Positions 1-64,000 of a stretch of DNA of 64,000 nucleotides are shown one piece after another. A program made the position numbers and the translations under genes. Source of the stretch: Mytilus trossulus (taxonomy: Eukaryota). Positions within the stretch are counted from its first letter, which is position 1; every line of letters begins with the position of its first letter. The stretch is from NCBI RefSeq assembly GCF_036588685.1, contig NC_086376.1:81137630-81201629 (forward strand), in the 5' to 3' direction. The notes beneath the pieces were generated by a model, which was not told the origin of the DNA, did no database searches, and worked only from the letters and a program-made list of their open reading frames with translations.

Positions 1-12
1 GGCGTACTTATA

Positions 13-404
13 GTATAACTAATCGCCGTATTTGAATATCAAAAATAAGACAACGCGTGACCGAACGACGCATGGATTAATTGAGTGCGCAGCACGAGTT
101 TAATCCATAGCGGCTTTCGTTCACAAGTTGTCTTATTTTTTATATTCAAGTACGGCGATTTGTTATACTTTTTATTACATTGGCTAATGGCTCTTTTTAT
201 GAAATTAATGTAGAAAATTAAAGGAACTATATGTTTTTCCTACGCATTCACAATTTATTTTGATCCGACGTTACCGACGTCTTGACAACGCCTATTGTTG
301 TATGACGTCAGAGAGTGAAATAACCACGTTTATTTCACATGTGAAATTATCGGTTTTTATCTATCTGGGAAATCAATGTAATTTATTGCAACCAATGTAA
401 TAAT
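13..404. repeat. Palindromic MITE-like element: long imperfect hairpin (13-168) followed by a segment bounded by short inverted repeats (TATTACATTGG ... CCAATGTAATA)
   Basis: GTATAACTAATCGCCGTATTTGAATATCAAAAATAAGACAAC pairs with GTTGTCTTATTTTTTATATTCAAGTACGGCGATTTGTTATAC, with inner ATGGATTAA/TTAATCCAT arms. May extend beyond the window start. Confidence 0.6.
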
Positions 405-519
405 AAATTGTAAACCTTGTACCTTTGATAACTTTATACACGCACCTCAATCATACCGTCGCACTTTAAAGAAAGTATATTAAGTGGTGTTAACTAAAAC
501 TAACACATGTAATGTAAAC

Positions 520-590
520 ATGTCAATACTATTAAACTGCAGCTTGGCCTTAACTACAAAATAAAAAAAAGTAGCAAACATGTTCATTCT
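520..590 (-). pseudogene. Degenerate copy of the gene B signal-peptide exon (MNMFAT...)
   Basis: Minus strand ttttag|a ATG AAC ATG TTT GCT matches gene B ttctag|g ATG AAC ATG CTT GCC. The downstream part aligns to FCACGPVAGY only with a frameshift and TAA stops. Flanking intron (~600-655) resembles 13620-13655. Confidence 0.55.
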
Positions 591-1009
591 AAAATATAAA
601 AAATACAGATAGTTATTAATCGGTTAAATTTCAAATTAAAGAAGTTATGTTGAAAAGAAAAGCTAAAGATACCAATAAAACATTCAGGATTATAACCTCG
701 TATAAAAAAGAAGTAAAACATACCATTCCCTCATAAGGTTTCCAAACTTCTCAACGAATTTATCTAAGGTAAAGAAAAATGAACACCCTCGCTCTCTCCC
801 TAAACAGTAAGATAACTTTCAGTGAAATTCAACGTCTTTAAAAATTTACATCCTTACAATTTGTTTAACAGTTCTCTTGTCAGCTTGACGTGTTCTCCTT
901 GAAATTCTTACATTTATTCATTACAACAGTGTTGAAAACGTTAAAACAGTTAATTAAAATGTGCGTCCACTGCGAGTATGAACAAACTTAAATTTTACAA
1001 ATATCGGAA

Positions 1010-1320
1010 GTAAAAGGGGATTTTCAAAAATCTGCAACTTTTGCAATTCTAAATTTAATAGTAAACAAATTGTTTAATTTACACTCTGACATAAACTGTA
1101 ATGATTGTTTCCTGTTGCAAAACACAAGTTGTACATCTTAAGACATCTCTTAATTAACAAGGTTTGTAAATTTCCGCATGACTGTAACTTCCATACAGGT
1201 AGTGGGCTAACATAACCTAGAAAAAGTAACAACACGTCTGGTTGAAAGGTATAAATAAGAAGCTGGAATGTCTTTGTTAGAAAAACTCCAAGGACAGTCC
1301 ATTACCACGCAAATATCCAG
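1010..1320 (+). promoter_or_regulatory. Promoter (TATAAATA 1250-1257) and non-coding exon 1 (ends 1320, donor GTATGT) of gene A1
   Basis: TATA box about 30 nt before a short exon ending CAG|GTATGT. The block is clearly paralogous to 14665-14960. Confidence 0.7.
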
Positions 1321-1547
1321 GTATGTATAAATGACAGTGTAATTTAGTCAAATATGAATAAAATTTACAATTCTATTCAGTTTCCAAAAAAATATATGTT
1401 CATTTTTGTGATACTGGTCTTAATAAGTATTTGTTCGTTTATATTTCAATTATATCAAAAACATGCATAAATTGTTATTTGGATGGAGAGTTGTCTCATT
1501 GGCACTCATACCACATGATCTTCCTATATCTATATAATCTTTTTTAA

Positions 1548-2036
1548 AGGAGTAGGTCCGGTAAGAGCCCTTTTTGGCCCCAAAATATAGCAGTTTTACA
1601 AAATTGTTAAAATGTAAACTTTTAGTTATTTATTGGATAGTAGAATGGTTCTGCTACATAAATATTGGCTGTTTTTGGCAATACAATGCACATATATTGA
1701 GTACTAGCACCATGTGTTCATCTAAAATATTAAAATGGAAGTTGTATTTGATGATAATACATAACATATATAAAGATTGAGGATGAACACGGATGCGGCC
1801 ACTTTCATTTTTGTCAAAAACCATCTGAAAAGTGACATTTGTTCGCATATTTGGTAGATTTTTCATATTTAAGCTTGAATCGGATCGTTTTTTAAGACTA
1901 AATGAGTTTAAATCTTTAACAAAAAATAATTGAAACAAATGAAATAGACACTTAAGTGTTTAAAAAGTGTTCAAAATCTTTCGTCAGATAAAACTGAAAT
2001 TTGAGGCCAAAATCGGTTCTTACCGGACCTACTCTT
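1548..2036. mobile_element. Non-autonomous TIR element (Kolobok-like MITE) in intron 1 of gene A1
   Basis: TIRs AGGAGTAGGTCCGGTAAGA / TCTTACCGGACCTACTCTT, flanked by TTAA / TTGA. A second copy lies at 15357-15924. Confidence 0.75.
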
Positions 2037-2521
2037 TTGACAAAATTGTCAAAATAACTGAGTTTCAGAAAAAGATATTCACATATAAAATCAATCATTT
2101 GTGGCGGTTTAACTTGTGGGTTTTCAAAGCTTTGTAAGAGGGCATAATACGTTTATGTAACTCAGGTTCAGTATACATGATGTATCAGTCCATCCATATA
2201 CCGGTTTTAGATAATGTGGATCCTTAGTATATAATTGGTAGGTCTGAATATCAAATTGATTTGTTGAAAAGTTTAAGGTCCTCAATGTCATTATTTGACA
2301 AATTCAACGCGAAACAATTATCTCAGGCTCGGGAATCTTAACATCCCTTTTGTTTGAGGGTTCTTTTTTTGACATTTCTTTACCAATATTACCTATTTAT
2401 GGACATTTTACCAGCACTTTATCACTGCTTTTAATCTAAGATTGTCAAACATACCACATCTTCATATATTATTTTTTTTATCGATAATCAATATAAATGA
2501 AATCTTAATTATAATTTCAGA

Positions 2522-3894
2522 ATGCAGTTCATAGTTGCTTTGTCTGTTTTGATTGTTTGTGTTTCTGCACAACAAGGTAAGAAACATAATAAGAAACAGA
2601 GTTAATCATAGTCGCCGACTTGGTTAAATAATCCGTTCTTGATCCTACCCCTTCACTTATGTTTTGGCGTGTGAATTATTTATAGAAACAAGTACTTTAT
2701 TTTATCAATATAGTTTTATTTTAAATGGAAACAATTCTTGTTTGTTTCAATATCCATCAGATATCTTTCGCTTATCGTTTATTACATGTTAAGTAAAAAA
2801 CGCGACATTTTCAAAAACGAAATATCGCTTTTTCCGAATTTTCAAAAAGATCTGAAAATTCATGCAATGTTAAAAAAAACTTGCATATTCAACTTAAAAA
2901 AGTATTTTTTTTTTCCTTAACAGATTACAGAAGAAAAAGATCAGGATATGGTAAGAGACAACTAAACCGTCCATTGAGACAAAGGTGTTTCATGTAAAAC
3001 AAACAAAATTATATTATAATGCTATCAAAGTACGGCAGCAGAAATGAAGATCGCAAAAGTCCTTTATAGCGACGTCATAAAAAATAAGATCGAATACTTT
3101 TGTAACATTTAATGTCAGTGACAGATTTGAAAACATTAAAACTTTCATTTAGTAAAAATGGAATAAAGATCAAATAAAAGAGTTTAAGTTTTGGGTTGAT
3201 AATAATCAGATCTAACAGAAACTTATACAAAAAACTTTTAAACTTCCGTCTACAAATTACTTTATCATTGGAATCATTTCAAATATTCAAATACTTTAAA
3301 CCTGTAGGTGGAAGTGGTGGCGATGGATCTGGTCACACCGGAGGTGGAGTCTCTGGTGGAATTGGAGGAGGAGGTTCTGGTGGACTAGGAGGAGGATCGT
3401 CTGGTAGTTTAAGTGGTAACCTTGGAGGTGGTGTTCATGGCGGAGTTTCTAGTGGACATGGAGGAGGATCGTCCGGTAGTTTAAGTGGTAACCTTGAAGG
3501 TGGTGTTGATGGCGGAGTTTCAAGTGGACATGGAGGAGGATCGTCCGGCAGTTTAAGTGGTAACCTTGGAGGTGGTGTTGATGGCGGAGTTTCTAGTGGA
3601 CATGGAGGAGAATCGTCCGGCAGTTTAAGTGGTAACCTTGGAGGTGGTGTTGATGGCGGAGTTTCAAGTGGACATGGAGGAGGATCGTCCGGCAGTTTGA
3701 GTGGTAACCTTGGAGGTGGTGTTCATGGCGGAGTTTCTGGTGGAGGTGGAGGAAGTGTAAGTGGTGGACTAAAAGGAGGAGTTTCCGGAGGTGTAAGTGG
3801 TAATCAAGGTGGAAGTTCACATGGTGCTCTAGGCGGTGGTGGAGGAAGAGTTGGTGGTGGAAAATATGGCGGCAAATCTGGAAAATGGCATTAG
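2522..3894 (+). CDS. Secreted Gly/Ser-rich structural protein A1 (222 aa); coding exons 2522-2576, 2924-2950, 3308-3894
   Basis: Canonical GT-AG phase-1 junctions give MQFIVALSVLIVCVSA-QQDYRRKR|SGYGGSGG... The protein has a signal peptide, an RRKR furin site, five 72-bp (24-aa) GGGSSGSLSGNLGGGV[HD]GGVSSGH repeats and the C-terminus GGGKYGGKSGKWH. AATAAA at 3942-3947. Confidence 0.9.
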
Positions 3895-6180
3895 GAGACA
3901 TAAGCAGGATATTTGATGAGAAAAATAATGTTTTACTTTTCAATAAACTGCTTCATTTACTTTAAGTATTCGATATCTTTCGTTTCCTATAAAATCTTGC
4001 AACTCTGCAGTTTAATGTCGATAGTTATTATTGCTTTCATACAGCCTAAAAAATAGAATGATATATTCTTCAGTATAATTATTTTAATTTGGCTTGTTTG
4101 TCGCATAAAAGTCCATTACTATCTTATTAATCATTAAGAACTTAAAACATGCATTTTTAAAGTCATCCGATGCTTCAAGTAAATTAAAATGAGTCGGGTT
4201 TTCCTGGCCCATAAGGAATAATGATAGCATTTTAAGGATTTTCACCACTTTCTAACACTGCCAAAAAATCTTCATCATCAGTTAACTGAAGTACTTTCAT
4301 TATACAATTCAGAAATGAATTTAAATACGTATCATGACCGTTTAATTTTTTTGATATCTTTAAAAAGCTAAAGCCAGTAGTGCTTTTATCATGCAGTGAA
4401 TACAAAATTCTCAAAAATTCTCAAAAATTAATTTTCACCTGCATGTAAAATTATTTCATATTCTACAGCTGATTTTTTTTATGTCCAATCACACTTCAGA
4501 TGTATTGACCTAAGTAGGTTAAACAAAAGAAAAACATAAATCCTGGAATTCAAACACTACCATACTACCTGCATACCGGTGTTCAAAAGTTATAAATCTT
4601 TTGAGAAAAAAACAAAATCGAGGTACAAACCAAAACCCAAAGAAACACATTTAAAAGAGGAAAACAATAGGAACACCAGGAACACCAAAGTGCAACAAAA
4701 GCAAATACCAAAGCCTATAAAAACGAACTATTTGATAACTACTGCCATATTCCTGACTTGTTACAGGACTTTAATGAAAAGAAAGTTGGTTGAATCTGGT
4801 TTAATGGCTGAAAAGCTCCCGCTTTGTGCAAATGTAAAAACATAACGACAAAATATTAAGTGGCATAGATACAACACAAATATACGCAAGGACATTCATA
4901 ATAGAGAAACGCACAATCAAGTAATACAAAAGTCGACACAACATGCAAACTGCAACAACGAACATATAATTTTACTATAAAACAAGCTTATATAGACCTA
5001 ATTATTGAATTCTTTAGTGTACATATCTTTTAAGTGAATAGTTTTTTTTTCTGCATTTTCGAATCTATATCATACTTAACCTTAAATAACAAATACTACA
5101 TATACTCATATAAATCACTGCAAACTGTGTATAGTAACAATGAATCATCTTTTATCGGTGAACCTGGGAAAGGCAAACGGAGATTTCTTCTTCTTTTTTC
5201 TGTAATTTCCTTCTGTGGTTAGGAGCACTTATCACTTACTTGATTATTCGCAATGGGTTCATATTACACGGTCAAAAATAGCCAAAACCACTGTTATTTT
5301 ACAGTATTAACCGCAATTGTATATTTAAAAGACGATGGGCTTATATTACACGGACACACTTTAATTACCAAATTCATCCAGTTCACAAATCCAATGACAT
5401 TTCGGATGAAAAAAATTGCACTCAAACAAAATTCGAAGCTATAAAATGTAACTTCCGAGATTGAAGAGACCAAATTATTGACTCCAATAAGCATTATCAA
5501 TAAAAAATGAGTTTACACAACATTCGTTACATTGTCGTGAAATCTTAAATTCAGAACCCACATTTCGTAAACATGAAACATGACACAAACAAGGCAAAAT
5601 CAGCAACGCACAAATTAAAATTGATATTTGGCAACTTTTTTCATCCGATCGTCCATTCGCCTTGTGTTGACGAAACGCGCGTCTAGCGTATTGAATTTTA
5701 AACCTGACACCTTTGGTTAGCTATTATTCGTGTGTTTCTCTGTCCTATATGTTCTCCCATTTAGTGGTATTGTAGTCCTATCATGTAATTTTGTCATATT
5801 AATTGCCCTACAAGCGGGAGGTTGGCATGCTATAAAGCCAGGTGCAACCCACTATATTTTTTTTTTTATTAAAATGCCATGTACCAAGTCAGCGAATGGC
5901 CATTGTAATATTATAGTTCGTTTCTGTGTGTGTTACATTTTAATATTGTGTTACATTTTAATATTGTGTTTCAGTTGTATCGTAGTTCTCCTCTTATATT
6001 TAATAGGTTTCGCTCAGTTTAAGGTTGCAGCCCGGATTTGTTTTTTCTTAATCGAATTTCAAACAGCTGTATACTACTGTTGTCTTTATGTTTCTGTCAT
6101 TTCGAAGGATGGGTTACGCGGAATTAAAGTGTCACGAACAGTTTCAACACCCTTTCCATTCTTAATAAATAAATTGGTTT

Positions 6181-6980
6181 GCTAATGTTAAAATTGGTGG
6201 TAAAGACACACTAATATGTTTATTGACACTGGATCAGCAGTGACTCTGATTTTAAACGAAAATTAAGATTAAATAAAATGAAACAAATCATAATTGATTA
6301 AGATTACTTCAACATAAATTAATACTGACAATGAACCATTTACAGTATTGGGAAAACTAAACTTTTAATCACGCTAGGGTTGAAATATTCACAAATTATG
6401 TGACTGACAGGACTAGGTGGTATGTCGGGTATTTACGGCTTTGTAGTTTTTGTCTAGAAGTTCATTTGTAATAGACACAAACAGAGGAGGTTACGCTCTC
6501 CCTAGGTTGATATCCAACTACTTGCAATCTATTGGAAATTGCTGATACTGAAAATAACTCACTTTTACTCACAGTCAAACGGTAAAATAGAGTACTATAA
6601 AAGAACCTTTAAATGTTGTCAATGCAAAATAACAAAAATATCGAACTCCGAGGAAAATTCAAAATGGAAAGTCCCTAATCTAATATCAAAATCAAAATCT
6701 CAAACACATCAAACGAATGGAAAACAACGGTCATATTCCTGACTTGGAACAGGCATTTTTTTGTAGAAATTGTGAAAATTAAGAAGATTGAGATATCTAT
6801 CTCCCTTGTGTTACCATGTCCTTCAGACCATGTAACCACAAAAGTACGATATGCTCTTGAACGTATTAATGATAGAACACGAAATATTATTTCCAATTGT
6901 TATTGTAACCGAGTCAAACCTCTATAAAAATATAAGCTACTATTCAAGTTTATACATGGGAAGGATGCGCGACTCCATGC
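6181..6980 (+). mobile_element. Highly decayed Ty3/Gypsy LTR-retrotransposon relic (protease and integrase fragments)
   Basis: IDTGSAVTLI retropepsin motif at ~6222, YSQSNGKIE (integrase HPQSNG-like) at ~6565 and FIHGKDARL (YGRDARLP-like) at ~6950. Frameshifted and interrupted by another repeat. Confidence 0.5.
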
Positions 6981-7160
6981 AAAGAATTTTTGATGTAGTT
7001 CATGAAAATTTATAGTCATATATGTATATTCCATAGACAGAAAATATACTATGAATGGAAACAAAGGGGAAAAAAATACTGTTTATTCCAGAAGAAGGGT
7101 GCATGGGTATGATCTAAGGATATATTACAGTTATCAAAAGTACCAGGATTATAATTTAAT

Positions 7161-7204
7161 ACGCCAGACGCGCGTTTCGTCTACATAAGACTCATCAGTG
7201 ACGC
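7161..7204 (-). ncRNA. Type I minimal hammerhead ribozyme (intact core)
   Basis: Minus strand reads GCGUCA CUGAUGA GUCU-UAUGU-AGAC GAAA CGCGCG UC UGGCGU: conserved CUGAUGA/GAAA core, GUC cleavage triplet and palindromic short helix III. Confidence 0.85.
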
Positions 7205-7515
7205 TCAGATCAAAATAGTTTAAAAGCCAAACAAATACAAAGTTGAAGAGCATTGAGGACCCAAAATTCAAAAAAGTTGTACCAAATACGGCTAAGGAAA
7301 TCTACTCCTGGGGAAAGAAAATCCTTAGCTTTTCGAAAAATTCAAAGTTTTGTAAACAGAAAATTTATAAAAATGACCATATAATTGATATTCATGTCAA
7401 CACCGAAGTGCTGACTACTGGGCTGGTGATACCCTCGGGGACGAAACGTCCACCAGCAGTGGCATCGACCCAGTGGTGTTAACAGTTATCAAAAGTACCA
7501 GGATTATAATTTAAT

Positions 7516-7559
7516 ACGCCAGACGCGCGTTTCGTCTACATAAGATTCATCAGTGACGC
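7516..7559 (-). ncRNA. Second hammerhead copy with a G>A change at the base of helix II (probably impaired)
   Basis: Reads CUGAUGA-AUCU...AGAC-GAAA instead of CUGAUGA-GUCU...AGAC-GAAA. Confidence 0.7.
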
Positions 7560-7931
7560 TCAGATCAATGACCCGAGTCCCCGGTATACGTACATGGACA
7601 ATTGTTTTGCCTATGGTATTAACATACTTGCGATACTGCGAGTAACTATTGATTAATCTGGATCAATATCAAAACGTCGAATATGTCTATGTGTACAAAT
7701 TTAATATGAACTAGAACACACCCGTGATATCGGCGGTCTGTGACTGAATTAAAGAATATAACTATGCGTAAGGATGGAAATAAAACTATTTGAAGAGGCG
7801 ATTGTGATGAACAAAATATGGAAAACTATTGAGTTCTTTTAAACCACAGGGGTGATGCAGTGTCGCATTAATGGGTGCAAGGGTGAACAATTTGGACCAG
7901 CGCCTTCCCTTTCATGAATGTGACCTGCCGA

Positions 7932-8664
7932 ATAACAAACTGACAACGCCATGGCTAAAAATGAAAAAGACAAACAGACAAACAATAGTACACATGACAC
8001 AACATAGAAAACTAAAGAATAAACAACACGAACCCCACCAAAAACTAGGGGTGATCTCAGGTGCTTCGGAAGGGTAAGCAGATCCTGTTCCACATGTGGC
8101 ACCCGTCGTGTTGCTTATGTGATATCAAATCCGGTAAATAGTGTAATTCGGTAGGTCGCATTCATGAAAGGGAAGGGGATTGTAGCTACGACGTACGGAA
8201 CATATTCGATATCATTTGTGAAACGGTTATTCCATAACGATCAACCAACTCGTGGTGGAAATAGCTTCCTTGTGAGCAGCAACCCTCTATCAAGAAAATC
8301 ATGCATGATAGAAAATGCAAGCACGGGAATATCGTATCAATTGGGAGATATACACCTCGTATGCAGGTGCTGCTGGAATGTTGCTACTTAGAAATGGAAA
8401 GTTCACAATTGGAAAGCTGAAATCATCTCTTTTGTCGTAAAGTTTTGTTTTCAACCGATCCTCATTGTCAATTTCTAGATGTAAGTCAAGATATGAAGCC
8501 GACTTAACTGTATCTGAAGTATCCTTTATCTCTAGTTCGATGCGTTCCACATAGTCACCAAATTTTGAACTATTTAGTGAAAGAACATCATCTATATAGC
8601 GGAAAGCAGAGTTAAAGGAGATTGCTAACTTCTTATCTTTCTCCGAAAGATTTGGGTTTACCAT
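7932..8664 (-). mobile_element. Penelope-like element fragment (reverse transcriptase C-terminal part plus 3' region)
   Basis: ORF 8299-8664 encodes FRYIDDVL...SYLDL...LYDKRDDFSFPIVNFPFLSSNIPAAPAY..YISQLIRYSRAC, typical of PLE RT palm/thumb. The 3' part recurs at 12389-12620 and 20060-20620. Confidence 0.8.
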
Positions 8665-10133
8665 AAATATGCAAATATTTCTAATCAGATTTGGGACATT
8701 ATATATCCATTGGATTATTTGGTTAATTGGTGTGCACGGAACATTTGCACCAAATTCATCAAGTAGACTTTTAAAATCGTCTTTTTCATCTTTTAATGCT
8801 AAAACTCTTTAAAGACTGGATTTTCGCAGATGAATAATCTCCTTTAAAGCAGCACCCCGATGGTGCCTTTATCTCCTTTGCCTAACTAGAAATTAGTATC
8901 AGGACACGACTCTTTCATGGGAAGAACATTTGATAACCTGTGGGAAGGATGATTTTAAAAATAAATATGCTGGCCTTGTAAGAGCTGAATATAAATAACC
9001 TTTTATAAGACATGATGTAAATGAACCCAAAATCCGGAAACAATTATGTACAAAAGTGAGGTAAAAAAGACGCGTGTAAGAACAAAATCAATGTCAATCC
9101 GCAAAAAAAATCCTCCAGCCCAAACCTTCCTGAATATAAAATGGTCGTTCTCTCATGCCCTAAGATCAACTATGTTTACATGAATTATCTCTTTGAAATG
9201 TAATTTATATTACACATTGCCTTTGAGCACTCTCACACATACATTTCTCATCACATTATGAAATGTATATCAAAGGTGTATAATATTTGAAAGGTTTGAA
9301 AGTTTCGATAATTATAGCCGATCAAATGACTTATGCCCCTTAAAAATTGAAGAAAAAAATTCAAAAAGATTTTTTAGGAAAAAATCAAAAACAATCAAAA
9401 CCATATTGATTAAGTAATTGCTGTTGGACTAACAAAATGAGTGTATCAGCGTTGGACTTTGGAACGCAGCTCTTCTTTTTTTATTATTAGAATTCAGCTT
9501 CGTTTTTACATGATCAGTAATGTTACTTTGCTACAATCATCCAGCATAAAGTTTGGGACTGAAGTTCATTCTGGTTTTTTTTTGTATAGCATTCGATTCA
9601 GCCTACTTTATCAATTTCTTCTTTCTTTAGTGGTGTTTTAAACATGCTTCGTCTAAAACTTAACACAGCTGTTTTCCAGGCTACAGAAAAATCCCTAGGG
9701 TTTCAGGAGCCCATAACTTCTATGGCCACATGAATTATCGTTGATACGTTCATTTCGATGATTTCATTAATTACAAAATTCTGAATTTTTCGAAATACTA
9801 AAAAAAATCTTCACTAGGAATACATAAATTTAGCTTCCGTAGCAAAACCTTTCGTAATTTGGGGTTTTCAATACTAGATTATTCTTTATACTAAATTTGA
9901 AGTATTTAACCTTTTCATGCGAGCGTCACTGGTTGGTCTTATTTATACATGAAAAGTTTTAACCCTGGTACCTATAATGTGAGTTTGTTACTCACTGCGG
10001 CAACAAACTCTTAGTCAGTTTTTGTTCATCTAGAGCAACTAGAACATCTGCTACATGTTACGATTTATATATATAGCTACTTGTACATAAAAACGCAAAA
10101 TGTTTTTGAGTAGTTTATTATTTTTTATTTGAA

Positions 10134-13100
10134 TTACGCATTGTCTTTATATTTTCCATTCCATTTCCCAGAACTTCCACCCCATTTTCCTCCACCTCCT
10201 GCCTTTGCCCCACCTGATCCACTACCACCAATACTGCTGCTAAAACTGGAACTAAAACTTGAGCCACTGCTATTAGAACTTGAGCTTGACTTTGCATTTG
10301 ACTTTGACGAACTGGAACCTGTTGCAAAAGCGCTACTATGTGCATTTGATCCACCACCCATCACAGCTCCTCCAGAAGATGGGACACCTCCACTCGAGGA
10401 AATGCCTGTTTTAACGTTAATGCCAGACCCTGTACCGCCAGACTGTGCTAAACTCGACCCAAATGAACTACCACCATCTAAACTGCTAGAACTAGAAAAT
10501 GCCGAAGTACCACCACCTTGGACGCTACCACCAGCCATACCCATGTTTCCTCCAGAAACACCAGATTTTATCTTAATCCCAATATCTTCTCCAACCCGCC
10601 CTCTGATAGACGCAGATTTACTGGAACTACTACCTAACCCAGTGGATCCAGCACCAGTTACACTTCCACCTACTCCACCGCCGATGTTACCAGACATACC
10701 AGAATCATGTGTAGCCTGTAATCCTCCTTGACTGGCACCAGCAGAACCAGAATGTGACAAACTTGATAAAATACCAGAAGAACCACCGACACTGCCACCA
10801 ATCTGCGTACCTCCATTACCAGCGGCCCCGTCGATTCCACCAGAACCACCAACACTGCTGTCAATCTGAGCACCTCCGTTACCAGACACACCCGCATCAG
10901 CGGCACCATTGCTTCCACCAGAACCTCCAGTTTGTATACGCATTCTTATTCCACTTACGCCACTCGTACCACTGCTTGTCTGTGAGGATTTAACATTAAC
11001 ACCTACAGCCCTGTTATTGTTATCTGCACCAGAACTAGAACCAGAAATGCCAATTTTTGTTTGACCACCACTTCCTCCAGATATTCCTATTCTTGTTTCA
11101 CCACCACTTCCACCAGAAATTCCCAATCTTGTTTCACCATTATTGCCGCCAGAAATAGCCATTATTGTTTCACCACCATTTCCATTATCATCATCGTTAC
11201 CATTACCACCAACTGAACCATTTTGATCGTTATCACTACCAGATCTAGAGATACTTCCAGCTAAGTTTCCACTAACTGAGCCAGATGTTCCTCCACCTAT
11301 ACCACTACTGCCACTCATCCCCACTCTGTTTACACCTGAATGGCCAGCATTGACTTTCATACCAATGCCTCCACCGATATTTCCTCCAAATGAGCCACTG
11401 CTACCAACACTGACTTTTGATATACCACCAGTTGATGTACCTACACTAGCACCAGAAATACCACCTGCACCGCCTACACCTATACTACCACTACTTCCAA
11501 TTCCGCCACCAAATCCAGTTCCCATTCCAACGCGTCCTTTAAGTCCAACACTACCACCTTGAGAAAATCCACTCTTCATTTTTATACCAATTCCGCTAGA
11601 TATCGAGTTTGATAACCCACCGCCAGAGCCGATTCCAATTCCACCACTGACACCTGAACTAGACATCGAGTGTGATGAACCACCGCCAGAGCTGAATCCA
11701 ACTCCACCACCTACATGTGAGCTTGACATCGAGCTTGATGAGCCACCGCCAGAGCCGAATCCAATTCCTCCGCTTACACCTGAGCTTGAAATCGAGTTTA
11801 AGCCACTGTCAGTGCTTAATCCAACTCCACCGCCTACACCTAAGCCTGCTCCGCTGCCTATACCAATGTTTGCTGATCCACCACTCGATGAACTGAAGCT
11901 GGATTTGAATTTGCTACTGAAGGATCCACCAATTTTGCCACCAACTCCGCCACCAACTCCACCGCCCAATCCAATGCCGTGGTTTGCATTACCTCCACAG
12001 TCATCATCGCAAGCATGTCTTTTACCAGTAGCTGTAAAACAATTAAGAAAATCAGATGATTTTATCATGACTTTACCGACGGCATTATATATTTTTTCTT
12101 TATGCGAGTTTTATCGTTATCATAATGCAAGTTGTCTTATGTCAATCAGGACCTAATATAACCCCCCCAAAAGAGATATTTTTTTTTAAATCAATTTATT
12201 CCTGAAGGAATATTCTACAAAAATAAAAACATAAGGTACAGCAAATCATGCATGAAAGTTAACAAATTCACATAGTATATGGTTTCATTTCAATGTATCC
12301 GATTGAACGGTGGCAAAGTTTTTTATGCTCCATCTAGGGGTATTATGTCTTTTCGGTCTGTGCGTCTGTTAGCCATACGTCAGTCTTAAGCAACACGACG
12401 GGTGTCACATGTGGAGCAGGATCTGCTTACCCTTCTGGAGCACATGAGATCACCTCTAGTTTTTGGTGGGGTTCGTGTTACTTATTCTTTAGTTTGCTAT
12501 GTTGTGTTATGTGCACTATTGTTTGTCTATTTGTCCTTTTCATTTTTAGCCATGGCGTTGTCAGTTTATTGTCGATTTATGAGTTTGAATGTCCCTCTGG
12601 TATCTTTCGTCCCTCTTTTAAATCCAATCAATAATACACAAATCAAAATAGAAGTTAGACTTGATACATGCACAAAGACTAACAATACATGGTCCTTGTA
12701 GCTTGACTTGGAACATGCACAATTAGATGTAGCCAGATATAGAAGTATTATCTTCTTGTCGTAGTCACAATTCATACTCCCTTTCGATGTTTGACCCGTT
12801 TGTTTATACTTCTAGAAGAACAGAAATTGTTTATTGTTCGAAGGCCACCTTGTTTCCTCTTGTTTGTTCGGAGTTAGAGTTATTAAAAATTTAGTTTTAT
12901 TTGGGTTTCTTTACATATGTTCATAGTGTGGCCTGTCCTTGAAGTTTACACTTGGAATAATCCTTTTGTATCTTCTTGTTTTTCCTCGTATTGATGAAGC
13001 ACTTGAAAATCTATAGCATGTTTTTGTGGTCATAAGATTAAACCAAAGTGACCATTCTCCTGTTCCAAGTTGTCATCAATGTTTTTGGTTTTGTTTTATC

Positions 13101-13601
13101 ATTTTTGAAAGTTTTGATATCTATTATCACAATCACAATCTGACTGGTACCTAAATGGGACAGCTATTATCGATTGCTTACGTAAATATTTCATAACTAT
13201 GCAAGTGAAGGGGTCTGAAGTTCTGGTGGAGAAGATGGAAAAACAAGTTGTTAAAAGGAAGTTTTGGCTAGTACATAAGTATATAGAGCACATTCTATAG
13301 TCGGCATTTCTGTATAAATCGACCATGCATTTTCCCATAGGAACTACGTTTACGGTTAAAACTGTACCACTTTCATTATGAAGCTTTGAAAAAAATCATA
13401 TCCATCCCCCCCCCAATCTTTCTACTCCCTCCTTATGGTAACCATTTTGAATTCTTTTTTAAGGGTCTACATCTTTTTGGCATCTTTTTGGCACAGATAA
13501 TTAGGTGCAAATGATAACGTATTACATATATACCTACCATAACCAGCAACTGGGCCACAGGCACAAAAAAGTAAAACACTTAAAGCGGCAAGCATGTTCA
13601 T
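10134..13601 (-). CDS. Secreted Gly/Ser-rich structural protein B (653 aa); coding exons 13601-13538 and 12031-10134; probable non-coding exon 1 ending at 14486
   Basis: ttctag|gATG gives MNMLAALSVLLFCACGPVAGY-G|gtag, joined in phase 1 to tttacag|CT, giving ATGKR|HACDDDCGG... The body is Gly/Ser-rich with an Asn/Asp patch and ends GGGGKWGGSSGKWNGKYKDNA. AATAAA follows the stop. Confidence 0.9.
12389..12620 (+). mobile_element. Penelope-like 3' fragment in the intron of gene B
   Basis: Near-identical to the reverse complement of 7932-8115 (CATGTGGAGCAGGATCTGCTTACCCTTC...). Confidence 0.7.
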
Positions 13602-14485
13602 CCTAGAAAAAAAAAGTGTTTCATGAGTTAAATTTTAAGATAAGAAGGTTTATGTTTCATCTAATCTCTCCCTCGTTCAGACAGAAAACTAACATACAAC
13701 TTAACATCAATATTTACAAGAGCTAGATGTATTTTTCTTTTTAATAGGCCAGATTTATTTTCTTAATTCTAAATCTTATAGATTTTTTCCCCCATTTTCT
13801 ACTGATCAGTATTTTTGTTATTGTTTATAAGTTCAAATAAAAATACAGTAGATCTAAAACTAAGATGAATTCTGGAAATTTTTATTGGTAAGAAAAGCTT
13901 TCAAACTTCTTTCAATATGTTCTCCTTCTGAAATAGTTTTGAGTCTACTGAATAAGACCGTTATCTGGCCAGCTCTTGTGTTTTCCACCAGAAGTGTATA
14001 GTTATTGAAAAGTTGTATAGTCGTTTGGTAAATCAAGCTGCAATAAGACATCGATCATTCATCTGTTTACCCGAGACTTTTAATCATTTTTTTTTATAAA
14101 AATATGTTGTGTTTTTATCAAAGCTGAATTCATTTTTTCTACGTCTTAAGTTACGCTCGAAACTATTTTTCTCTATATTAAGAATCAAACAATTTATTAA
14201 AAAAAAAACATGTCCCTCACATAAAAAGATGGATAATCGGTGCCTTGTGGTATTCTGTGATTAATTTACTGTTTGTTTAATTTCCACTTACAAATAATCA
14301 ATAAATCATTGAAATTTAGAAAATCCTTTTTTACAACTGTAGATTATAACATGTAGTCTTCTGTTCTTCATGGATTTTTAAAATAAGAACCATATATCAC
14401 TGATTGACAATATTTAACAAAAAGTTTGAAATACTTGCGTATAAAAATGATTTTTTTTCTTAAAATTTGTAAATCCTAAACTTAC

Positions 14486-14960
14486 CTTAATATTAGAAAG
14501 TGTTGACAATGCGCTGCTACTACTCTTGTTTTTAAAGTGAAAACTACTGAAAAGGCGTTTTGTTATTCTATGTAATTAATTATGAGTTAAATGCAGTAGT
14601 ATTGTACGTGTATGTTTCCAATTCGTCTAGGGTAGCAAAAACCTACATTTAAAGTGTGTCTGAACGAAAAGGGGATTTTTGACAGTCTGCATCTTTTACA
14701 ATTGAAATTAATAGTAAACAAATTTTAACGTAAAATGTAATAATTGTTTCCTGTTGCAAAACACAAATTGTACATCTTACAACATCTTACTAATTACCTA
14801 TGTTTGTTAATTTCCGCATGACCGTAAGTTCTACACTTGTAGTGGGAGCACGATACATGCAGAAAAAATAATAACAAGTCTGGTAAAAAGGTATAAAACC
14901 AGAAGCTGCAACATATTTGTCAGATAAGCTTCAAGGACAGCCCATCAGAAAAATATTCAG
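14486..14960. promoter_or_regulatory. Compact bidirectional promoter between gene B (-) and gene A2 (+)
   Basis: Minus-strand exon-1 donor AAG|GTAAG at 14486/14485 with a TTTAAAAA TATA-like box near 14530. Plus-strand TATAAAA at 14892-14898 and exon-1 donor CAG|GTATGT at 14960/14961. Confidence 0.65.
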
Positions 14961-15356
14961 GTATGTATACAAGACGGTCTCTAAAAAGTTAAATTTGATT
15001 TAAATCTTCAAACTTTATTCAGTTTCAAAAACAAAAACGTATTTCGTATAACCGTTCTAAGTATGCATGTTTCGATAATTTTCACAGATATTAAAATAAA
15101 AAAAAAAGTTTTCTAACTTTGGGCAAAATAGTCAGATTAATTTCATCTAAGAATATCTAAGAATCTGATTTTTTTAAATACCTAAACAATTATTTTTAAT
15201 ATCTATTTAAGAATTTTATTTTGATGTTTCCCAATCTATGTAATATGGCATAATATTTTTAGATGATTCGTGCCCTTTGTACATACTTTTACAGTTCAGA
15301 AATATTTTAAGAAAATTCCGGTCCTTTGCATATTTTATGGAGGCTTCATCCAGCAA

Positions 15357-15924
15357 AGGAGTAGGTCCAGTAAGACCCTTTTTTGGCCCCAAAATATTGC
15401 AGTTTTACAAAATTGTTAAAATATAAACTTTTAGTTATTTATTGGACAGTAGAATGCTTCTGCTACATAAATATGGGTTGTTTTTGATAACACAAGGCAC
15501 ACATATCGGGTACTAGCACCATTAAGTCATGCTAAATTACTGAAATCTTCAAAATTTTAGCATTTTAGTTAAATTTTAGATGGTTTCCGTGTAAAACGAA
15601 AGTGGCCGCATTCGTGTTCATCCTTAATACTGAAATGTAAGTTGTATTTGATGATAATACATAACATATATAAAGGTTGAGGATGAACACGGATGCGGCC
15701 ACTTTCGTTTTTGACAAAAACCATCTGAAAAGTGACATTTTTCGGCATATTTGGTAGATTTTTCATATTTGAGCTTGAAACGGATCGTTTTCAATGACTA
15801 AATCAGTTAAAATCTTTCACATAAACTAATTGAATCAAATGAAACAGACACTTAAGTGTTTAAAAAGTGGTCAAAATCTTTCGTCAGATGAACCTAAAAT
15901 TTGAGGCCAAAATCGGTCCTTACC
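15357..15924. mobile_element. Second copy of the 1548-2036 MITE, in intron 1 of gene A2 (right TIR truncated)
   Basis: Co-linear high identity with 1548-2036. It also carries an internal segment of roughly 80 bp that is missing from the first copy. Confidence 0.8.
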
Positions 15925-16160
15925 TTTATTTGTCGAAAATACAACATTTTTCTGGTGAAGGAACGCAAATGTTGTAGAGAATTTAACAATATGCATTTGT
16001 ATGCATCAATTTTGAAAATAGTAAATGCAGTATACACATGTTACTTTAAACAATAACATACTTTAAAAAAAGAATAATTCAAAAATTTAAGAAAAGTCTA
16101 AATATGTTACAATTGATGTAAACTGACGTAAACCTTATCACCACATCTCCTTATTTTCAT

Positions 16161-16332
16161 GCAGATAATCTTTATAAACGAAGGATAACTTATTATTACA
16201 GAATGCAGTTTATAATTGCAGATAATCTTTATAAACGAAGGATAACTTATTATTACAGAATGCAGTTTATAAATTGCAGATAATCTTTATAAACGAAGGA
16301 TAACTTATTATTACAGAATGCAGTTTATAATT
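16161..16332 (+). repeat. Three tandem 57/58-bp copies of the exon-2 splice acceptor plus start codon of gene A2
   Basis: GCAGATAATCTTTATAAACGAAGGATAACTTATTATTACAG|AATGCAGTTTATAATT x3, with ATGs at 16203, 16260 and 16318. Confidence 0.9.
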
Positions 16333-19275
16333 GCCTTGTGTGTTTTGGTTGCTTGTGTTTCTGCACAACAAGAGACATTGAAAAAGAGGTCTGTTGGCGA
16401 CTACAACCCAGACTACAGGCAAGGTAAGGAAATATTACTAGCAGAAGCATAGTTAATGTTGAAGGCCGTACGCTGACCTATAGTTGTTAATTTGTCTGTC
16501 ATTCTCTTATGGAGAGTTGTCTCCCTGGCAATCATACCAAATCTTTTTTTATAACTAATGTGTTATTGTCAAAGTTATCATGAAAGCAGCAATATTAATG
16601 CTTATCCTTTAACTCTTGTATTCCACTTACTTTTACGTGCATTAGTAATTCATTTGTGAAAAATAAGTTAAAACAACAAATTTTAAGAAAATATGTATCC
16701 CCATAATGTTGAAGGCCGTACGGTGACCTATAGTTGTTAATTTCTCTGTCATTTTGGTCTCTTGTGGAGAGTTGTCTCATTGGCAATCATACACATCTTT
16801 TTTTTTTAAACTAATGTGTTATTGTCAAAGTTATCATGAAAGATATGTAAGTGATATTCCTTTAACTCACGTGTTTGACTTGTTGGTTATTTTTACATTC
16901 AATTAGTAATTAATTTGTTAAACAAATCAGTTAAAAACATCAAATTTTAAGATAAAAAGTATCTTCATTGTAGAAAGACTCAAACATCTGAAAATTTCAA
17001 GTATTAACCTACAAACTGTTTCTTTTTCACAGATTACAGGAGAAAGAGATCGGGAGGTCACAAACACGGTAAGAGATACCAATAAGAATTATAGAAAAAA
17101 AATCTGATTTGTTCAATGTAGAAGAAACAAAATAATTTTTAGGTAAATGCAATCAAAACCTTATGGGACTTGATATCAAAATCTTCCAAGGCTGACCACT
17201 ACCTTTATGATACACAAAATATAGTGCATTGAGTGCATTGATCATAATATTCTATACATCCTATCCATGAACATTTCCGGAAATTTGTCGATGTAATTTA
17301 TGCTTAGATATTCAAGGCACAAAATGATGTTACACTTGTCAAGAAAATGACATAACTTTTGCAAGGTGCTTACAAGCACTTTGATTGAATGCTTTATGAT
17401 ATAAGTCGAGATCACTGAAGTTTGGGTTGACTACCATTTGAAATTACATTCACGTCATATCAGTCTTATTGCTCCTTTTGGCAAGGTCACAACACATAAG
17501 ATCTAAAACTTTGTACATGTTAAATAACAGCGATAGTTTGGAAAACATTAAAACAAAATCAATCAGTAAAAATTGAATAAAAAAATGAATAAAAGTGTTT
17601 ATGTTTAGAGATGATAGTGATCACAACCAGCTTTCGTAATTTTCCTAACAAATGCTAATACAAAAAATCCAAAATTGTAGGTCATGGCGGTGGTTCTGGA
17701 TCTGGTCACATCGGAGGTGGAGTTTCTGGTAGCCTTGGGGGCGGACTTAGTGGTAGCCTTGGAGGCGGACTTGGTGGTAGCCTTGGAGGCGGACTTGGTG
17801 GTAGCCTTGGAGGAGGACTTGGCGGTAGCCTTGGAGGAGGACTTGGTGGTAGCCTTGGAGGAGGACTTTCGGGGGGTTTAAGTAGCAATGTTGGAGGAGG
17901 AATTTCTAGTGGACTCGGAGGAGGACTTTCTGGAAGTCTTGGAGGAGGACTGTCCAGTGGACATGGAGGTGGACATGGAGGTGGTGTAAGTGGTGGACTT
18001 TCAAGTGGACTTGGAGGTAGTCTTGGTGGTGGACTTTCCGGTGGTTTAAGTGGCAAAGTTGGAGGTGGTGTTTCTGGAGGTCTTGGAGGTGGTATTTCTG
18101 GAGGACTTGGGGGAGGAATTTCTAGTGGCCTTGGAGGAGGACTTTCTGGTGGTCTTAGAGGAGGAATTTCTGGTGGCAACGCAGGTGGGCTGTCCAGTGG
18201 TTTAAGTGGCAAGGTTAGAGGAGGGGTTTCTAGTGGACTTGGAGGAAGACTTTCTGGTGGTCTTGGAGGAGGAATTTCAGGTGGACATAGAGGTGGTCTG
18301 TCCGGTGGTTTAAGTGGCAAGGTTGGAGGAGGGGTTTCTGGTGGACTTGGTGGAGGAATTTCTGGTGGTCTTGGAGGTGGAATTTCTAGTGGACTTGGAG
18401 AAGGTCTTTCTGGTGGTCTAGGTGGAAGAATTTCTGGAGGACATGGAGGTGGGTTGTCCGGTGGTGTAAGTGGTGGACTTTCCGGTGGAACTGGTGGATC
18501 ATTAGGTGGTAAGATTAAAGGAAGCCTTAGTGGATCAACTGGTGGTGGATTAAGTGGCGGGCTAGGAGGCGGTGTAAGAGGAAATATTGGAGGTGGACTT
18601 GGAGGTGGTCTGTCCGGTGGTGTAAGTGGTGGGCTTTTAGGTGGCCTAAGCGGAGGAACTGGTGGATCATTAGGTGGTAAGATTAAGGGAAGCCTTGGTG
18701 GGTCAACTGGTGGTGGATTAAGTGGCGGGCTAGGAGGCGGTGTAAGAGGAAATATTGGAGGTGGACTTGGAGGTGGTGTTAGTGGTGGACTTGGAGGTGG
18801 CCTTACCGGAGGAACTGGTGGATCTTTAGGGGGTAAGATTAAAGGAAGCCTTAGCGGATCGACTGGTGGTAGCTTAAGTGGTAATCTAGGCGGTGGTGTA
18901 AGTGGTGGACTAGGAGGAAATCTAGGCGGTGGTTTAAGTGGTGGGCTAGGTGGCAGTCTAGGTGGTGGAATCAGCGGTGGGCTAGGCGGTAGTCTAGGCG
19001 GTGGTGTTAGCGGCGGCCTAGGCGGCAGTCTAGGTGGTGGACTTGGAGGTAGTCTAGGTGGTGGACTTGGAGGTAGTCTAGGTGGTGGACTTGGAGGTAG
19101 TCTAGGTGGTGGACTTGGAGGTAGTCTTGGCGGTGGTTTATCTGGAAGCAGTGGTATCAAGATGAAAAGTAGCAGTAGCAGCAGTAGTAGTATATCTTCT
19201 GGAGGAAGAATTGGTGGTGGAAAATATGGAGGAAGTTCTGGAAAATGGGGTGGAAGTTCCGGAAAATGGGACTAA
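16318..19275 (+). CDS. Secreted Gly/Ser/Leu-rich structural protein A2 (578 aa), paralog of A1; coding exons 16318-16423, 17033-17068, 17681-19275
   Basis: MQFIIALCVLVACVSA-QQETLKKR|SVGDYNPDYRQDYRRKR|SGGHKHGHGG..., with the same exon phases as A1. Contains GGLGGSLG / GG[IVL]SGG repeats and ends GGGKYGGSSGKWGGSSGKWD. Confidence 0.9.
16454..16965 (+). repeat. About 250-bp tandem duplication containing a SINE-like 3' fragment (intron 2 of A2)
   Basis: TAATGTTGAAGGCCGTACG... starts at ~16454 and ~16704. The GGAGAGTTGTCTCATTGGCAATCATACC tail also occurs at ~1485 and ~58760. Confidence 0.7.
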
Positions 19276-19425
19276 AAGCATCAGCAGGACTTCTACTTAG
19301 AATATAGTGTCCATTAAATAATTTGCTTCATTCAGGTTTTGTTTTCATTTTGACAGAAAGTTTTGGAAGTGTTTTTGTATCTTCTATTACTATAGTTATC
19401 AATGGTATCAGGATTATAATTTAGT

Positions 19426-19473
19426 ACGCCAGACGCGCGTTTCGTCTACATAACTGAGACTCATCAGTGACGC
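19426..19473 (-). ncRNA. Solo type I hammerhead ribozyme (intact core, 4-nt longer loop II) just downstream of gene A2
   Basis: Minus strand GCGUCA CUGAUGA GUCU-CAGUUAUGU-AGAC GAAA CGCGCGUC UGGCGU, with flanks matching the 7127 unit. Confidence 0.8.
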
Positions 19474-20059
19474 CCATATCAAAATATTTATAAACAGTTT
19501 ACTAACAATTCCAAGTTAACTACCCACAGTCTCAATGATTGGTGTATTATAGGATTTTGGAGAAAAAAAACTGTGGAGGGCTAAAACATCATCCGGTCCC
19601 CAAGTACCAAGGTTTCAATCGGTTTGCAATACACTACTGAAAAATAGAAAGAGAACGTTTTATTTTGGTTCGTATGTGCAAAGGCACCTGTTATCAAATA
19701 TTTGTAAAAAAAAAGTTCTCTTTTATTGATTGCTGGTTGCGAACGTCAAGTGAGTTTTTCAAATTGAAAAACAAATTATCATATCATTTGTATGTACTTT
19801 AATGACATGCGTTAGTAAGTGAATAGTTTGTCATCTGTGTTTCCAATCTTTGTCCTCTTGTTCTTGAAATAACAAATACAACAATGTATCACATACATGC
19901 CGATAAGTCCGTTGCATATCTTTTAAATAGTTATAAATGTGATCATGATTTTAAATCGTTTTCATGTGTTATATAGTCCGTTTTCTCCAATTATAATTCT
20001 TCATATCACAACCTGGATTCCGTAATTTTTTAGGCCGAAATAATTCCAAATGGGGTGAC

Positions 20060-20620
20060 TATGTTGAACGCATATATATATCCAATCAACAAAGGATACA
20101 ACAGATAGAGTTAAGTCTGTCTTATATCTTGATTTAGCTGTTCAATTATGAACTTTTCATTTATATGTAGCAACATTCCATCAGCGCCTACATGTGACGT
20201 GTATATCTCCCAGTTGAAATTTCAATCATGATTTATTTGGAGGAGGATTGTAATCGTCCCTTCGACGTTTGATGGACGCCATAACAAATGATAATAGTAT
20301 GTTCCAATTGTCGTAACCATAATCCCGTCCTCTTTTCTTCGAATGTGATCTACTGAATAAGACTTATCACCGGGTTTTTACTTATTAACCAACACGACGT
20401 GACGAGTACAACAAGTGGAGCACGACCTGCTTACCATTCCGTAGCACATGATATCACCAATGCTTATATGGGGTTCGCAATACTCTGTTTTTAGTTTTCT
20501 TTGTTATATTTTGTGTACTTATGTTTGTCTTTTCGTCGTTTTCTGTGTGATTTTTTTCTACGGCATTGTCACTTTGTTTTAAACTTTAAGTTTGTATATT
20601 ATTTTGGTAATTTTTGTCTT
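20060..20620 (+). mobile_element. Decayed Penelope-like fragment
   Basis: Degenerate match to the 7932-8664 element (AAGGATACAACAGAT..., TAGCAACATTCCATCAGCGCC..., GTGGAGCACGACCTGCTTACC). Confidence 0.55.
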
Positions 20621-21187
20621 TCTTTTAGCTCACCGTGCCATGAAGGATCATAAAGCACTGTGAGCTATTGCCATCTCTTTGCCATTCGTCCTTCGATATA
20701 CTTTTCCTACATATATGTCATAGTGTGTAGTCGATTTGAAAGGTTCACTTTAAACTGGAATGCGTTTGTTTTCAATACCAAGTTCAATCAAAGTATATTA
20801 GTCGGTTCAGACGTTAAAAACTTCGAATATAAATTGAAAGACGAACACGGGATTAAAACTTTAATTTAGGCTTTTCTGTGTTTTCCGGAATAACAGTCCG
20901 TCCGCATTTCTGGTCCTATATTTTGTTTTTCTTTCGATCGAAAAGAAATAGAAATACAGCTAATATAAGAGAAGAAACGACATATTTCAATCCTTTTCAG
21001 AGTAGGAATTCAACAACAGCTCCCTTTAAAGCTGAGGATGAATTTCGAGTCAAGCGAACCTGGAATGAACCTTTAATTTCATCCAATCAAAACTCGTCTT
21101 GCCATTCACACGACAGAAAATCATCAACACAAACAGCATCCTCGTTATTTATTATACATTTCGGACCTGGTGCCCGCCCAGAGGGCT

Positions 21188-24100
21188 ATGGGAGGGTGTC
21201 TAGGATCCCGGAGACACGGCGATAACTCATCAGGCGAGTCTTCTGATGCTGCAGGTAGTGGGAGTTGGGTGGGGGTTAATGAAATAAAACTAAAATCACC
21301 CCGGTCATTTCCTGTGATCAGCTGATCTGCAGAGGTGCTTTGTGTATCCATATATATATAGCATTTGTAGACAGTTGTTTTATTTAGATTAAAATGAATT
21401 AAGTTTTAATCTCGATTGACTTGTAATTTTAATAACACTATCCTTATTTTTTCCTATATTTTTCTTAAATTTTGATAAAAACAAATATTGTGTATATAAA
21501 TCTAGAAATACTTCCTTTCCATAAATAAATGAACACTTGACAACATTGTTTGAAACGACGGGCTGCATTGGGTTTTACAATTGTCACAAACTGCAACTTT
21601 TCAACTGGTGACAAAATTCGACTAGTACATTTGTACAAATGTACAATAATATTTGTGGTACCAAGGATTTGTATAGATATATCTAACTATACAAATCCTT
21701 GATTATACCAACATGTTATCATGTGAACATTTTAAATTTTTGACCTTAAGTAATAAAATTGGTCTATAAGGGCATTTACAGGTTCATGTGGGGAATGTTA
21801 GCATCTGCTGGTAATCTTGTATACAGGTAAAAAGATTAACATAGCATTAACTAGGATTTGTATAGTAAGACTTACATGTAGTGATGTACTCTTCTTCTTC
21901 ATCTTTCAGTACAGAGTCGGACTCTTCTTGAGTGTATAAATGACTCCTGCTCTTTAAATCATGAGGTCTTCCCTCCTCACTTAATAAAAACTATTTACAA
22001 GAAAATTATTTACAAATAAAACTATGTACATCTGGGGTCATAGGAGTTCTAGGTGTGTAAAGCTCCTGTCAAGGCCTCTGGCAGGATGGTAAGGCTGGCC
22101 TTGAACTCTTCTAGTGTAGCTGCTGTTGTGGCTTTTTCCGGTAGAGTGTTCCATTCCCTGGTTGATTTTGGGAAGAAGGAGTACCTGTATTGATCTTTTA
22201 GAGTGCGCTGTTGGTGTATGCGGTGGCCTCCTCTGGTTCTTGAATCTCCGGGTTTGTAATAATTAGAGGGGTCAATATCCACCAATCTATTGCGGATCTT
22301 GTATGCCATGGTGAGTCGGTCTTTGCAGCGGCGATCTTTAAGAGGGTCCCATTTTAGTCTATCCATTAAGGTGCTGACACAACCTGGGGATACGTCTTGG
22401 TATTCATTGTACACGAACTTAGCTGCCCTTCTCTGTACTTGTTCTAGGTCTTTTTCAAGGTTATGTTGATAAGGGTCCCATACAGTGGAGGCATATTCCA
22501 GGGTTGGTCTGACCATGGTGATGCTGGCGTTGGCTTTGACTTCGGGTTTACACTGTCCTAGGTTCCTTCTCAGAAAGCCTAGTGTCCTTGATGCTTTTCC
22601 TACTGTCTGGTACTATACAAATCCTTGTCATAAATGAGTGATAATTGTAATTATCAATTTATTATTATTTTAAAAAGTTGATCATGACTGAAATCCCATG
22701 GGAACATGATAGTGCCCCTCCTTTTGCCAAACGGTTCCTTTAATCATATGAAGCTGACTACAAAATGTACATACAGAAGCTTCTAAGGATGAATGAAAAG
22801 AAGTTAGCATTATTCTTAAACTATAAGAAGATGATGTCCTGTCACTTAAAATAATTTGAAAGTTATAATTTGGACAACTGTTTTTATGAGCAGAGGAAGC
22901 ATTAACTGTTAAACTTGTCTGTAAGTCCGTCCATACATCCCAAAGTAGGTTTCCATGCTCTAACTTTAGTTTAATCCAACTAAATGTTACTAAACTTATA
23001 CAAAATGCTTATAACCAGAAAACACAGATCAATTTGGAATTTTGGTGGCGTCAGATTTACTGTTGTTGAATTATGCCCCTTAACCAAATGAAAGAAATGC
23101 TGAATTTTTTGTTTCACGTGCTTCACACGGGTTATGTTCTTCTCATATATGTTATGATGGTATGATACTAAACCCCTAACAGGAAGGATTGTGCCTGATG
23201 TTCATATGATGAAATCATAATCTTTCAGTCAGTTTAATTGAAGTCTGGAGCTGGCATGTCAGTTAACTGCTAGTAGTCTGTTGTTATTTATGTATTATTG
23301 TCATTTTGTTTATTTTCTTTGGTTACATCTTCTGACATCAGACTCGGACTTCTTTTGAACTGAATTTTAATGTGCGAATTGTTATGCGTTTACTTTTCTA
23401 CATTGGTTAGAGGTATTGGGGAGGGTTGAGATCTCACAAACATGTTTAACCCCGCCGCATTTTTGCGCCTGTCCCAAGTCAGGAGCCTCTGACCTTTGTT
23501 AGTCTTGTATTATTTTAATTTTAGTTTCTTGTGTACAATTTGGAAATTAGTATGGCGTTCATTATCACTGAATTAGTATATATATTTGTTTAGGGGCCAG
23601 CTGAAGGACGCCTCCGTGTGCGGGAATTTCTCGCTACATTGAAGACCTGTTGGTGACCTTCTGCTGTTGTTTTTTTATTTGGTCGAGTTGTTGTCTCTTT
23701 GACACATTCCCCATTTCCATTCTCAATTTTATTTTAACTTAAGTTTTCCTCAACCAAATGTTATTAAACTTATACACAATGATTACTACATGTATATATT
23801 GTACCTCAAAATACACAGATTCAGTTTGATTTTGATGGTGTCACTTCAACTGCTCTAGTGTTATGCTACTTTACAAATGGAAAAATAGGAATTTTAAATC
23901 TGTTCTAAATAAATCAATGACGTAATTGCTAAAATTATTTTTTAAGATTGGAGTTATCTTCCTTTGTCCATAATTGTAGTTGATTCAACATCAAATATGG
24001 ACAAAGAAAGATAAATCCATTTTAACAATTACATTAACTACAACCATTGCTTTAATATACAATGCAATATTCAAATGAATAAATTAAAACAATCTTTACC

Positions 24101-25960
24101 CAACCAACATAAACCCTATGAAGGCCTCTTTGCTAATAAAGTACTTTGTACATGTATGTAAATGCTTGATTAGTCATATAAATCAAACGGGGTTTACTTA
24201 CAATTCTAGCTATGTTCATGATGTTTTTAGCTTATTTTGACAAAATTGACTCTAACTGAATTATATTAATTCATTATTTCACTTTTATAATCAAATTTTA
24301 TTTTGTTTATCTAAATCAAAGTCCCTTTTACATGTTTTGAAAGACCTGTTAGTGTTGTAGTCTGATTTAAATTAAACAAAAAGAAAATGGTGGCTAAAGT
24401 TATTAAAAAGTACTGGTATATACATATGTAAATCAACCTATTATACATGTGTACATGTTATATGTATTAAATATTATTTGTAAAAAAGGCATACATAAAT
24501 GTGTAAAAAAAAATATGTTTTAACATGCCAACATGTCTATATATACATGTATGCATGCATACATTTAAATGATTTTGGTGATAACTAAGTCAGATGTAAA
24601 AGTATTTTTGATATATTTAATTTTAATATTTTTGTTTATAGTTTCAATTGGAAGAAATCAACCTTTGAAGCCTGAAAAACCCAAATGGAAAAGTGACATT
24701 CCACTGACAGAAACACAGCTAAGAAGTAAAAGAGAAGAGTTTTGGGACACAGCACCAGCATTTGAAGGCAGAAAAGAAATATGGGATGCTTTAAAAGCTG
24801 CTGCATATGCATTAGAGACAGGGGACCATGGTTTAGCTCAGGCAATAATAGATGGTGCTAACATATCCTTACCGCATGGTAATCTAGCTTGTTTATGGTT
24901 TCAAGTTTAACCTATCTTGTTTATGATATCAAGTTTAACCTATATTTACATTTTCATGAATTCCTATATTAAACAAGTTAAAAATGTAACTAAGATTATA
25001 TTTTTGGTTGTTTTGGTTTTTTTTTGGGGGGGGGAGACCAAGTACAGTAATCTATTTTTATTACTTTGTGCTTTGTTGTCTATAAACCTTTTTTCTGCTC
25101 CAAAACAACTGTGCCAAATATAACCAAACTTGGCCACAATCATCTTTGTCTATCCAAGTTGTGAAATATTTTATCGAATGATCACATACATGTACATGTA
25201 GTTTATGGGATATATAAAAATTCTGGACTAAAAATAAGGTTTTCACCCATAACTGATTAACCAAATAATCCATCAATATATTAACATAATGATATTACAT
25301 GTATATATACAAATGATAGGAGATGTGGGACAGAGGTTAATGAGACAGCGTCACTCAAGAACAGCCAACAGACATGTAGAGGGCAACACAGAGGGTTAAA
25401 CAAATATGCTGCAAATAAAAAAATATTCTTACCAAGATACTAAAGAAGTTGAACACACACAAAAATTGACTAAGTTCAATATCCGAGTAAACATCATTTG
25501 TTTACCATAAACATATTTTTAAAACTAAAAAAAAAAGAAATTGTTTTACATGTATAAAATATATTTTTCTATCACAGGAACATTGATGGACAGTTATGAT
25601 GAATTGGGGAACAGATACCAACTTCCTGTCTACACCTTAAGTGCTCCAACAAACTTACTAGAAGAGACAAGTGAAAGTGACGCTGGGCTGGACTCAGAGA
25701 ATGCTTCACCAGGGCTGGAAATCCCTCTCAAATTCAGACTTTCAAATCATACTAAAGATATCAAACTCTATGTGAGGACTTCTGATACTGTGATGAAACT
25801 TAAACTCCGATTGTCGGAGGAAGAAGGTGTCCCACCATCAAGACAAAGATGGTTTTATTCGGGACGGTTGTTGTCTGATAAAATACGCATTGAAGATGCA
25901 AAAATTCCAAAGAACAATGTAATTCAGGTGATTGTCTCACCTGAGCCGACAGAAAGTTAA
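21188..25960 (+). CDS. UBTD2: Ubiquitin domain-containing protein 1/2 (about 228 aa); exons 21188-21254, 24642-24878, 25578-25960
   Basis: MGGCLGS N-terminus (myristoylation/palmitoylation-type), [16 protein letters not shown]...[28 protein letters not shown] (DC-UbP domain), [13 protein letters not shown] and a C-terminal ubiquitin-like domain ([10 protein letters not shown]). Junctions are in frame. This is likely a co-ortholog of UBTD1/UBTD2. Confidence 0.93.
21889..22610 (-). mobile_element. 5'-truncated CR1/L2-group LINE (3' end of ORF2, 3' UTR, (GAA)n tail) in UBTD intron 1
   Basis: [13 protein letters not shown]...[16 protein letters not shown]...[15 protein letters not shown], followed by a GAAGAAGAAGAG tail at ~21889-21900. 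Confidence 0.85.
23125..23730 (+). mobile_element. Interspersed SINE-like repeat; a partial second copy lies at ~49310-49640
   Basis: CATTGGTTAGAGGTAT...GTTTAACCCCGCC...AGTCAGGAGCC...GAAGGACGCCTCCG...CCATTCTCAATTT is shared between both sites. It interrupts a decayed HINE-like element (~22900-23110 / 23740-23900). Confidence 0.65.
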
Positions 25961-28900
25961 TGGAAAGGTTATTTAATTTTTATCTTTTCTTTAAATGTTG
26001 TTTCACGAAGTAATATATATAAAATTATGTGTGTTGTGAGAATGAACGAGTGGAAAGAGGTATTGTTATTATACATACTCAGGTGGATTTAGCTTTCTCC
26101 ACTTGTCCACAGTTTAGAGTGGGGACAGGGAGGTTGCTCCATATTGCCCACACTGTGATGTGGACATATTGATTTAATTGGTTAATCATTATTTAATGTT
26201 TTTAAATGAACATTCAAGCATTTTTATTCAACTATATTTTTGTAGGAAGAAATCAAAACTTGAATAGAGAATTGACATTAATAAGATGAACATTTAACGG
26301 TGGACAGGTGAAAAAACAAAACATACCTTAGCTAAAGTGTACTTTTAAGGTCACAAACTTACTATGTATTTTCATGATCATACATGTAAAATGTATTGTG
26401 TGTTCACAGACATTTTTTTAGCACCTTTTTTGGATAATTGCATTTTCTAGACATCTTGAAAAACAAAAAAACATGTATGATTTTTCATTGTTTTATCATA
26501 TTTATACACATGCAAATGTTGATGCTGTCGATCAGGGTAATAAACATGTACATGTAAAATAGATCACTTTTAATCTTATATTAGTGTTTTATACGGGTGA
26601 TTTAGAAATTTCGACCATTAAGTTATAGATTTAAAACTCTAATGAAATCTTAAACCAAAATATAAAATCATTATTGCATATTGCCTCATTTGTGAAGATT
26701 AAATTCTGAAGAATAAGCATTTATATTTGGGTTCTACTTTTTTTAAAGATTCTGAATTAACTGGTTGTACCTTCAAAGAGATGAGGTCATGGTACATGTT
26801 GAGAACCAAAAAAATGGTGGTAAAAATAATGATACAAAAATTCTTTGTTGGAAGATCCTGATTCTGTTCCATAAAATCTTCCATGGATACTTGATATTAA
26901 ACAGAACTATAACTGCATGTACTAACAGGTTCTTTGCATTTATGTATTTTGAAATATTTTGTCAATATAATGGGGGTGGGGCAGCTGTGATGGCATTCCA
27001 ATACAACTAGTGGATATCCACTTACGTATATGCCATTTTCCATTACTACCATATGCTGATAATAATCCAACACAACTACTATGCTTGGTCTGTACATAAA
27101 GTATGCAATCAATAGTTTTATGCATCATCATAAATATTTTCCTTTAAAACAACTTTCCTGATTTATTCCTTAAATTACTATTCAACTTGTTTAAGTTGCA
27201 ATATAACAGATGCAACTGTTAAAGTGTCTTTACTGTTTTAATGTCTTTTTCATACCCTTACTTACTAAAGTAGGGGTATTAAGTGATTTTAGTGTGTGTC
27301 TGTATGTATGTTTGTCTGTTTATTCATCCATGTTTTTCTTTCTTTACTTTGTATCCACAACTAAAGTCATAAACTGATTATTTACTCATCATTGACTGAC
27401 TGAGTAAGTCTTTAAAATATGCATGTACTAACTTTCTAATTGACGGTGTCTCCATTGTTCTCTGGAAGTATAAAAGCTACATTTTTTTTTAAATATACAG
27501 ATGCAGTTAAACAAGTTTTATATGCATGCCAAATTTCTTTAAATTGAAATATTTATCCATTATTTATAATTTGCCTTTAGATATGGTACATTGTATATAA
27601 ACAACGTCAAACTATCTTTATTTTTATTTGTTTTGAATTGCCTGTATTGTTTTTGACAAACATTTTAGTGGAAAGTTAAATATTTAAATTCAGTTTTATA
27701 ATTGACTTGTTTTTAAAAACTAATTAAGGTAAAATACCTTCTTTTAGCTACTGTGCATGGTGCCAATTTTTCCATAGTGTTTTTAATGGTTGACTTTGTG
27801 GAGTGTCTTTTTTGTATAAATATTCTGTAACGCTTCAGACTTGTATCAAGTTTTTTCTTCTTCTCCAGGAATTTAGTTTTTGAATTTAATGTTGTAAATC
27901 ATTGATTTTGTGGGATTTTTTTGTCAGCAAAATTTTTTAATGGTGAAATCATGAATGTTAAATATTGTTTATAAAATTTAACATTATGAAGGACAAAAAT
28001 AATCAAAATGCTTTTTTTTAAGCATTATACTTCTCTTGTTTAAATCATAGTTTTGTAACAAAGTCAGAGCTGGATTGAGGAAATCTTGCATTTTCATGAA
28101 CATTTGATATCATGGTTTTGTCAGTCTGTATACAACCAAATACATGTAGCAAGTTTGTGATTTTTGGAATATATAAATTTGTAGGTCACCTGTTCCAATG
28201 AAAAAGAGAAAAAATGGTTTCCAATGATTGATAATGAATCCACACCATGTGATCCACAGTAGGATAAAATATGAAGAAAATGAGAAAAAAGAAAAGAAGA
28301 GAATAATTGGGTTTTGAAATATAAAGAAAAAATAACAAACGAAAAAAGGATCTCATCCAGACCACATATATTTTTGATTTTAAACTTATTGTTTATCTGC
28401 CCAAAATTCCACTAAAGAGCTATTTTGGATTGTGATTAAACTGTTTTATTTTTTGGGGGGAAATTCATGTAGACCTTTTATTGTTAAACCATTTTTAAGG
28501 AAAAATTGTTACGATATGAATGATCATGTATTCAAACAATCAAAAGATAGATTTTTGTAAAAGATTTAAAGTTATACATAATTTTGTCTTTAAGTTTTGA
28601 AGCCTGATTACAGGCCTTGTTGTTGTGAATGAAAATTGTCTCTGATATAGTTACAATAGGTACCCAAATGGATTTGTGTGATAGAAATGTATTTTGTAAC
28701 CTCTCATTTGAATTTCTCCACATTGTAAGAGTCACTGTGTAGGACATGCATAAAGGTTGAATTGTTTGTTCGGCAGTGCAGAAACGGATTTGTAGAAATT
28801 AATAGATGTGAAAAGTTAAGGAGTAGTCAAGACTAATTTTAATGGGCAGTCAGGTAGTCTGAATGTTTGGTTTAGCAATATTCTGAGTTACGGCTGTAGA

Positions 28901-29188
28901 TGGCTCACACTGTGCAAGAAAGCTTACATGACTTGTTGTTGGACAGAATGTTTAAAAGAAAAGTATGATATTTTAGCTAATAAGAGAAAGATATATAAAA
29001 TAGAAGCAAAATGGATCAGATCTACTTTGATCCAGATGCTAATTTTGTTAACGTTAATTTATTTTCATGAGTGAAAGTCATAAAATGAAGGTAAACATAC
29101 CACTGTACACAATGTATATAGTATTAACTGGGGGCAAACACATGTTATACCATTATGATCTGGAACAGTCAGTCAGTTTATAGATTAA

Positions 29189-29453
29189 GGTGGTACCTAA
29201 CACTACAGGGAGATAACTCTGTAAAATCAGTTAAACGTTTTAATTACTTTGTGTTGTAATGGGAATATTAAGCTTCTCATTGATCAAAATTAGTGTTTGT
29301 CAAATTGCTATATAACCAGTGTGTTTTTTCTGATAAAATGGTTGGTTCAAATTTTTTGAAATTTTTATATTTTTGTCAAAGAAAGTAGTTTGTCAAAAGT
29401 TTATGAAAATTAAACGAGCCAAATTTATTTTAGTGAAAGTGTTGGGTACCACC
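29189..29453. mobile_element. Kolobok-like MITE (265 bp) with TTAA target-site duplication
   Basis: TTAA|GGTGGTACCTAACACT ... AGTGTTGGGTACCACC|TTAA. Confidence 0.85.
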
Positions 29454-31953
29454 TTAACAACAAGTAATTCAATTGAACTATTACTGGTAATGTTTTTTGA
29501 ATTGCATTTATAAGGAGTCATAAAATAAATAAACTTGCATATTACAGATACAAAATAAATATTCTGTAAAAAAAAATGCAGGAAACAGTTGTGAACAAAA
29601 TTGAAAACGAATTTTATAACTGTTAAAAAATAATCACAAATGAAAATGAACTTTCAACAGCAAAAGAAAACTTCCCCCTTTCTGATACTTGTATCAATTT
29701 GTTGTCCCCTGTATTGATTATTCATAGCCTTTAAATAGACTTGAAATTGAATCTATAGCAAACACCACTTCATGTATTATTGTTTGCTAATTCATATGTA
29801 TATGAAGATTAGAATGAAGACATTTCTGTTTTAAATGTGCAATATCCAGTGTCTGGAGTAACAGTTGCAATGTCATTTATTAAACGGACAAATACAAAAA
29901 CAAAATATCATTCATTGTACTTAATTACATTAAGATTTTATGTATTGGGACATAAGTTTTTATTTTCCATTTAACATATTTTTTATTGTTGTCAAGGAAC
30001 ATTTATATTGTATTTTTGAGGGAAAATGTGATTTTACATATAAATACACATGTAAACAAATAACTGTGATTGAGTTAAGTAATTTACATGTACCAAAATT
30101 TCTTTTTTCTAGACATAATAATCAGACAAACTATGGTAAAACCTGCATACACTTTTTTTTATGGTTAACACTTTAGACTATTCCATTATCCTGAAGTGAT
30201 TTTTGAGTGTAGTGTTACAACAGGGAAGTAATTTAATGTGATATACTTTACTCTTGAGATGCTGTGAACTTAGAAAGATGATTGAGATTATTTAGTTATG
30301 ATATTTTTCTTGAAAAGTGATTCATCTATAAGTTTTTTTACACTATTACTTTCTTAAAGATAATACTGGTACTAATTGATTTGTCAGGGGGTGGGGGCCA
30401 CGATGAAATTTTAAAAAAGTCAGGATGACAGTTTATGTAAAAAGAAGTCATTATAAACTAAAAAAAGGCAGGACCGCATAAAAAGTGGAAATAAAAAGGC
30501 AGGACAGTGAACACAACTAAACATAATTGTAAAAATCAAATGATAGCTCCCTTGCTAATGTTGCACTTTGTTTGAAAATTCCATTGAAACTTTATTTCAA
30601 TATCAATAAACTAGATTGTACTTTTGAAACATCTCTGAAGAGTTTCTATTGTCATGTTAATAGATGTACTTTTAAAAAACAACCAATCATTGATTAGCAT
30701 ATTTCTTCCTTGAAATAGAGGAGGATATAACATCAGTTTTACAATTATAGACAATAAAACTTGCACTAGCTTTTAAACACAAAAAAACATAATTGGCTGA
30801 AGATGATCAATTTGATCCATGAAAGAGATTAGTACTTTCAATTTTTTTTTTAATAATAAGTATATTAAAACTCATTTTATAACTTTGCTATCTATAAAAC
30901 AGGTTTTACCAGTTCTCTCCTAGAGAGAAGATTTGTGTGAAATATTACTGCCTTTTAATTAAAAAAAAATCATGTCATTTAATATTGTGAAATTAGTTTG
31001 ATGGTAATGATTTTCATTTGTCACAGTCAAGAATGGCAAATTTTAAATCATTGAAACTTGTACTATTATTTTCATGTTGTGATTGAATACGGTTATGAGA
31101 AAGAGTCTGATTAAAAGTTGTTTATAATGTTTCAGTTTATTGTTATTTTGCCAAATAAGTCAAGGGAGGACTATCTACCCCATGTATTCTCTACTTATAT
31201 ACTGTAGAGTAGACTCCATATTAATTTGGGGTATTGATCTTGGTGAATTTTGGTGCTGTACTATACCAGGAAATTAGTATTTACGAATATCCTGTATGGT
31301 CTTTGTCAAAGGGGCTAAAGAATAGTATCCATGAATATACAATATTTCAAATAAATGTGACAGTGTCAAAGGATGTTTTCTCAATGTAGGTATATACTGA
31401 AGGTTGAATAATAAACAAACACCAGTGTAGTAAAACAACAACACAGAATATTGTGTATCAGGAACCCTCCCTACAGCCTGGGTTCATCAGGAATTATTTA
31501 TTTCCTGCCCTTCTTGGGACACAACTTATGTAACCCTATTAATATTGGATGCTCAACAAACACCCCCTACCCCCAACTGAAGCAAAGGCAACTTTAAACT
31601 CCTAGAATAACATGTATATATTAACTCATGTGCTATTAAAGGAAAGGTAAACCCTTTTTGCTTAATTTTTTTTATTTATCTTTTATCCATTAAAACAAAA
31701 AAACAGAAAAATCATCTTCCTGTTAAAGTCCTCATGAGTGTTTATGTTGCTTTTAACTGCAATCGATCTTTTTTAAATCGATCAACCAATTGATTCATGT
31801 ACATATATGACTGAAAATAAAAAAGGTCTTTACAAGCTTTAAAGAAAATGTTCATTCCAGTTTTTCACTATTAGCCTTCAATAATGAGCAAAATCCATTC
31901 AACTATGAACAAAACTCATTCCACAAAGTCAAGCTATTTTAAACAAGACAGCC

Positions 31954-33935
31954 TTTTTATACGACCGCAAATTTTGAAAAAAATTTCGTCATATATTGCT
32001 ATCACGTTGGCGTCTGCGTCGTCGTTGTAGTCGTTGTCGTCGTCCGAATACTTTTAGTTTTCGCACTCTAACATAAGCAAAAGTGAATAGAAATCTATGA
32101 AATCTATTAACACAAGGTTTATGACCACAAAAGGAAGGTTGGTATTGATTTGGGAGTTTTGGTCTCAACATTTTAGGAATTAGGGGCCAAAAAGGGCCCA
32201 AATAAGCATTTTCTTGGTTTTCGCGCTATAACTTTAGTTTAGGTTAATAGAAATCTATGAAATTTTGACACAAGGTTTATGACCACAAAAGAAAGGTTGG
32301 GATTGATTTTGAGAGTTTTGGTTTCAACAGTTTAGGAATTAGGGGCCAAAAATGGGCCCAAATAAGCATTATTCTTGGTTTTCGCACAATAACTTTAGTT
32401 TAAGTTAATAGAAATCAATGAAATTTAAACACAATGTTTATGACCACAAAAGGAAGGATGGTATTGATTTTGGGAGTTTAGGTCCCAACAGTTTAGGAAT
32501 TAGGGGCCAAAAAGGGACCCAAATAAGCATTTTTCTTGGTTTTCGCACCATAACTTTAGTATAAGTAAATAGAAATCTATGAAATTTAAACACAAGGTTT
32601 ATGACCATAAAAGGAAGGTTGGTATTGATTTTGGGAGTTTTGGTCCTAACAGTTTAGGAAAAAGGGGCCCAAAGGGTCCAAAATTAAACTTTGTTTGATT
32701 TCATCAAGAATTGAATAATTGGGGTTCTTTGATATGCGGAATCTAACTGTGTATGTAGATTCTTAATTTTTGGTCCCATTTTCAAATTGGTCTACATTAA
32801 GGTCCAAAGGGTCCAAAATTAAACTTAGTTTGATTTTGACAAAAAATTAATCGGTTGGGTTCTTTGATATGCTGAATCTAAAAATGTATTTAGATTCTTG
32901 ATTATTGTCCCAGTTTTCAAGTTGGTCCAAATCGGGGTCCAAAATTAAACATTGTTTGATTTCATTAAAAATTGAATAAATGGGGTTCTTTGATATGCCA
33001 AATCTAACTGTGTACGTAGATTCTTCATTTTTGGTCCTGTTTTCAAATTGGTCTACATTAAAGTCCAAAGGGTCCAAAATTAACTTAGTTTGATTTTAAC
33101 AAAAATTGAAATCTTGGGGTTCTTTGATATGCTGAATCCAAACATGTACTTAGATTTTTGATTATGGGCCCAGTTTTCAGGTTGGTCCAAATCAGGATCT
33201 AAAATATAATTTAAGTATTGTGCAATAGCAAGTCTTTTCAATTGCACAGTATTGCACAATGGCAAGAAATATCTAATTGCACAATATTGTGAAATAGCAA
33301 TATTTTTTTTTAATTAGAGTTATCTTTCTTTGTCCAGAATAGTAAGCAAGAAATATCTAATTGCACAATATTGTGAAATAGCAATATTTTTTTTTAATTG
33401 GAGTTATCTTTCTTTGTCCAGAATCAACTCAAATCTTTGTTATATACAATGTATATTCACTTTTTACTACCAACTGATAAATTAAAATAATCTTTACCAT
33501 TCAGTGATAACAAGCAGTTTTTTTACATCTTAATATTTTATGATGTATTTAAATGAGTAGTTATTGTTGCAAACTCCATTAGAAATTTAATTGAGATTAA
33601 TTTGGAATAAGGGAAAGGGGGATGTGATTAAAAAAAATGGGTTCAATTTTCTCATTTGAAATGAAATTTCATAAATAAAATGAAAATTTCTTCAAACATT
33701 TTTTTGAGAGGATTAATATTCAACAGCATAGTGAATTGCTCTAAGAGAAAACAAAAATTTTAAGTTCATTAGAACACATTCATTCTGTGTCAGAAACCTA
33801 TGCTGTGTCAACTATTAAATCACAATCCAAATTTAGAGCTGAATCCAGCTTGAATGTTGTGTCCATACTTGCCCCAACCGTTCAGGGTTCAACCTCTGCG
33901 GTCGTATAAAGCTACGACCTGCGGAGCATCTGGTT
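31954..33935 (+). mobile_element. Helentron/HINE-like non-autonomous element with internal tandem repeats
   Basis: Subterminal IRs TTTATACGACCGCA / TGCGGTCGTATAAA, a (GTC)n microsatellite and ~150-bp internal repeats. An inverted copy lies at 54583-57388. Confidence 0.8.
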
Positions 33936-34650
33936 TAAAATGCCCTGACATGACCAAATGTCAAATATAAACCAGGAAAAATAACCTACTACAAAACAAA
34001 AAACGAAATGCAAATATAAACACAGCAAACGAGAACCACATGTCTTTGGAGGGATAGACACATACATAATGTGGTGTCTGTTGGGAGCACAGCCACAGGC
34101 TTGTCTCTGAAAAAGATCAACTTCAATGTTTTTATCACAGAGAAGTGCCTAAGAACACAACATAGAAAACAAACTTTTGAAACGTGCCTCACTAATCATA
34201 ACAGTACAAAGCACAAACACTTAAAGACCAAAAGTATCGTAATACTAAGTTATTACAAACTAGTTCCAAATATTAACAAACATGATGTATCTAAGCAAAT
34301 CCCAACACTTAAATCATTATTACCATTTCATAAAGGAACCATACATGTCAACTAAAAATTAAAGAGTTTAAGACAGTTTACTATGTAAGAGTCCACTAAC
34401 ACAGCCGAGGTGTCCATCCTTTCGTTTGCCTTTATTGATGTTTTTATTTACCAAGTAACTTTCTTTAAATCACACGTTTCGTATAGATCATCGTTATCAA
34501 TCGGGACATTATAAAAATATAAACAGACCAATTGTTAATAATGGTAAAAATAGTTTATTTACAAAATTGTTCGGAGAACCGTATAAAAGTGAAATATTTT
34601 AGTCTTTGCACTGTGACATGTAGCAGGGCAAACGACATCTTCAATATTGT

Positions 34651-37600
34651 CTATTTATAAGGTGGTGGATCCATGTGTGATGTGGTCATCATTCCTCCTG
34701 TTGCCTGTCCTCCTGTTGTCATGGGCATTCCGTGTGGTTGTCCATATGTTGACGGAGGTGGGTATGCCGGGTTCCCACCCATCGGTCCACCGGCTGCAGG
34801 ACCGAAAGGAGAGTAGTCAGGTGGCGGGTGTGCATATGGCATCCCACCGTGATGTTGCATTCCACCGGTGTGCACTAAGTTAAAAGCAAAATAAATAATT
34901 GAAATAACTTTATTTATAAATTAAAAATCAGGTTAGTATCAACATGAGATGTTTTTGATCTCAGATATGAAAAAATGTCTTAAAATCTAATATTTTACGA
35001 ATTTCATAAAAAATATTAAAACAATACACAAGTTGTATTCTGTTTAAATTTTTTTTTTAAATATGATTAAACACATCGATATTTGCTTTATCATTGTCGA
35101 CCATACCAATATATACCATGTCGAAAAATACCACTGATACATAAAAGCCGAATTATATCCGTAATTGGTGGGTCGATGATTAATGTTAATTTTAATAAGC
35201 ACATAAGTGTAGTTTAAAAACTTTCTGTAATCGGTAGTATTTTATGAGGAAGCTGACCTTCCTGTATCATACATTACTAAAAAAAAAGTAAAATCACAAA
35301 CTTAACTCCGTGGAAAACTCATCATTTTAAATGTAACTCATCATTATCAAAATGATTGTGGAACTCATTAGGAAACAAGAATACAAACAAGACGATAGAA
35401 CATACCAATAGTTACTATTCCTTGTCGTTGTTGTCTCTGTTTTATTCTTTTTTGTTGATGTTTATGAGTAATGACACAACAAATTATTATTCCGATAACT
35501 ATAGCAACGACCACCACTCCTCCAACAATGGACCCGGCTATTGTTCCAATACTGAAAAAAATAATTAACAGAAGGTCGCTCAACAATACTGACCATAGGC
35601 ATTTAATACGCTTTATTGTAATATATTTGGTTTCCACAAATCCTTAGTCTCGAGCATATATCAGTAGGGTTGTTAAAACTTCGGTTCATGTCATTCAAAC
35701 CCAGATGTTTACAATACCAAATATTTACTCGCTATTTTTTTTTAATGATATTACATTCATCGGTTCAGTATAATATTATATCCAACACAGATTTCAGACA
35801 TTTCAGTCATGTCATATACAGTTCAGCCAATAAATATGTGGCCATACTTTTGTGCTATTCGAAGAATTAAGTTAGTAAAACACCATGGATTTTCTGGAAC
35901 AAGATCGAATTCCATCGTCGGTCAACTCATTTTTGTTAAGAAATGAAAAATATAAAGCCCATGCACAGACTTTTAAAAATATTTGTCAAAATAAGTTTAA
36001 TTTAATCCAAGGGCAGCAAATTATTTTCAAATATCAAGTTAAAGCTGCTGCGAAACTATTGAACAGTTGCTGTTTCGCGATTTTTGTCAATAACATACAT
36101 TATTAAAGATTTTTAATTTAAGATTTCGTTCTTGCCTTTAATATATTTGGTCTTCCCATTAACGACATGTTTATTTTACTAAACCTTATTATTGCTCTTT
36201 GTATACCCATTCATTTTGTAATGCAATATACGAAACAGGGCTTAATACTGAACATCTACTAGTATATACATCCAGCTGCAGAAGCTCTCGTGGCCTGGTC
36301 CAAAATTCATATCTTATACAGTTCATGAGTTTCATTTCCAAAATATATACCATTGGTCTATTTCCCAAATTATCTATGTAGAAATACGTTGAATGAATGC
36401 AAAACATCACAACTATCAAGCTTGAAGTGCTTACCAAAATGTTAAGACTTACTTGCTGCAACATTCTCGACTGTAGTAATAGCCACAGCAACCAGTACCA
36501 CAATAGTAAAACGTTGTACTACTGGATGCATAGCTGTAGTAATAACAGAAATCTCCACACGAACAACCTATAATACAAATAGTACCACAATAGTAAAACG
36601 TTGTACTACTGTACGAATAGCTGTAGTAATAACAGAAATCTCCACACGAACAACCTATAATACAAATAGTACCACAATAGTAAAACGTTGTACTACTGTA
36701 CGAATAGCTGTAGTAATAACAGAAATCTCCACACGAACAACCTATAATACAAATAGTACCACAATAGTAAAACGTTGTACTACTGTACGAATAGCTGTAG
36801 TAATAACAGAAATCTCCACACGAACAACCTATAATACAAATAGTACCACAATAGTAAAACGTTGTACTACTGTACGAATAGCTGTAGTAATAACAGAAAT
36901 CTCCACACGAACAACCTATAATACAAATAGTACCACAATAGTAAAACGTTGTACTACTGAATGCATAGCTGTAGTAATAACAGAAATCTCCTCACGAACA
37001 ACCTATAATACAAATAGTACCATAATAGTAAAACGTTGTACTACTGGATGCATAGCTGTAGTAATAACAGAAATCTACACACGAACAATCTACAATACAA
37101 ATAGTACCACAATAGTAAACGTTGTACTACTGGGTGCATAGCTGTAGTAATAACAGAAATCTCCACACAAACAACCTACAAAACAAATAGTACCACAATA
37201 GTAAAATGTTGTGCTACTGGGTGCATAGCTGTAGTAATAACAAAAATCTCCAAACAAACAACCTACAATACAAATAGTACCACAAAAGTAAAACGTTGTA
37301 CTACTGGATGCATACCTGTAGTAATACCAGAAATCTTCACAAGAACAACCTATAATACAAATAGTACCACATTAGTAAAATGTTGTACTACTGGATGCAT
37401 AGCTGTAGTAATAACAGAAATCTCCACACGAACAGCCTACAATACAAATAGTACCACAATAGTAAAACGTTGTACTACTGGATGCATAGCTGTAGTAATA
37501 ACAGAAATCTCCACAAGAACAACCTATAATACAAATAGTACCACAATAGTAAAACGTTGTACTACTGGATGCATAGCTGTAGTAATAACAGAAATCTCCA

Positions 37601-40600
37601 TACGAACAACCTACAATACAAATAGTACCACAATAGTAAAACGTTGTACTGCTGGATGCAAAGCTGTAGTAATAACAAAATTCTCCACAAGAACAACCTA
37701 CAATACAAATAGTACCACAATAGTAAAACGTTGTGCTACTGGATGCATAGCTGTAGAAATAACAGAAATCTCCACACAAACAACCTACAATACAAATAGT
37801 ACCACAAAAGTAAAACGTTGTGCTACTGGGTGCATAGCTGTAATAATAACAGAAATCTCCACAAGAACAACCTACAAAACAAATAGTACCACAATAGTAA
37901 AACGTTGTACTACTGGATGCATAGCTGTAGTAATAACAAATATCTCCACAAGAACAACCTACAATACAAATAGTACCACAATAGTAAACCGTTGTGCTAC
38001 TGGATGCATAGCTGTAGTAATAACATAAATCTACACACGAACAATCTACAATACAAATAGTACCACAATAGTAAAACGTTGTACTACTGGGTGCATAGCT
38101 GTAGTAATAAAAAAAATCTCCACACGAACAACCTACAATACAAATAGTACAACAATAGTAAAACGTTGTACTACTGGATGCAAAGCTGTAGTAATACCAG
38201 AAATATCCACAAGAACAACCTATAATACAAATAGTACCACAATGGTAAAACGTTGTACTACTGGATGCAAAGCTGTAGTAATAACAGAAATCTCCACACG
38301 AACAACCTATAATACAAATAGTACCACAATAGTAAAACGTTGTACTACTGGATGCAAAGCTGTAGTAATAACAGAAATCTCCACACAAACAACCTACAAT
38401 ACAAATAGTACCACAATAGTAAAACGTTGTACTACTGGATGCATAGCTGTAGTAATAACAGAAATCTTCACAAGAACAACCTATAATACAAATAGTACCA
38501 CAAAAGTAAAACGTTGTACTACTGGATGCAAAGCTGTAGTAATAACAGAAATCTCCACACGAACAACCTATAATACAAATAGTACCACAATAGTAAAACG
38601 TTGTACTACTGGATGCAAAGCTGTAGTAATAACAGAAATCTCCACACAAACAACCTACAATACAAATAGTACCACAATAGTAAAACGTTGTACTACTGGA
38701 TGCAAAGCTGTAGTAATAACAGAAATCTCCACACAAACAACCTACAATACAAATAGTACCACAATAGTAAAACGTTGTACTACTGAATGTATAGCTGTAG
38801 TAATAACAGAAATCTCCACACGAACAACCTACAATACAAATAGTACCACAATAGTAAAACGTTGTACTACTGGATGCAAAGCTGTAGTAATAACAGAAAT
38901 CTCCACACGAACAACCTATAATACAAATAGTACCACAATAGTAAAACGTTGTACTACTGGATGCATAGCTGTAGTATTAACAGAAATCTCCACAAGAACA
39001 ACCTACAATACAAATAGTACCACAATAGTAAAACGTTGTGCTACTGGATGCATAGCTGTAGTAATAACAGAAATCTCCACACAAACAACCTACAATACAA
39101 ATAGTACCACAATAGTAAAACGTTGTACTACTGAATGTATAGCTGTAGTAATAACAGAAATCTCCACACAAACAACCTACAATACAAATAGTACCACAAT
39201 AGTAAAACGTTGTACTACTGGATGCATAGCTGTAGTAATAACAGAAATCTCCACACAAACAACCTACAATACAAATAGTACCACAATAGTAAAACGTTGT
39301 ACTACTGGATGCATAGCTGTAGTAATAACAGAAATCTTCACACAAACAACCTACAATACAAATAGTACCACAATAGTAAAACGTTGTGCTACTGGATGCA
39401 TAGCTGTAGTAATAACAGAAATCTCCACACAAACAACCTACAAAACAATTAGTACCACAATAGTAAAACGTTGTACTACTGGATGCATAGCTGTAGTAAT
39501 AACAGAAATCTCCACACGAACAACCTATAATACAAATAGTACCACAATAGTAAAACGTTGTACTACTGTACGAATAGCTGTAGTAATAACAGAAATCTCC
39601 ACACGAACAACCTATAATACAAATAGTACCACAATAGTAAAACGTTGTACTACTGTACGAATAGCTGTAGTAATAACAGAAATCTCCACACGAACAACCT
39701 ATAATACAAATAGTACCACAATAGTAAAACGTTGTACTACTGAATGCATAGCTGTAGTAATAACAGAAATCTCCTCACGAACAACCTACAAAACAATTAG
39801 TACCACAATAGTAAAACGTTGTACTACTGGATGCATACCTGTAGTAATACCAGAAATCTTCACAAGAACAACCTACAATACAAATAGTACCACAATAGTA
39901 AAACGTTGTGCTACTGGATGCATAGCTGTAGTAATAACAGAAATCTCCACACAAACAACCTACAATACAAATAGTACCACAATAGTAAAACGTTGTGCTA
40001 CTGGATGCATAGCTGTAGTAATAACAGAAATCTCCACACAAACAACCTACAAAACAATTAGTACCACAATAGTAAAACGTTGTACTACTGGATGCATACC
40101 TGTAGTAATACCAGAAATCTTCACAAGAACAACCTATAATACAAATAGTACCACATTAGTAAAATGTTGTTCTACTGGATGCATACCTGTAGTAATACCA
40201 GAAATCTTCGCAAGAACAACCTATAATACAAATAGTACCGCAATAGTAAAATGTTGTACTACTGGATGCATAGCTGTAGTAATAACAGAAATCTCCACAC
40301 GAACAACCTATAATACAAATAGTACCACAATAGTAAAACGTTGTACTACTATACGAATAGCTGTAGTAATAACAGAAATCTCCACACACGAACAGCCTAC
40401 AAAACAAATAGTACCACAATAGTAAAACGTTGTACTACTGGATGCATAGCTGTAGTAATAACAGAAATCTTCACAAGAACAGCCTACAATAAAAATAGTA
40501 CCACAATAGTAAAACGTTGTACTACTGTACGAATAGCTGTAGTAATAACAGAAATCTCCACACACGAACAGCCTACAAAACAAATAGTACCACAATAGTA

Positions 40601-43600
40601 AAACGTTGTACTACTGGATGCATACCTGTAGTAATACCAGAAATCTTCGCAAGAACAACCTATAATACAAATAGTACCACAATAGTAAAATGTTGTACTA
40701 CTGGATGCATAGCTGTAGTAATAACAGAAATCTCCACGCGAACAACCTATAATACAAATAGTACCACAATAGTAAAACGTTGTACTACTGTACGAATAGC
40801 TGTAGTAATAACAGAAATCTCCACACACGAACAGCCTACAAAACAAATAGTACCACAATAGTAAAACGTTGTACTACTGGATGCATAGCTGTAGTAATAA
40901 CAGAAATCTTCACAAGAACAGCCTACAATACAAATAGTACCACAATAGTAAAACGTTGTACTACTGGATGCATAGCTGTAGTAATAACAGAAATCTCCAC
41001 ACGAACAGCCTACAATACAAATAGTACCACAATAGTAAAACGTTGTACTACTGGATGCATAGCTGTAGTAATAACAGAAATCTTCACACGAACAGCCTAC
41101 AATACAAATAGTACCACAATAGTAAAACGTTGTACTACTGGATGCATAGCTGTAGTAATAACAGAAATCTCCACAAGAACAACCTACAATACAAATAGTA
41201 CCACAATAGTAAAACGTTGTGCTACTGGATGCATAGCTGTAGTAATAACAGAAATCTCCACACAAACAACCTACAAAACAAATAGTAACACAATAGTAAA
41301 ATGTTGTGCTACTGGGTGCATAGCTGTAATAATAACATAAATTTACACACGAACAACCTACAATACAAATAGTACCACAATAGTAAAACGTTGTACTACT
41401 GGATGCATAGCTGTAGTAATAACAGAAATCTCCACACAAACAACCTACAATATAAATAGTACCACAATAGTAAAACGTTGTTCTACTGGATGCAAAGCTG
41501 TAGTAATAACAAAAATATCCACAAGAACAACCTACAATACAAATAGTATCACAATAGTAAAACGTTGTGCTACTGGATGCATAGCTGTAGTAATAACAGA
41601 AATCTCCACACAAACAACCTACAATACAAATAGTACCACAATAGTAAAACGTTGTACTACTGGATGCATAGCTGTAGTAATAACAGAAATCTTCACAAGA
41701 ACAACCTATAATACAAATAGTACCACAAAAGTAAAACGTTGTACTACTGGATGCAAAGCTGTAGTAATAACAGAAATCTCCACACGAACAACCTATAATA
41801 CAAATAGTACCACAATAGTAAAACGTTGTACTACTGGATGCAAAGCTGTAGTAATAACAGAAATCTCCACACAAACAACCTACAATACAAATAGTACCAC
41901 AATAGTAAAACGTTGTACTACTGGATGCATAGCTGTAGTAATAACAGAAATCTTCACAAGAACAACCTATAATACAAATAGTACCACAAAAGTAAAACGT
42001 TGTACTACTGGATGCAAAGCTGTAGTAATAACAGAAATCTCCACACGAACAACCTATAATACAAATAGTACCACAATAGTAAAACGTTGTACTACTGGAT
42101 GCAAAGCTGTAGTAATAACAGAAATCTCCACACAAACAACCTACAATACAAATAGTACCACAATAGTAAAACGTTGTACTACTGGATGCAAAGCTGTAGT
42201 AATAACAGAAATCTCCACACAAACAACCTACAATACAAATAGTACCACAATAGTAAAACGTTGTACTACTGAATGTATAGCTGTAGTAATAACAGAAATC
42301 TCCACACGAACAACCTACAATACAAATAGTACCACAATAGTAAAACGTTGTACTACTGGATGCAAAGCTGTAGTAATAACAGAAATCTCCACACGAACAA
42401 CCTATAATACAAATAGTACCACAATAGTAAAACGTTGTACTACTGGATGCATAGCTGTAGTATTAACAGAAATCTCCACAAGAACAACCTACAATACAAA
42501 TAGTACCACAATAGTAAAATGTTGTTCTACTGGATGCATACCTGTAGTAATACCAGAAATCTTCGCAAGAACAACCTATAATACAAATAGTACCACAATA
42601 GTAAAATGTTGTACTACTGGATGCATAGCTGTAGTAATAACAGAAATCTCCACACAAACAACCTACAATACAAATAGTACCACAATAGTAAAACGTTGTA
42701 CTACTGAATGTATAGCTGTAGTAATAACAGAAATCTCCACACGAACAACCTACAATACAAATAGTACCACAATAGTAAAACGTTGTACTACTGGATGCAT
42801 AGCTGTAGTAATAACAGAAATCTCCACACAAACAACCTACAATACAAATAGTACCACAATAGTAAAACGTTGTGCTACTGGATGCATAGCTGTAGTAATA
42901 ACAGAAATCTCCACACAAACAACCTACAAAACAAATAGTACCACAATAGTAAAACGTTGTACTACTGGATGCATAGCTGTAGTAATAACAGAAATCTCCA
43001 CAAGAACAACCTACAATACAAATATTACCACAATAGTAAAACGTTGTGCTACTGGATGCATAGCTGTAGTAATAACAGAAATCTCCACACAAACAACCTA
43101 CAATAAAAATAGTATCACAATAGTAAAACGTTGTTCTACTGGATGCATAGCTGTAGTAATAACAGAAATCTCCACAAGAACAACCTACAATACAAATAGT
43201 ACCACAATAGTAAAACGTTGTGCTACTGGATGCATAGCTGTAGTAATAACAGAAATCTCCACAAGAACAACCTATAAAACAAATAGTAACACAATAGTAA
43301 AACGTTGTGCTACTGGATGCATAGCTGTAGTAATAACAGAAATCTCCACACAAACAACCTACAAAACAAATAGTACCACAATAGTAAAACGTTGTACTAC
43401 TGAATGTATAGCTGTAGTAATAACAGAAATCTCCACATAAACAACCTACAATACAAATAGTACCACAATAGTTAAACGTTGTGCTACTGGATGCATAGCT
43501 GTAGTAATAACAGAAATCTCCACACAAACAACCTACAATACAAATAGTACCACAAAAGTAAAACGTTGTGCTACTGGATGCATAGCTGTAGTAATAACAG

Positions 43601-46600
43601 AAATCTCCACACAAACAACCTACAATACAAATAGTACCACAATAGTAAAACGTTGTGCTACTGGATGCATAGCTGTAGTAATAACAGAAATCTCCACACA
43701 AACAACCTACAATACAAATAGTAATACAATAGTAAAACGTTGTGCTACTGGATGCATAGCTGTAGTAATAACAGAAATCTCCACACAAACAACCTACAAA
43801 ACAAATAGTACCACAATAGTAAAACGTTGTACTACTGGATGCATAGCTGTAGTAATAACAGAAATCTCCACACAAACAACCTATAAAACAAATAGTACCA
43901 CAATAGTAAAACGTTGTACTACTGGGTGCATAGCTGTAATAATAACATAAATCTACACACGAACAACCTACAATACAAATAGTACCACAATAGTAAAACG
44001 TTGTACTACTGGATGCATAGCTGTAGTAATAACAGAAATCTCCACACAAACAACCTACAATACAAATAGTACCACAATAGTAAAACGTTGTACTACTGGA
44101 TGCATAGCTGTAGTAATAACAGAAATCTCCACACAAACAACCTACAATACAAATAGTACCACAATAGTAAAACGTTGTACTACTGGATGCATAGCTGTAG
44201 TAATAACAGAAATCTCCACACAAACAACCTACAATACAAATAGTAATACAATAGTAAAACGTTGTGCTACTGGATGCATAGCTGTAGTAATAACAGAAAT
44301 CTCCACACAAACAACCTACAAAACAAATAGTACCACAATAGTAAAACGTTGTACTACTGGATGCATAGCTGTAGTAATAACAGAAATCTCCACACAAACA
44401 ACCTACAATACAAATAGTATCACAATAGTAAAACGTTGTTCTACTGGATGCATACCTGTAGTAATACCAGAAATATCCACAAGAACAACCTACAATACAA
44501 ATAGTACCACAATAGTAAAATGTTGTACTACTGGATGCATACCTGTAGTAATACCAGAAATCTTCGCAAGAACAACCTATAATACAAATAGTACCGCAAT
44601 AGTAAAATGTTGTACTACTGGATGCATAGCTGTAGTAATAACAGAAATCTCCACACGAACAACCTATAATACAAATAGTACCACAATAGTAAAACGTTGT
44701 ACTACTATACGAATAGCTGTAGTAATAACAGAAATCTCCACACACGAACAGCCTACAAAACAAATAGTACCACAATAGTAAAACGTTGTACTACTGGATG
44801 CATAGCTGTAGTAATAACAGAAATCTTCACAAGAACAGCCTACAATAAAAATAGTACCACAATAGTAAAACGTTGTACTACTGTACGAATAGCTGTAGTA
44901 ATAACAGAAATCTCCACACACGAACAGCCTACAAAACAAATAGTACCACAATAGTAAAACGTTGTACTACTGGATGCATACCTGTAGTAATACCAGAAAT
45001 CTTCGCAAGAACAACCTATAATACAAATAGTACCACAATAGTAAAATGTTGTACTACTGGATGCATAGCTGTAGTAATAACAGAAATCTCCACGCGAACA
45101 ACCTATAATACAAATAGTACCACAATAGTAAAACGTTGTACTACTGTACGAATAGCTGTAGTAATAACAGAAATCTCCACACACGAACAGCCTACAAAAC
45201 AAATAGTACCACAATAGTAAAACGTTGTACTACTGGATGCATAGCTGTAGTAATAACAGAAATCTTCACAAGAACAGCCTACAATACAAATAGTACCACA
45301 ATAGTAAAACGTTGTACTACTGGATGCATAGCTGTAGTAATAACAGAAATCTCCACACGAACAGCCTACAATACAAATAGTACCACAATAGTAAAACGTT
45401 GTACTACTGGATGCATAGCTGTAGTAATAACAGAAATCTTCACACGAACAGCCTACAATACAAATAGTACCACAATAGTAAAACGTTGTACTACTGGATG
45501 CATAGCTGTAGTAATAACAGAAATCTCCACAAGAACAACCTACAATACAAATAGTACCACAATAGTAAAACGTTGTGCTACTGGATGCATAGCTGTAGTA
45601 ATAACAGAAATCTCCACACAAACAACCTACAAAACAAATAGTAACACAATAGTAAAATGTTGTGCTACTGGGTGCATAGCTGTAATAATAACATAAATCT
45701 ACACACGAACAACCTACAATACAAATAGTACCACAATAGTAAAACGTTGTACTACTGGATGCATAGCTGTAGTAATAACAGAAATCTCCACACAAACAAC
45801 CTACAATATAAATAGTACCACAATAGTAAAACGTTGTTCTACTGGATGCAAAGCTGTAGTAATAACAAAAATATCCACAAGAACAACCTACAATACAAAT
45901 AGTATCACAATAGTAAAACGTTGTGCTACTGGATGCATAGCTGTAGTAATAACAGAAATCTCCACAAGAACAACCTACAATACAAATAGTACCACAATAG
46001 TAAAACGTTGTACTACTGTACGAATAGCTGTAGTAATAACAGAAATCTCCACAAGAACAACCTATAATACAAATAGTATCACAATAGTAAAACGTTGTTC
46101 TACTTGATGCAAAGCTGTAGTAATAACAAAAATCTCCACAAGAACAACCTACAATACAAATAGTACCACAATAGTAAAACGTTGTGCTACTGGATGCATA
46201 GCTGTAGTAATAACAGAAATCTCCACAAAAACAACCTACAATACAAATGGTACCACAATAGTAAAACGTTGTGCTACTGGATGCATAGCTGTAGTAATAA
46301 CAGAAATCTCCACACGAACAACCTACAATACAAACATTCGAAACCAACTGATATAGTGAGATAATAACGCCCATAAACTATTTGCCACTGGAAGTAAGGT
46401 AAGCAACAATGAATGAAACAAAATTATAATCACAATAACTTTTAGTTTAATGTAACTGTTTGTGGTGGTTTTTTTAGGTGTGTATTTAAGTATACCTTTC
46501 TTTTTTAGGAGTAAAAATACCGATTAACGATTTTACAGGAGAGGTTCGACATACAGTTTTCTAGGTTTTTTTTTATATAATATGTAGATGCCAACACAGG

Positions 46601-47143
46601 CACTTGTCTCTGTTTTTTTTTTTTTTTTTTTTTTTATCTATGTTCCTGTATATTGACGGTGGATGCCATTGATCCAACTATATACTAGTATAAATCCACA
46701 AGATTTTAAAAGACGTGATTTTAGGAACCTTTTAGTATCCATATTGACTTCAACAGTGAGCAAAACCCATGCATTATATTCAGCTATATATAAAAGACCC
46801 CAAAATGACAAAATGAGAAACGATTCGAACAAAAACATCAACTTTGAATTATAACAAAACCCAAATGCGAAGCCATCGATAATTAAATTTTACTGCATAT
46901 ATATAACAGGCCCATAAATTTGCGAGAGGATCATACATATCGTGGCGGGGTTAAACATTCACATTGCTTGTTTGTTTTGTTTTGTAAGTTATCTCGATTT
47001 AAATAAGTCAACGGATGATTGTTCCTAAGAGGATAACGTTAAAGTTGAAAGATAAATTTTCAAAAATTAAGTTACAAACTGTACTTACCAGTAATAAAAT
47101 AAAGTAAGACTAAAAGAGATATTCGGAATAGTTCTAGCGCCAT
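34651..47143 (-). CDS. CYYR1/Shisa-like single-pass membrane protein (minimal form 179 aa); exons 47143-47089, 36567-36453, 35551-35406, 34874-34651
   Basis: Signal peptide MALELFRISLLVLLYFITG, Cys/Tyr ectodomain CSCGDFCYYYSYASSSTTFYYCGTGCCGYYYSRECC, TM IAGSIVGGVVVVAIVIGIIICCVI, basic stretch, and Pro-rich tail with PPDY and PPPY motifs. All junctions are GT-AG and phase-compatible. Which acceptor in the array is used is unknown. Confidence 0.85.
36494..46334 (-). repeat. About 113 x 87-bp tandem array = 3' end of intron 1 plus first 74 nt of exon 2 of the CYYR1/Shisa-like gene
   Basis: Unit (minus strand): (a)tttgtattgtag|GT TGT TCG TGT GGA GAT TTC ... TAT TGT GGT ACT. First acceptor at 46322, last at 36567; the 9755-bp span equals 112 x 87 + 11 net indel. 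Confidence 0.95.
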
Positions 47144-47599
47144 TTTGCAAGTGTTATGCAGAGACTACAATTTCAATGGGAGAAGTCTTTTAGTTTTAAG
47201 CCTCTTTAATCAATTAATCTAAAAAAGAATTAGGTCTTTAAATTTAGAAGTTTTTATTTCAAAATATTAGCTTTTTAAGCTGTTGATCTCGATCCAACCA
47301 TTATTTTAATCTGTTTACGTGTCAGAGAAATTTATTAGGGCGAAAATATCATTATGAAAATTTATTGTACTCTATAGCCAGTCGACCGAAATAACGGCTG
47401 GTTCGCAACGATATATCTATGTCTGATATCGACTGTTTCCTCGAATTCGTACTGGGTGGAATACAACGAATGAATATAACAACGAGTAGATCAAGCGGTT
47501 ATTGATATACAGATATTTCACTGAGATGTCAAACAAAAGACAGGGACATGTCCAGTCTATTAATTAATAGTCTTCCAGTGAAAGTTGCCTATATTTTTT

Positions 47600-49060
47600 A
47601 GCATGAACCTGGCATGTGCACAGACAGACAAAGCCGTATACATCAGTCTGCACGGAGTATCATCGAGTAGCCAGCATAGTCCTTTTGATCCGACCAAGTA
47701 AAACTATCAAGCTTTAGCTTTTCTACAACTATCCGATAAACTTAACATGTTCCAAGAAAATGAGGTCAAGGTCATATAAACCGAAAGAAAAATACATGTA
47801 CACCTAAACATCATTCAATACACTAAATATAGTTAACCAAGAATTAATTGCAATACACCATGCTGCTACGAATTGAACCCCTACTCCCAAAAAATAAAAT
47901 TTGAAAAGATTTTACCCCCTTTATTTTTTTTATTTTGTGCAATACCCTAAGCTGTTGAGAATTGACCCCACTCCCAAAATTTTTTGTTTGCCTCCCATCC
48001 AATTTTTTTTTTGTCAAAAAAATTATTTGTAGAAATTTTCTTTTTAATTTTTGAAATCTTGAAATCCCCCACAATTTCTTGAATACCCCCCTTTTTCCCC
48101 AAAAAAACAATTCTTTCCCTCAAGATATGGTCAAAAATTTACTATTAAAATTTCAAATGGATTTGCAAACATAGAAAAAAATTTAAAAGCAGTGTAAGGG
48201 AGGTAATCCAAATTTGTACTTAAAACTAATCGTATATTAACCAATACACCTTTGTTTTTCCACCTAATTCCTACACGTTTTGGGCCATAACCCCCTTAAG
48301 CCAATCATAATTTTCACTTTCTGGTATGGAACCTTGTGGTATAATTAGGGAGATCCTTAAAATATTGTCTGGAAACTAGAAAAATGCTTTTTTGGACCCC
48401 ATTATGCCTTATTCCTTAACTGTTTCGACATCAACCCTCAAAATCAATCCCAACCTTCCTATTGTGGTTATAAACCTAGTGTTTAAATTTCATAGATTTC
48501 TATTCATACTAATACTAAATTTATTGTCCAGAAACCAAGTGTCTTTTGACAATGACAGTGTGATAGCATATACGTTTATAAAAACTAACATTGACCAATG
48601 AACCACGTAAATTAGGTCAATGTCAGATTACCAAGCCATGGGAGACATGTACAGCTTATAATGCTTCCATACAACACATATAGTTGACCTATTGCTTATA
48701 GTATAAGAAAATAAGACCAAACCTCAACAAGAGTGCAAACTCTGAAATGTCTCACCTTCTTTTCTAATCATTTATATTATGTTGAGTCCTTAATATAAAG
48801 CTTTACTACAACTAACACATAAACTTAATATGATCCAACAAATGAGGTCAAGGTCATTTAAACAAAACAAGAAATTCATGTACACCTTACAATTAAGAAA
48901 ACTAAACATTGACCAATAAACCATGAAAATGAGGTCAAGGTAAGATGAACCATGCCAGGCAGGCATATACAGCTTACAATCCTTCCATTCTACAGTTGAC
49001 CTATTGCTTATAGTTTGAAAAAAACAGACCAACACACAAAAACATAACACTGAGCAATGA
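47600..49060. mobile_element. Cluster of decayed HINE-like fragments upstream of the CYYR1/Shisa-like gene
   Basis: GAAAATGAGGTCAAGGTCA and ACAAGAGTGCAAACTCTGAAATGTCTC motifs shared with 51787-53022; AAAATCAATCCCAACCTTCC shared with the 54583 element. Confidence 0.55.
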
Positions 49061-51323
49061 GTCTTGGTCTTTTTATCTAATACTTTATGCGATAGATTAA
49101 CTACATTTGGTGTATGGAAATATTTTTATGATGAACATGTCAGTTATAGTAACAGATCAACTGGCTTCTGTAATGATTTCATTTTTCTTTGATGCACCTT
49201 TTACAAAACCAATATTTATATGCGTGTTTTTTATACCTCAGGAAAGGATTACCTTTGCTGTTTCTGGCAAAACCTTTCAGAATTTTACTTCTTAAATGCT
49301 CTTGGCTAACATTGGCTAGAGGTATAGGGGGAGGGTTGATATATCATAAATATGTTTAACCCTGCCACATTTTTGCACCTGTTCCATAGTCAGGAGCCAC
49401 TAGCCTTTTTTAGTCTTGTATTATTTCTAATTTTAGTTTCTTGTGTACAATTTAGAGTTTAGTATGGCATTCATTATCACTGAAATAGTATATATATTTG
49501 TTATGGGTCTAGTTGAAGGACGCCTCCGGGTACAGGATTTCTCGCTGCATTGAAGACCTGTTGGTGACCTTCTGCTGTTGTCTGTTCTATGGTCAGGTTG
49601 TTGTCTCTTTGACACTTTCCCCATTTTCCATTCTCAATTTCATCTTCAACTTCAGACTTTATTTGGCCTTTTCGACTTTTTTTTCAAGCATCACTGATGA
49701 GTCTTTTGCAGACTGACAGAAAAAGGATAAATTGTAAGACTGATGTCTTTTGTATTGCTTATGTTGCCAATTTAAGAACATACAAGTTATCAATTTTCAT
49801 TAGCATATTTTTCTATTACAACCCCTCTGTCCTTGGTGACCATGACCTTTATTTTTATCCCAAAATAACTCCTTTAGAATGTCCTAGTATTGTGCAAGCT
49901 TACCTCTCCCTTTTCATATATGCTGTTTTTAATTAATGCTCCCAATTTATATGTCTGCCCAAAAATATATATAATAAAGTGGGTTTTTTGGTAGCACACA
50001 TATCTGGATGGTAATTTTTAGCATGGCATAAACAAAGCTTTCTAGTCATTGTATTTTTTTTTTATTTTCAATACTCGTAAAATTTGGCTACAGCATCCAT
50101 ACATATAATCTTGTTGCAGCCAGATTATTAGATGCAACTTTCAAAAATGGTTTGTTAATTTAAAATATAATATTATAACCAAACAAGATTTGTATGGTGT
50201 TAGAATTATTCAGGGAAACTTCACGCAGGAAAACTCACAAGAATTTTCTTACATCAACATCATCCTAAAAGTAAAAGCACTAACATATTATGCCAAACAG
50301 TGCTTTATTATTCACAGTAATACTATACCAGTTTCCTGGATTGTGTGAAAGACCCGCAGTCCAATCCTCCAGGGCTGTATACAATATATATGTATAGAAA
50401 ATTAGAAATTAGAGATCTAAATTCAATAATATTCACAAAATTGATAAAAATAAACCTTGAAGTTACAACTTGCATGGTTTGCAATGCCAACAATATTAAA
50501 TATCAGGTATGAAATGGAGCTTCATCAAATAAATAGCCAAAGTTTGATCTAGTATATGAGGTAAGATCTGGCACAACATCTATTTTTTGGTTTTGTTTGG
50601 AAAGAGAAAGTTAAGATAGAGAAAAGGGGAGAGGGATGATTTTGTCAATTTAAAACTGATTTGACAACTTAACATTTTGTGCAAGTCAGGCTATATGAAC
50701 CATGTGTTGTTTTTTATGTTTGCTTCAGTTTATTTAACTTTTTGTTTCAGTAGGAGTTGGCTAATGATGGTTGGTGAGGTGTGTTTGGCTGTGTCCAATA
50801 TTTGAAGGATTCCTATTCCTGATACCATTTTTAGTATTGTTAAAATGCATCAATCACTGGCACTGAACATTGAGTTTCATCATGTTATTGGACTGAAAGA
50901 TAACTAACTAGACAATGAAAGCATTGTGGACATCGGAAAAGGAGAAAGTTGGATAAATAATGGAGATAACTTTGTTTCAATAAATGATACAAAAAAGATT
51001 GAATTCTGGACATTGTAATATACTTTTCATCCACACCATGTCTAAGATCTCTCTTTTCCTAATTAGTAATGAACAATAAATGAATGGACAAGGACAAAGA
51101 TGGTGAACATAAAATCAAAATCACAAAAAGGTAAAAAAAAAACCACAATGAACAATAACTTTTTAAGTTGTCTATACAAGTAACTTTTGTTTCAAAAATT
51201 TTCAATTTACAAATTGAAATTTTTTGAATTATGAATCATATTTTCTTTCAAGACAGTTTGAAAAAATTTCTACAATTTTCCATGAACCATTATGTCATCA
51301 CTAATCAAAGAAAAACCTATTAA

Positions 51324-53281
51324 GGTTTATGTACCCTTCTGTAGCCATTTTTGTACAAACTTTTAAAACTTCAATTGTATCAAAACTACAGATATAATGA
51401 ATAGAGATAGGCCATTGTGTACATATTCCAAGGGGAAACTTGATGCAAAGCATTATTTTTTACTGTTCCATTGCATTTAATAGAAAAAGAGGATTTTGTG
51501 GCAAATAAATCAAGATTTTTATAGAAAATCCACAGCCTTTATCCTTGTACTCTCATATTTGGCAATTTGATGACTGATAGATATAGGATTATTGCATGCA
51601 GTGCTAGCAGTGATTTCCTTAATACAAGTTTATAAATGTAGTTATTGGTTAAAACAAATATATATATGGCCAAAATCAAGTACACCTTTTAGGGTGCGCT
51701 CGACTTTAGTGACTCAGCACGTGGTGTTTTGGAATTTACAGGTTGCTAAGAACTTTTTGTAAAAAATAAACACTAGCACATCATAGACAAGAGTGCACAC
51801 ACTGAAATGTCTCGCCTTCTTTACTAATCATTGATATTATGTTGATAGTCCTAAGTATAAAGCTTTATTACAACTGTCACATAAACTTAACATTAACCAA
51901 GATAGCTAAACAAAGACCAATGCACCATGAAAATGAGGTCAAGGTTAGATGAATCATGCCAGGCAGACATGTACAGCTAACAATGCTTCCATACAACAAA
52001 TATAGTTGACCTATTACTTAGAAAAATAGACCAAAACACAAAAACTTAACACTGTGCTATGAACCGTGAAATTGAGGTCATGGTCAAATAAAACCTGCCG
52101 GACTGACATTTAGATCATAATATATTTCAGTACACCAAATATAGTTGACCTTTGGCATATAATATTAGATAAAAAGACCAAAACTTCAAAAATTAACTTT
52201 GACCACTAAACCATGAAAATGAGGTCAAGGTCAGATGACATCTGCCCGCTAGACATGTACACCTTACAATCATTCCATACAACAAATATAGTAGATCTAT
52301 TGCATAAAGTATGAGAAAAACAGACCAAAACACAAAAACTTAACTATAACCACTGAACCATGAAAATGAGGTCAAGGTCAGATGACATCTGCCCGCTAGA
52401 CATGTACACCTTACAATCATTCCATACAACAAATATAGTAGACCTATTGCATAAAGTATGAGAAAAACAGACCAAAACACAAAAACTTAACTACATGTAT
52501 AACCACTGAACCATGAAAATGAGGTCAAGGTCAGGGGACACCTGCCAGTTGGACATGTACACCTTACAGTCCTTCCATACACCAAATATACTAGCCCTAT
52601 TGCTTATAGTATCTGAGATATGGACTTGACCACCAAAACTTAACCTTGTTCACTGATCCATGAAATGAGGTCGAGGTCAAGTGAAAACTGTCTGAAGGGC
52701 ATGAGGACCTTGCAAGGTACGCACATACCAAATATAGTTATCCTATTACTTATAATAAGAGAGAATTCAAGATTACAAAAATTCTGAACTTTTTTTTCAA
52801 GTGGTCACTGAACCATGAAAATGAGGTCAAAGACATTGGACATGTGACTGACGGAAACCTCGTATCATGAGGCATCTATATACAAAGTATGAAGCATCCA
52901 GGTCTTTAACCTTTTAAAATATAAACCTTTTAAGAAGTGAGCTAACACCGCTGCCGTAGCCGCCGCCGGATCACTATCCCTATGTCGAGCTTTCTGCAAC
53001 AAAAGTTGCAGGCTCGACAAAAATCAAGTGAGTAATTTATGTTTCAAATTTTATAACAAAAATCTCTGTATTAAAGGCTGTAAAAATCTTGATTTATTTG
53101 CCACAAAATCCTCTTTTTTTATCAAATGCAATGCAACAGTAAAAAAAAATGCTTTGCATAAAGTTTCCCCTTGGAATATGTACTAAATGGCCTATCTCTA
53201 TTATTCATTATATCTGTAGTTTTGATACAATTGAGGTTTGAAAAATTCGAACAAAAATGGCTACAGAAGGGTACATAAACC
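51324..53281. mobile_element. Foldback Kolobok-like element with ~215-bp TIRs and TTAA TSD, carrying a nested HINE
   Basis: TTAA|GGTTTATGTACCCTTCTGTAGCC... (51324-51540) is the reverse complement of ...GGCTACAGAAGGGTACATAAACC|TTAA (53070-53281). Confidence 0.85.
51787..53022 (-). mobile_element. Helentron/HINE-like element with ~145-bp internal tandem repeats, nested in the foldback element
   Basis: Repeated CCATGAAAATGAGGTCAAGGTCA units, (GCC)n microsatellite, and terminal hairpin TGTCGAGC..TGCAAC-AAAA-GTTGCA..GCTCGACA. Confidence 0.75.
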
Positions 53282-54582
53282 TTAATATATCAGAAGTGGC
53301 CGCTAACTTGGATTTCAAATCGACATCAACGCTATAAATTTTAGGAAGGGCCATTATACTTTTAATACATATACTTCAAAAACAATTACACCATTTAAAT
53401 AAGTCAGTCAGCAACGAAGGTTCAGCCAATCAGAAACCATCAGCATGGCTAATATAAATCTATTTGAAACTAAATACTATTGTCTTTTTATGAGGGCTTT
53501 TAAATCACATTGCTGTCATAAGCTGCATTTGACACAGTGGTTTTTCTCAATAAGCTATTGTTTTTACAATATTAGACAAAAGTAATGTAATAAACATTCC
53601 TAAACAGTCATTTTAAGCTTACAATACACTGTTCAGAGTCAAATATATTCATAGCTTTGAAAGACTAATTCCAATTTTATTAATATATTATTATATCTAA
53701 AATTCTACATATCTGTTATCACAGAGATATGTCTGGCCTTTTTGTAATTTTGTTAATGCAAATGTTGAAATTAAACATGTTAAAATAGCAATAATTTAAC
53801 ATGTAATCCAAGGCAAGATAAAATACTTGAATTCATTTACTAAGACATGTTATTCTTATCTTTAAAACCTTCATCCATCTGTACCTCTTTTGGTCAGATA
53901 TTATCAAGTCCATATGTATATCAATCCAAACAGAATATCAAACTCTATAAAAAATAATTAAAAAACATTTTCAAAGAAAGTGATTTCATTAAAAAACCTG
54001 TGTGATTCTAGAATAAAGGGCTATTCACTGCACAGCATAATGTCACCCTGTAAAAAAATAAGAGCTTCTTGATAGAATTCTTTTTAAAGGGAAACACTTG
54101 AAACATTGAAGATAAATCTTTAATCAGTCATGTGTTTGTAACCCATAAATGCCTTTTTAAGCATTTATGCGAAAATTTTAAAATAAATTGCCTTTCTTTG
54201 AAGCTTAGAATATATTTATGAAAATGATTGAGACAAAGGTACCAGTGAATATTAAGAATTATGACCCTAAGCATAAGTCTGCTTTCCTAAAGGTTACAAA
54301 AAAATCTATTTTCTTAGTTTCACAGTAAATACATAAAGGAGCCAATGAAATACTTTAACTCCTTTTTGGATGAAACATCAAGTTCTATATGTCATAGAAT
54401 AGTGCTAACAAAACTCTGTACAGTAGCTGAATCAGATTTGAGTTTTTATACCATGCAAAAGAAAATCAATAAAACTTATAAAAAGATTGAACTTTGACAA
54501 AAGTTGTAAAGAAAAACTCGCAAAAAATCTAGATGTCAACAAGGAGTAACAGTCATACACATGCATACCATAACACAACCAT

Positions 54583-57388
54583 AACCAGATGCTCCGCAGG
54601 GCGTAGCTTTATACGACCGCAGAGGTTGAACCCTGAACGGTTGGGGCAAGTATGGACACAACATTCAAGCTGGATTCAGCTCTAAATTTGGATTGTGATT
54701 AAATAGTTGACACAGCATAGGTTTCTGACACAGAATGAATGTGTTCTAATGAACTTAAAATTTTTGTTTTCTCTTAGAGCAATTCACTATGCTGTTGAAT
54801 ATTAAAGTCATAAGAAACGAGTGACCGGTAAAAAATAATGTTCTTCCAATTCTTAAACCAATGCATACAAACATCATAAACTTAGTCTTCTGTGCTCGAA
54901 TTTATCATTTTTTTCGTGTAAACTTCGTATAATCGTCAATTTTTTTTCAATCTGTCAGTGTTGTTGTGAAAATATGGCAGGTAATTAAAGTTCGTGTTTT
55001 GAAGCCGAAGTTTAACGATTGTCACCTGTTTGTCAACAATTGACGAAAAATAAACAAAAAAGCATGGAAATTGAGCACGTGTTTAACATGTAAATTCAGA
55101 TAATAGTTTATTTTAAGGACATCCATGCGTATTGTGGTAATCGGATTTTTACGAGATGGGTCACACTGAGGTCACCTTGCATACGGAAAATATATCGGGG
55201 GAATTGCTTGCTGGAAGGAAGCAATTCAAATAAAGTAAACTTCTTCTAAATATGAATAAATTAAAGAATTTTCTTCAGAAAAAAGTATATGTACATAAGT
55301 TTTACAATGAAAACTATCGATTGAGTTATAAAAAACATATACATTATTTTTTTTTGATTTGAGGTTTCTTATGACTTTAATCCTCTCAAAAAAATGTTTG
55401 AAGAAATTTTCATTTTATTTATGAAATTTCATTTCAAATGAGAAAATTGAACCCATTTTTTTTTATTACATCCCCCTTTCCCTTATTCCAAATTAATCTC
55501 AATTAAATTTCTAATGGAGTTTGCAACAATAACTACTCATTTAAATACATCATAAAATATTAAGATGAAAAAAAACTGCTTGTTATCACTGAATGGTAAA
55601 GATTATTTTAATTTATCAGTTGGTAGTAAAAAGTGAATATACATTGTATATAACAAAGATTTGAGTTGATTCTGGACAAAGAAAGATAACTCCAATTAAA
55701 AAAATATATTGCTATTTCACAATATTGTGCAATTAGATATTTCTTGCTTACTATTCTGGACAAAGAAAGATAACTCTTATTAAAAAAAAATATTGCTATT
55801 TCACAATATTGTGCAATTAGATATGTCTTGCCATTGTGCAATACTGTGCAATTGAAAAGACTTGCTATTGCACAATACTTAATATAATATTTTAGATCCT
55901 GATTTGGACCAACTTGAAAACTGGGCCCATAATCAAAAATCTAAGTACATGTTTGGATTCAGCATATCAAAGAACCCCAAGATTTCAATTTTTGTTAAAA
56001 TCAAACTAAGTTTAATTTTGGACCCTTTGGACTTTAATGTAGACCAATTTGAAAACAGGACCAAAAATGAAGAATCTACATACACAGTTAGATTTGGCAT
56101 ATCAAAGAACCCCATTTATTCAATTTTTAATGAAATCAAACAAAGTTTAATTTTGGACCCCGATTTGGACCAACTTGAAAACTGGGCCAATAATCAAGAA
56201 TCTAAATACATTTTTAGATTCAGCATATCAAAGAACCCAACCGACTAATTTTTTGTCAAAATCAAACTAAGTTTAATTTTGGACCCTTTGGACCTTAATG
56301 TAGACCAATTTGAAAATGGACCAAAAATGAAGAATCTACATACACAGTTAGATTTGGCATATCAAAGAACCCCATTTATTCAATTTTTAATGAAATCAAA
56401 CAAAGTTTAATTTTGGACCCCGATTTGGACCAACTTGAAAACTGGGACAATAATCAAGAATCTAAATACATTTTTAGATTCAGCATATCAAAGAACCCAA
56501 CCGATTCATTTTTTGTCAAAATCAAACTAAGTTTAATTTTGGACCCTTTGGACCTTAATGTAGACCAATTTGAAAATGGACCAAAAATTAAGAATTTACA
56601 TACACAGTTAGATTCCACATATCAAAGAACCCCAATTATTCAATTCTTGATGAAATCAAACAAAGTTTAATTTTGGACCCTTTGGGCCCCTTTTTCCTAA
56701 ACTGTTAGGACCAAAACTCCAAAAATCATTACCAACCTTCCTTTTATGGTCATAAAACTTGTGTTTAAATTTCATAGATTTCTATTTACTTGTACTAAAG
56801 TTATGGTGCGAAAACCAAGAAAAATGCTTATTTGGGTCCCTTTTTGGCCCCTAATTCCTAAACTGTTGGGACCTAAACTCCCAAAATCAATATCAACCTT
56901 CCTTTTGTGGTCATAAACATTGTGTATAAATTTCATTGATTTCTATAAACTTAAACTAAAGTTATTGTGCGAAAACCAAGAATAATGCTTATTTGGGCCC
57001 TTTTTTGGCCCCTAATTCCTAAACTGTTGAAACCAAAACTCCCAAAATCAATCCCAACCTTTCTTTTGTGGTCATAAACCTTTTGTTAAAATTTCATAGA
57101 TTTCTATACACTTAAACTAAAGTTATAGCGTGAAAACCAAGAAAATGCTTATTTGGGCCCTTTTTGGCCCATAATTCCTAAAATGTTGGGACCAAAACTC
57201 CCAAAATCAATACCAACCTTCCTTTTGTGGTCATAAACCTTGTGTTTAAATTTCATAGATTTCTATTCACTTTTACTAAAGTTAGAGTGCGAAAACTAAA
57301 AGTATTCGGACGACGACGACGACGACGACGCCAACGTGATAGCAATATACGACGAAATTTTTTTCAAAATTTGCGGTCGTATAAAAAA
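54583..57388 (-). mobile_element. Inverted second copy of the 31954-33935 HINE-like element, with more internal repeats and a nested MITE
   Basis: Reverse complement of copy 1 end to end, with high identity by eye. Confidence 0.85.
54806..55376. mobile_element. Kolobok-like MITE (571 bp) with TTAA TSD
   Basis: TTAA|AGTCATAAGAAAC ... GTTTCTTATGACT|TTAA. The paralogous HINE copy shows the empty single-TTAA site (GAGGATTAATATTC at ~33708-33721). Confidence 0.9.
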
Positions 57389-57842
57389 ATCAGAGTGATT
57401 TGAGTCCCTGGCAAGTTTGAACTTGTAATTTACAAAATATCATTTCTTATTATGATACTCTATCTGTCTATGTAGCAGAAAACTTTAACATGAAGTTCTG
57501 TTCATTGTTTCATTTCAGAAATAGGTTGACATTAATGTGCTATTTTTTTCAAAACATAAGTATTTAAAATTTGGTAAAAAATCAAACTGATATTATGCTG
57601 CTCACAGCACTTATTTTCCTTACCCTCTTCAAATATGCATCAGATGACAGATTCTTACATAAAACACTGATTAACAACTCAATATCACCATACACTATAA
57701 ACTGCAATGCATGTTTAAGAAATGACTTTTGTTGGCTCGATATGCAACGGCTAAAAATGATATCACATATACTCTGTATAAATTCATTACAAGAACTTGT
57801 TTTCATATAAAATAGAACTCTTTGCATATAAAATCACACAAT

Positions 57843-60800
57843 TCACGAATCATCGTCTTCTTCTGTGTTATTATTTTGTGATGTTGCTAAATTACTGTCA
57901 AAAATATCTACTGGATTTGGATAATTGTCCTGTAATGAAGAATCTACCCCATTTAAATCTTTTCTACACACTGGACAAGTTCCATGCTGTAAAAGAAATT
58001 TAACCATACAGTACATATAAAAAAATAAGACTAATGCAATATAAAAACAAGAATGTGTCCAAAGTACACGGATGCCCCACTTGCACTATCATTTTCTATG
58101 TTCAGTGGACCGTGAAATTAGGGTCAAAACTTTGATTTGGAATTAAAATAAGAAAGATCATATCATAGGGAACATGTGTACTAAGTTTCAAGTTGATTAG
58201 ACTTCAACTTCTTCAAATCTACCTTGACCAAAAACTTTAACCTGAAGCGAACAGACGCACAGACGGATGGACGAACGGACAAGCGAACGGAGGCACAGAC
58301 CAGAAAACATAATGCCCCTCTACTATAATTTTGTAGGTGGGGCATAATAAGGAGATGCGGTATGACAGCTCAGTATACTTTCAACTAGAAACCGTATGAT
58401 GAGCATGTAATCAACTGAAGGTTTCATTCTTATTTTGTACTGTTACATCACTGTCTCAGGTTAATGGAGGGTTGGGATCCTGCTTACATGTTTAACCCTG
58501 CCCCATTCTCTATGTATGTACCTGTCCCTAGTCAGGAGTGTGTAATTCTGTGGTTGCCTTTTGTTTATGTGTTTCATATTTGTTTCTGTTCATTTTTTTG
58601 TACATTAATAAGGTTGTTATTGTTACCTGTTTAAATTGTTTTACAATGTCATTTCAGGGTCTTTTAAAGATGACTATGCGTTATGGGCTTTGATCATTTT
58701 TTGAAGGATGTACAGTGACCTATACTTGTTAATTTATGTGTCCTTTTGGTCTCTGGTGAAGAGTTGTCTCATTGGCAATCATACCACATCTTCTTTTCTA
58801 TAATAATGGCCTTTGCCAATGAGCTTTTAATGACAATATTTTACTTATAGAAATCCGACAATGAATTGTATTGGCTCTACATAATTCATTGGACTTACTA
58901 TGAACAAGAATGTGTCCATAGCGAACAGATGTCCCACTAACACTTTCATTTTCTATGATCAGGACAGTGAAATTTTGGGTCAAATTTTAATTGACATTAA
59001 AATTAGAAAGAATGTATCATAGGGAACATGTGTACTAAGTATCCAGTTGATTGGACTTTTAACTTCATTAAAAACTACGCTGATCAAAAACTTTAACCTG
59101 AAGCAGATGAATGGACAGATAATTGATGCACAGACTGAAAAGCAGCCCTTTGAAGAAAAAGCTGTTAGAAAGATTCAAATAAAGAAATTAGTTACAGGCC
59201 CATAGCCAGGAATTTCCAAGTGAAGTGGGGTATTTGGACTTATGAACTCGACTTTAAAAGTCACAATATGAACAGAACTTTGACTTTAACAGTGGTTATT
59301 TGGTTTTAAGGGGGGGGGGGGGGTTCAACACCCTCCCCCCCCCCCCCTGGCTATTGGTATGAGTTACCACATCTTTAGTATTTCTGGGACATTTCTTCAA
59401 AGGAATATTTTATAAGTAATTTACCATCTAATATGAAATTGGCTCTACTTTAATAATTGTATATGCAACAACCAAGCTGACATGATTGTTCTTATCTGAA
59501 AAAAGTTTAACATTTTTTGTTTGGTAAGGACTTCCAAAACTGTTATATTTGCTGGATAATTTTTGTTTTCTAATAAATTTCTGTATATAAAATGAACTAG
59601 CATGTTAACTAGACAGGCAAACAAGTACCTGACATTGATCATTCCATTTCAAGTTGTCATACAATTTTGGCTGGGGAGAAAATCATAAATTAGAAATAAT
59701 AATATCAAATTGGTTAAATTCAAAATGATAATTTTACTAAAAGGAGACACACTTTTGATAAATTGTTTGTGGTTGCATATTTTTATTTAGAATCTTGTAA
59801 GAATTATAAGTAGAATGAAATTTTTCTGTAATAGGTGGTTGGGGTAAAAAAAAAAAGTGCCTTCTGTTGAGATTAGCAGAAAATTAATATCCAATCTAAT
59901 AGGTTATTAGTTAACAGTCAGTAAACAGAATGACAATCAAAATATATAGTAAGTACCTTCTAATGTTGTGACCTTATTCCTTAAACTTAAACCCCTTTTA
60001 TGAATATCCTTCTTTGACACAAATGTCTTTATTAAAATTGGAAAAATGTGTATGGCTTGCTCATTTTTTTTTATGGAACCCCAGGTTTGGGTAAAATGCC
60101 TCAAAAATACAATTCAATATTTACATTAAATATTTTATAGTTAATCTGGTATCTTGATAAAACTTACCATTTCTAACCATTTTACTATACAGTCATTATG
60201 ATAATAGTGATCACAGGGTAACCGTTTTACTTCTTCATCTAAACTAAAATCTTCAAAACATATAGCACAATGTGCACCTTTATCTGAAATGAAAGGGAAT
60301 TCATATCAATTATTCATCTGTAAGGAAGAGCTACAATACATCAAAATTTTATGAAATTTTCTGTATCAGGGTCAGCCAGGGAATACTTTCAACAATATTG
60401 AAATTGGAAACACAACTTTATGTCAAAGAGGCAAGTGAATTTTTCTTTTTATGCTTATGACATCGGCTTATATCTATTTATATCAATATTTGTTTAGAGT
60501 GTGAACACATTATAGTCTACAGCTTACAATTTTCAAGCTAAAATAATGCTGATTGACTGTATTTTGCTTAGTTACACATTCTCATGCATATTATGGAACA
60601 AATTACAAAACAAATTCAGTCCATCAATACACAGGATCATAAATGTCGGTGGATGAGAAAGAAAACATACTTTGACTTCTGCATAAAGGTTAAGTCACCT
60701 TGGATACAAAACAAATTCACTTCTTTAATGTGTAGGATCTAAAATGTTGGTGTATGAGAAAGAGAGTAAACTTTGACTTCTGCATAAAGGTAAGGTCACA

Positions 60801-63477
60801 TTAGGTAGGGACAGAATATTAGTCTTACAATATGTCACATATGAACCCTCAAGGTGCATTCAGCATACATGTTCAGCTGAGATGTGCCTTAAATCTCAGA
60901 AACACAAAAAGAGGGGACATGATGTATTTATGTAAATATGTTCTATTCTTTAGGATACAATTACTTACCTACTAACTTTGGTGTTATTTTAATTGAAGGT
61001 AATGAATCTATTTTACTTTTCTCAGCGGGAGCTGGACCAGAACCTTCTAATTGATTCAATAACTGAAAAGATAACAAATGTAGATTAAGTATTGAAACAC
61101 ATAGGCTTTAAGGAAAGACACTGTAAAATCAACTATATAAATCAGTTTCATTGATTTGTATTTTAATGTATCTGGGTAATCTTACCAATTGTTTGAATAA
61201 ACTTATTCTTAAAGGTTACCTTTTAAACACAGTAGTTAAATATTTGAATACAGTCTGGATCAAACTTTTTTTAGACGAAAAATAGATTTGACCTTTTCTA
61301 CTATAATTTCAACTAAAATAGCAAACAATTTCTGTCTGACATTTTGTTATACACTGTGTAAACACCGGTTTTGTTATCAGTAAATTAAAATAATACAAAA
61401 TATTAGAAATATGTACTTTCACAGTACTACAATCTGTCAATACTTATAGTTTGGCATTGCACAAGGTCAAGGTTTTCTCTGACAGTTAACGTTTTTTTGA
61501 CACTAAATCCATTGGATGTTGGATGTGTACCGATTGATATTTTAGTCTTAAAAACATGATTTTTTTTTCATTATGTGTATTGGCTCTGAACTTGTTGTCA
61601 TCAACTGCAAGTACTCTCAGATCTGTACTTATCATTCCTTCAATGAGTTACTATAATTTTTTATGAGAATTGTAAATAGTTATTTGAAATTTGATTAAAA
61701 TTTTTAAAAATATTCTTGCTACAAAGGATAAACTATTTGAACTAGTTTTTTTATAAACTTATGATGGAGGATAATTCACAAATTAAAGGACAAATGACCT
61801 GCGTCTGATAGAAAGTGTATTTTTCGATGTAGATCTATAAGACTTTGAACGATTTTAAGTAGTCAAATTACAAAATCAAAAGATGACTGTTGGTCTGTTT
61901 TGTAGAGTTCTTATTACAAATCATCTTTCAAACAGTAACAGACTTCTCCTTGAGATTTGTTTTTGCTTTCTTCAAAGATGTTTAATCCTATTAATACATG
62001 GTCTTTTGTTCTTTACATAAATAAATAAGGTATATACATTTTTTTTAAACATTAGAATTAGTTTACCTGTGTAACAATATTGTCTAGTCCATGGACACCC
62101 CAGGCATAATCTCCTGGATTACCATGCATCATGGGTATAAAATTTCTGAAGAATAAAAGAGATATCTGTCATTTTAAAATTACAAGTTAGTTTGTTTTCA
62201 AAGGTCCAAATCCAAAGTTTACTAGTCTGAATTATGGTGGCAATAGACAGTTTTGCATTAAATATGTACATTTTGTATCAATCCATGGACATTATAATAG
62301 ATAGTGGCTACACATATTTAAATAATGGAATATATTTACATAATTTTCCATTGGTTATTAACATAGGTAAACAAAACTTTCCCCAGTGTACGATTTTTTA
62401 GGACTTTAAATATAATTCTTGGTAAAAACAGACTTTTACAGGTTAGAAGCCAGCACACCAGCTTTACAGTTACACATTGAAATTACAAGGGCTAACTGTT
62501 CATAAGTTACTTAGGATCTGTTAGAATGTTCCAAGTATTTCCAACAGATTTTTCAGAAAAAGCTGTTAGAGGATATAAGGCACTTAAATATGAACCATTG
62601 GACAATGGTTCAAATGTCTTTTCATATTGTAAATACTCAGGTTTCTTGTTTTAAATGTATGGGTCTTGATTGTAAGATTAGAATATTAGTTTCCAGTTGG
62701 CTCAATATCTTTAATTGTTTTTCCATAGGCGATAATGGTAACGTTTTTTCCTGTAGCTCAGTCCATATCGTAAACTTGGATAAGTATGATAGCTCGTTTC
62801 GAAGCTGTGACATTTTCACATATGTGGTTAAATTTTCGGGGTACGAAGTGAGATTACTTTTTACGTAAATTAGCAAACCCCGAACATCCTTTTGTGATGC
62901 GGCTCCTTGTGGTAAAATATCCCCTTTTTAACACAATAAGTTCTTTGAAAATTTAATACTTTAAAAACATTCAATAGCTCCATAGTTTTTAAACATTTAT
63001 TCTATGTTCCTCTACTTTCCTAATCACCACAAATAATTAAGTTCAGTCATTTGTTAAAAATAGAAACATGTCCAATATCACTACACAGAGATTTTTTCTT
63101 TACTCATGACTTTTGAGTTCCTCATTTCAAGGTGCATTAGGGATGTTGTCCCAATTGTCCTCGTATATTCTAATAGAAGTTCTTCAAAATTGTAAATATT
63201 CTTTGATATCCAATTTAATTGTTAAATTGAATTTTCATGATTTGTGTAACAAAAAAATCTTAGCTTTCAATTTATTTTAATAATCATTGTTTTCATCTTA
63301 AATATTGTTTTCTAAAATGATTATCAATGCCATACTTGACCAGTAATAGGCTTCAATATAATGTTGGTAAATAGAGACTAATTTTATGGTATTCACTATT
63401 TAAACATTTTAAAAAACAAAACTTACAATGCTGGACCATGGGCATCTGATAATCTGTCTATAAACATTTGTAACAAC
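57843..63477 (-). CDS. RNF115: E3 ubiquitin ligase RNF115/RNF126-like, 3' partial; exons 63477-63427, 62145-62067, 61062-60969, 60283-60168, 57986-57843 (5' exons outside window)
   Basis: Spliced product ...[42 protein letters not shown]...CAICFEDF...[29 protein letters not shown] (RING-H2). Phases are consistent. The gene is invisible in the ORF track because the exons are short. Confidence 0.92.
58047..58347 (-). mobile_element. Short HINE-like element; a truncated second copy lies at ~58902-59140
   Basis: AACAAGAATGTGTCC start, GACG/GACA-type microsatellite and terminal hairpin ATGCCCC..CTAC...GTAG.TGGGGCAT. Confidence 0.65.
59195..59361. mobile_element. Small MITE-like element with poly-G/poly-C arm
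   Basis: Imperfect TIR CAGGCCCATAGCCAGG / CCTGGCTATTGGTATG and an internal Gn...Cn inverted tract. Confidence 0.4.
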
Positions 63478-64000
63478 CTGCAATATAATAAGGGAACTTT
63501 TTTATTCAGAATATTTAAAGCATAATACATATAGTAGTTAAAACATTTGTAAAGGGTTCAACATGAACAGAGTCATACCTGCAGCTGCTACCTTAGTGTA
63601 AGAGTGTAATATTGACTGCCCCAAAAATACTGAATTGTCTCACCTCCTTTTCTAATAACGATATAACTATTGTGTAAATTATGTCGTAGAGAATAAACAA
63701 ACTTATTCATAATAATATTATCCATGTAAATGAGGTTAAAATCTCATGAAATCTGCCAGACGGAAATTTAAACCTTGCAATTATTCCGTACATCAACTAT
63801 AGATAAGGCCACACCAATTTGATTCCTTGTTCGACGGACCCGCCCGCACCTATTTTTTTCAAAACAGATTTTTTTTTTTAAATTTTATATTCCCGCTTCC
63901 CTCATCCGGAAATGTAATCATGTCCATTTCCAGCACCGTTGTTTTTGTAAATTTATAAAAAGATATCAACATTTTTTTTAAATCACAGTCTAACCTGTAT

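What the first reader, a model, noticed from the sequence alone, without database searches (positions are those of the whole stretch)
520..19275. Duplicated head-to-head cassette of secreted Gly-rich protein genes sharing a ~400-bp bidirectional promoter
Gene B (-) and gene A2 (+) start back to back at 14486-14960. The same promoter block is conserved upstream of A1 (1010-1320: AAAAGGGGATTTT, TAATAGTAAACAAAT, ATTGTTTCCTGTTGCAAAACACAA.TTGTACATCTTA, TTTCCGCATGAC). That copy also keeps relics of a B-type partner: an exon-1 donor at ~907-911 and a signal exon at 520-590. The duplicated unit is therefore B<- ->A. This suggests co-expression of two components of one extracellular material (inference). 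GTAAACA (forkhead-type) and TTCC-core (ETS-type) motifs lie in the conserved blocks.
Basis: partly seen in the sequence, partly recalled or inferred. Interest (0 to 1): 0.7.

Follow-up and report, generated by a model that had tools for sequence, protein, structure and literature searches.

The report
Mussel head-to-head glycine-rich gene pair
Two related mussel genes for glycine-rich, likely secreted proteins start back to back about 350 bases apart and likely share control DNA, but in the three other copies of the block only one gene survives, so this is one working pair and not a repeated two-gene cassette.

Summary
The anatomy is real. B (-) and A2 (+) are spliced genes. RNA contigs confirm both first introns, and their 5' ends lie about 355 nt apart. 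The 300-nt block before A2 has four copies in the genome, each before an intact A gene. B exon-2 relics lie beside A1 (530-588) and beside an inverted copy 223 kb away; a weaker relic lies beside a copy 20 kb upstream. So the duplicated DNA included the 5' part of B. There is only one intact B, and no B body exon beside any other copy. The block carries an A-directed TATA box and stays conserved where B is dead, so its conservation shows use by A, not bidirectional use. New here: A and B are likely old paralogs, sharing exon layout, signal exon and the C-terminal KWGGSSGKW. The pair likely arose by inverted duplication, as a small analogue of silkmoth chorion A/B pairs. Co-expression, tissue and function are untested. 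A new member of a known kind; moderate interest.

The parts
10134..12031 (-). Gene B exon 3: Gly/Ser-rich body ending GGKWGGSSGKWNGKYKDNA
   Evidence: ORF; RNA contigs on it; exon 2-3 junction as loose end in 2 of 4 runs
13538..13602 (-). Gene B exon 2, signal-peptide-like (ATG at 13601)
   Evidence: joint 13602/14486 in 2 of 4 runs; model
14486..14560 (-). Gene B non-coding exon 1; 5' end at or beyond 14560; no TATAWA on this strand, Inr-like TCAGTA near 14550
14660..14915 (.). Conserved promoter block: invariant runs 14669-79 AAGGGGATTTT, 14710-23 AATAGTAAACAAAT, 14746-66 GTTTCCTGTTGCAAAACACAA, 14809-20 AATTTCCGCATG; A-directed TATA at 14892
14916..14960 (+). Gene A2 non-coding exon 1 (longer 5' form to 14842 in one run)
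16317..16423 (+). Gene A2 exon 2: signal peptide plus KKRS propiece; preceded by two extra 57-nt copies of the acceptor and start
17033..17068 (+). Gene A2 exon 3 (DYRRKRSGGHKH, convertase-type site)
   Evidence: joint in 3 of 4 runs
17681..19275 (+). Gene A2 exon 4: GGLGG/GGVSG repeats, IKMKS, ends GGKYGGSSGKWGGSSGKWD
530..588 (-). Frameshifted relic of B exon 2 beside A1
907..912 (-). Possible relic of B exon-1 donor (weak)
   Evidence: rank 88 of 12370; 4 of 12 flank letters
1004..1320 (+). Copy of the promoter block and A1 non-coding exon 1 (donor after 1320)
2521..2576 (+). Gene A1 exon 2, signal peptide
   Evidence: model only; no RNA joint listed
2924..2950 (+). Gene A1 exon 3 (DYRRKRSGY)
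   Evidence: model only
3308..3894 (+). Gene A1 exon 4, Gly-rich, ends GGKYGGKSGKWH

Best explanation
One intact head-to-head pair of spliced Gly/Ser-rich genes (B and A2), likely old paralogs from an inverted duplication, flanks a promoter block that is likely first of all the A promoter and whose central factor sites B likely shares, so the two likely secreted proteins would be made together. Shown: exon structure, splicing, spacing, four A copies, one B, decayed B scraps at the other copies, and motif-level conservation. Inferred history: A plus about 1.5 kb of upstream DNA was duplicated once, B's body was cut off or lost once in that copy, and that copy then duplicated twice more (A0, A1, A3). 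Inferred regulation: Fox-, ETS- and C/EBP-like sites 100-270 nt from both starts act on a TATA core toward A and a TATA-less core toward B. Inferred protein function: after signal and dibasic (RKR/KR) trimming, flexible Gly-rich chains with hydrophobic spacers assemble into an extracellular elastic or cuticle-like matrix, cross-linked through the shared Lys/Trp/Tyr C-terminal tag.
For: Splice joints and 5' extents. 4 A and 1 B in the genome. Relics score above all unrelated windows (72.5 and 59 vs 49.5 of 9276) and share a 1-nt insertion before the donor. The block is 75-87% identical in 6 of 6 pairs, while -500..-331 is at shuffle level. Invariant runs cluster (2 of 20000 permutations). TATA lies on the A strand in 4 of 4 copies and on the B strand in 0 of 4. 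A-B paralogy: signal exons match at 27-31 of 48 ATG-anchored letters, and no non-family 48-mer of 19169 reaches 29; codon shuffles reach the mean in 1 of 20000, region-preserving shuffles in 63 of 20000. A 23-nt C-terminal pattern occurs at only 3 places in the genome: A0, A2, B. A2 and B share 11 informative 5-mers against 1.9 shuffled, 0 of 2000.
Against: Nothing here shows that the block drives B: it stays conserved without B, and B's own proximal DNA is not conserved in A1 or A3 (ranks 5888 and 8423 of 9276). No start sites, strand or expression levels could be read from contigs. An A1/A2 intron block is 74.5% identical over 153 nt, as high as the promoter's 75%, so overall identity alone does not show selection. 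No named homolog, Pfam family or solved structure supports the structural role. Tyr is scarce (2-4 residues per protein), unlike Tyr/DOPA-tanned mussel proteins (recalled). Factor names for the motifs are recalled or regex-level only.
Confidence: 0.58

Rival explanations
1. Two independent promoters back to back: the conserved block serves A only, B uses its own 100-nt proximal region, and the closeness is a leftover of the inverted duplication.
For: Block conserved in 3 copies without a working B; conservation ends at about 14660; TATA only toward A.
Against: The invariant motifs lie about as close to B's 5' end (110-260 nt) as to A2's (95-250 nt). Most close divergent pairs in Drosophila are co-expressed (84.8%, PMC2670823, passage seen).
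Confidence: 0.27
2. One reading: a working two-gene cassette was duplicated as a unit and the block is conserved because it is bidirectional.
For: B exon-2 relics beside A1 and A3; an exon-1-like stretch beside A0 at the same spacing as in the intact pair (rank 3 of 9276).
Against: No trace of B's 1.9-kb body outside B and the A exons in 464 kb or in the genome search. Relics are frameshifted or stopped. The A1/A3 relic region has diverged as much as their intron (72.8% vs 74.8%). A breakpoint in B intron 2 explains everything without a second working pair.
Confidence: 0.08
3. The A proteins are cationic glycine-rich defence peptides released by convertase cleavage and driven by a kappaB-like site, not structural proteins.
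For: Signal peptide, RRKR site, net charge +2 to +25. GGGGATTTT is present in 4 of 4 copies and expected 0.01 times per 265 nt; its likeness to Rel/kappaB sites is recalled. Spliced B occurs in a run labelled invertebrate gut metatranscriptome.
Against: A2 and B are 578 and 653 aa with low charge density. No single-copy B-like partner is expected for such peptides (inference). The myticalin layout is not met. The motif's rarity is not independent across paralogs.
Confidence: 0.1

Closest known systems
Silkmoth chorion A/B gene pairs (PMC4639761 and PMC13409908, passages seen)
   Same: Divergent genes about 330 nt apart, for two branches of one superfamily of Gly-rich extracellular structural proteins; conserved shared promoter; pseudogenes among the copies.
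   Different: Bombyx has 44 annotated A/B pairs and a conserved stretch between two TATA boxes. Here 1 of 4 units is intact, TATA faces A only, and no chorion family match was found. An analogy, not homology.
Head-to-head gene pairs with starts under 1 kb apart (PMC2670823 passages; PMC7817982 start of abstract)
   Same: Orientation and spacing.
   Different: Typical pairs are TATA-less housekeeping genes and only 4.3% in Drosophila are tandem duplicates. This is a paralogous pair with a TATA box on one side.
Shematrins, KRMPs, MSI31 and MSI60 (PMC3896809 passages)
   Same: Bivalve secreted Gly-rich low-complexity proteins with basic or aromatic termini.
   Different: No GnY repeats, no RKKKY-type C-terminus, no N-terminal Lys/Trp domain, no poly-Ala. 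The basic Tyr motif (YRRKR) is N-terminal, and a KW tag is C-terminal.
Glycine-loop proteins such as loricrin and keratin tails (recalled, not tested)
   Same: Gly/Ser runs spaced by L, V, I; Lys-bearing ends.
   Different: Secreted, with convertase sites; no alignment-level homology (one search gave only weak low-complexity hits).

Membership tests
Head-to-head pair / bidirectional promoter | Adjacent genes on opposite strands, transcribed away from each other | tested here: met
   GT-AG joints on opposite strands
Head-to-head pair / bidirectional promoter | Starts less than 1 kb apart | tested here: met
   Spliced contigs reach 14560 and about 14916; contigs do not map true starts
Head-to-head pair / bidirectional promoter | Shared elements drive both directions | not testable with these tools
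   Needs a reporter; the conservation pattern fits A-only use equally well
Head-to-head pair / bidirectional promoter | Correlated expression | tested here: inconclusive
   Only contigs from runs chosen for holding the stretch
Chorion-type repeated A/B cassette | Several intact pairs | tested here: not met
   1 intact B for 4 A
Chorion-type repeated A/B cassette | Conserved region bounded by two TATA boxes | tested here: not met
   TATAWA on the A strand in 4 of 4 copies, on the B strand in 0 of 4
Chorion-type repeated A/B cassette | Partners descend from one ancestral gene | tested here: met
   Shared exon layout, signal exon and C-terminus; no tree or outgroup
Shematrin | GnY repeat domains | tested here: not met
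   0 GG+Y in 5 of 5 proteins; feature from PMC3896809
Shematrin | C-terminal RKKKY-type signature | tested here: not met
   C-termini listed
KRMP | Lys/Trp domain after the signal peptide plus Gly/Tyr domain | tested here: not met
   Sequences
Collagen / preCol | Long Gly-X-Y run | tested here: not met
   Longest run 3-8 triplets; no Pfam match for the A1, A2 and B body exons
Myticalin | Short cationic peptide, then dibasic site, then anionic extension | tested here: not met
   The dibasic site precedes the long Gly-rich part; layout from PMC12294457

The most novel reading that the evidence does not exclude
A2 and B are the two chains of an undescribed mussel glycine-loop elastomer, cross-linked through a shared KWGGSSGKW tag and made in fixed ratio from a chorion-like bidirectional promoter. 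The three B-less copies would then be a natural deletion series that separates direction-specific from shared elements.
Probability: 0.3. Interest if true: 0.62.

Novelty: new member of a known kind. Interest (0 to 1): 0.36.

Why it matters
Mussel load-bearing materials are models for bio-inspired polymers. This is a five-gene Gly-rich family with no named relative in the searches run here, and so a candidate for an uncharacterised mussel matrix. The compact promoter, with four invariant motifs and four natural versions, is a ready construct for a tissue-specific bivalve reporter and for testing how a paralogous divergent pair shares elements. The architecture itself is well known from chorion genes and head-to-head pairs in general, so the surprise is limited.

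Tried and rejected
Protein searches gave nothing usable. B body: none at E<=0.001 among 7983 scored candidates and none for residues 250-400 among 7988. A2 body: 14 weak low-complexity hits among 7987, rejected as compositional. A2 exon 2 against 1.84 billion representatives: 1 hit, an unnamed 49-aa gene call on a 1117-nt contig, 94% identical. Pfam: 0 families for 4 of 4 A/B pieces. PDB sequences: 0 for B. The ESM Atlas gave no answer. The first three searches covered only near-length proteins, and only single exons were queried, so annotated full-length records may have been missed.

Literature: searches listed no description of these proteins or of such a pair in a bivalve; the motif search listed only unrelated papers. 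Most subscription papers on mussel proteomes are not in the library, and no supplements were read, so prior description under another name is possible. A gill-specific glycine-rich secreted protein of Mytilisepta virgata (PMC5549309 passages) could not be compared because its sequence was not seen.

RNA hints not used as evidence: run X1 has almost no cover on the B body (0.3-0.9) beside some on A2; X12 shows A2 exon 1 without B exons; X5 and X19 show B exons without A2 exon 1; 655-1308 has no cover in 4 of 4 runs. Holes in contigs prove nothing. Low-depth contigs across the intergenic stretch (X3 14525-14960, X12 14698-14846) may be long 5' forms, pre-mRNA or DNA; X3 also covers B intron 1.

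The A0 exon-2 relic (score 43, below the 99.9th percentile of 44.5) and the exon-1 donor relics (ranks 88, 504 and 1032 of 12370) are not significant alone. Three look-ups of earlier findings returned nothing. No fold or complex was predicted: the chains are low-complexity and have no alignment.
Full report
Setting. The window is G000:C4:81137630-81201629 in a 1.30-Gb animal genome. The genome has 8 myticin matches over the Pfam cut-off, so it is a Mytilus-type mussel. I read 200 kb on each side. Positions outside 1-64000 are offsets in window coordinates.

Gene models. Five intact reading frames were built: A0 (ATG at -18620, 228 aa), A1 (222 aa), A2 (578 aa), A3 (ATG at +222306, minus strand, 154 aa) and B (653 aa). 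All have a hydrophobic N-terminus read by eye as a signal peptide, a dibasic site within the first 45 residues, 31-48% Gly, 13-24% Ser, at most 2 Pro, and a Lys/Trp/Tyr C-terminal tag. RNA contigs join A2 exons 1-2 and 2-3 at GT-AG in 3 of 4 runs. They join B exons 1-2 in 2 of 4 runs, where the loose end matches the start of exon 3. One of those runs is on record as RNA; the others are guessed RNA. Spliced contigs reach 14560 on the B side and about 14916 on the A2 side (14842 in one run), so the genes start about 355 nt apart. Contigs do not map true starts. No joint for A0, A1 or A3 was seen, so those are models only.

Copies. The promoter stretch has 4 matches in the genome and the A signal exon has 4 matches at the same places. 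B's exon 2 and the start of exon 3 match only themselves. These searches give lower bounds. Only five Gly-rich frames exist in the 464 kb read, and B's body exon hits only B and A exons.

B relics. B exon 2 scanned over 9276 windows scored 72.5 beside A3 and 59 beside A1, against 49.5 for the best unrelated window. Both relics lie head-to-head with their A gene and share a 1-nt insertion before the donor, and both are frameshifted or stopped. Beside A0, a stretch like B exon 1 is the top non-self hit (rank 3 of 9276, only 1.5 points above the next). It is followed by GTAAGT and, 0.87 kb on, by a weak exon-2-like stretch (score 43). The A1/A3 relic region is 72.8% identical, like their intron 1 at 74.8%, which fits neutral decay. 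Block identities (A1/A3 87, A0 to these 80-81, A2 to the others 75-76) suggest the order (A2,(A0,(A1,A3))). This is not a formal tree. One truncation or loss of B's body after the first duplication would then explain all three relics.

The block. In 50-nt steps, conservation against all three other copies runs from 14660 to the A exon-1 donor (z 7-18); at 14460-14659 z is below 3. Of 327 columns, 199 are invariant, with runs of 21, 14, 12 and 11; permutations reach the longest run in 62 of 20000 and the summed runs in 2 of 20000. In one related RNA contig, 0 of 13 listed differences within the block fall in the 65 motif letters of 256 (P=0.02). That is a single contig at depth 3.6, with 19 of its 23 differences listed. 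Against over-reading: an A1/A2 intron block is as similar (74.5%) as the whole promoter. Fox-type (GTAAACA), two ETS-type, one C/EBP-type and the GGGGATTTT motif occur at matching places in 4 of 4 copies, and TATA occurs on the A strand only. The factor names are recalled and single short motifs are common by chance. Because three of the four copies have no working B, the conservation is accounted for by A. The block still lies midway between the two starts, so shared use by B is likely but unshown.

A and B as paralogs. Both have a non-coding exon 1, an exon 2 with one letter before the ATG and a phase-1 end, and a Gly-rich last exon. Signal exons match without gaps at 27-31 of 48 letters (for controls). 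Exon-1 donor flanks match at 7-9 of 12 letters, against a mean of 3.8 for 2565 donor-like sites. A 23-nt C-terminal pattern occurs only in A0, A2 and B. A2 and B share IKMKS, GNIGG and KWGGS among 11 informative 5-mers. Local gene conversion could contribute to the C-terminal match.

Mechanism. Most likely an inverted duplication placed two copies of a secreted Gly-rich gene back to back, and they diverged. A kept a TATA core, B a TATA-less core, and both likely read the central sites. Later duplications multiplied A alone. The proteins are likely trimmed by a furin-type convertase and assembled into an elastic or cuticle-like matrix, with Gly loops for flexibility, short alternating hydrophobic/basic segments in B and A2 as junctions, and Lys/Trp/Tyr/His ends for cross-linking. 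All of this last part is inference from composition. Tissue is unknown; spliced B appears in a run labelled invertebrate gut metatranscriptome, which does not localise it.

Comparison. The closest working analogue is the silkmoth chorion A/B pair: head-to-head, 330 nt apart, a common promoter and a common superfamily (PMC4639761, 12 passages seen; PMC13409908, 7 passages). It fails membership on several intact pairs and on two TATA boxes. It is not a shematrin, KRMP, collagen or myticalin by the tested features. PMC12294457 states that no glycine-rich antimicrobial peptides are known from bivalves (passage), which makes the defence rival notable though unlikely. PMC7971044 (passages) mentions a non-collagen glycine-rich gene between two byssal collagen genes in Perna; no collagen frame was seen around this locus. 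No paper was read whole and no supplement was opened.

Verdict. New member of a known kind; interest 0.36.

Noticed in passing
window 36494-46334: 87-nt tandem array, 113 copies, 93% matches; the 29-codon unit gives open frames up to about 800 aa on both strands. Pfam hits have no passing stretch; likely a satellite.
   Followed up: partly
window 32149-33935 and 54583-57304: Large inverted repeat pair, arms up to 633 nt at 97%, built of 126-161-nt subrepeats and flanking about 21 kb that include the 87-nt array; possibly a foldback-type element.
   Followed up: no
window 24569-25960 +: Last exons of a ubiquitin-domain gene (Pfam UBD plus ubiquitin; UBTD1/2 by recall), the downstream neighbour of A2.
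   Followed up: yes
window 16160-16334: A2's acceptor and start codon are triplicated in a 57-nt tandem; the RNA joint uses the third copy, and the first two would stop after a few codons.
   Followed up: partly
window 1546-2024 and 15355-15924: The same dispersed repeat sits in intron 1 of both A1 and A2 at 87-91% identity, higher than the flanking homology; independent insertion or conversion.
   Followed up: no
window 14525-14960: Low-depth contigs cross the whole intergenic stretch in X3 and part of it in X12, where a form reaching 14842 is spliced to A2 exon 2; possible upstream A2 starts.
   Followed up: partly
window 22049-22612 -: 187-aa open frame resembling the end of a LINE reverse transcriptase by recall; no Pfam match.
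   Followed up: partly
G000:C4:81358700-81361800 (window offset +221079 to +224130): Fourth A copy, inverted and about 200 kb from A2, with the best-kept B exon-2 relic.
   Followed up: yes

What the first reader, a model, noticed from the sequence alone, without database searches (positions are those of the whole stretch)
36494..46334. About 113 tandem 'splice acceptor + variant Cys/Tyr module' units inside a Shisa/CYYR1-like receptor gene
Seen: this apparent satellite is the amplified intron-1/exon-2 boundary of a real gene. Every 87-bp unit I inspected keeps a T-rich tract plus TAG acceptor, phase-matched to the signal-peptide exon (47143-47089). The 87-bp length (29 codons) lets the intronic piece read through as TICIV. 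Units vary at defined residues (S/L, G/E/V, D/Y, C/W, S/R, YAS/FAS/YSY/YTF/YAP). Only the last unit continues into GCCGYYYSRECC, the TM and the PPxY tail. Inference: acceptor choice could tune ectodomain length and sequence. The five proximal acceptors (36567, 36654, 36741, 36828, 36915) give full-length receptors with 1-5 modules. More distal acceptors hit stops (first TGA at 36992-36994) and would give secreted or NMD forms. This would be receptor diversification by mass tandem 3' splice sites. The alternative is a neutral minisatellite expansion that cripples this allele.
Basis: partly seen in the sequence, partly recalled or inferred. Interest (0 to 1): 0.9.

Follow-up and report, generated by a model that had tools for sequence, protein, structure and literature searches.

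The report
Splice-acceptor minisatellite in mussel CYYR1-like gene
An intron of a mussel membrane-adaptor gene holds 113 tandem copies of its own splice acceptor plus exon start, but the copies look like neutrally drifting decoys ("mirage" minisatellite), not a device for varying the receptor.

Summary
Window 36494-46334 (minus strand) is a 113-unit, 87-bp array. Each unit is the last 12-13 nt of intron 1, with its TAG acceptor, plus the first 74 nt of exon 2 of a small Shisa-like/CYYR1-like gene.

The proposed function, ectodomain tuning by acceptor choice, is not supported:
- The units evolve as neutral DNA: 13 synonymous, 38 nonsynonymous and 3 stop changes, against 12.2, 38.7 and 3.1 expected.
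- Thirteen units carry frameshifts or stops, and these were copied along in block duplications.
- AG invariance is unremarkable, because 45 of 87 columns never vary.
- A unit holds only 2 of the family's 6 conserved cysteines.
- The Mytilus coruscus and M. californianus orthologs (174 and 179 aa), and nearly all of 116 homologs, have one module.
- No multi-module protein of 207-660 aa was found among 5.8 billion sequences.
- In the one informative RNA-like run, from a sibling species, exon 2 starts exactly at the last acceptor and no contig lies on the nine neighbouring units (104-112).

This matches the known "mirage" class of intron-exon-boundary minisatellites described in amphioxus. The scan has already noted many such arrays elsewhere in this genome.

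Caveats: there is no RNA from the window's own species, and contigs miss rare isoforms.

The parts
36494..46334 (-). Minisatellite of 113 units (87 bp; six of 89 bp, one of 86 bp). Each unit is about 12-13 nt of the intron-1 3' end with the TAG acceptor, plus the first 74 nt of exon 2.
47089..47143 (-). Coding part of exon 1: ATG plus signal peptide MALELFRISLLVLLYFIT(G), with donor G|gtaagt in phase 1.
   Evidence: It is 89% identical to the N-termini of orthologs P0001 and P0002. It was not seen in RNA here.
46335..47088 (-). Native, non-repeated part of intron 1 (754 bp). With the array, intron 1 is 10,521 bp.
36568..36569 (-). AG of the last (proximal) acceptor. It is the one joined to an upstream exon in the RNA-like contigs.
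   Evidence: record 17 lies on 36453-36569 and has a loose end there. One search shows the upstream exon ends in ...CAG, so the junction is at 36568|36567.
36453..36567 (-). Exon 2. It encodes (G)CSCGDFCYYYSYASSSTTFYYCGTGCCGYYYSRECCS, the whole C*C*CC*CC Cys-rich domain. The donor AA|gtaagt is at 36452.
   Evidence: (joint 35551/36453)
35406..35551 (-). Exon 3: transmembrane helix plus basic juxtamembrane stretch.
   Evidence: joints on both sides. It is 98-100% identical to P0001 and P0003.
34651..34874 (-). Coding part of exon 4: Pro/Gly-rich tail with PPDY and PPPY motifs, stop TAG at 34651-34653. The 3' UTR continues to at least 34403.
   Evidence: (record 10)
36569..36916 (-). Units 109-112, four identical intact copies. 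Their acceptors are the only other ones that could give a TM-containing product.
   Evidence: 87/87 identical
36917..37003 (-). Unit 108, with in-frame TGA at 36992-36994. It is identical to unit 76 (39700-39786).
   Evidence: units 76-78 match 108-110 at 261/261
44578..45975 (-). Block of units 5-20. It is duplicated 4,356 bp away as units 55-70 (40222-41619), 1395/1398 identical, and includes the three 89-bp frameshifted units.
41794..42489 (-). Block of units 45-52. It is duplicated as units 85-92 (38308-39003), 696/696 identical, and includes a TAA-stop unit.
37091..37176 (-). Unit 106, 86 bp (1-bp deletion, frameshift).

Best explanation
This is a 'mirage' minisatellite, a tandem amplification of an intron-exon boundary.

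Inferred origin: an 87-bp piece spanning the intron-1 acceptor and the first 74 nt of exon 2 of a single-copy mussel CYYR1-like (Shisa-like/STMC6) gene was duplicated in tandem. It then expanded to 113 copies by unequal exchange and multi-unit block duplication. This lengthened intron 1 from about 0.77 kb to 10.5 kb.

Inferred splicing: only the last copy is followed, 115 nt downstream, by a strong donor (AA|gtaagt). It is therefore the copy recognised as an exon. The 112 upstream copies stay intronic as silent decoy acceptors and drift neutrally.

Shown: the resulting gene product is the conserved single-module protein, made of a signal peptide, a C*C*CC*CC domain, one TM helix and a PPxY tail. 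By analogy with human CYYR1, it probably acts as an adaptor for NEDD4-family E3 ligases.

Also shown: the anatomy of the array, its neutral substitution pattern, the single-module orthologs, and use of the last acceptor in transcripts of a sibling species.

Still inferred: exclusive use of the last acceptor in the window's own species, and the exon-definition reason for it.
For: Anatomy:
- The unit consists of the intron tail plus the exon start, and the array ends exactly at the real exon 2.
- The repeat is unique to this locus in the 1.3-Gb genome, and the gene has no paralog.

Neutral evolution:
- There are 54 distinct substitutions: 13 synonymous, 38 nonsynonymous and 3 stop, against 12.2, 38.7 and 3.1 expected for random mutation (binomial p=0.75).
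- Variable columns by codon position are 11, 14 and 17.
- 45 of 87 columns are invariant, so the invariant AG is not special.

Disabling mutations:
- 13 of 113 units are disabled, and these units are copied within blocks that are 1395/1398, 696/696 and 261/261 identical.

Comparison with relatives:
- Orthologs P0001 (M. coruscus, 174 aa) and P0002 (M. californianus, 179 aa) have one module. The window's exons are 89-98% identical to them.
- Nearly all of 116 homologs are 100-200 aa long.
- The six near-invariant Cys are C26, C41, C45, C46, C54 and C55. A unit carries only the first two.
- No multi-module protein of 207-660 aa exists in the database.

Transcripts:
- Run X6 has contigs on exons 2, 3 and 4 only, with GT-AG joints at 34874/35406 and 35551/36453. 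Its exon 2 ends at the last acceptor, and depth is zero on units 104-112.

Splice signals:
- No GT in the unit matches more than 6 of 9 donor consensus positions, against 8/9 for the real exon 1 and exon 2 donors. The unit has no poly(A) signal.

Precedent:
- Amphioxus Adh3 and globin 'mirages' do not disturb regular splicing (PMC3087553).
Against: - The RNA evidence is one run of assembled contigs from a sibling organism: 12 substitutions and 11 gap letters in 472 nt of exon 4 and 3' UTR. Whether that organism has the array is unknown.
- Contigs drop rare isoforms.
- In that run exon 2 is joined to an exon of a dispersed repeat, not to exon 1. The exon1-exon2 junction was therefore never observed directly.
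- The 87-bp unit is in frame and five acceptors would give intact proteins, so minor isoforms are physically possible.
Confidence: 0.78

Rival explanations
1. One reading: the four intact neighbouring acceptors (units 109-112), and perhaps others, are used at some level. This would give receptors with 2-5 N-terminal Cys/Tyr segments, or truncated/NMD forms, so the array would tune ectodomain length and sequence.
For: All 113 units keep TAG in the right phase. Units 109-113 are open and in frame, because 87 = 29 codons. Each unit carries a plausible branch-point-like TTTAC about 27 nt upstream of its AG (read directly from the sequence).
Against: - The substitution pattern is neutral, and stops and frameshifts have spread.
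- AG conservation is no better than that of half of all columns.
- A unit holds 2 of the 6 conserved Cys. With the intron-derived Cys it adds an odd five cysteines.
- The orthologs and the wider family are single-module.
- No multi-module protein of 207-660 aa was found in the database.
- No RNA contig lies on units 104-112.
Confidence: 0.08
2. The first acceptor (unit 1, 46323) is used. This would make a roughly 424-aa secreted poly-Cys/Tyr protein that ends at the frameshift in unit 14, with no TM domain (the reading of scan note s1-827239).
For: The frame from exon 1 through units 1-13 is open (377 aa) and then shifts in the 89-bp unit 14. Unit 1 keeps the native intron context upstream of it.
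Against: - Such an exon would have to run through the whole array to the donor at 36452, or end at a poly(A) site. The unit has no strong donor and no poly(A) signal.
- Run X6 has no contig on the proximal units.
- No protein of 207-660 aa resembling the 377-aa frame exists among 5.8 billion sequences.
- Evolution is neutral.
Confidence: 0.03
3. The decoy array has a regulatory effect without changing the protein. The 112 U2AF-binding decoys and the 14-fold longer intron would slow or lower productive splicing, or the array would donate sequence to the expressed exon by exchange within the last unit.
For: The first 75 nt of the expressed exon 2, with the 12 intron nt before them, are 100% identical to array unit 79. 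Exon 2 also differs from the orthologs (YASSS against YSYGG/NSYGG), while units 4, 77-78 and 109-112 keep YSY. So the array and the exon share a history of homogenisation.
Against: There are no expression data for alleles with different copy numbers. The pattern is equally what passive concerted evolution would give.
Confidence: 0.09
4. Assembly artefact: the array is much shorter in reality and was inflated by the assembler.
For: Long arrays of near-identical units are error-prone to assemble. Two blocks are near-perfect duplicates.
Against: The units carry 60 different translated variants in a structured higher-order pattern. There are no Ns in the window. An independent individual's short-read contigs give 35-40 times the flank depth on array words.
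Confidence: 0.02

Closest known systems
'Mirage' minisatellites of amphioxus (Adh3; globin genes BflGb6 and BflGb9)
   Same: They are tandem head-to-tail duplications whose unit spans an intron-exon boundary and carries the splice signal. The authentic copy sits at the edge of the array. Regular splicing is reported as undisturbed, and they show concerted evolution and unequal exchange (PMC3087553).
   Different: This case is in a mollusc and is far larger: 113 units and 9.8 kb, against 3-6 units in BflGb6. The unit is in frame (87 = 29 codons). Length polymorphism and somatic instability were not tested here.
Other exon-boundary minisatellites noted by this scan in the same genome (for example a PHGDH acceptor array of about 32 copies, an MPPE1 donor array of 76 copies, and a TRAPPC1 donor array of about 120)
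   Same: The architecture is the same: exon edge plus splice site, amplified into the intron. For PHGDH, the earlier follow-up likewise reports transcripts joining only to the genuine copy (these are AI notes that I did not check).
   Different: They are in different genes with different units. Here the unit encodes part of a Cys-rich ectodomain, which invited the receptor-diversity reading.
CYYR1 / Shisa-like (STMC6) single-pass adaptors
   Same: The host gene has a signal peptide, a short C*C*CC*CC ectodomain, one TM helix containing Cys, and a Pro-rich tail with PPxY motifs. Human CYYR1 binds the WW domains of WWP1, WWP2 and ITCH through its PPxY motifs (PMC11399591; PMC5578492).
   Different: The mussel protein and its orthologs do not reach any Pfam threshold. 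It has two canonical PPxY motifs, not three. Its function is untested.
Tandem alternative 3' splice sites (NAGNAG / wobble splicing) and mutually exclusive exon arrays (Dscam type)
   Same: Both have several candidate acceptors in tandem in one gene.
   Different: In those systems more than one site is demonstrably used and the variants are under selection. Here only one site is seen in use, the units lack donors, and they evolve neutrally.

Membership tests
Mirage (intron-exon boundary) minisatellite | Head-to-tail tandem array inside a gene | tested here: met
   113 units, period 87, 93% matches
Mirage (intron-exon boundary) minisatellite | The unit spans an intron-exon boundary of the host gene and includes the splice signal, and the authentic boundary lies at the array's edge | tested here: met
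   The unit is TTTGTATTRTAG plus 74 nt of exon 2. The native intron reads the same 12 nt before unit 1, and unit 113 continues into the unique part of exon 2.
Mirage (intron-exon boundary) minisatellite | Regular splicing uses the authentic copy, and the repeats are not part of the mRNA | tested here: inconclusive
   In run X6, exon 2 begins at the last acceptor and no contig lies on units 104-112. But these are contigs from a sibling organism, only the nine proximal neighbouring units were laid, and the upstream partner was a repeat-borne exon.
Mirage (intron-exon boundary) minisatellite | Concerted evolution and turnover by unequal exchange | tested here: met
   Block duplications at offsets of 50 and 40 units, four identical adjacent units, and units 76-78 identical to 108-110
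Mirage (intron-exon boundary) minisatellite | Length polymorphism between haplotypes | not testable with these tools
   Also, contigs cannot size an array.
Shisa-like (STMC6) superfamily, CYYR1-like | Six cysteines in a C*C*CC*CC pattern just after a signal peptide | tested here: met
   Exon 2 has C8, C23, C27, C28, C36 and C37. The near-invariant columns in 58 homologs are C26, C41, C45, C46, C54 and C55. The pattern is as stated in PMC5578492.
Shisa-like (STMC6) superfamily, CYYR1-like | Single transmembrane helix followed by a Pro-rich tail with PPxY motifs | tested here: met
   Exon 3 has a hydrophobic run, IGTIAGSIVGGVVVVAIVIGIIICCVI. Exon 4 has PPDY and PPPY.
Shisa-like (STMC6) superfamily, CYYR1-like | Match to Pfam CYYR1 (PF10873), Shisa_N (PF13908) or WBP-1 (PF11669) above the gathering score | tested here: not met
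   For orthologs P0001 and P0002, WBP-1 scores 18.5-18.9 bits against a cut-off of 28.1, and there is no CYYR1 or Shisa hit at E<=1. Window exon 3 scores 10.9 bits on CYYR1 against 31. The joined window protein was not searched, by rule.
Shisa-like (STMC6) superfamily, CYYR1-like | Sequence homologs that are themselves family members (transitive homology) | tested here: met
   Of 58 phmmer homologs, 9 match CYYR1 (best E 3.5e-13), 8 match WBP-1 and 3 match Shisa_N. [quoted passage not shown]
Regulated alternative 3' splice-site array / variable-exon cassette system | More than one acceptor used in transcripts | tested here: not met
   Only the junction at 36568|36567 is seen. Depth on the proximal units is zero in the RNA-like run. 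The power of this test is limited.
Regulated alternative 3' splice-site array / variable-exon cassette system | Variant units kept open and under purifying or diversifying selection | tested here: not met
   Synonymous/nonsynonymous/stop counts are 13/38/3 against 12.2/38.7/3.1 expected. 13 units are disabled.
Regulated alternative 3' splice-site array / variable-exon cassette system | Each unit is a complete exon with its own donor (Dscam type) | tested here: not met
   The best in-unit GT matches 6 of 9 consensus positions and overlaps the acceptor. The real exon 1 and exon 2 donors match 8 of 9.

The most novel reading that the evidence does not exclude
A minority of transcripts in some tissue or allele use the four intact neighbouring acceptors (units 109-112). 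Exchange within the last unit also feeds array variants into the expressed exon. On this reading the minisatellite acts as a slow generator of ectodomain length and sequence variants of a CYYR1-like adaptor.
Probability: 0.07. Interest if true: 0.65.

Novelty: new member of a known kind. Interest (0 to 1): 0.3.

Why it matters
As a receptor-diversification system it would have been remarkable, but the evidence points to a passive "mirage" minisatellite.

Its remaining value is as a natural experiment in splice-site choice. The gene carries 112 near-perfect, in-frame decoy acceptors upstream of the real one, yet still appears to make the conserved product. That fits exon definition by the downstream donor.

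It is also a practical warning for annotation: the M. galloprovincialis model of this gene is partial and starts only at exon 3.

With the many similar arrays the scan has noted in this genome, it adds to a picture that mussel genomes are unusually rich in exon-boundary minisatellites. That genome-wide bias may itself deserve a study.

Tried and rejected
I laid the part with fewer copies that the tool suggested. That used the only call, so exon 1 and the distal units were never laid.
- I searched for the 27-nt loose end of the X6 contig in the window (0 matches at up to 3 mismatches). I also searched 100 kb upstream in the assembly and found none. Genome-wide it is a dispersed repeat.
- I considered a spliced leader (trans-splicing) as the source of that 5' piece and set it aside. 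The copies are embedded in dispersed elements of at least 2.2 kb that are 99-100% identical, on all chromosomes and both strands. A paper search found no report of SL trans-splicing in molluscs.
The orthologous loci of M. coruscus and M. californianus could therefore not be fetched to see whether they carry the array.
- An exact scan of metagenome contigs for the unit-unit junction found nothing.
- Pfam on the separate exons and on the 377-aa open frame of units 1-13 gave nothing above threshold.
- The search for homologous proteins with the 377-aa frame gave no hit.
- Pei & Grishin 2012 (PMC3295595) is not held. Its content is cited only through PMC5578492 and PMC11399591.
- The joined (spliced) protein of the window gene was not built or searched. 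All comparisons were made exon by exon, by reference.


Full report
**1. Observation**

Tandem Repeats Finder reports a single array at 36494-46334: period 87, 113.0 copies, 93% matches, score 16893. The region also stands out by AT skew of about +0.32 and GC skew of about -0.2.

On the minus strand I cut the array into 113 units. Of these, 105 are 87 bp, six are 89 bp (units 14, 17, 19, 64, 67, 69) and one is 86 bp (unit 106).

Every unit ends in TTTGTATTRTAG. The same 12 nt precede unit 1 in the native intron. Unit 113 runs on into the unique sequence encoding GCCGYYYSRECCS and the donor AA|gtaagt at 36452.

Read from the G of TAG, the consensus unit encodes GCSCGDFCYYYSYASSSTTFYYCGTICIV.

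The predicted exon 1 (47143-47089, MALELFRISLLVLLYFIT + G|gtaagt) is in phase 1 and matches each acceptor. Units 109-113 are intact. Unit 108 has TGA at 36992-36994, as stated.

Six units have in-frame stops (45, 71, 76, 85, 103, 108) and seven have indels. The array is thus cut into open stretches of at most 775 aa.

The repeat is found nowhere else in the 1.3-Gb assembly, and the gene has no paralog there.

**2. The host gene**

The gene lies on the minus strand:
- Exon 1 is 47143-47089.
- Exon 2 is 36567-36453.
- Exon 3 is 35551-35406 and encodes the TM helix.
- Exon 4 is 34874-34651 and encodes a Pro/Gly-rich tail with PPDY and PPPY.

A search with five proximal units plus the exon 2 end found one protein cluster. 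[quoted passage not shown]

Both proteins read signal peptide, then one module, then GCCGYYYSRECCSN, then TM, then PPxY tail. The four window exons, aligned one by one, are 89-98% identical to them.

An M. galloprovincialis model (VDI30874.1) is 'partial' and starts exactly at exon 3. It is 100% and 96% identical to window exons 3 and 4. The window therefore comes from a Mytilus of that species complex. An earlier scan note names M. trossulus, which I did not verify.

All searches were exon by exon or used the database orthologs.

**3. Family**

The orthologs pass no Pfam threshold. WBP-1 scores 18.5-18.9 bits against a cut-off of 28.1, and there is no CYYR1 or Shisa hit.

phmmer of P0001 against 1.84 billion representatives gives 116 hits, nearly all 100-200 aa long. 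Of 58 that I aligned, 9 match Pfam CYYR1 (best E 3.5e-13), 8 match WBP-1 and 3 match Shisa_N. The scallop relative is named 'shisa-4-like'.

The near-invariant columns are six cysteines: C26, C41, C45, C46, C54 and C55. This is the C*C*CC*CC pattern given as the hallmark of Shisa-like (STMC6) proteins, which include CYYR1, WBP1, VOPP1 and TMEM92 (PMC5578492).

Human CYYR1 binds the WW domains of WWP1, WWP2 and ITCH through its PPxY motifs and drives WWP1 degradation (PMC11399591). 'Shisa/CYYR1-like' is therefore a fair description at superfamily level, by pattern and by transitive homology. It is not a Pfam-level membership.

This matters for the finding. The array unit carries only the first two of the six conserved cysteines, so it is a fragment of the domain and not a module that could fold alone. 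Read through, each extra unit would add five cysteines, one of them from intron-derived sequence.

**4. Do the units look selected?**

They do not.
- Among the 105 units of 87 bp, 45 of 87 columns never vary, so an invariant AG is unremarkable.
- Variable columns by codon position number 11, 14 and 17.
- The 54 distinct substitutions split into 13 synonymous, 38 nonsynonymous and 3 stop. Random mutation with the observed transition/transversion mix predicts 12.2, 38.7 and 3.1 (binomial p=0.75).
- Conserved-Cys codons are hit as well. Cys8 became Trp in 10 units.
- Disabling changes are carried along in block duplications. Units 5-20 match units 55-70 at 1395/1398, including three 2-bp-insertion units. 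Units 45-52 match 85-92 at 696/696, including a TAA unit. Units 76-78 match 108-110 at 261/261, including the TGA unit. Units 109-112 are identical to each other.

This is the signature of minisatellite turnover by unequal exchange, with no constraint on coding capacity.

**5. Transcripts**

The run search returned DNA runs of organism A, which hold 0.82-0.95 of the words. It also returned RNA-like runs, mainly of organism B.

The part 34400-37263, covering units 104-113, was laid.

Run X6 is labelled 'RNA?' by the tool. It behaves as RNA: its contigs lie only on exons 4, 3 and 2, with joints 34874/35406 and 35551/36453 that skip CT..AC, which is GT..AG on the gene strand. It has no contig on the introns and none on units 104-112.

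Its exon 2 contig (depth 59.5) ends at 36569 and continues for 27 nt of foreign sequence. That sequence is absent from the window. It occurs 271 times (at up to 2 mismatches) across the assembly, inside dispersed copies of at least 2.2 kb that are 99-100% identical. There it is followed by ...CAG|gtaaaa, a donor.

The contig is therefore a true splice of a repeat-borne exon onto exon 2, at exactly the last acceptor (36568|36567). No copy of that repeat lies in the window or in the 100 kb upstream in the assembly. It is probably an insertion private to that sample or species. Its frame has an upstream TGA and no ATG, so it would not supply a signal peptide.

These results show three things. The predicted exon 2, 3 and 4 structure is real. 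The last acceptor is functional. The mRNA carries one module.

They do not show three other things. The run is from a sibling organism: 12 substitutions and 11 gap letters in 472 nt of exon 4 and 3' UTR, and 1 difference in 117 nt of exon 2. Whether that organism has the array is unknown. Contigs also miss rare isoforms, and the exon1-exon2 junction itself was not seen.

Further negative evidence comes from the protein search. No protein of 207-660 aa resembling the 377-aa open frame of units 1-13 exists among 5.8 billion sequences.

**6. Is the array real?**

DNA run X1 is from a different individual, since it differs from the window at many intron positions. It gives array words a depth of 186-218, against about 5 on the flanks. 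It also has a contig running from the unique intron 2 and exon 2 sequence into unit 113.

Together with the structured higher-order pattern and the absence of Ns, an assembly artefact is unlikely.

**7. Mechanism**

The array arose by tandem duplication across the acceptor and grew by unequal exchange. This is inferred from the block structure.

Only the last copy is followed by a strong donor, which matches 8 of 9 consensus positions and lies 115 nt downstream. Inside the unit, the best GT matches 6 of 9 and overlaps the acceptor, and there is no poly(A) signal. Exon definition would therefore pick the last copy and leave the other 112 intronic. This step is inferred, but it is consistent and with the amphioxus precedent.

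**8. Comparison with what is known**

[quoted passage not shown] They have 3-6 units in BflGb6, show concerted evolution and length instability, and RT-PCR shows regular splicing (PMC3087553).

I got the term from an earlier scan note (s1-818517) and then checked the paper. The scan's notes list many more exon-boundary arrays in this same genome, including PHGDH with about 32 acceptor copies, MPPE1 with 76 donor copies and TRAPPC1 with about 120. These are unchecked AI notes. I use them only as context, but they indicate that the scan has found this kind of thing before on other DNA of this genome.

**9. Verdict**

The functional part, mass alternative acceptors tuning a receptor, is not supported.

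This is a very large mollusc example of a known kind of minisatellite. It sits in a CYYR1-like adaptor gene whose normal single-module product is preserved. Interest is modest. It is a natural test of 3' splice-site choice with 112 decoys, a cause of annotation failure, and one more case in a genome that seems rich in such arrays.

Noticed in passing
window 36567-36569 (junction); repeat copies at L022-L025 around position 1500: In RNA-like run X6, exon 2 is spliced to an exon carried by a young dispersed repeat. That repeat has 271 copies at up to 2 mismatches, in copies of at least 2.2 kb that are 99-100% identical, and the exon ends ...CAG|gtaaaa. No copy lies in the window or 100 kb upstream in the assembly. 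It looks like a repeat-initiated chimeric transcript from a polymorphic insertion, and it lacks the signal-peptide exon.
   Followed up: partly
window 35406-35551 and P0003: The M. galloprovincialis model VDI30874.1 is 'partial' and starts exactly at exon 3. Exons 1-2 may have been lost to annotation or assembly at the array.
   Followed up: partly
window 36482-36568 compared with units 4, 77-78 and 109-112: The expressed exon reads YASSS where the M. coruscus and M. californianus orthologs read YSYGG and NSYGG. Some array units keep YSY. The first 75 nt of the exon are 100% identical to unit 79. Array and exon have therefore been homogenised together.
   Followed up: partly
window 10001-12000 and 18001-20000: Two GC-richer stretches (0.45-0.46 against about 0.32) have strong opposite GC skew (-0.39 and +0.44). 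They coincide with the head-to-head Gly-rich protein genes noted by other first-stage notes.
   Followed up: no
window 32100-33250 (minus strand view): There is a run of similar dispersed-repeat copies (recurring motifs such as ...ttggaccc... and ...aaaatcaatacc...). It begins about 1.2 kb beyond the furthest transcript contig seen for the gene (34403).
   Followed up: no
window 46612-46640: A long A run (more than 20 A) lies inside the native part of intron 1. It is possibly the tail of an old retroposed element.
   Followed up: no
same genome, other loci (scan notes): The scan's notebook lists 38 notes with 'minisatellite' and 'exon' in this genome. Several are exon-boundary arrays. A genome-wide excess has been suggested but was not tested here.
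   Followed up: no
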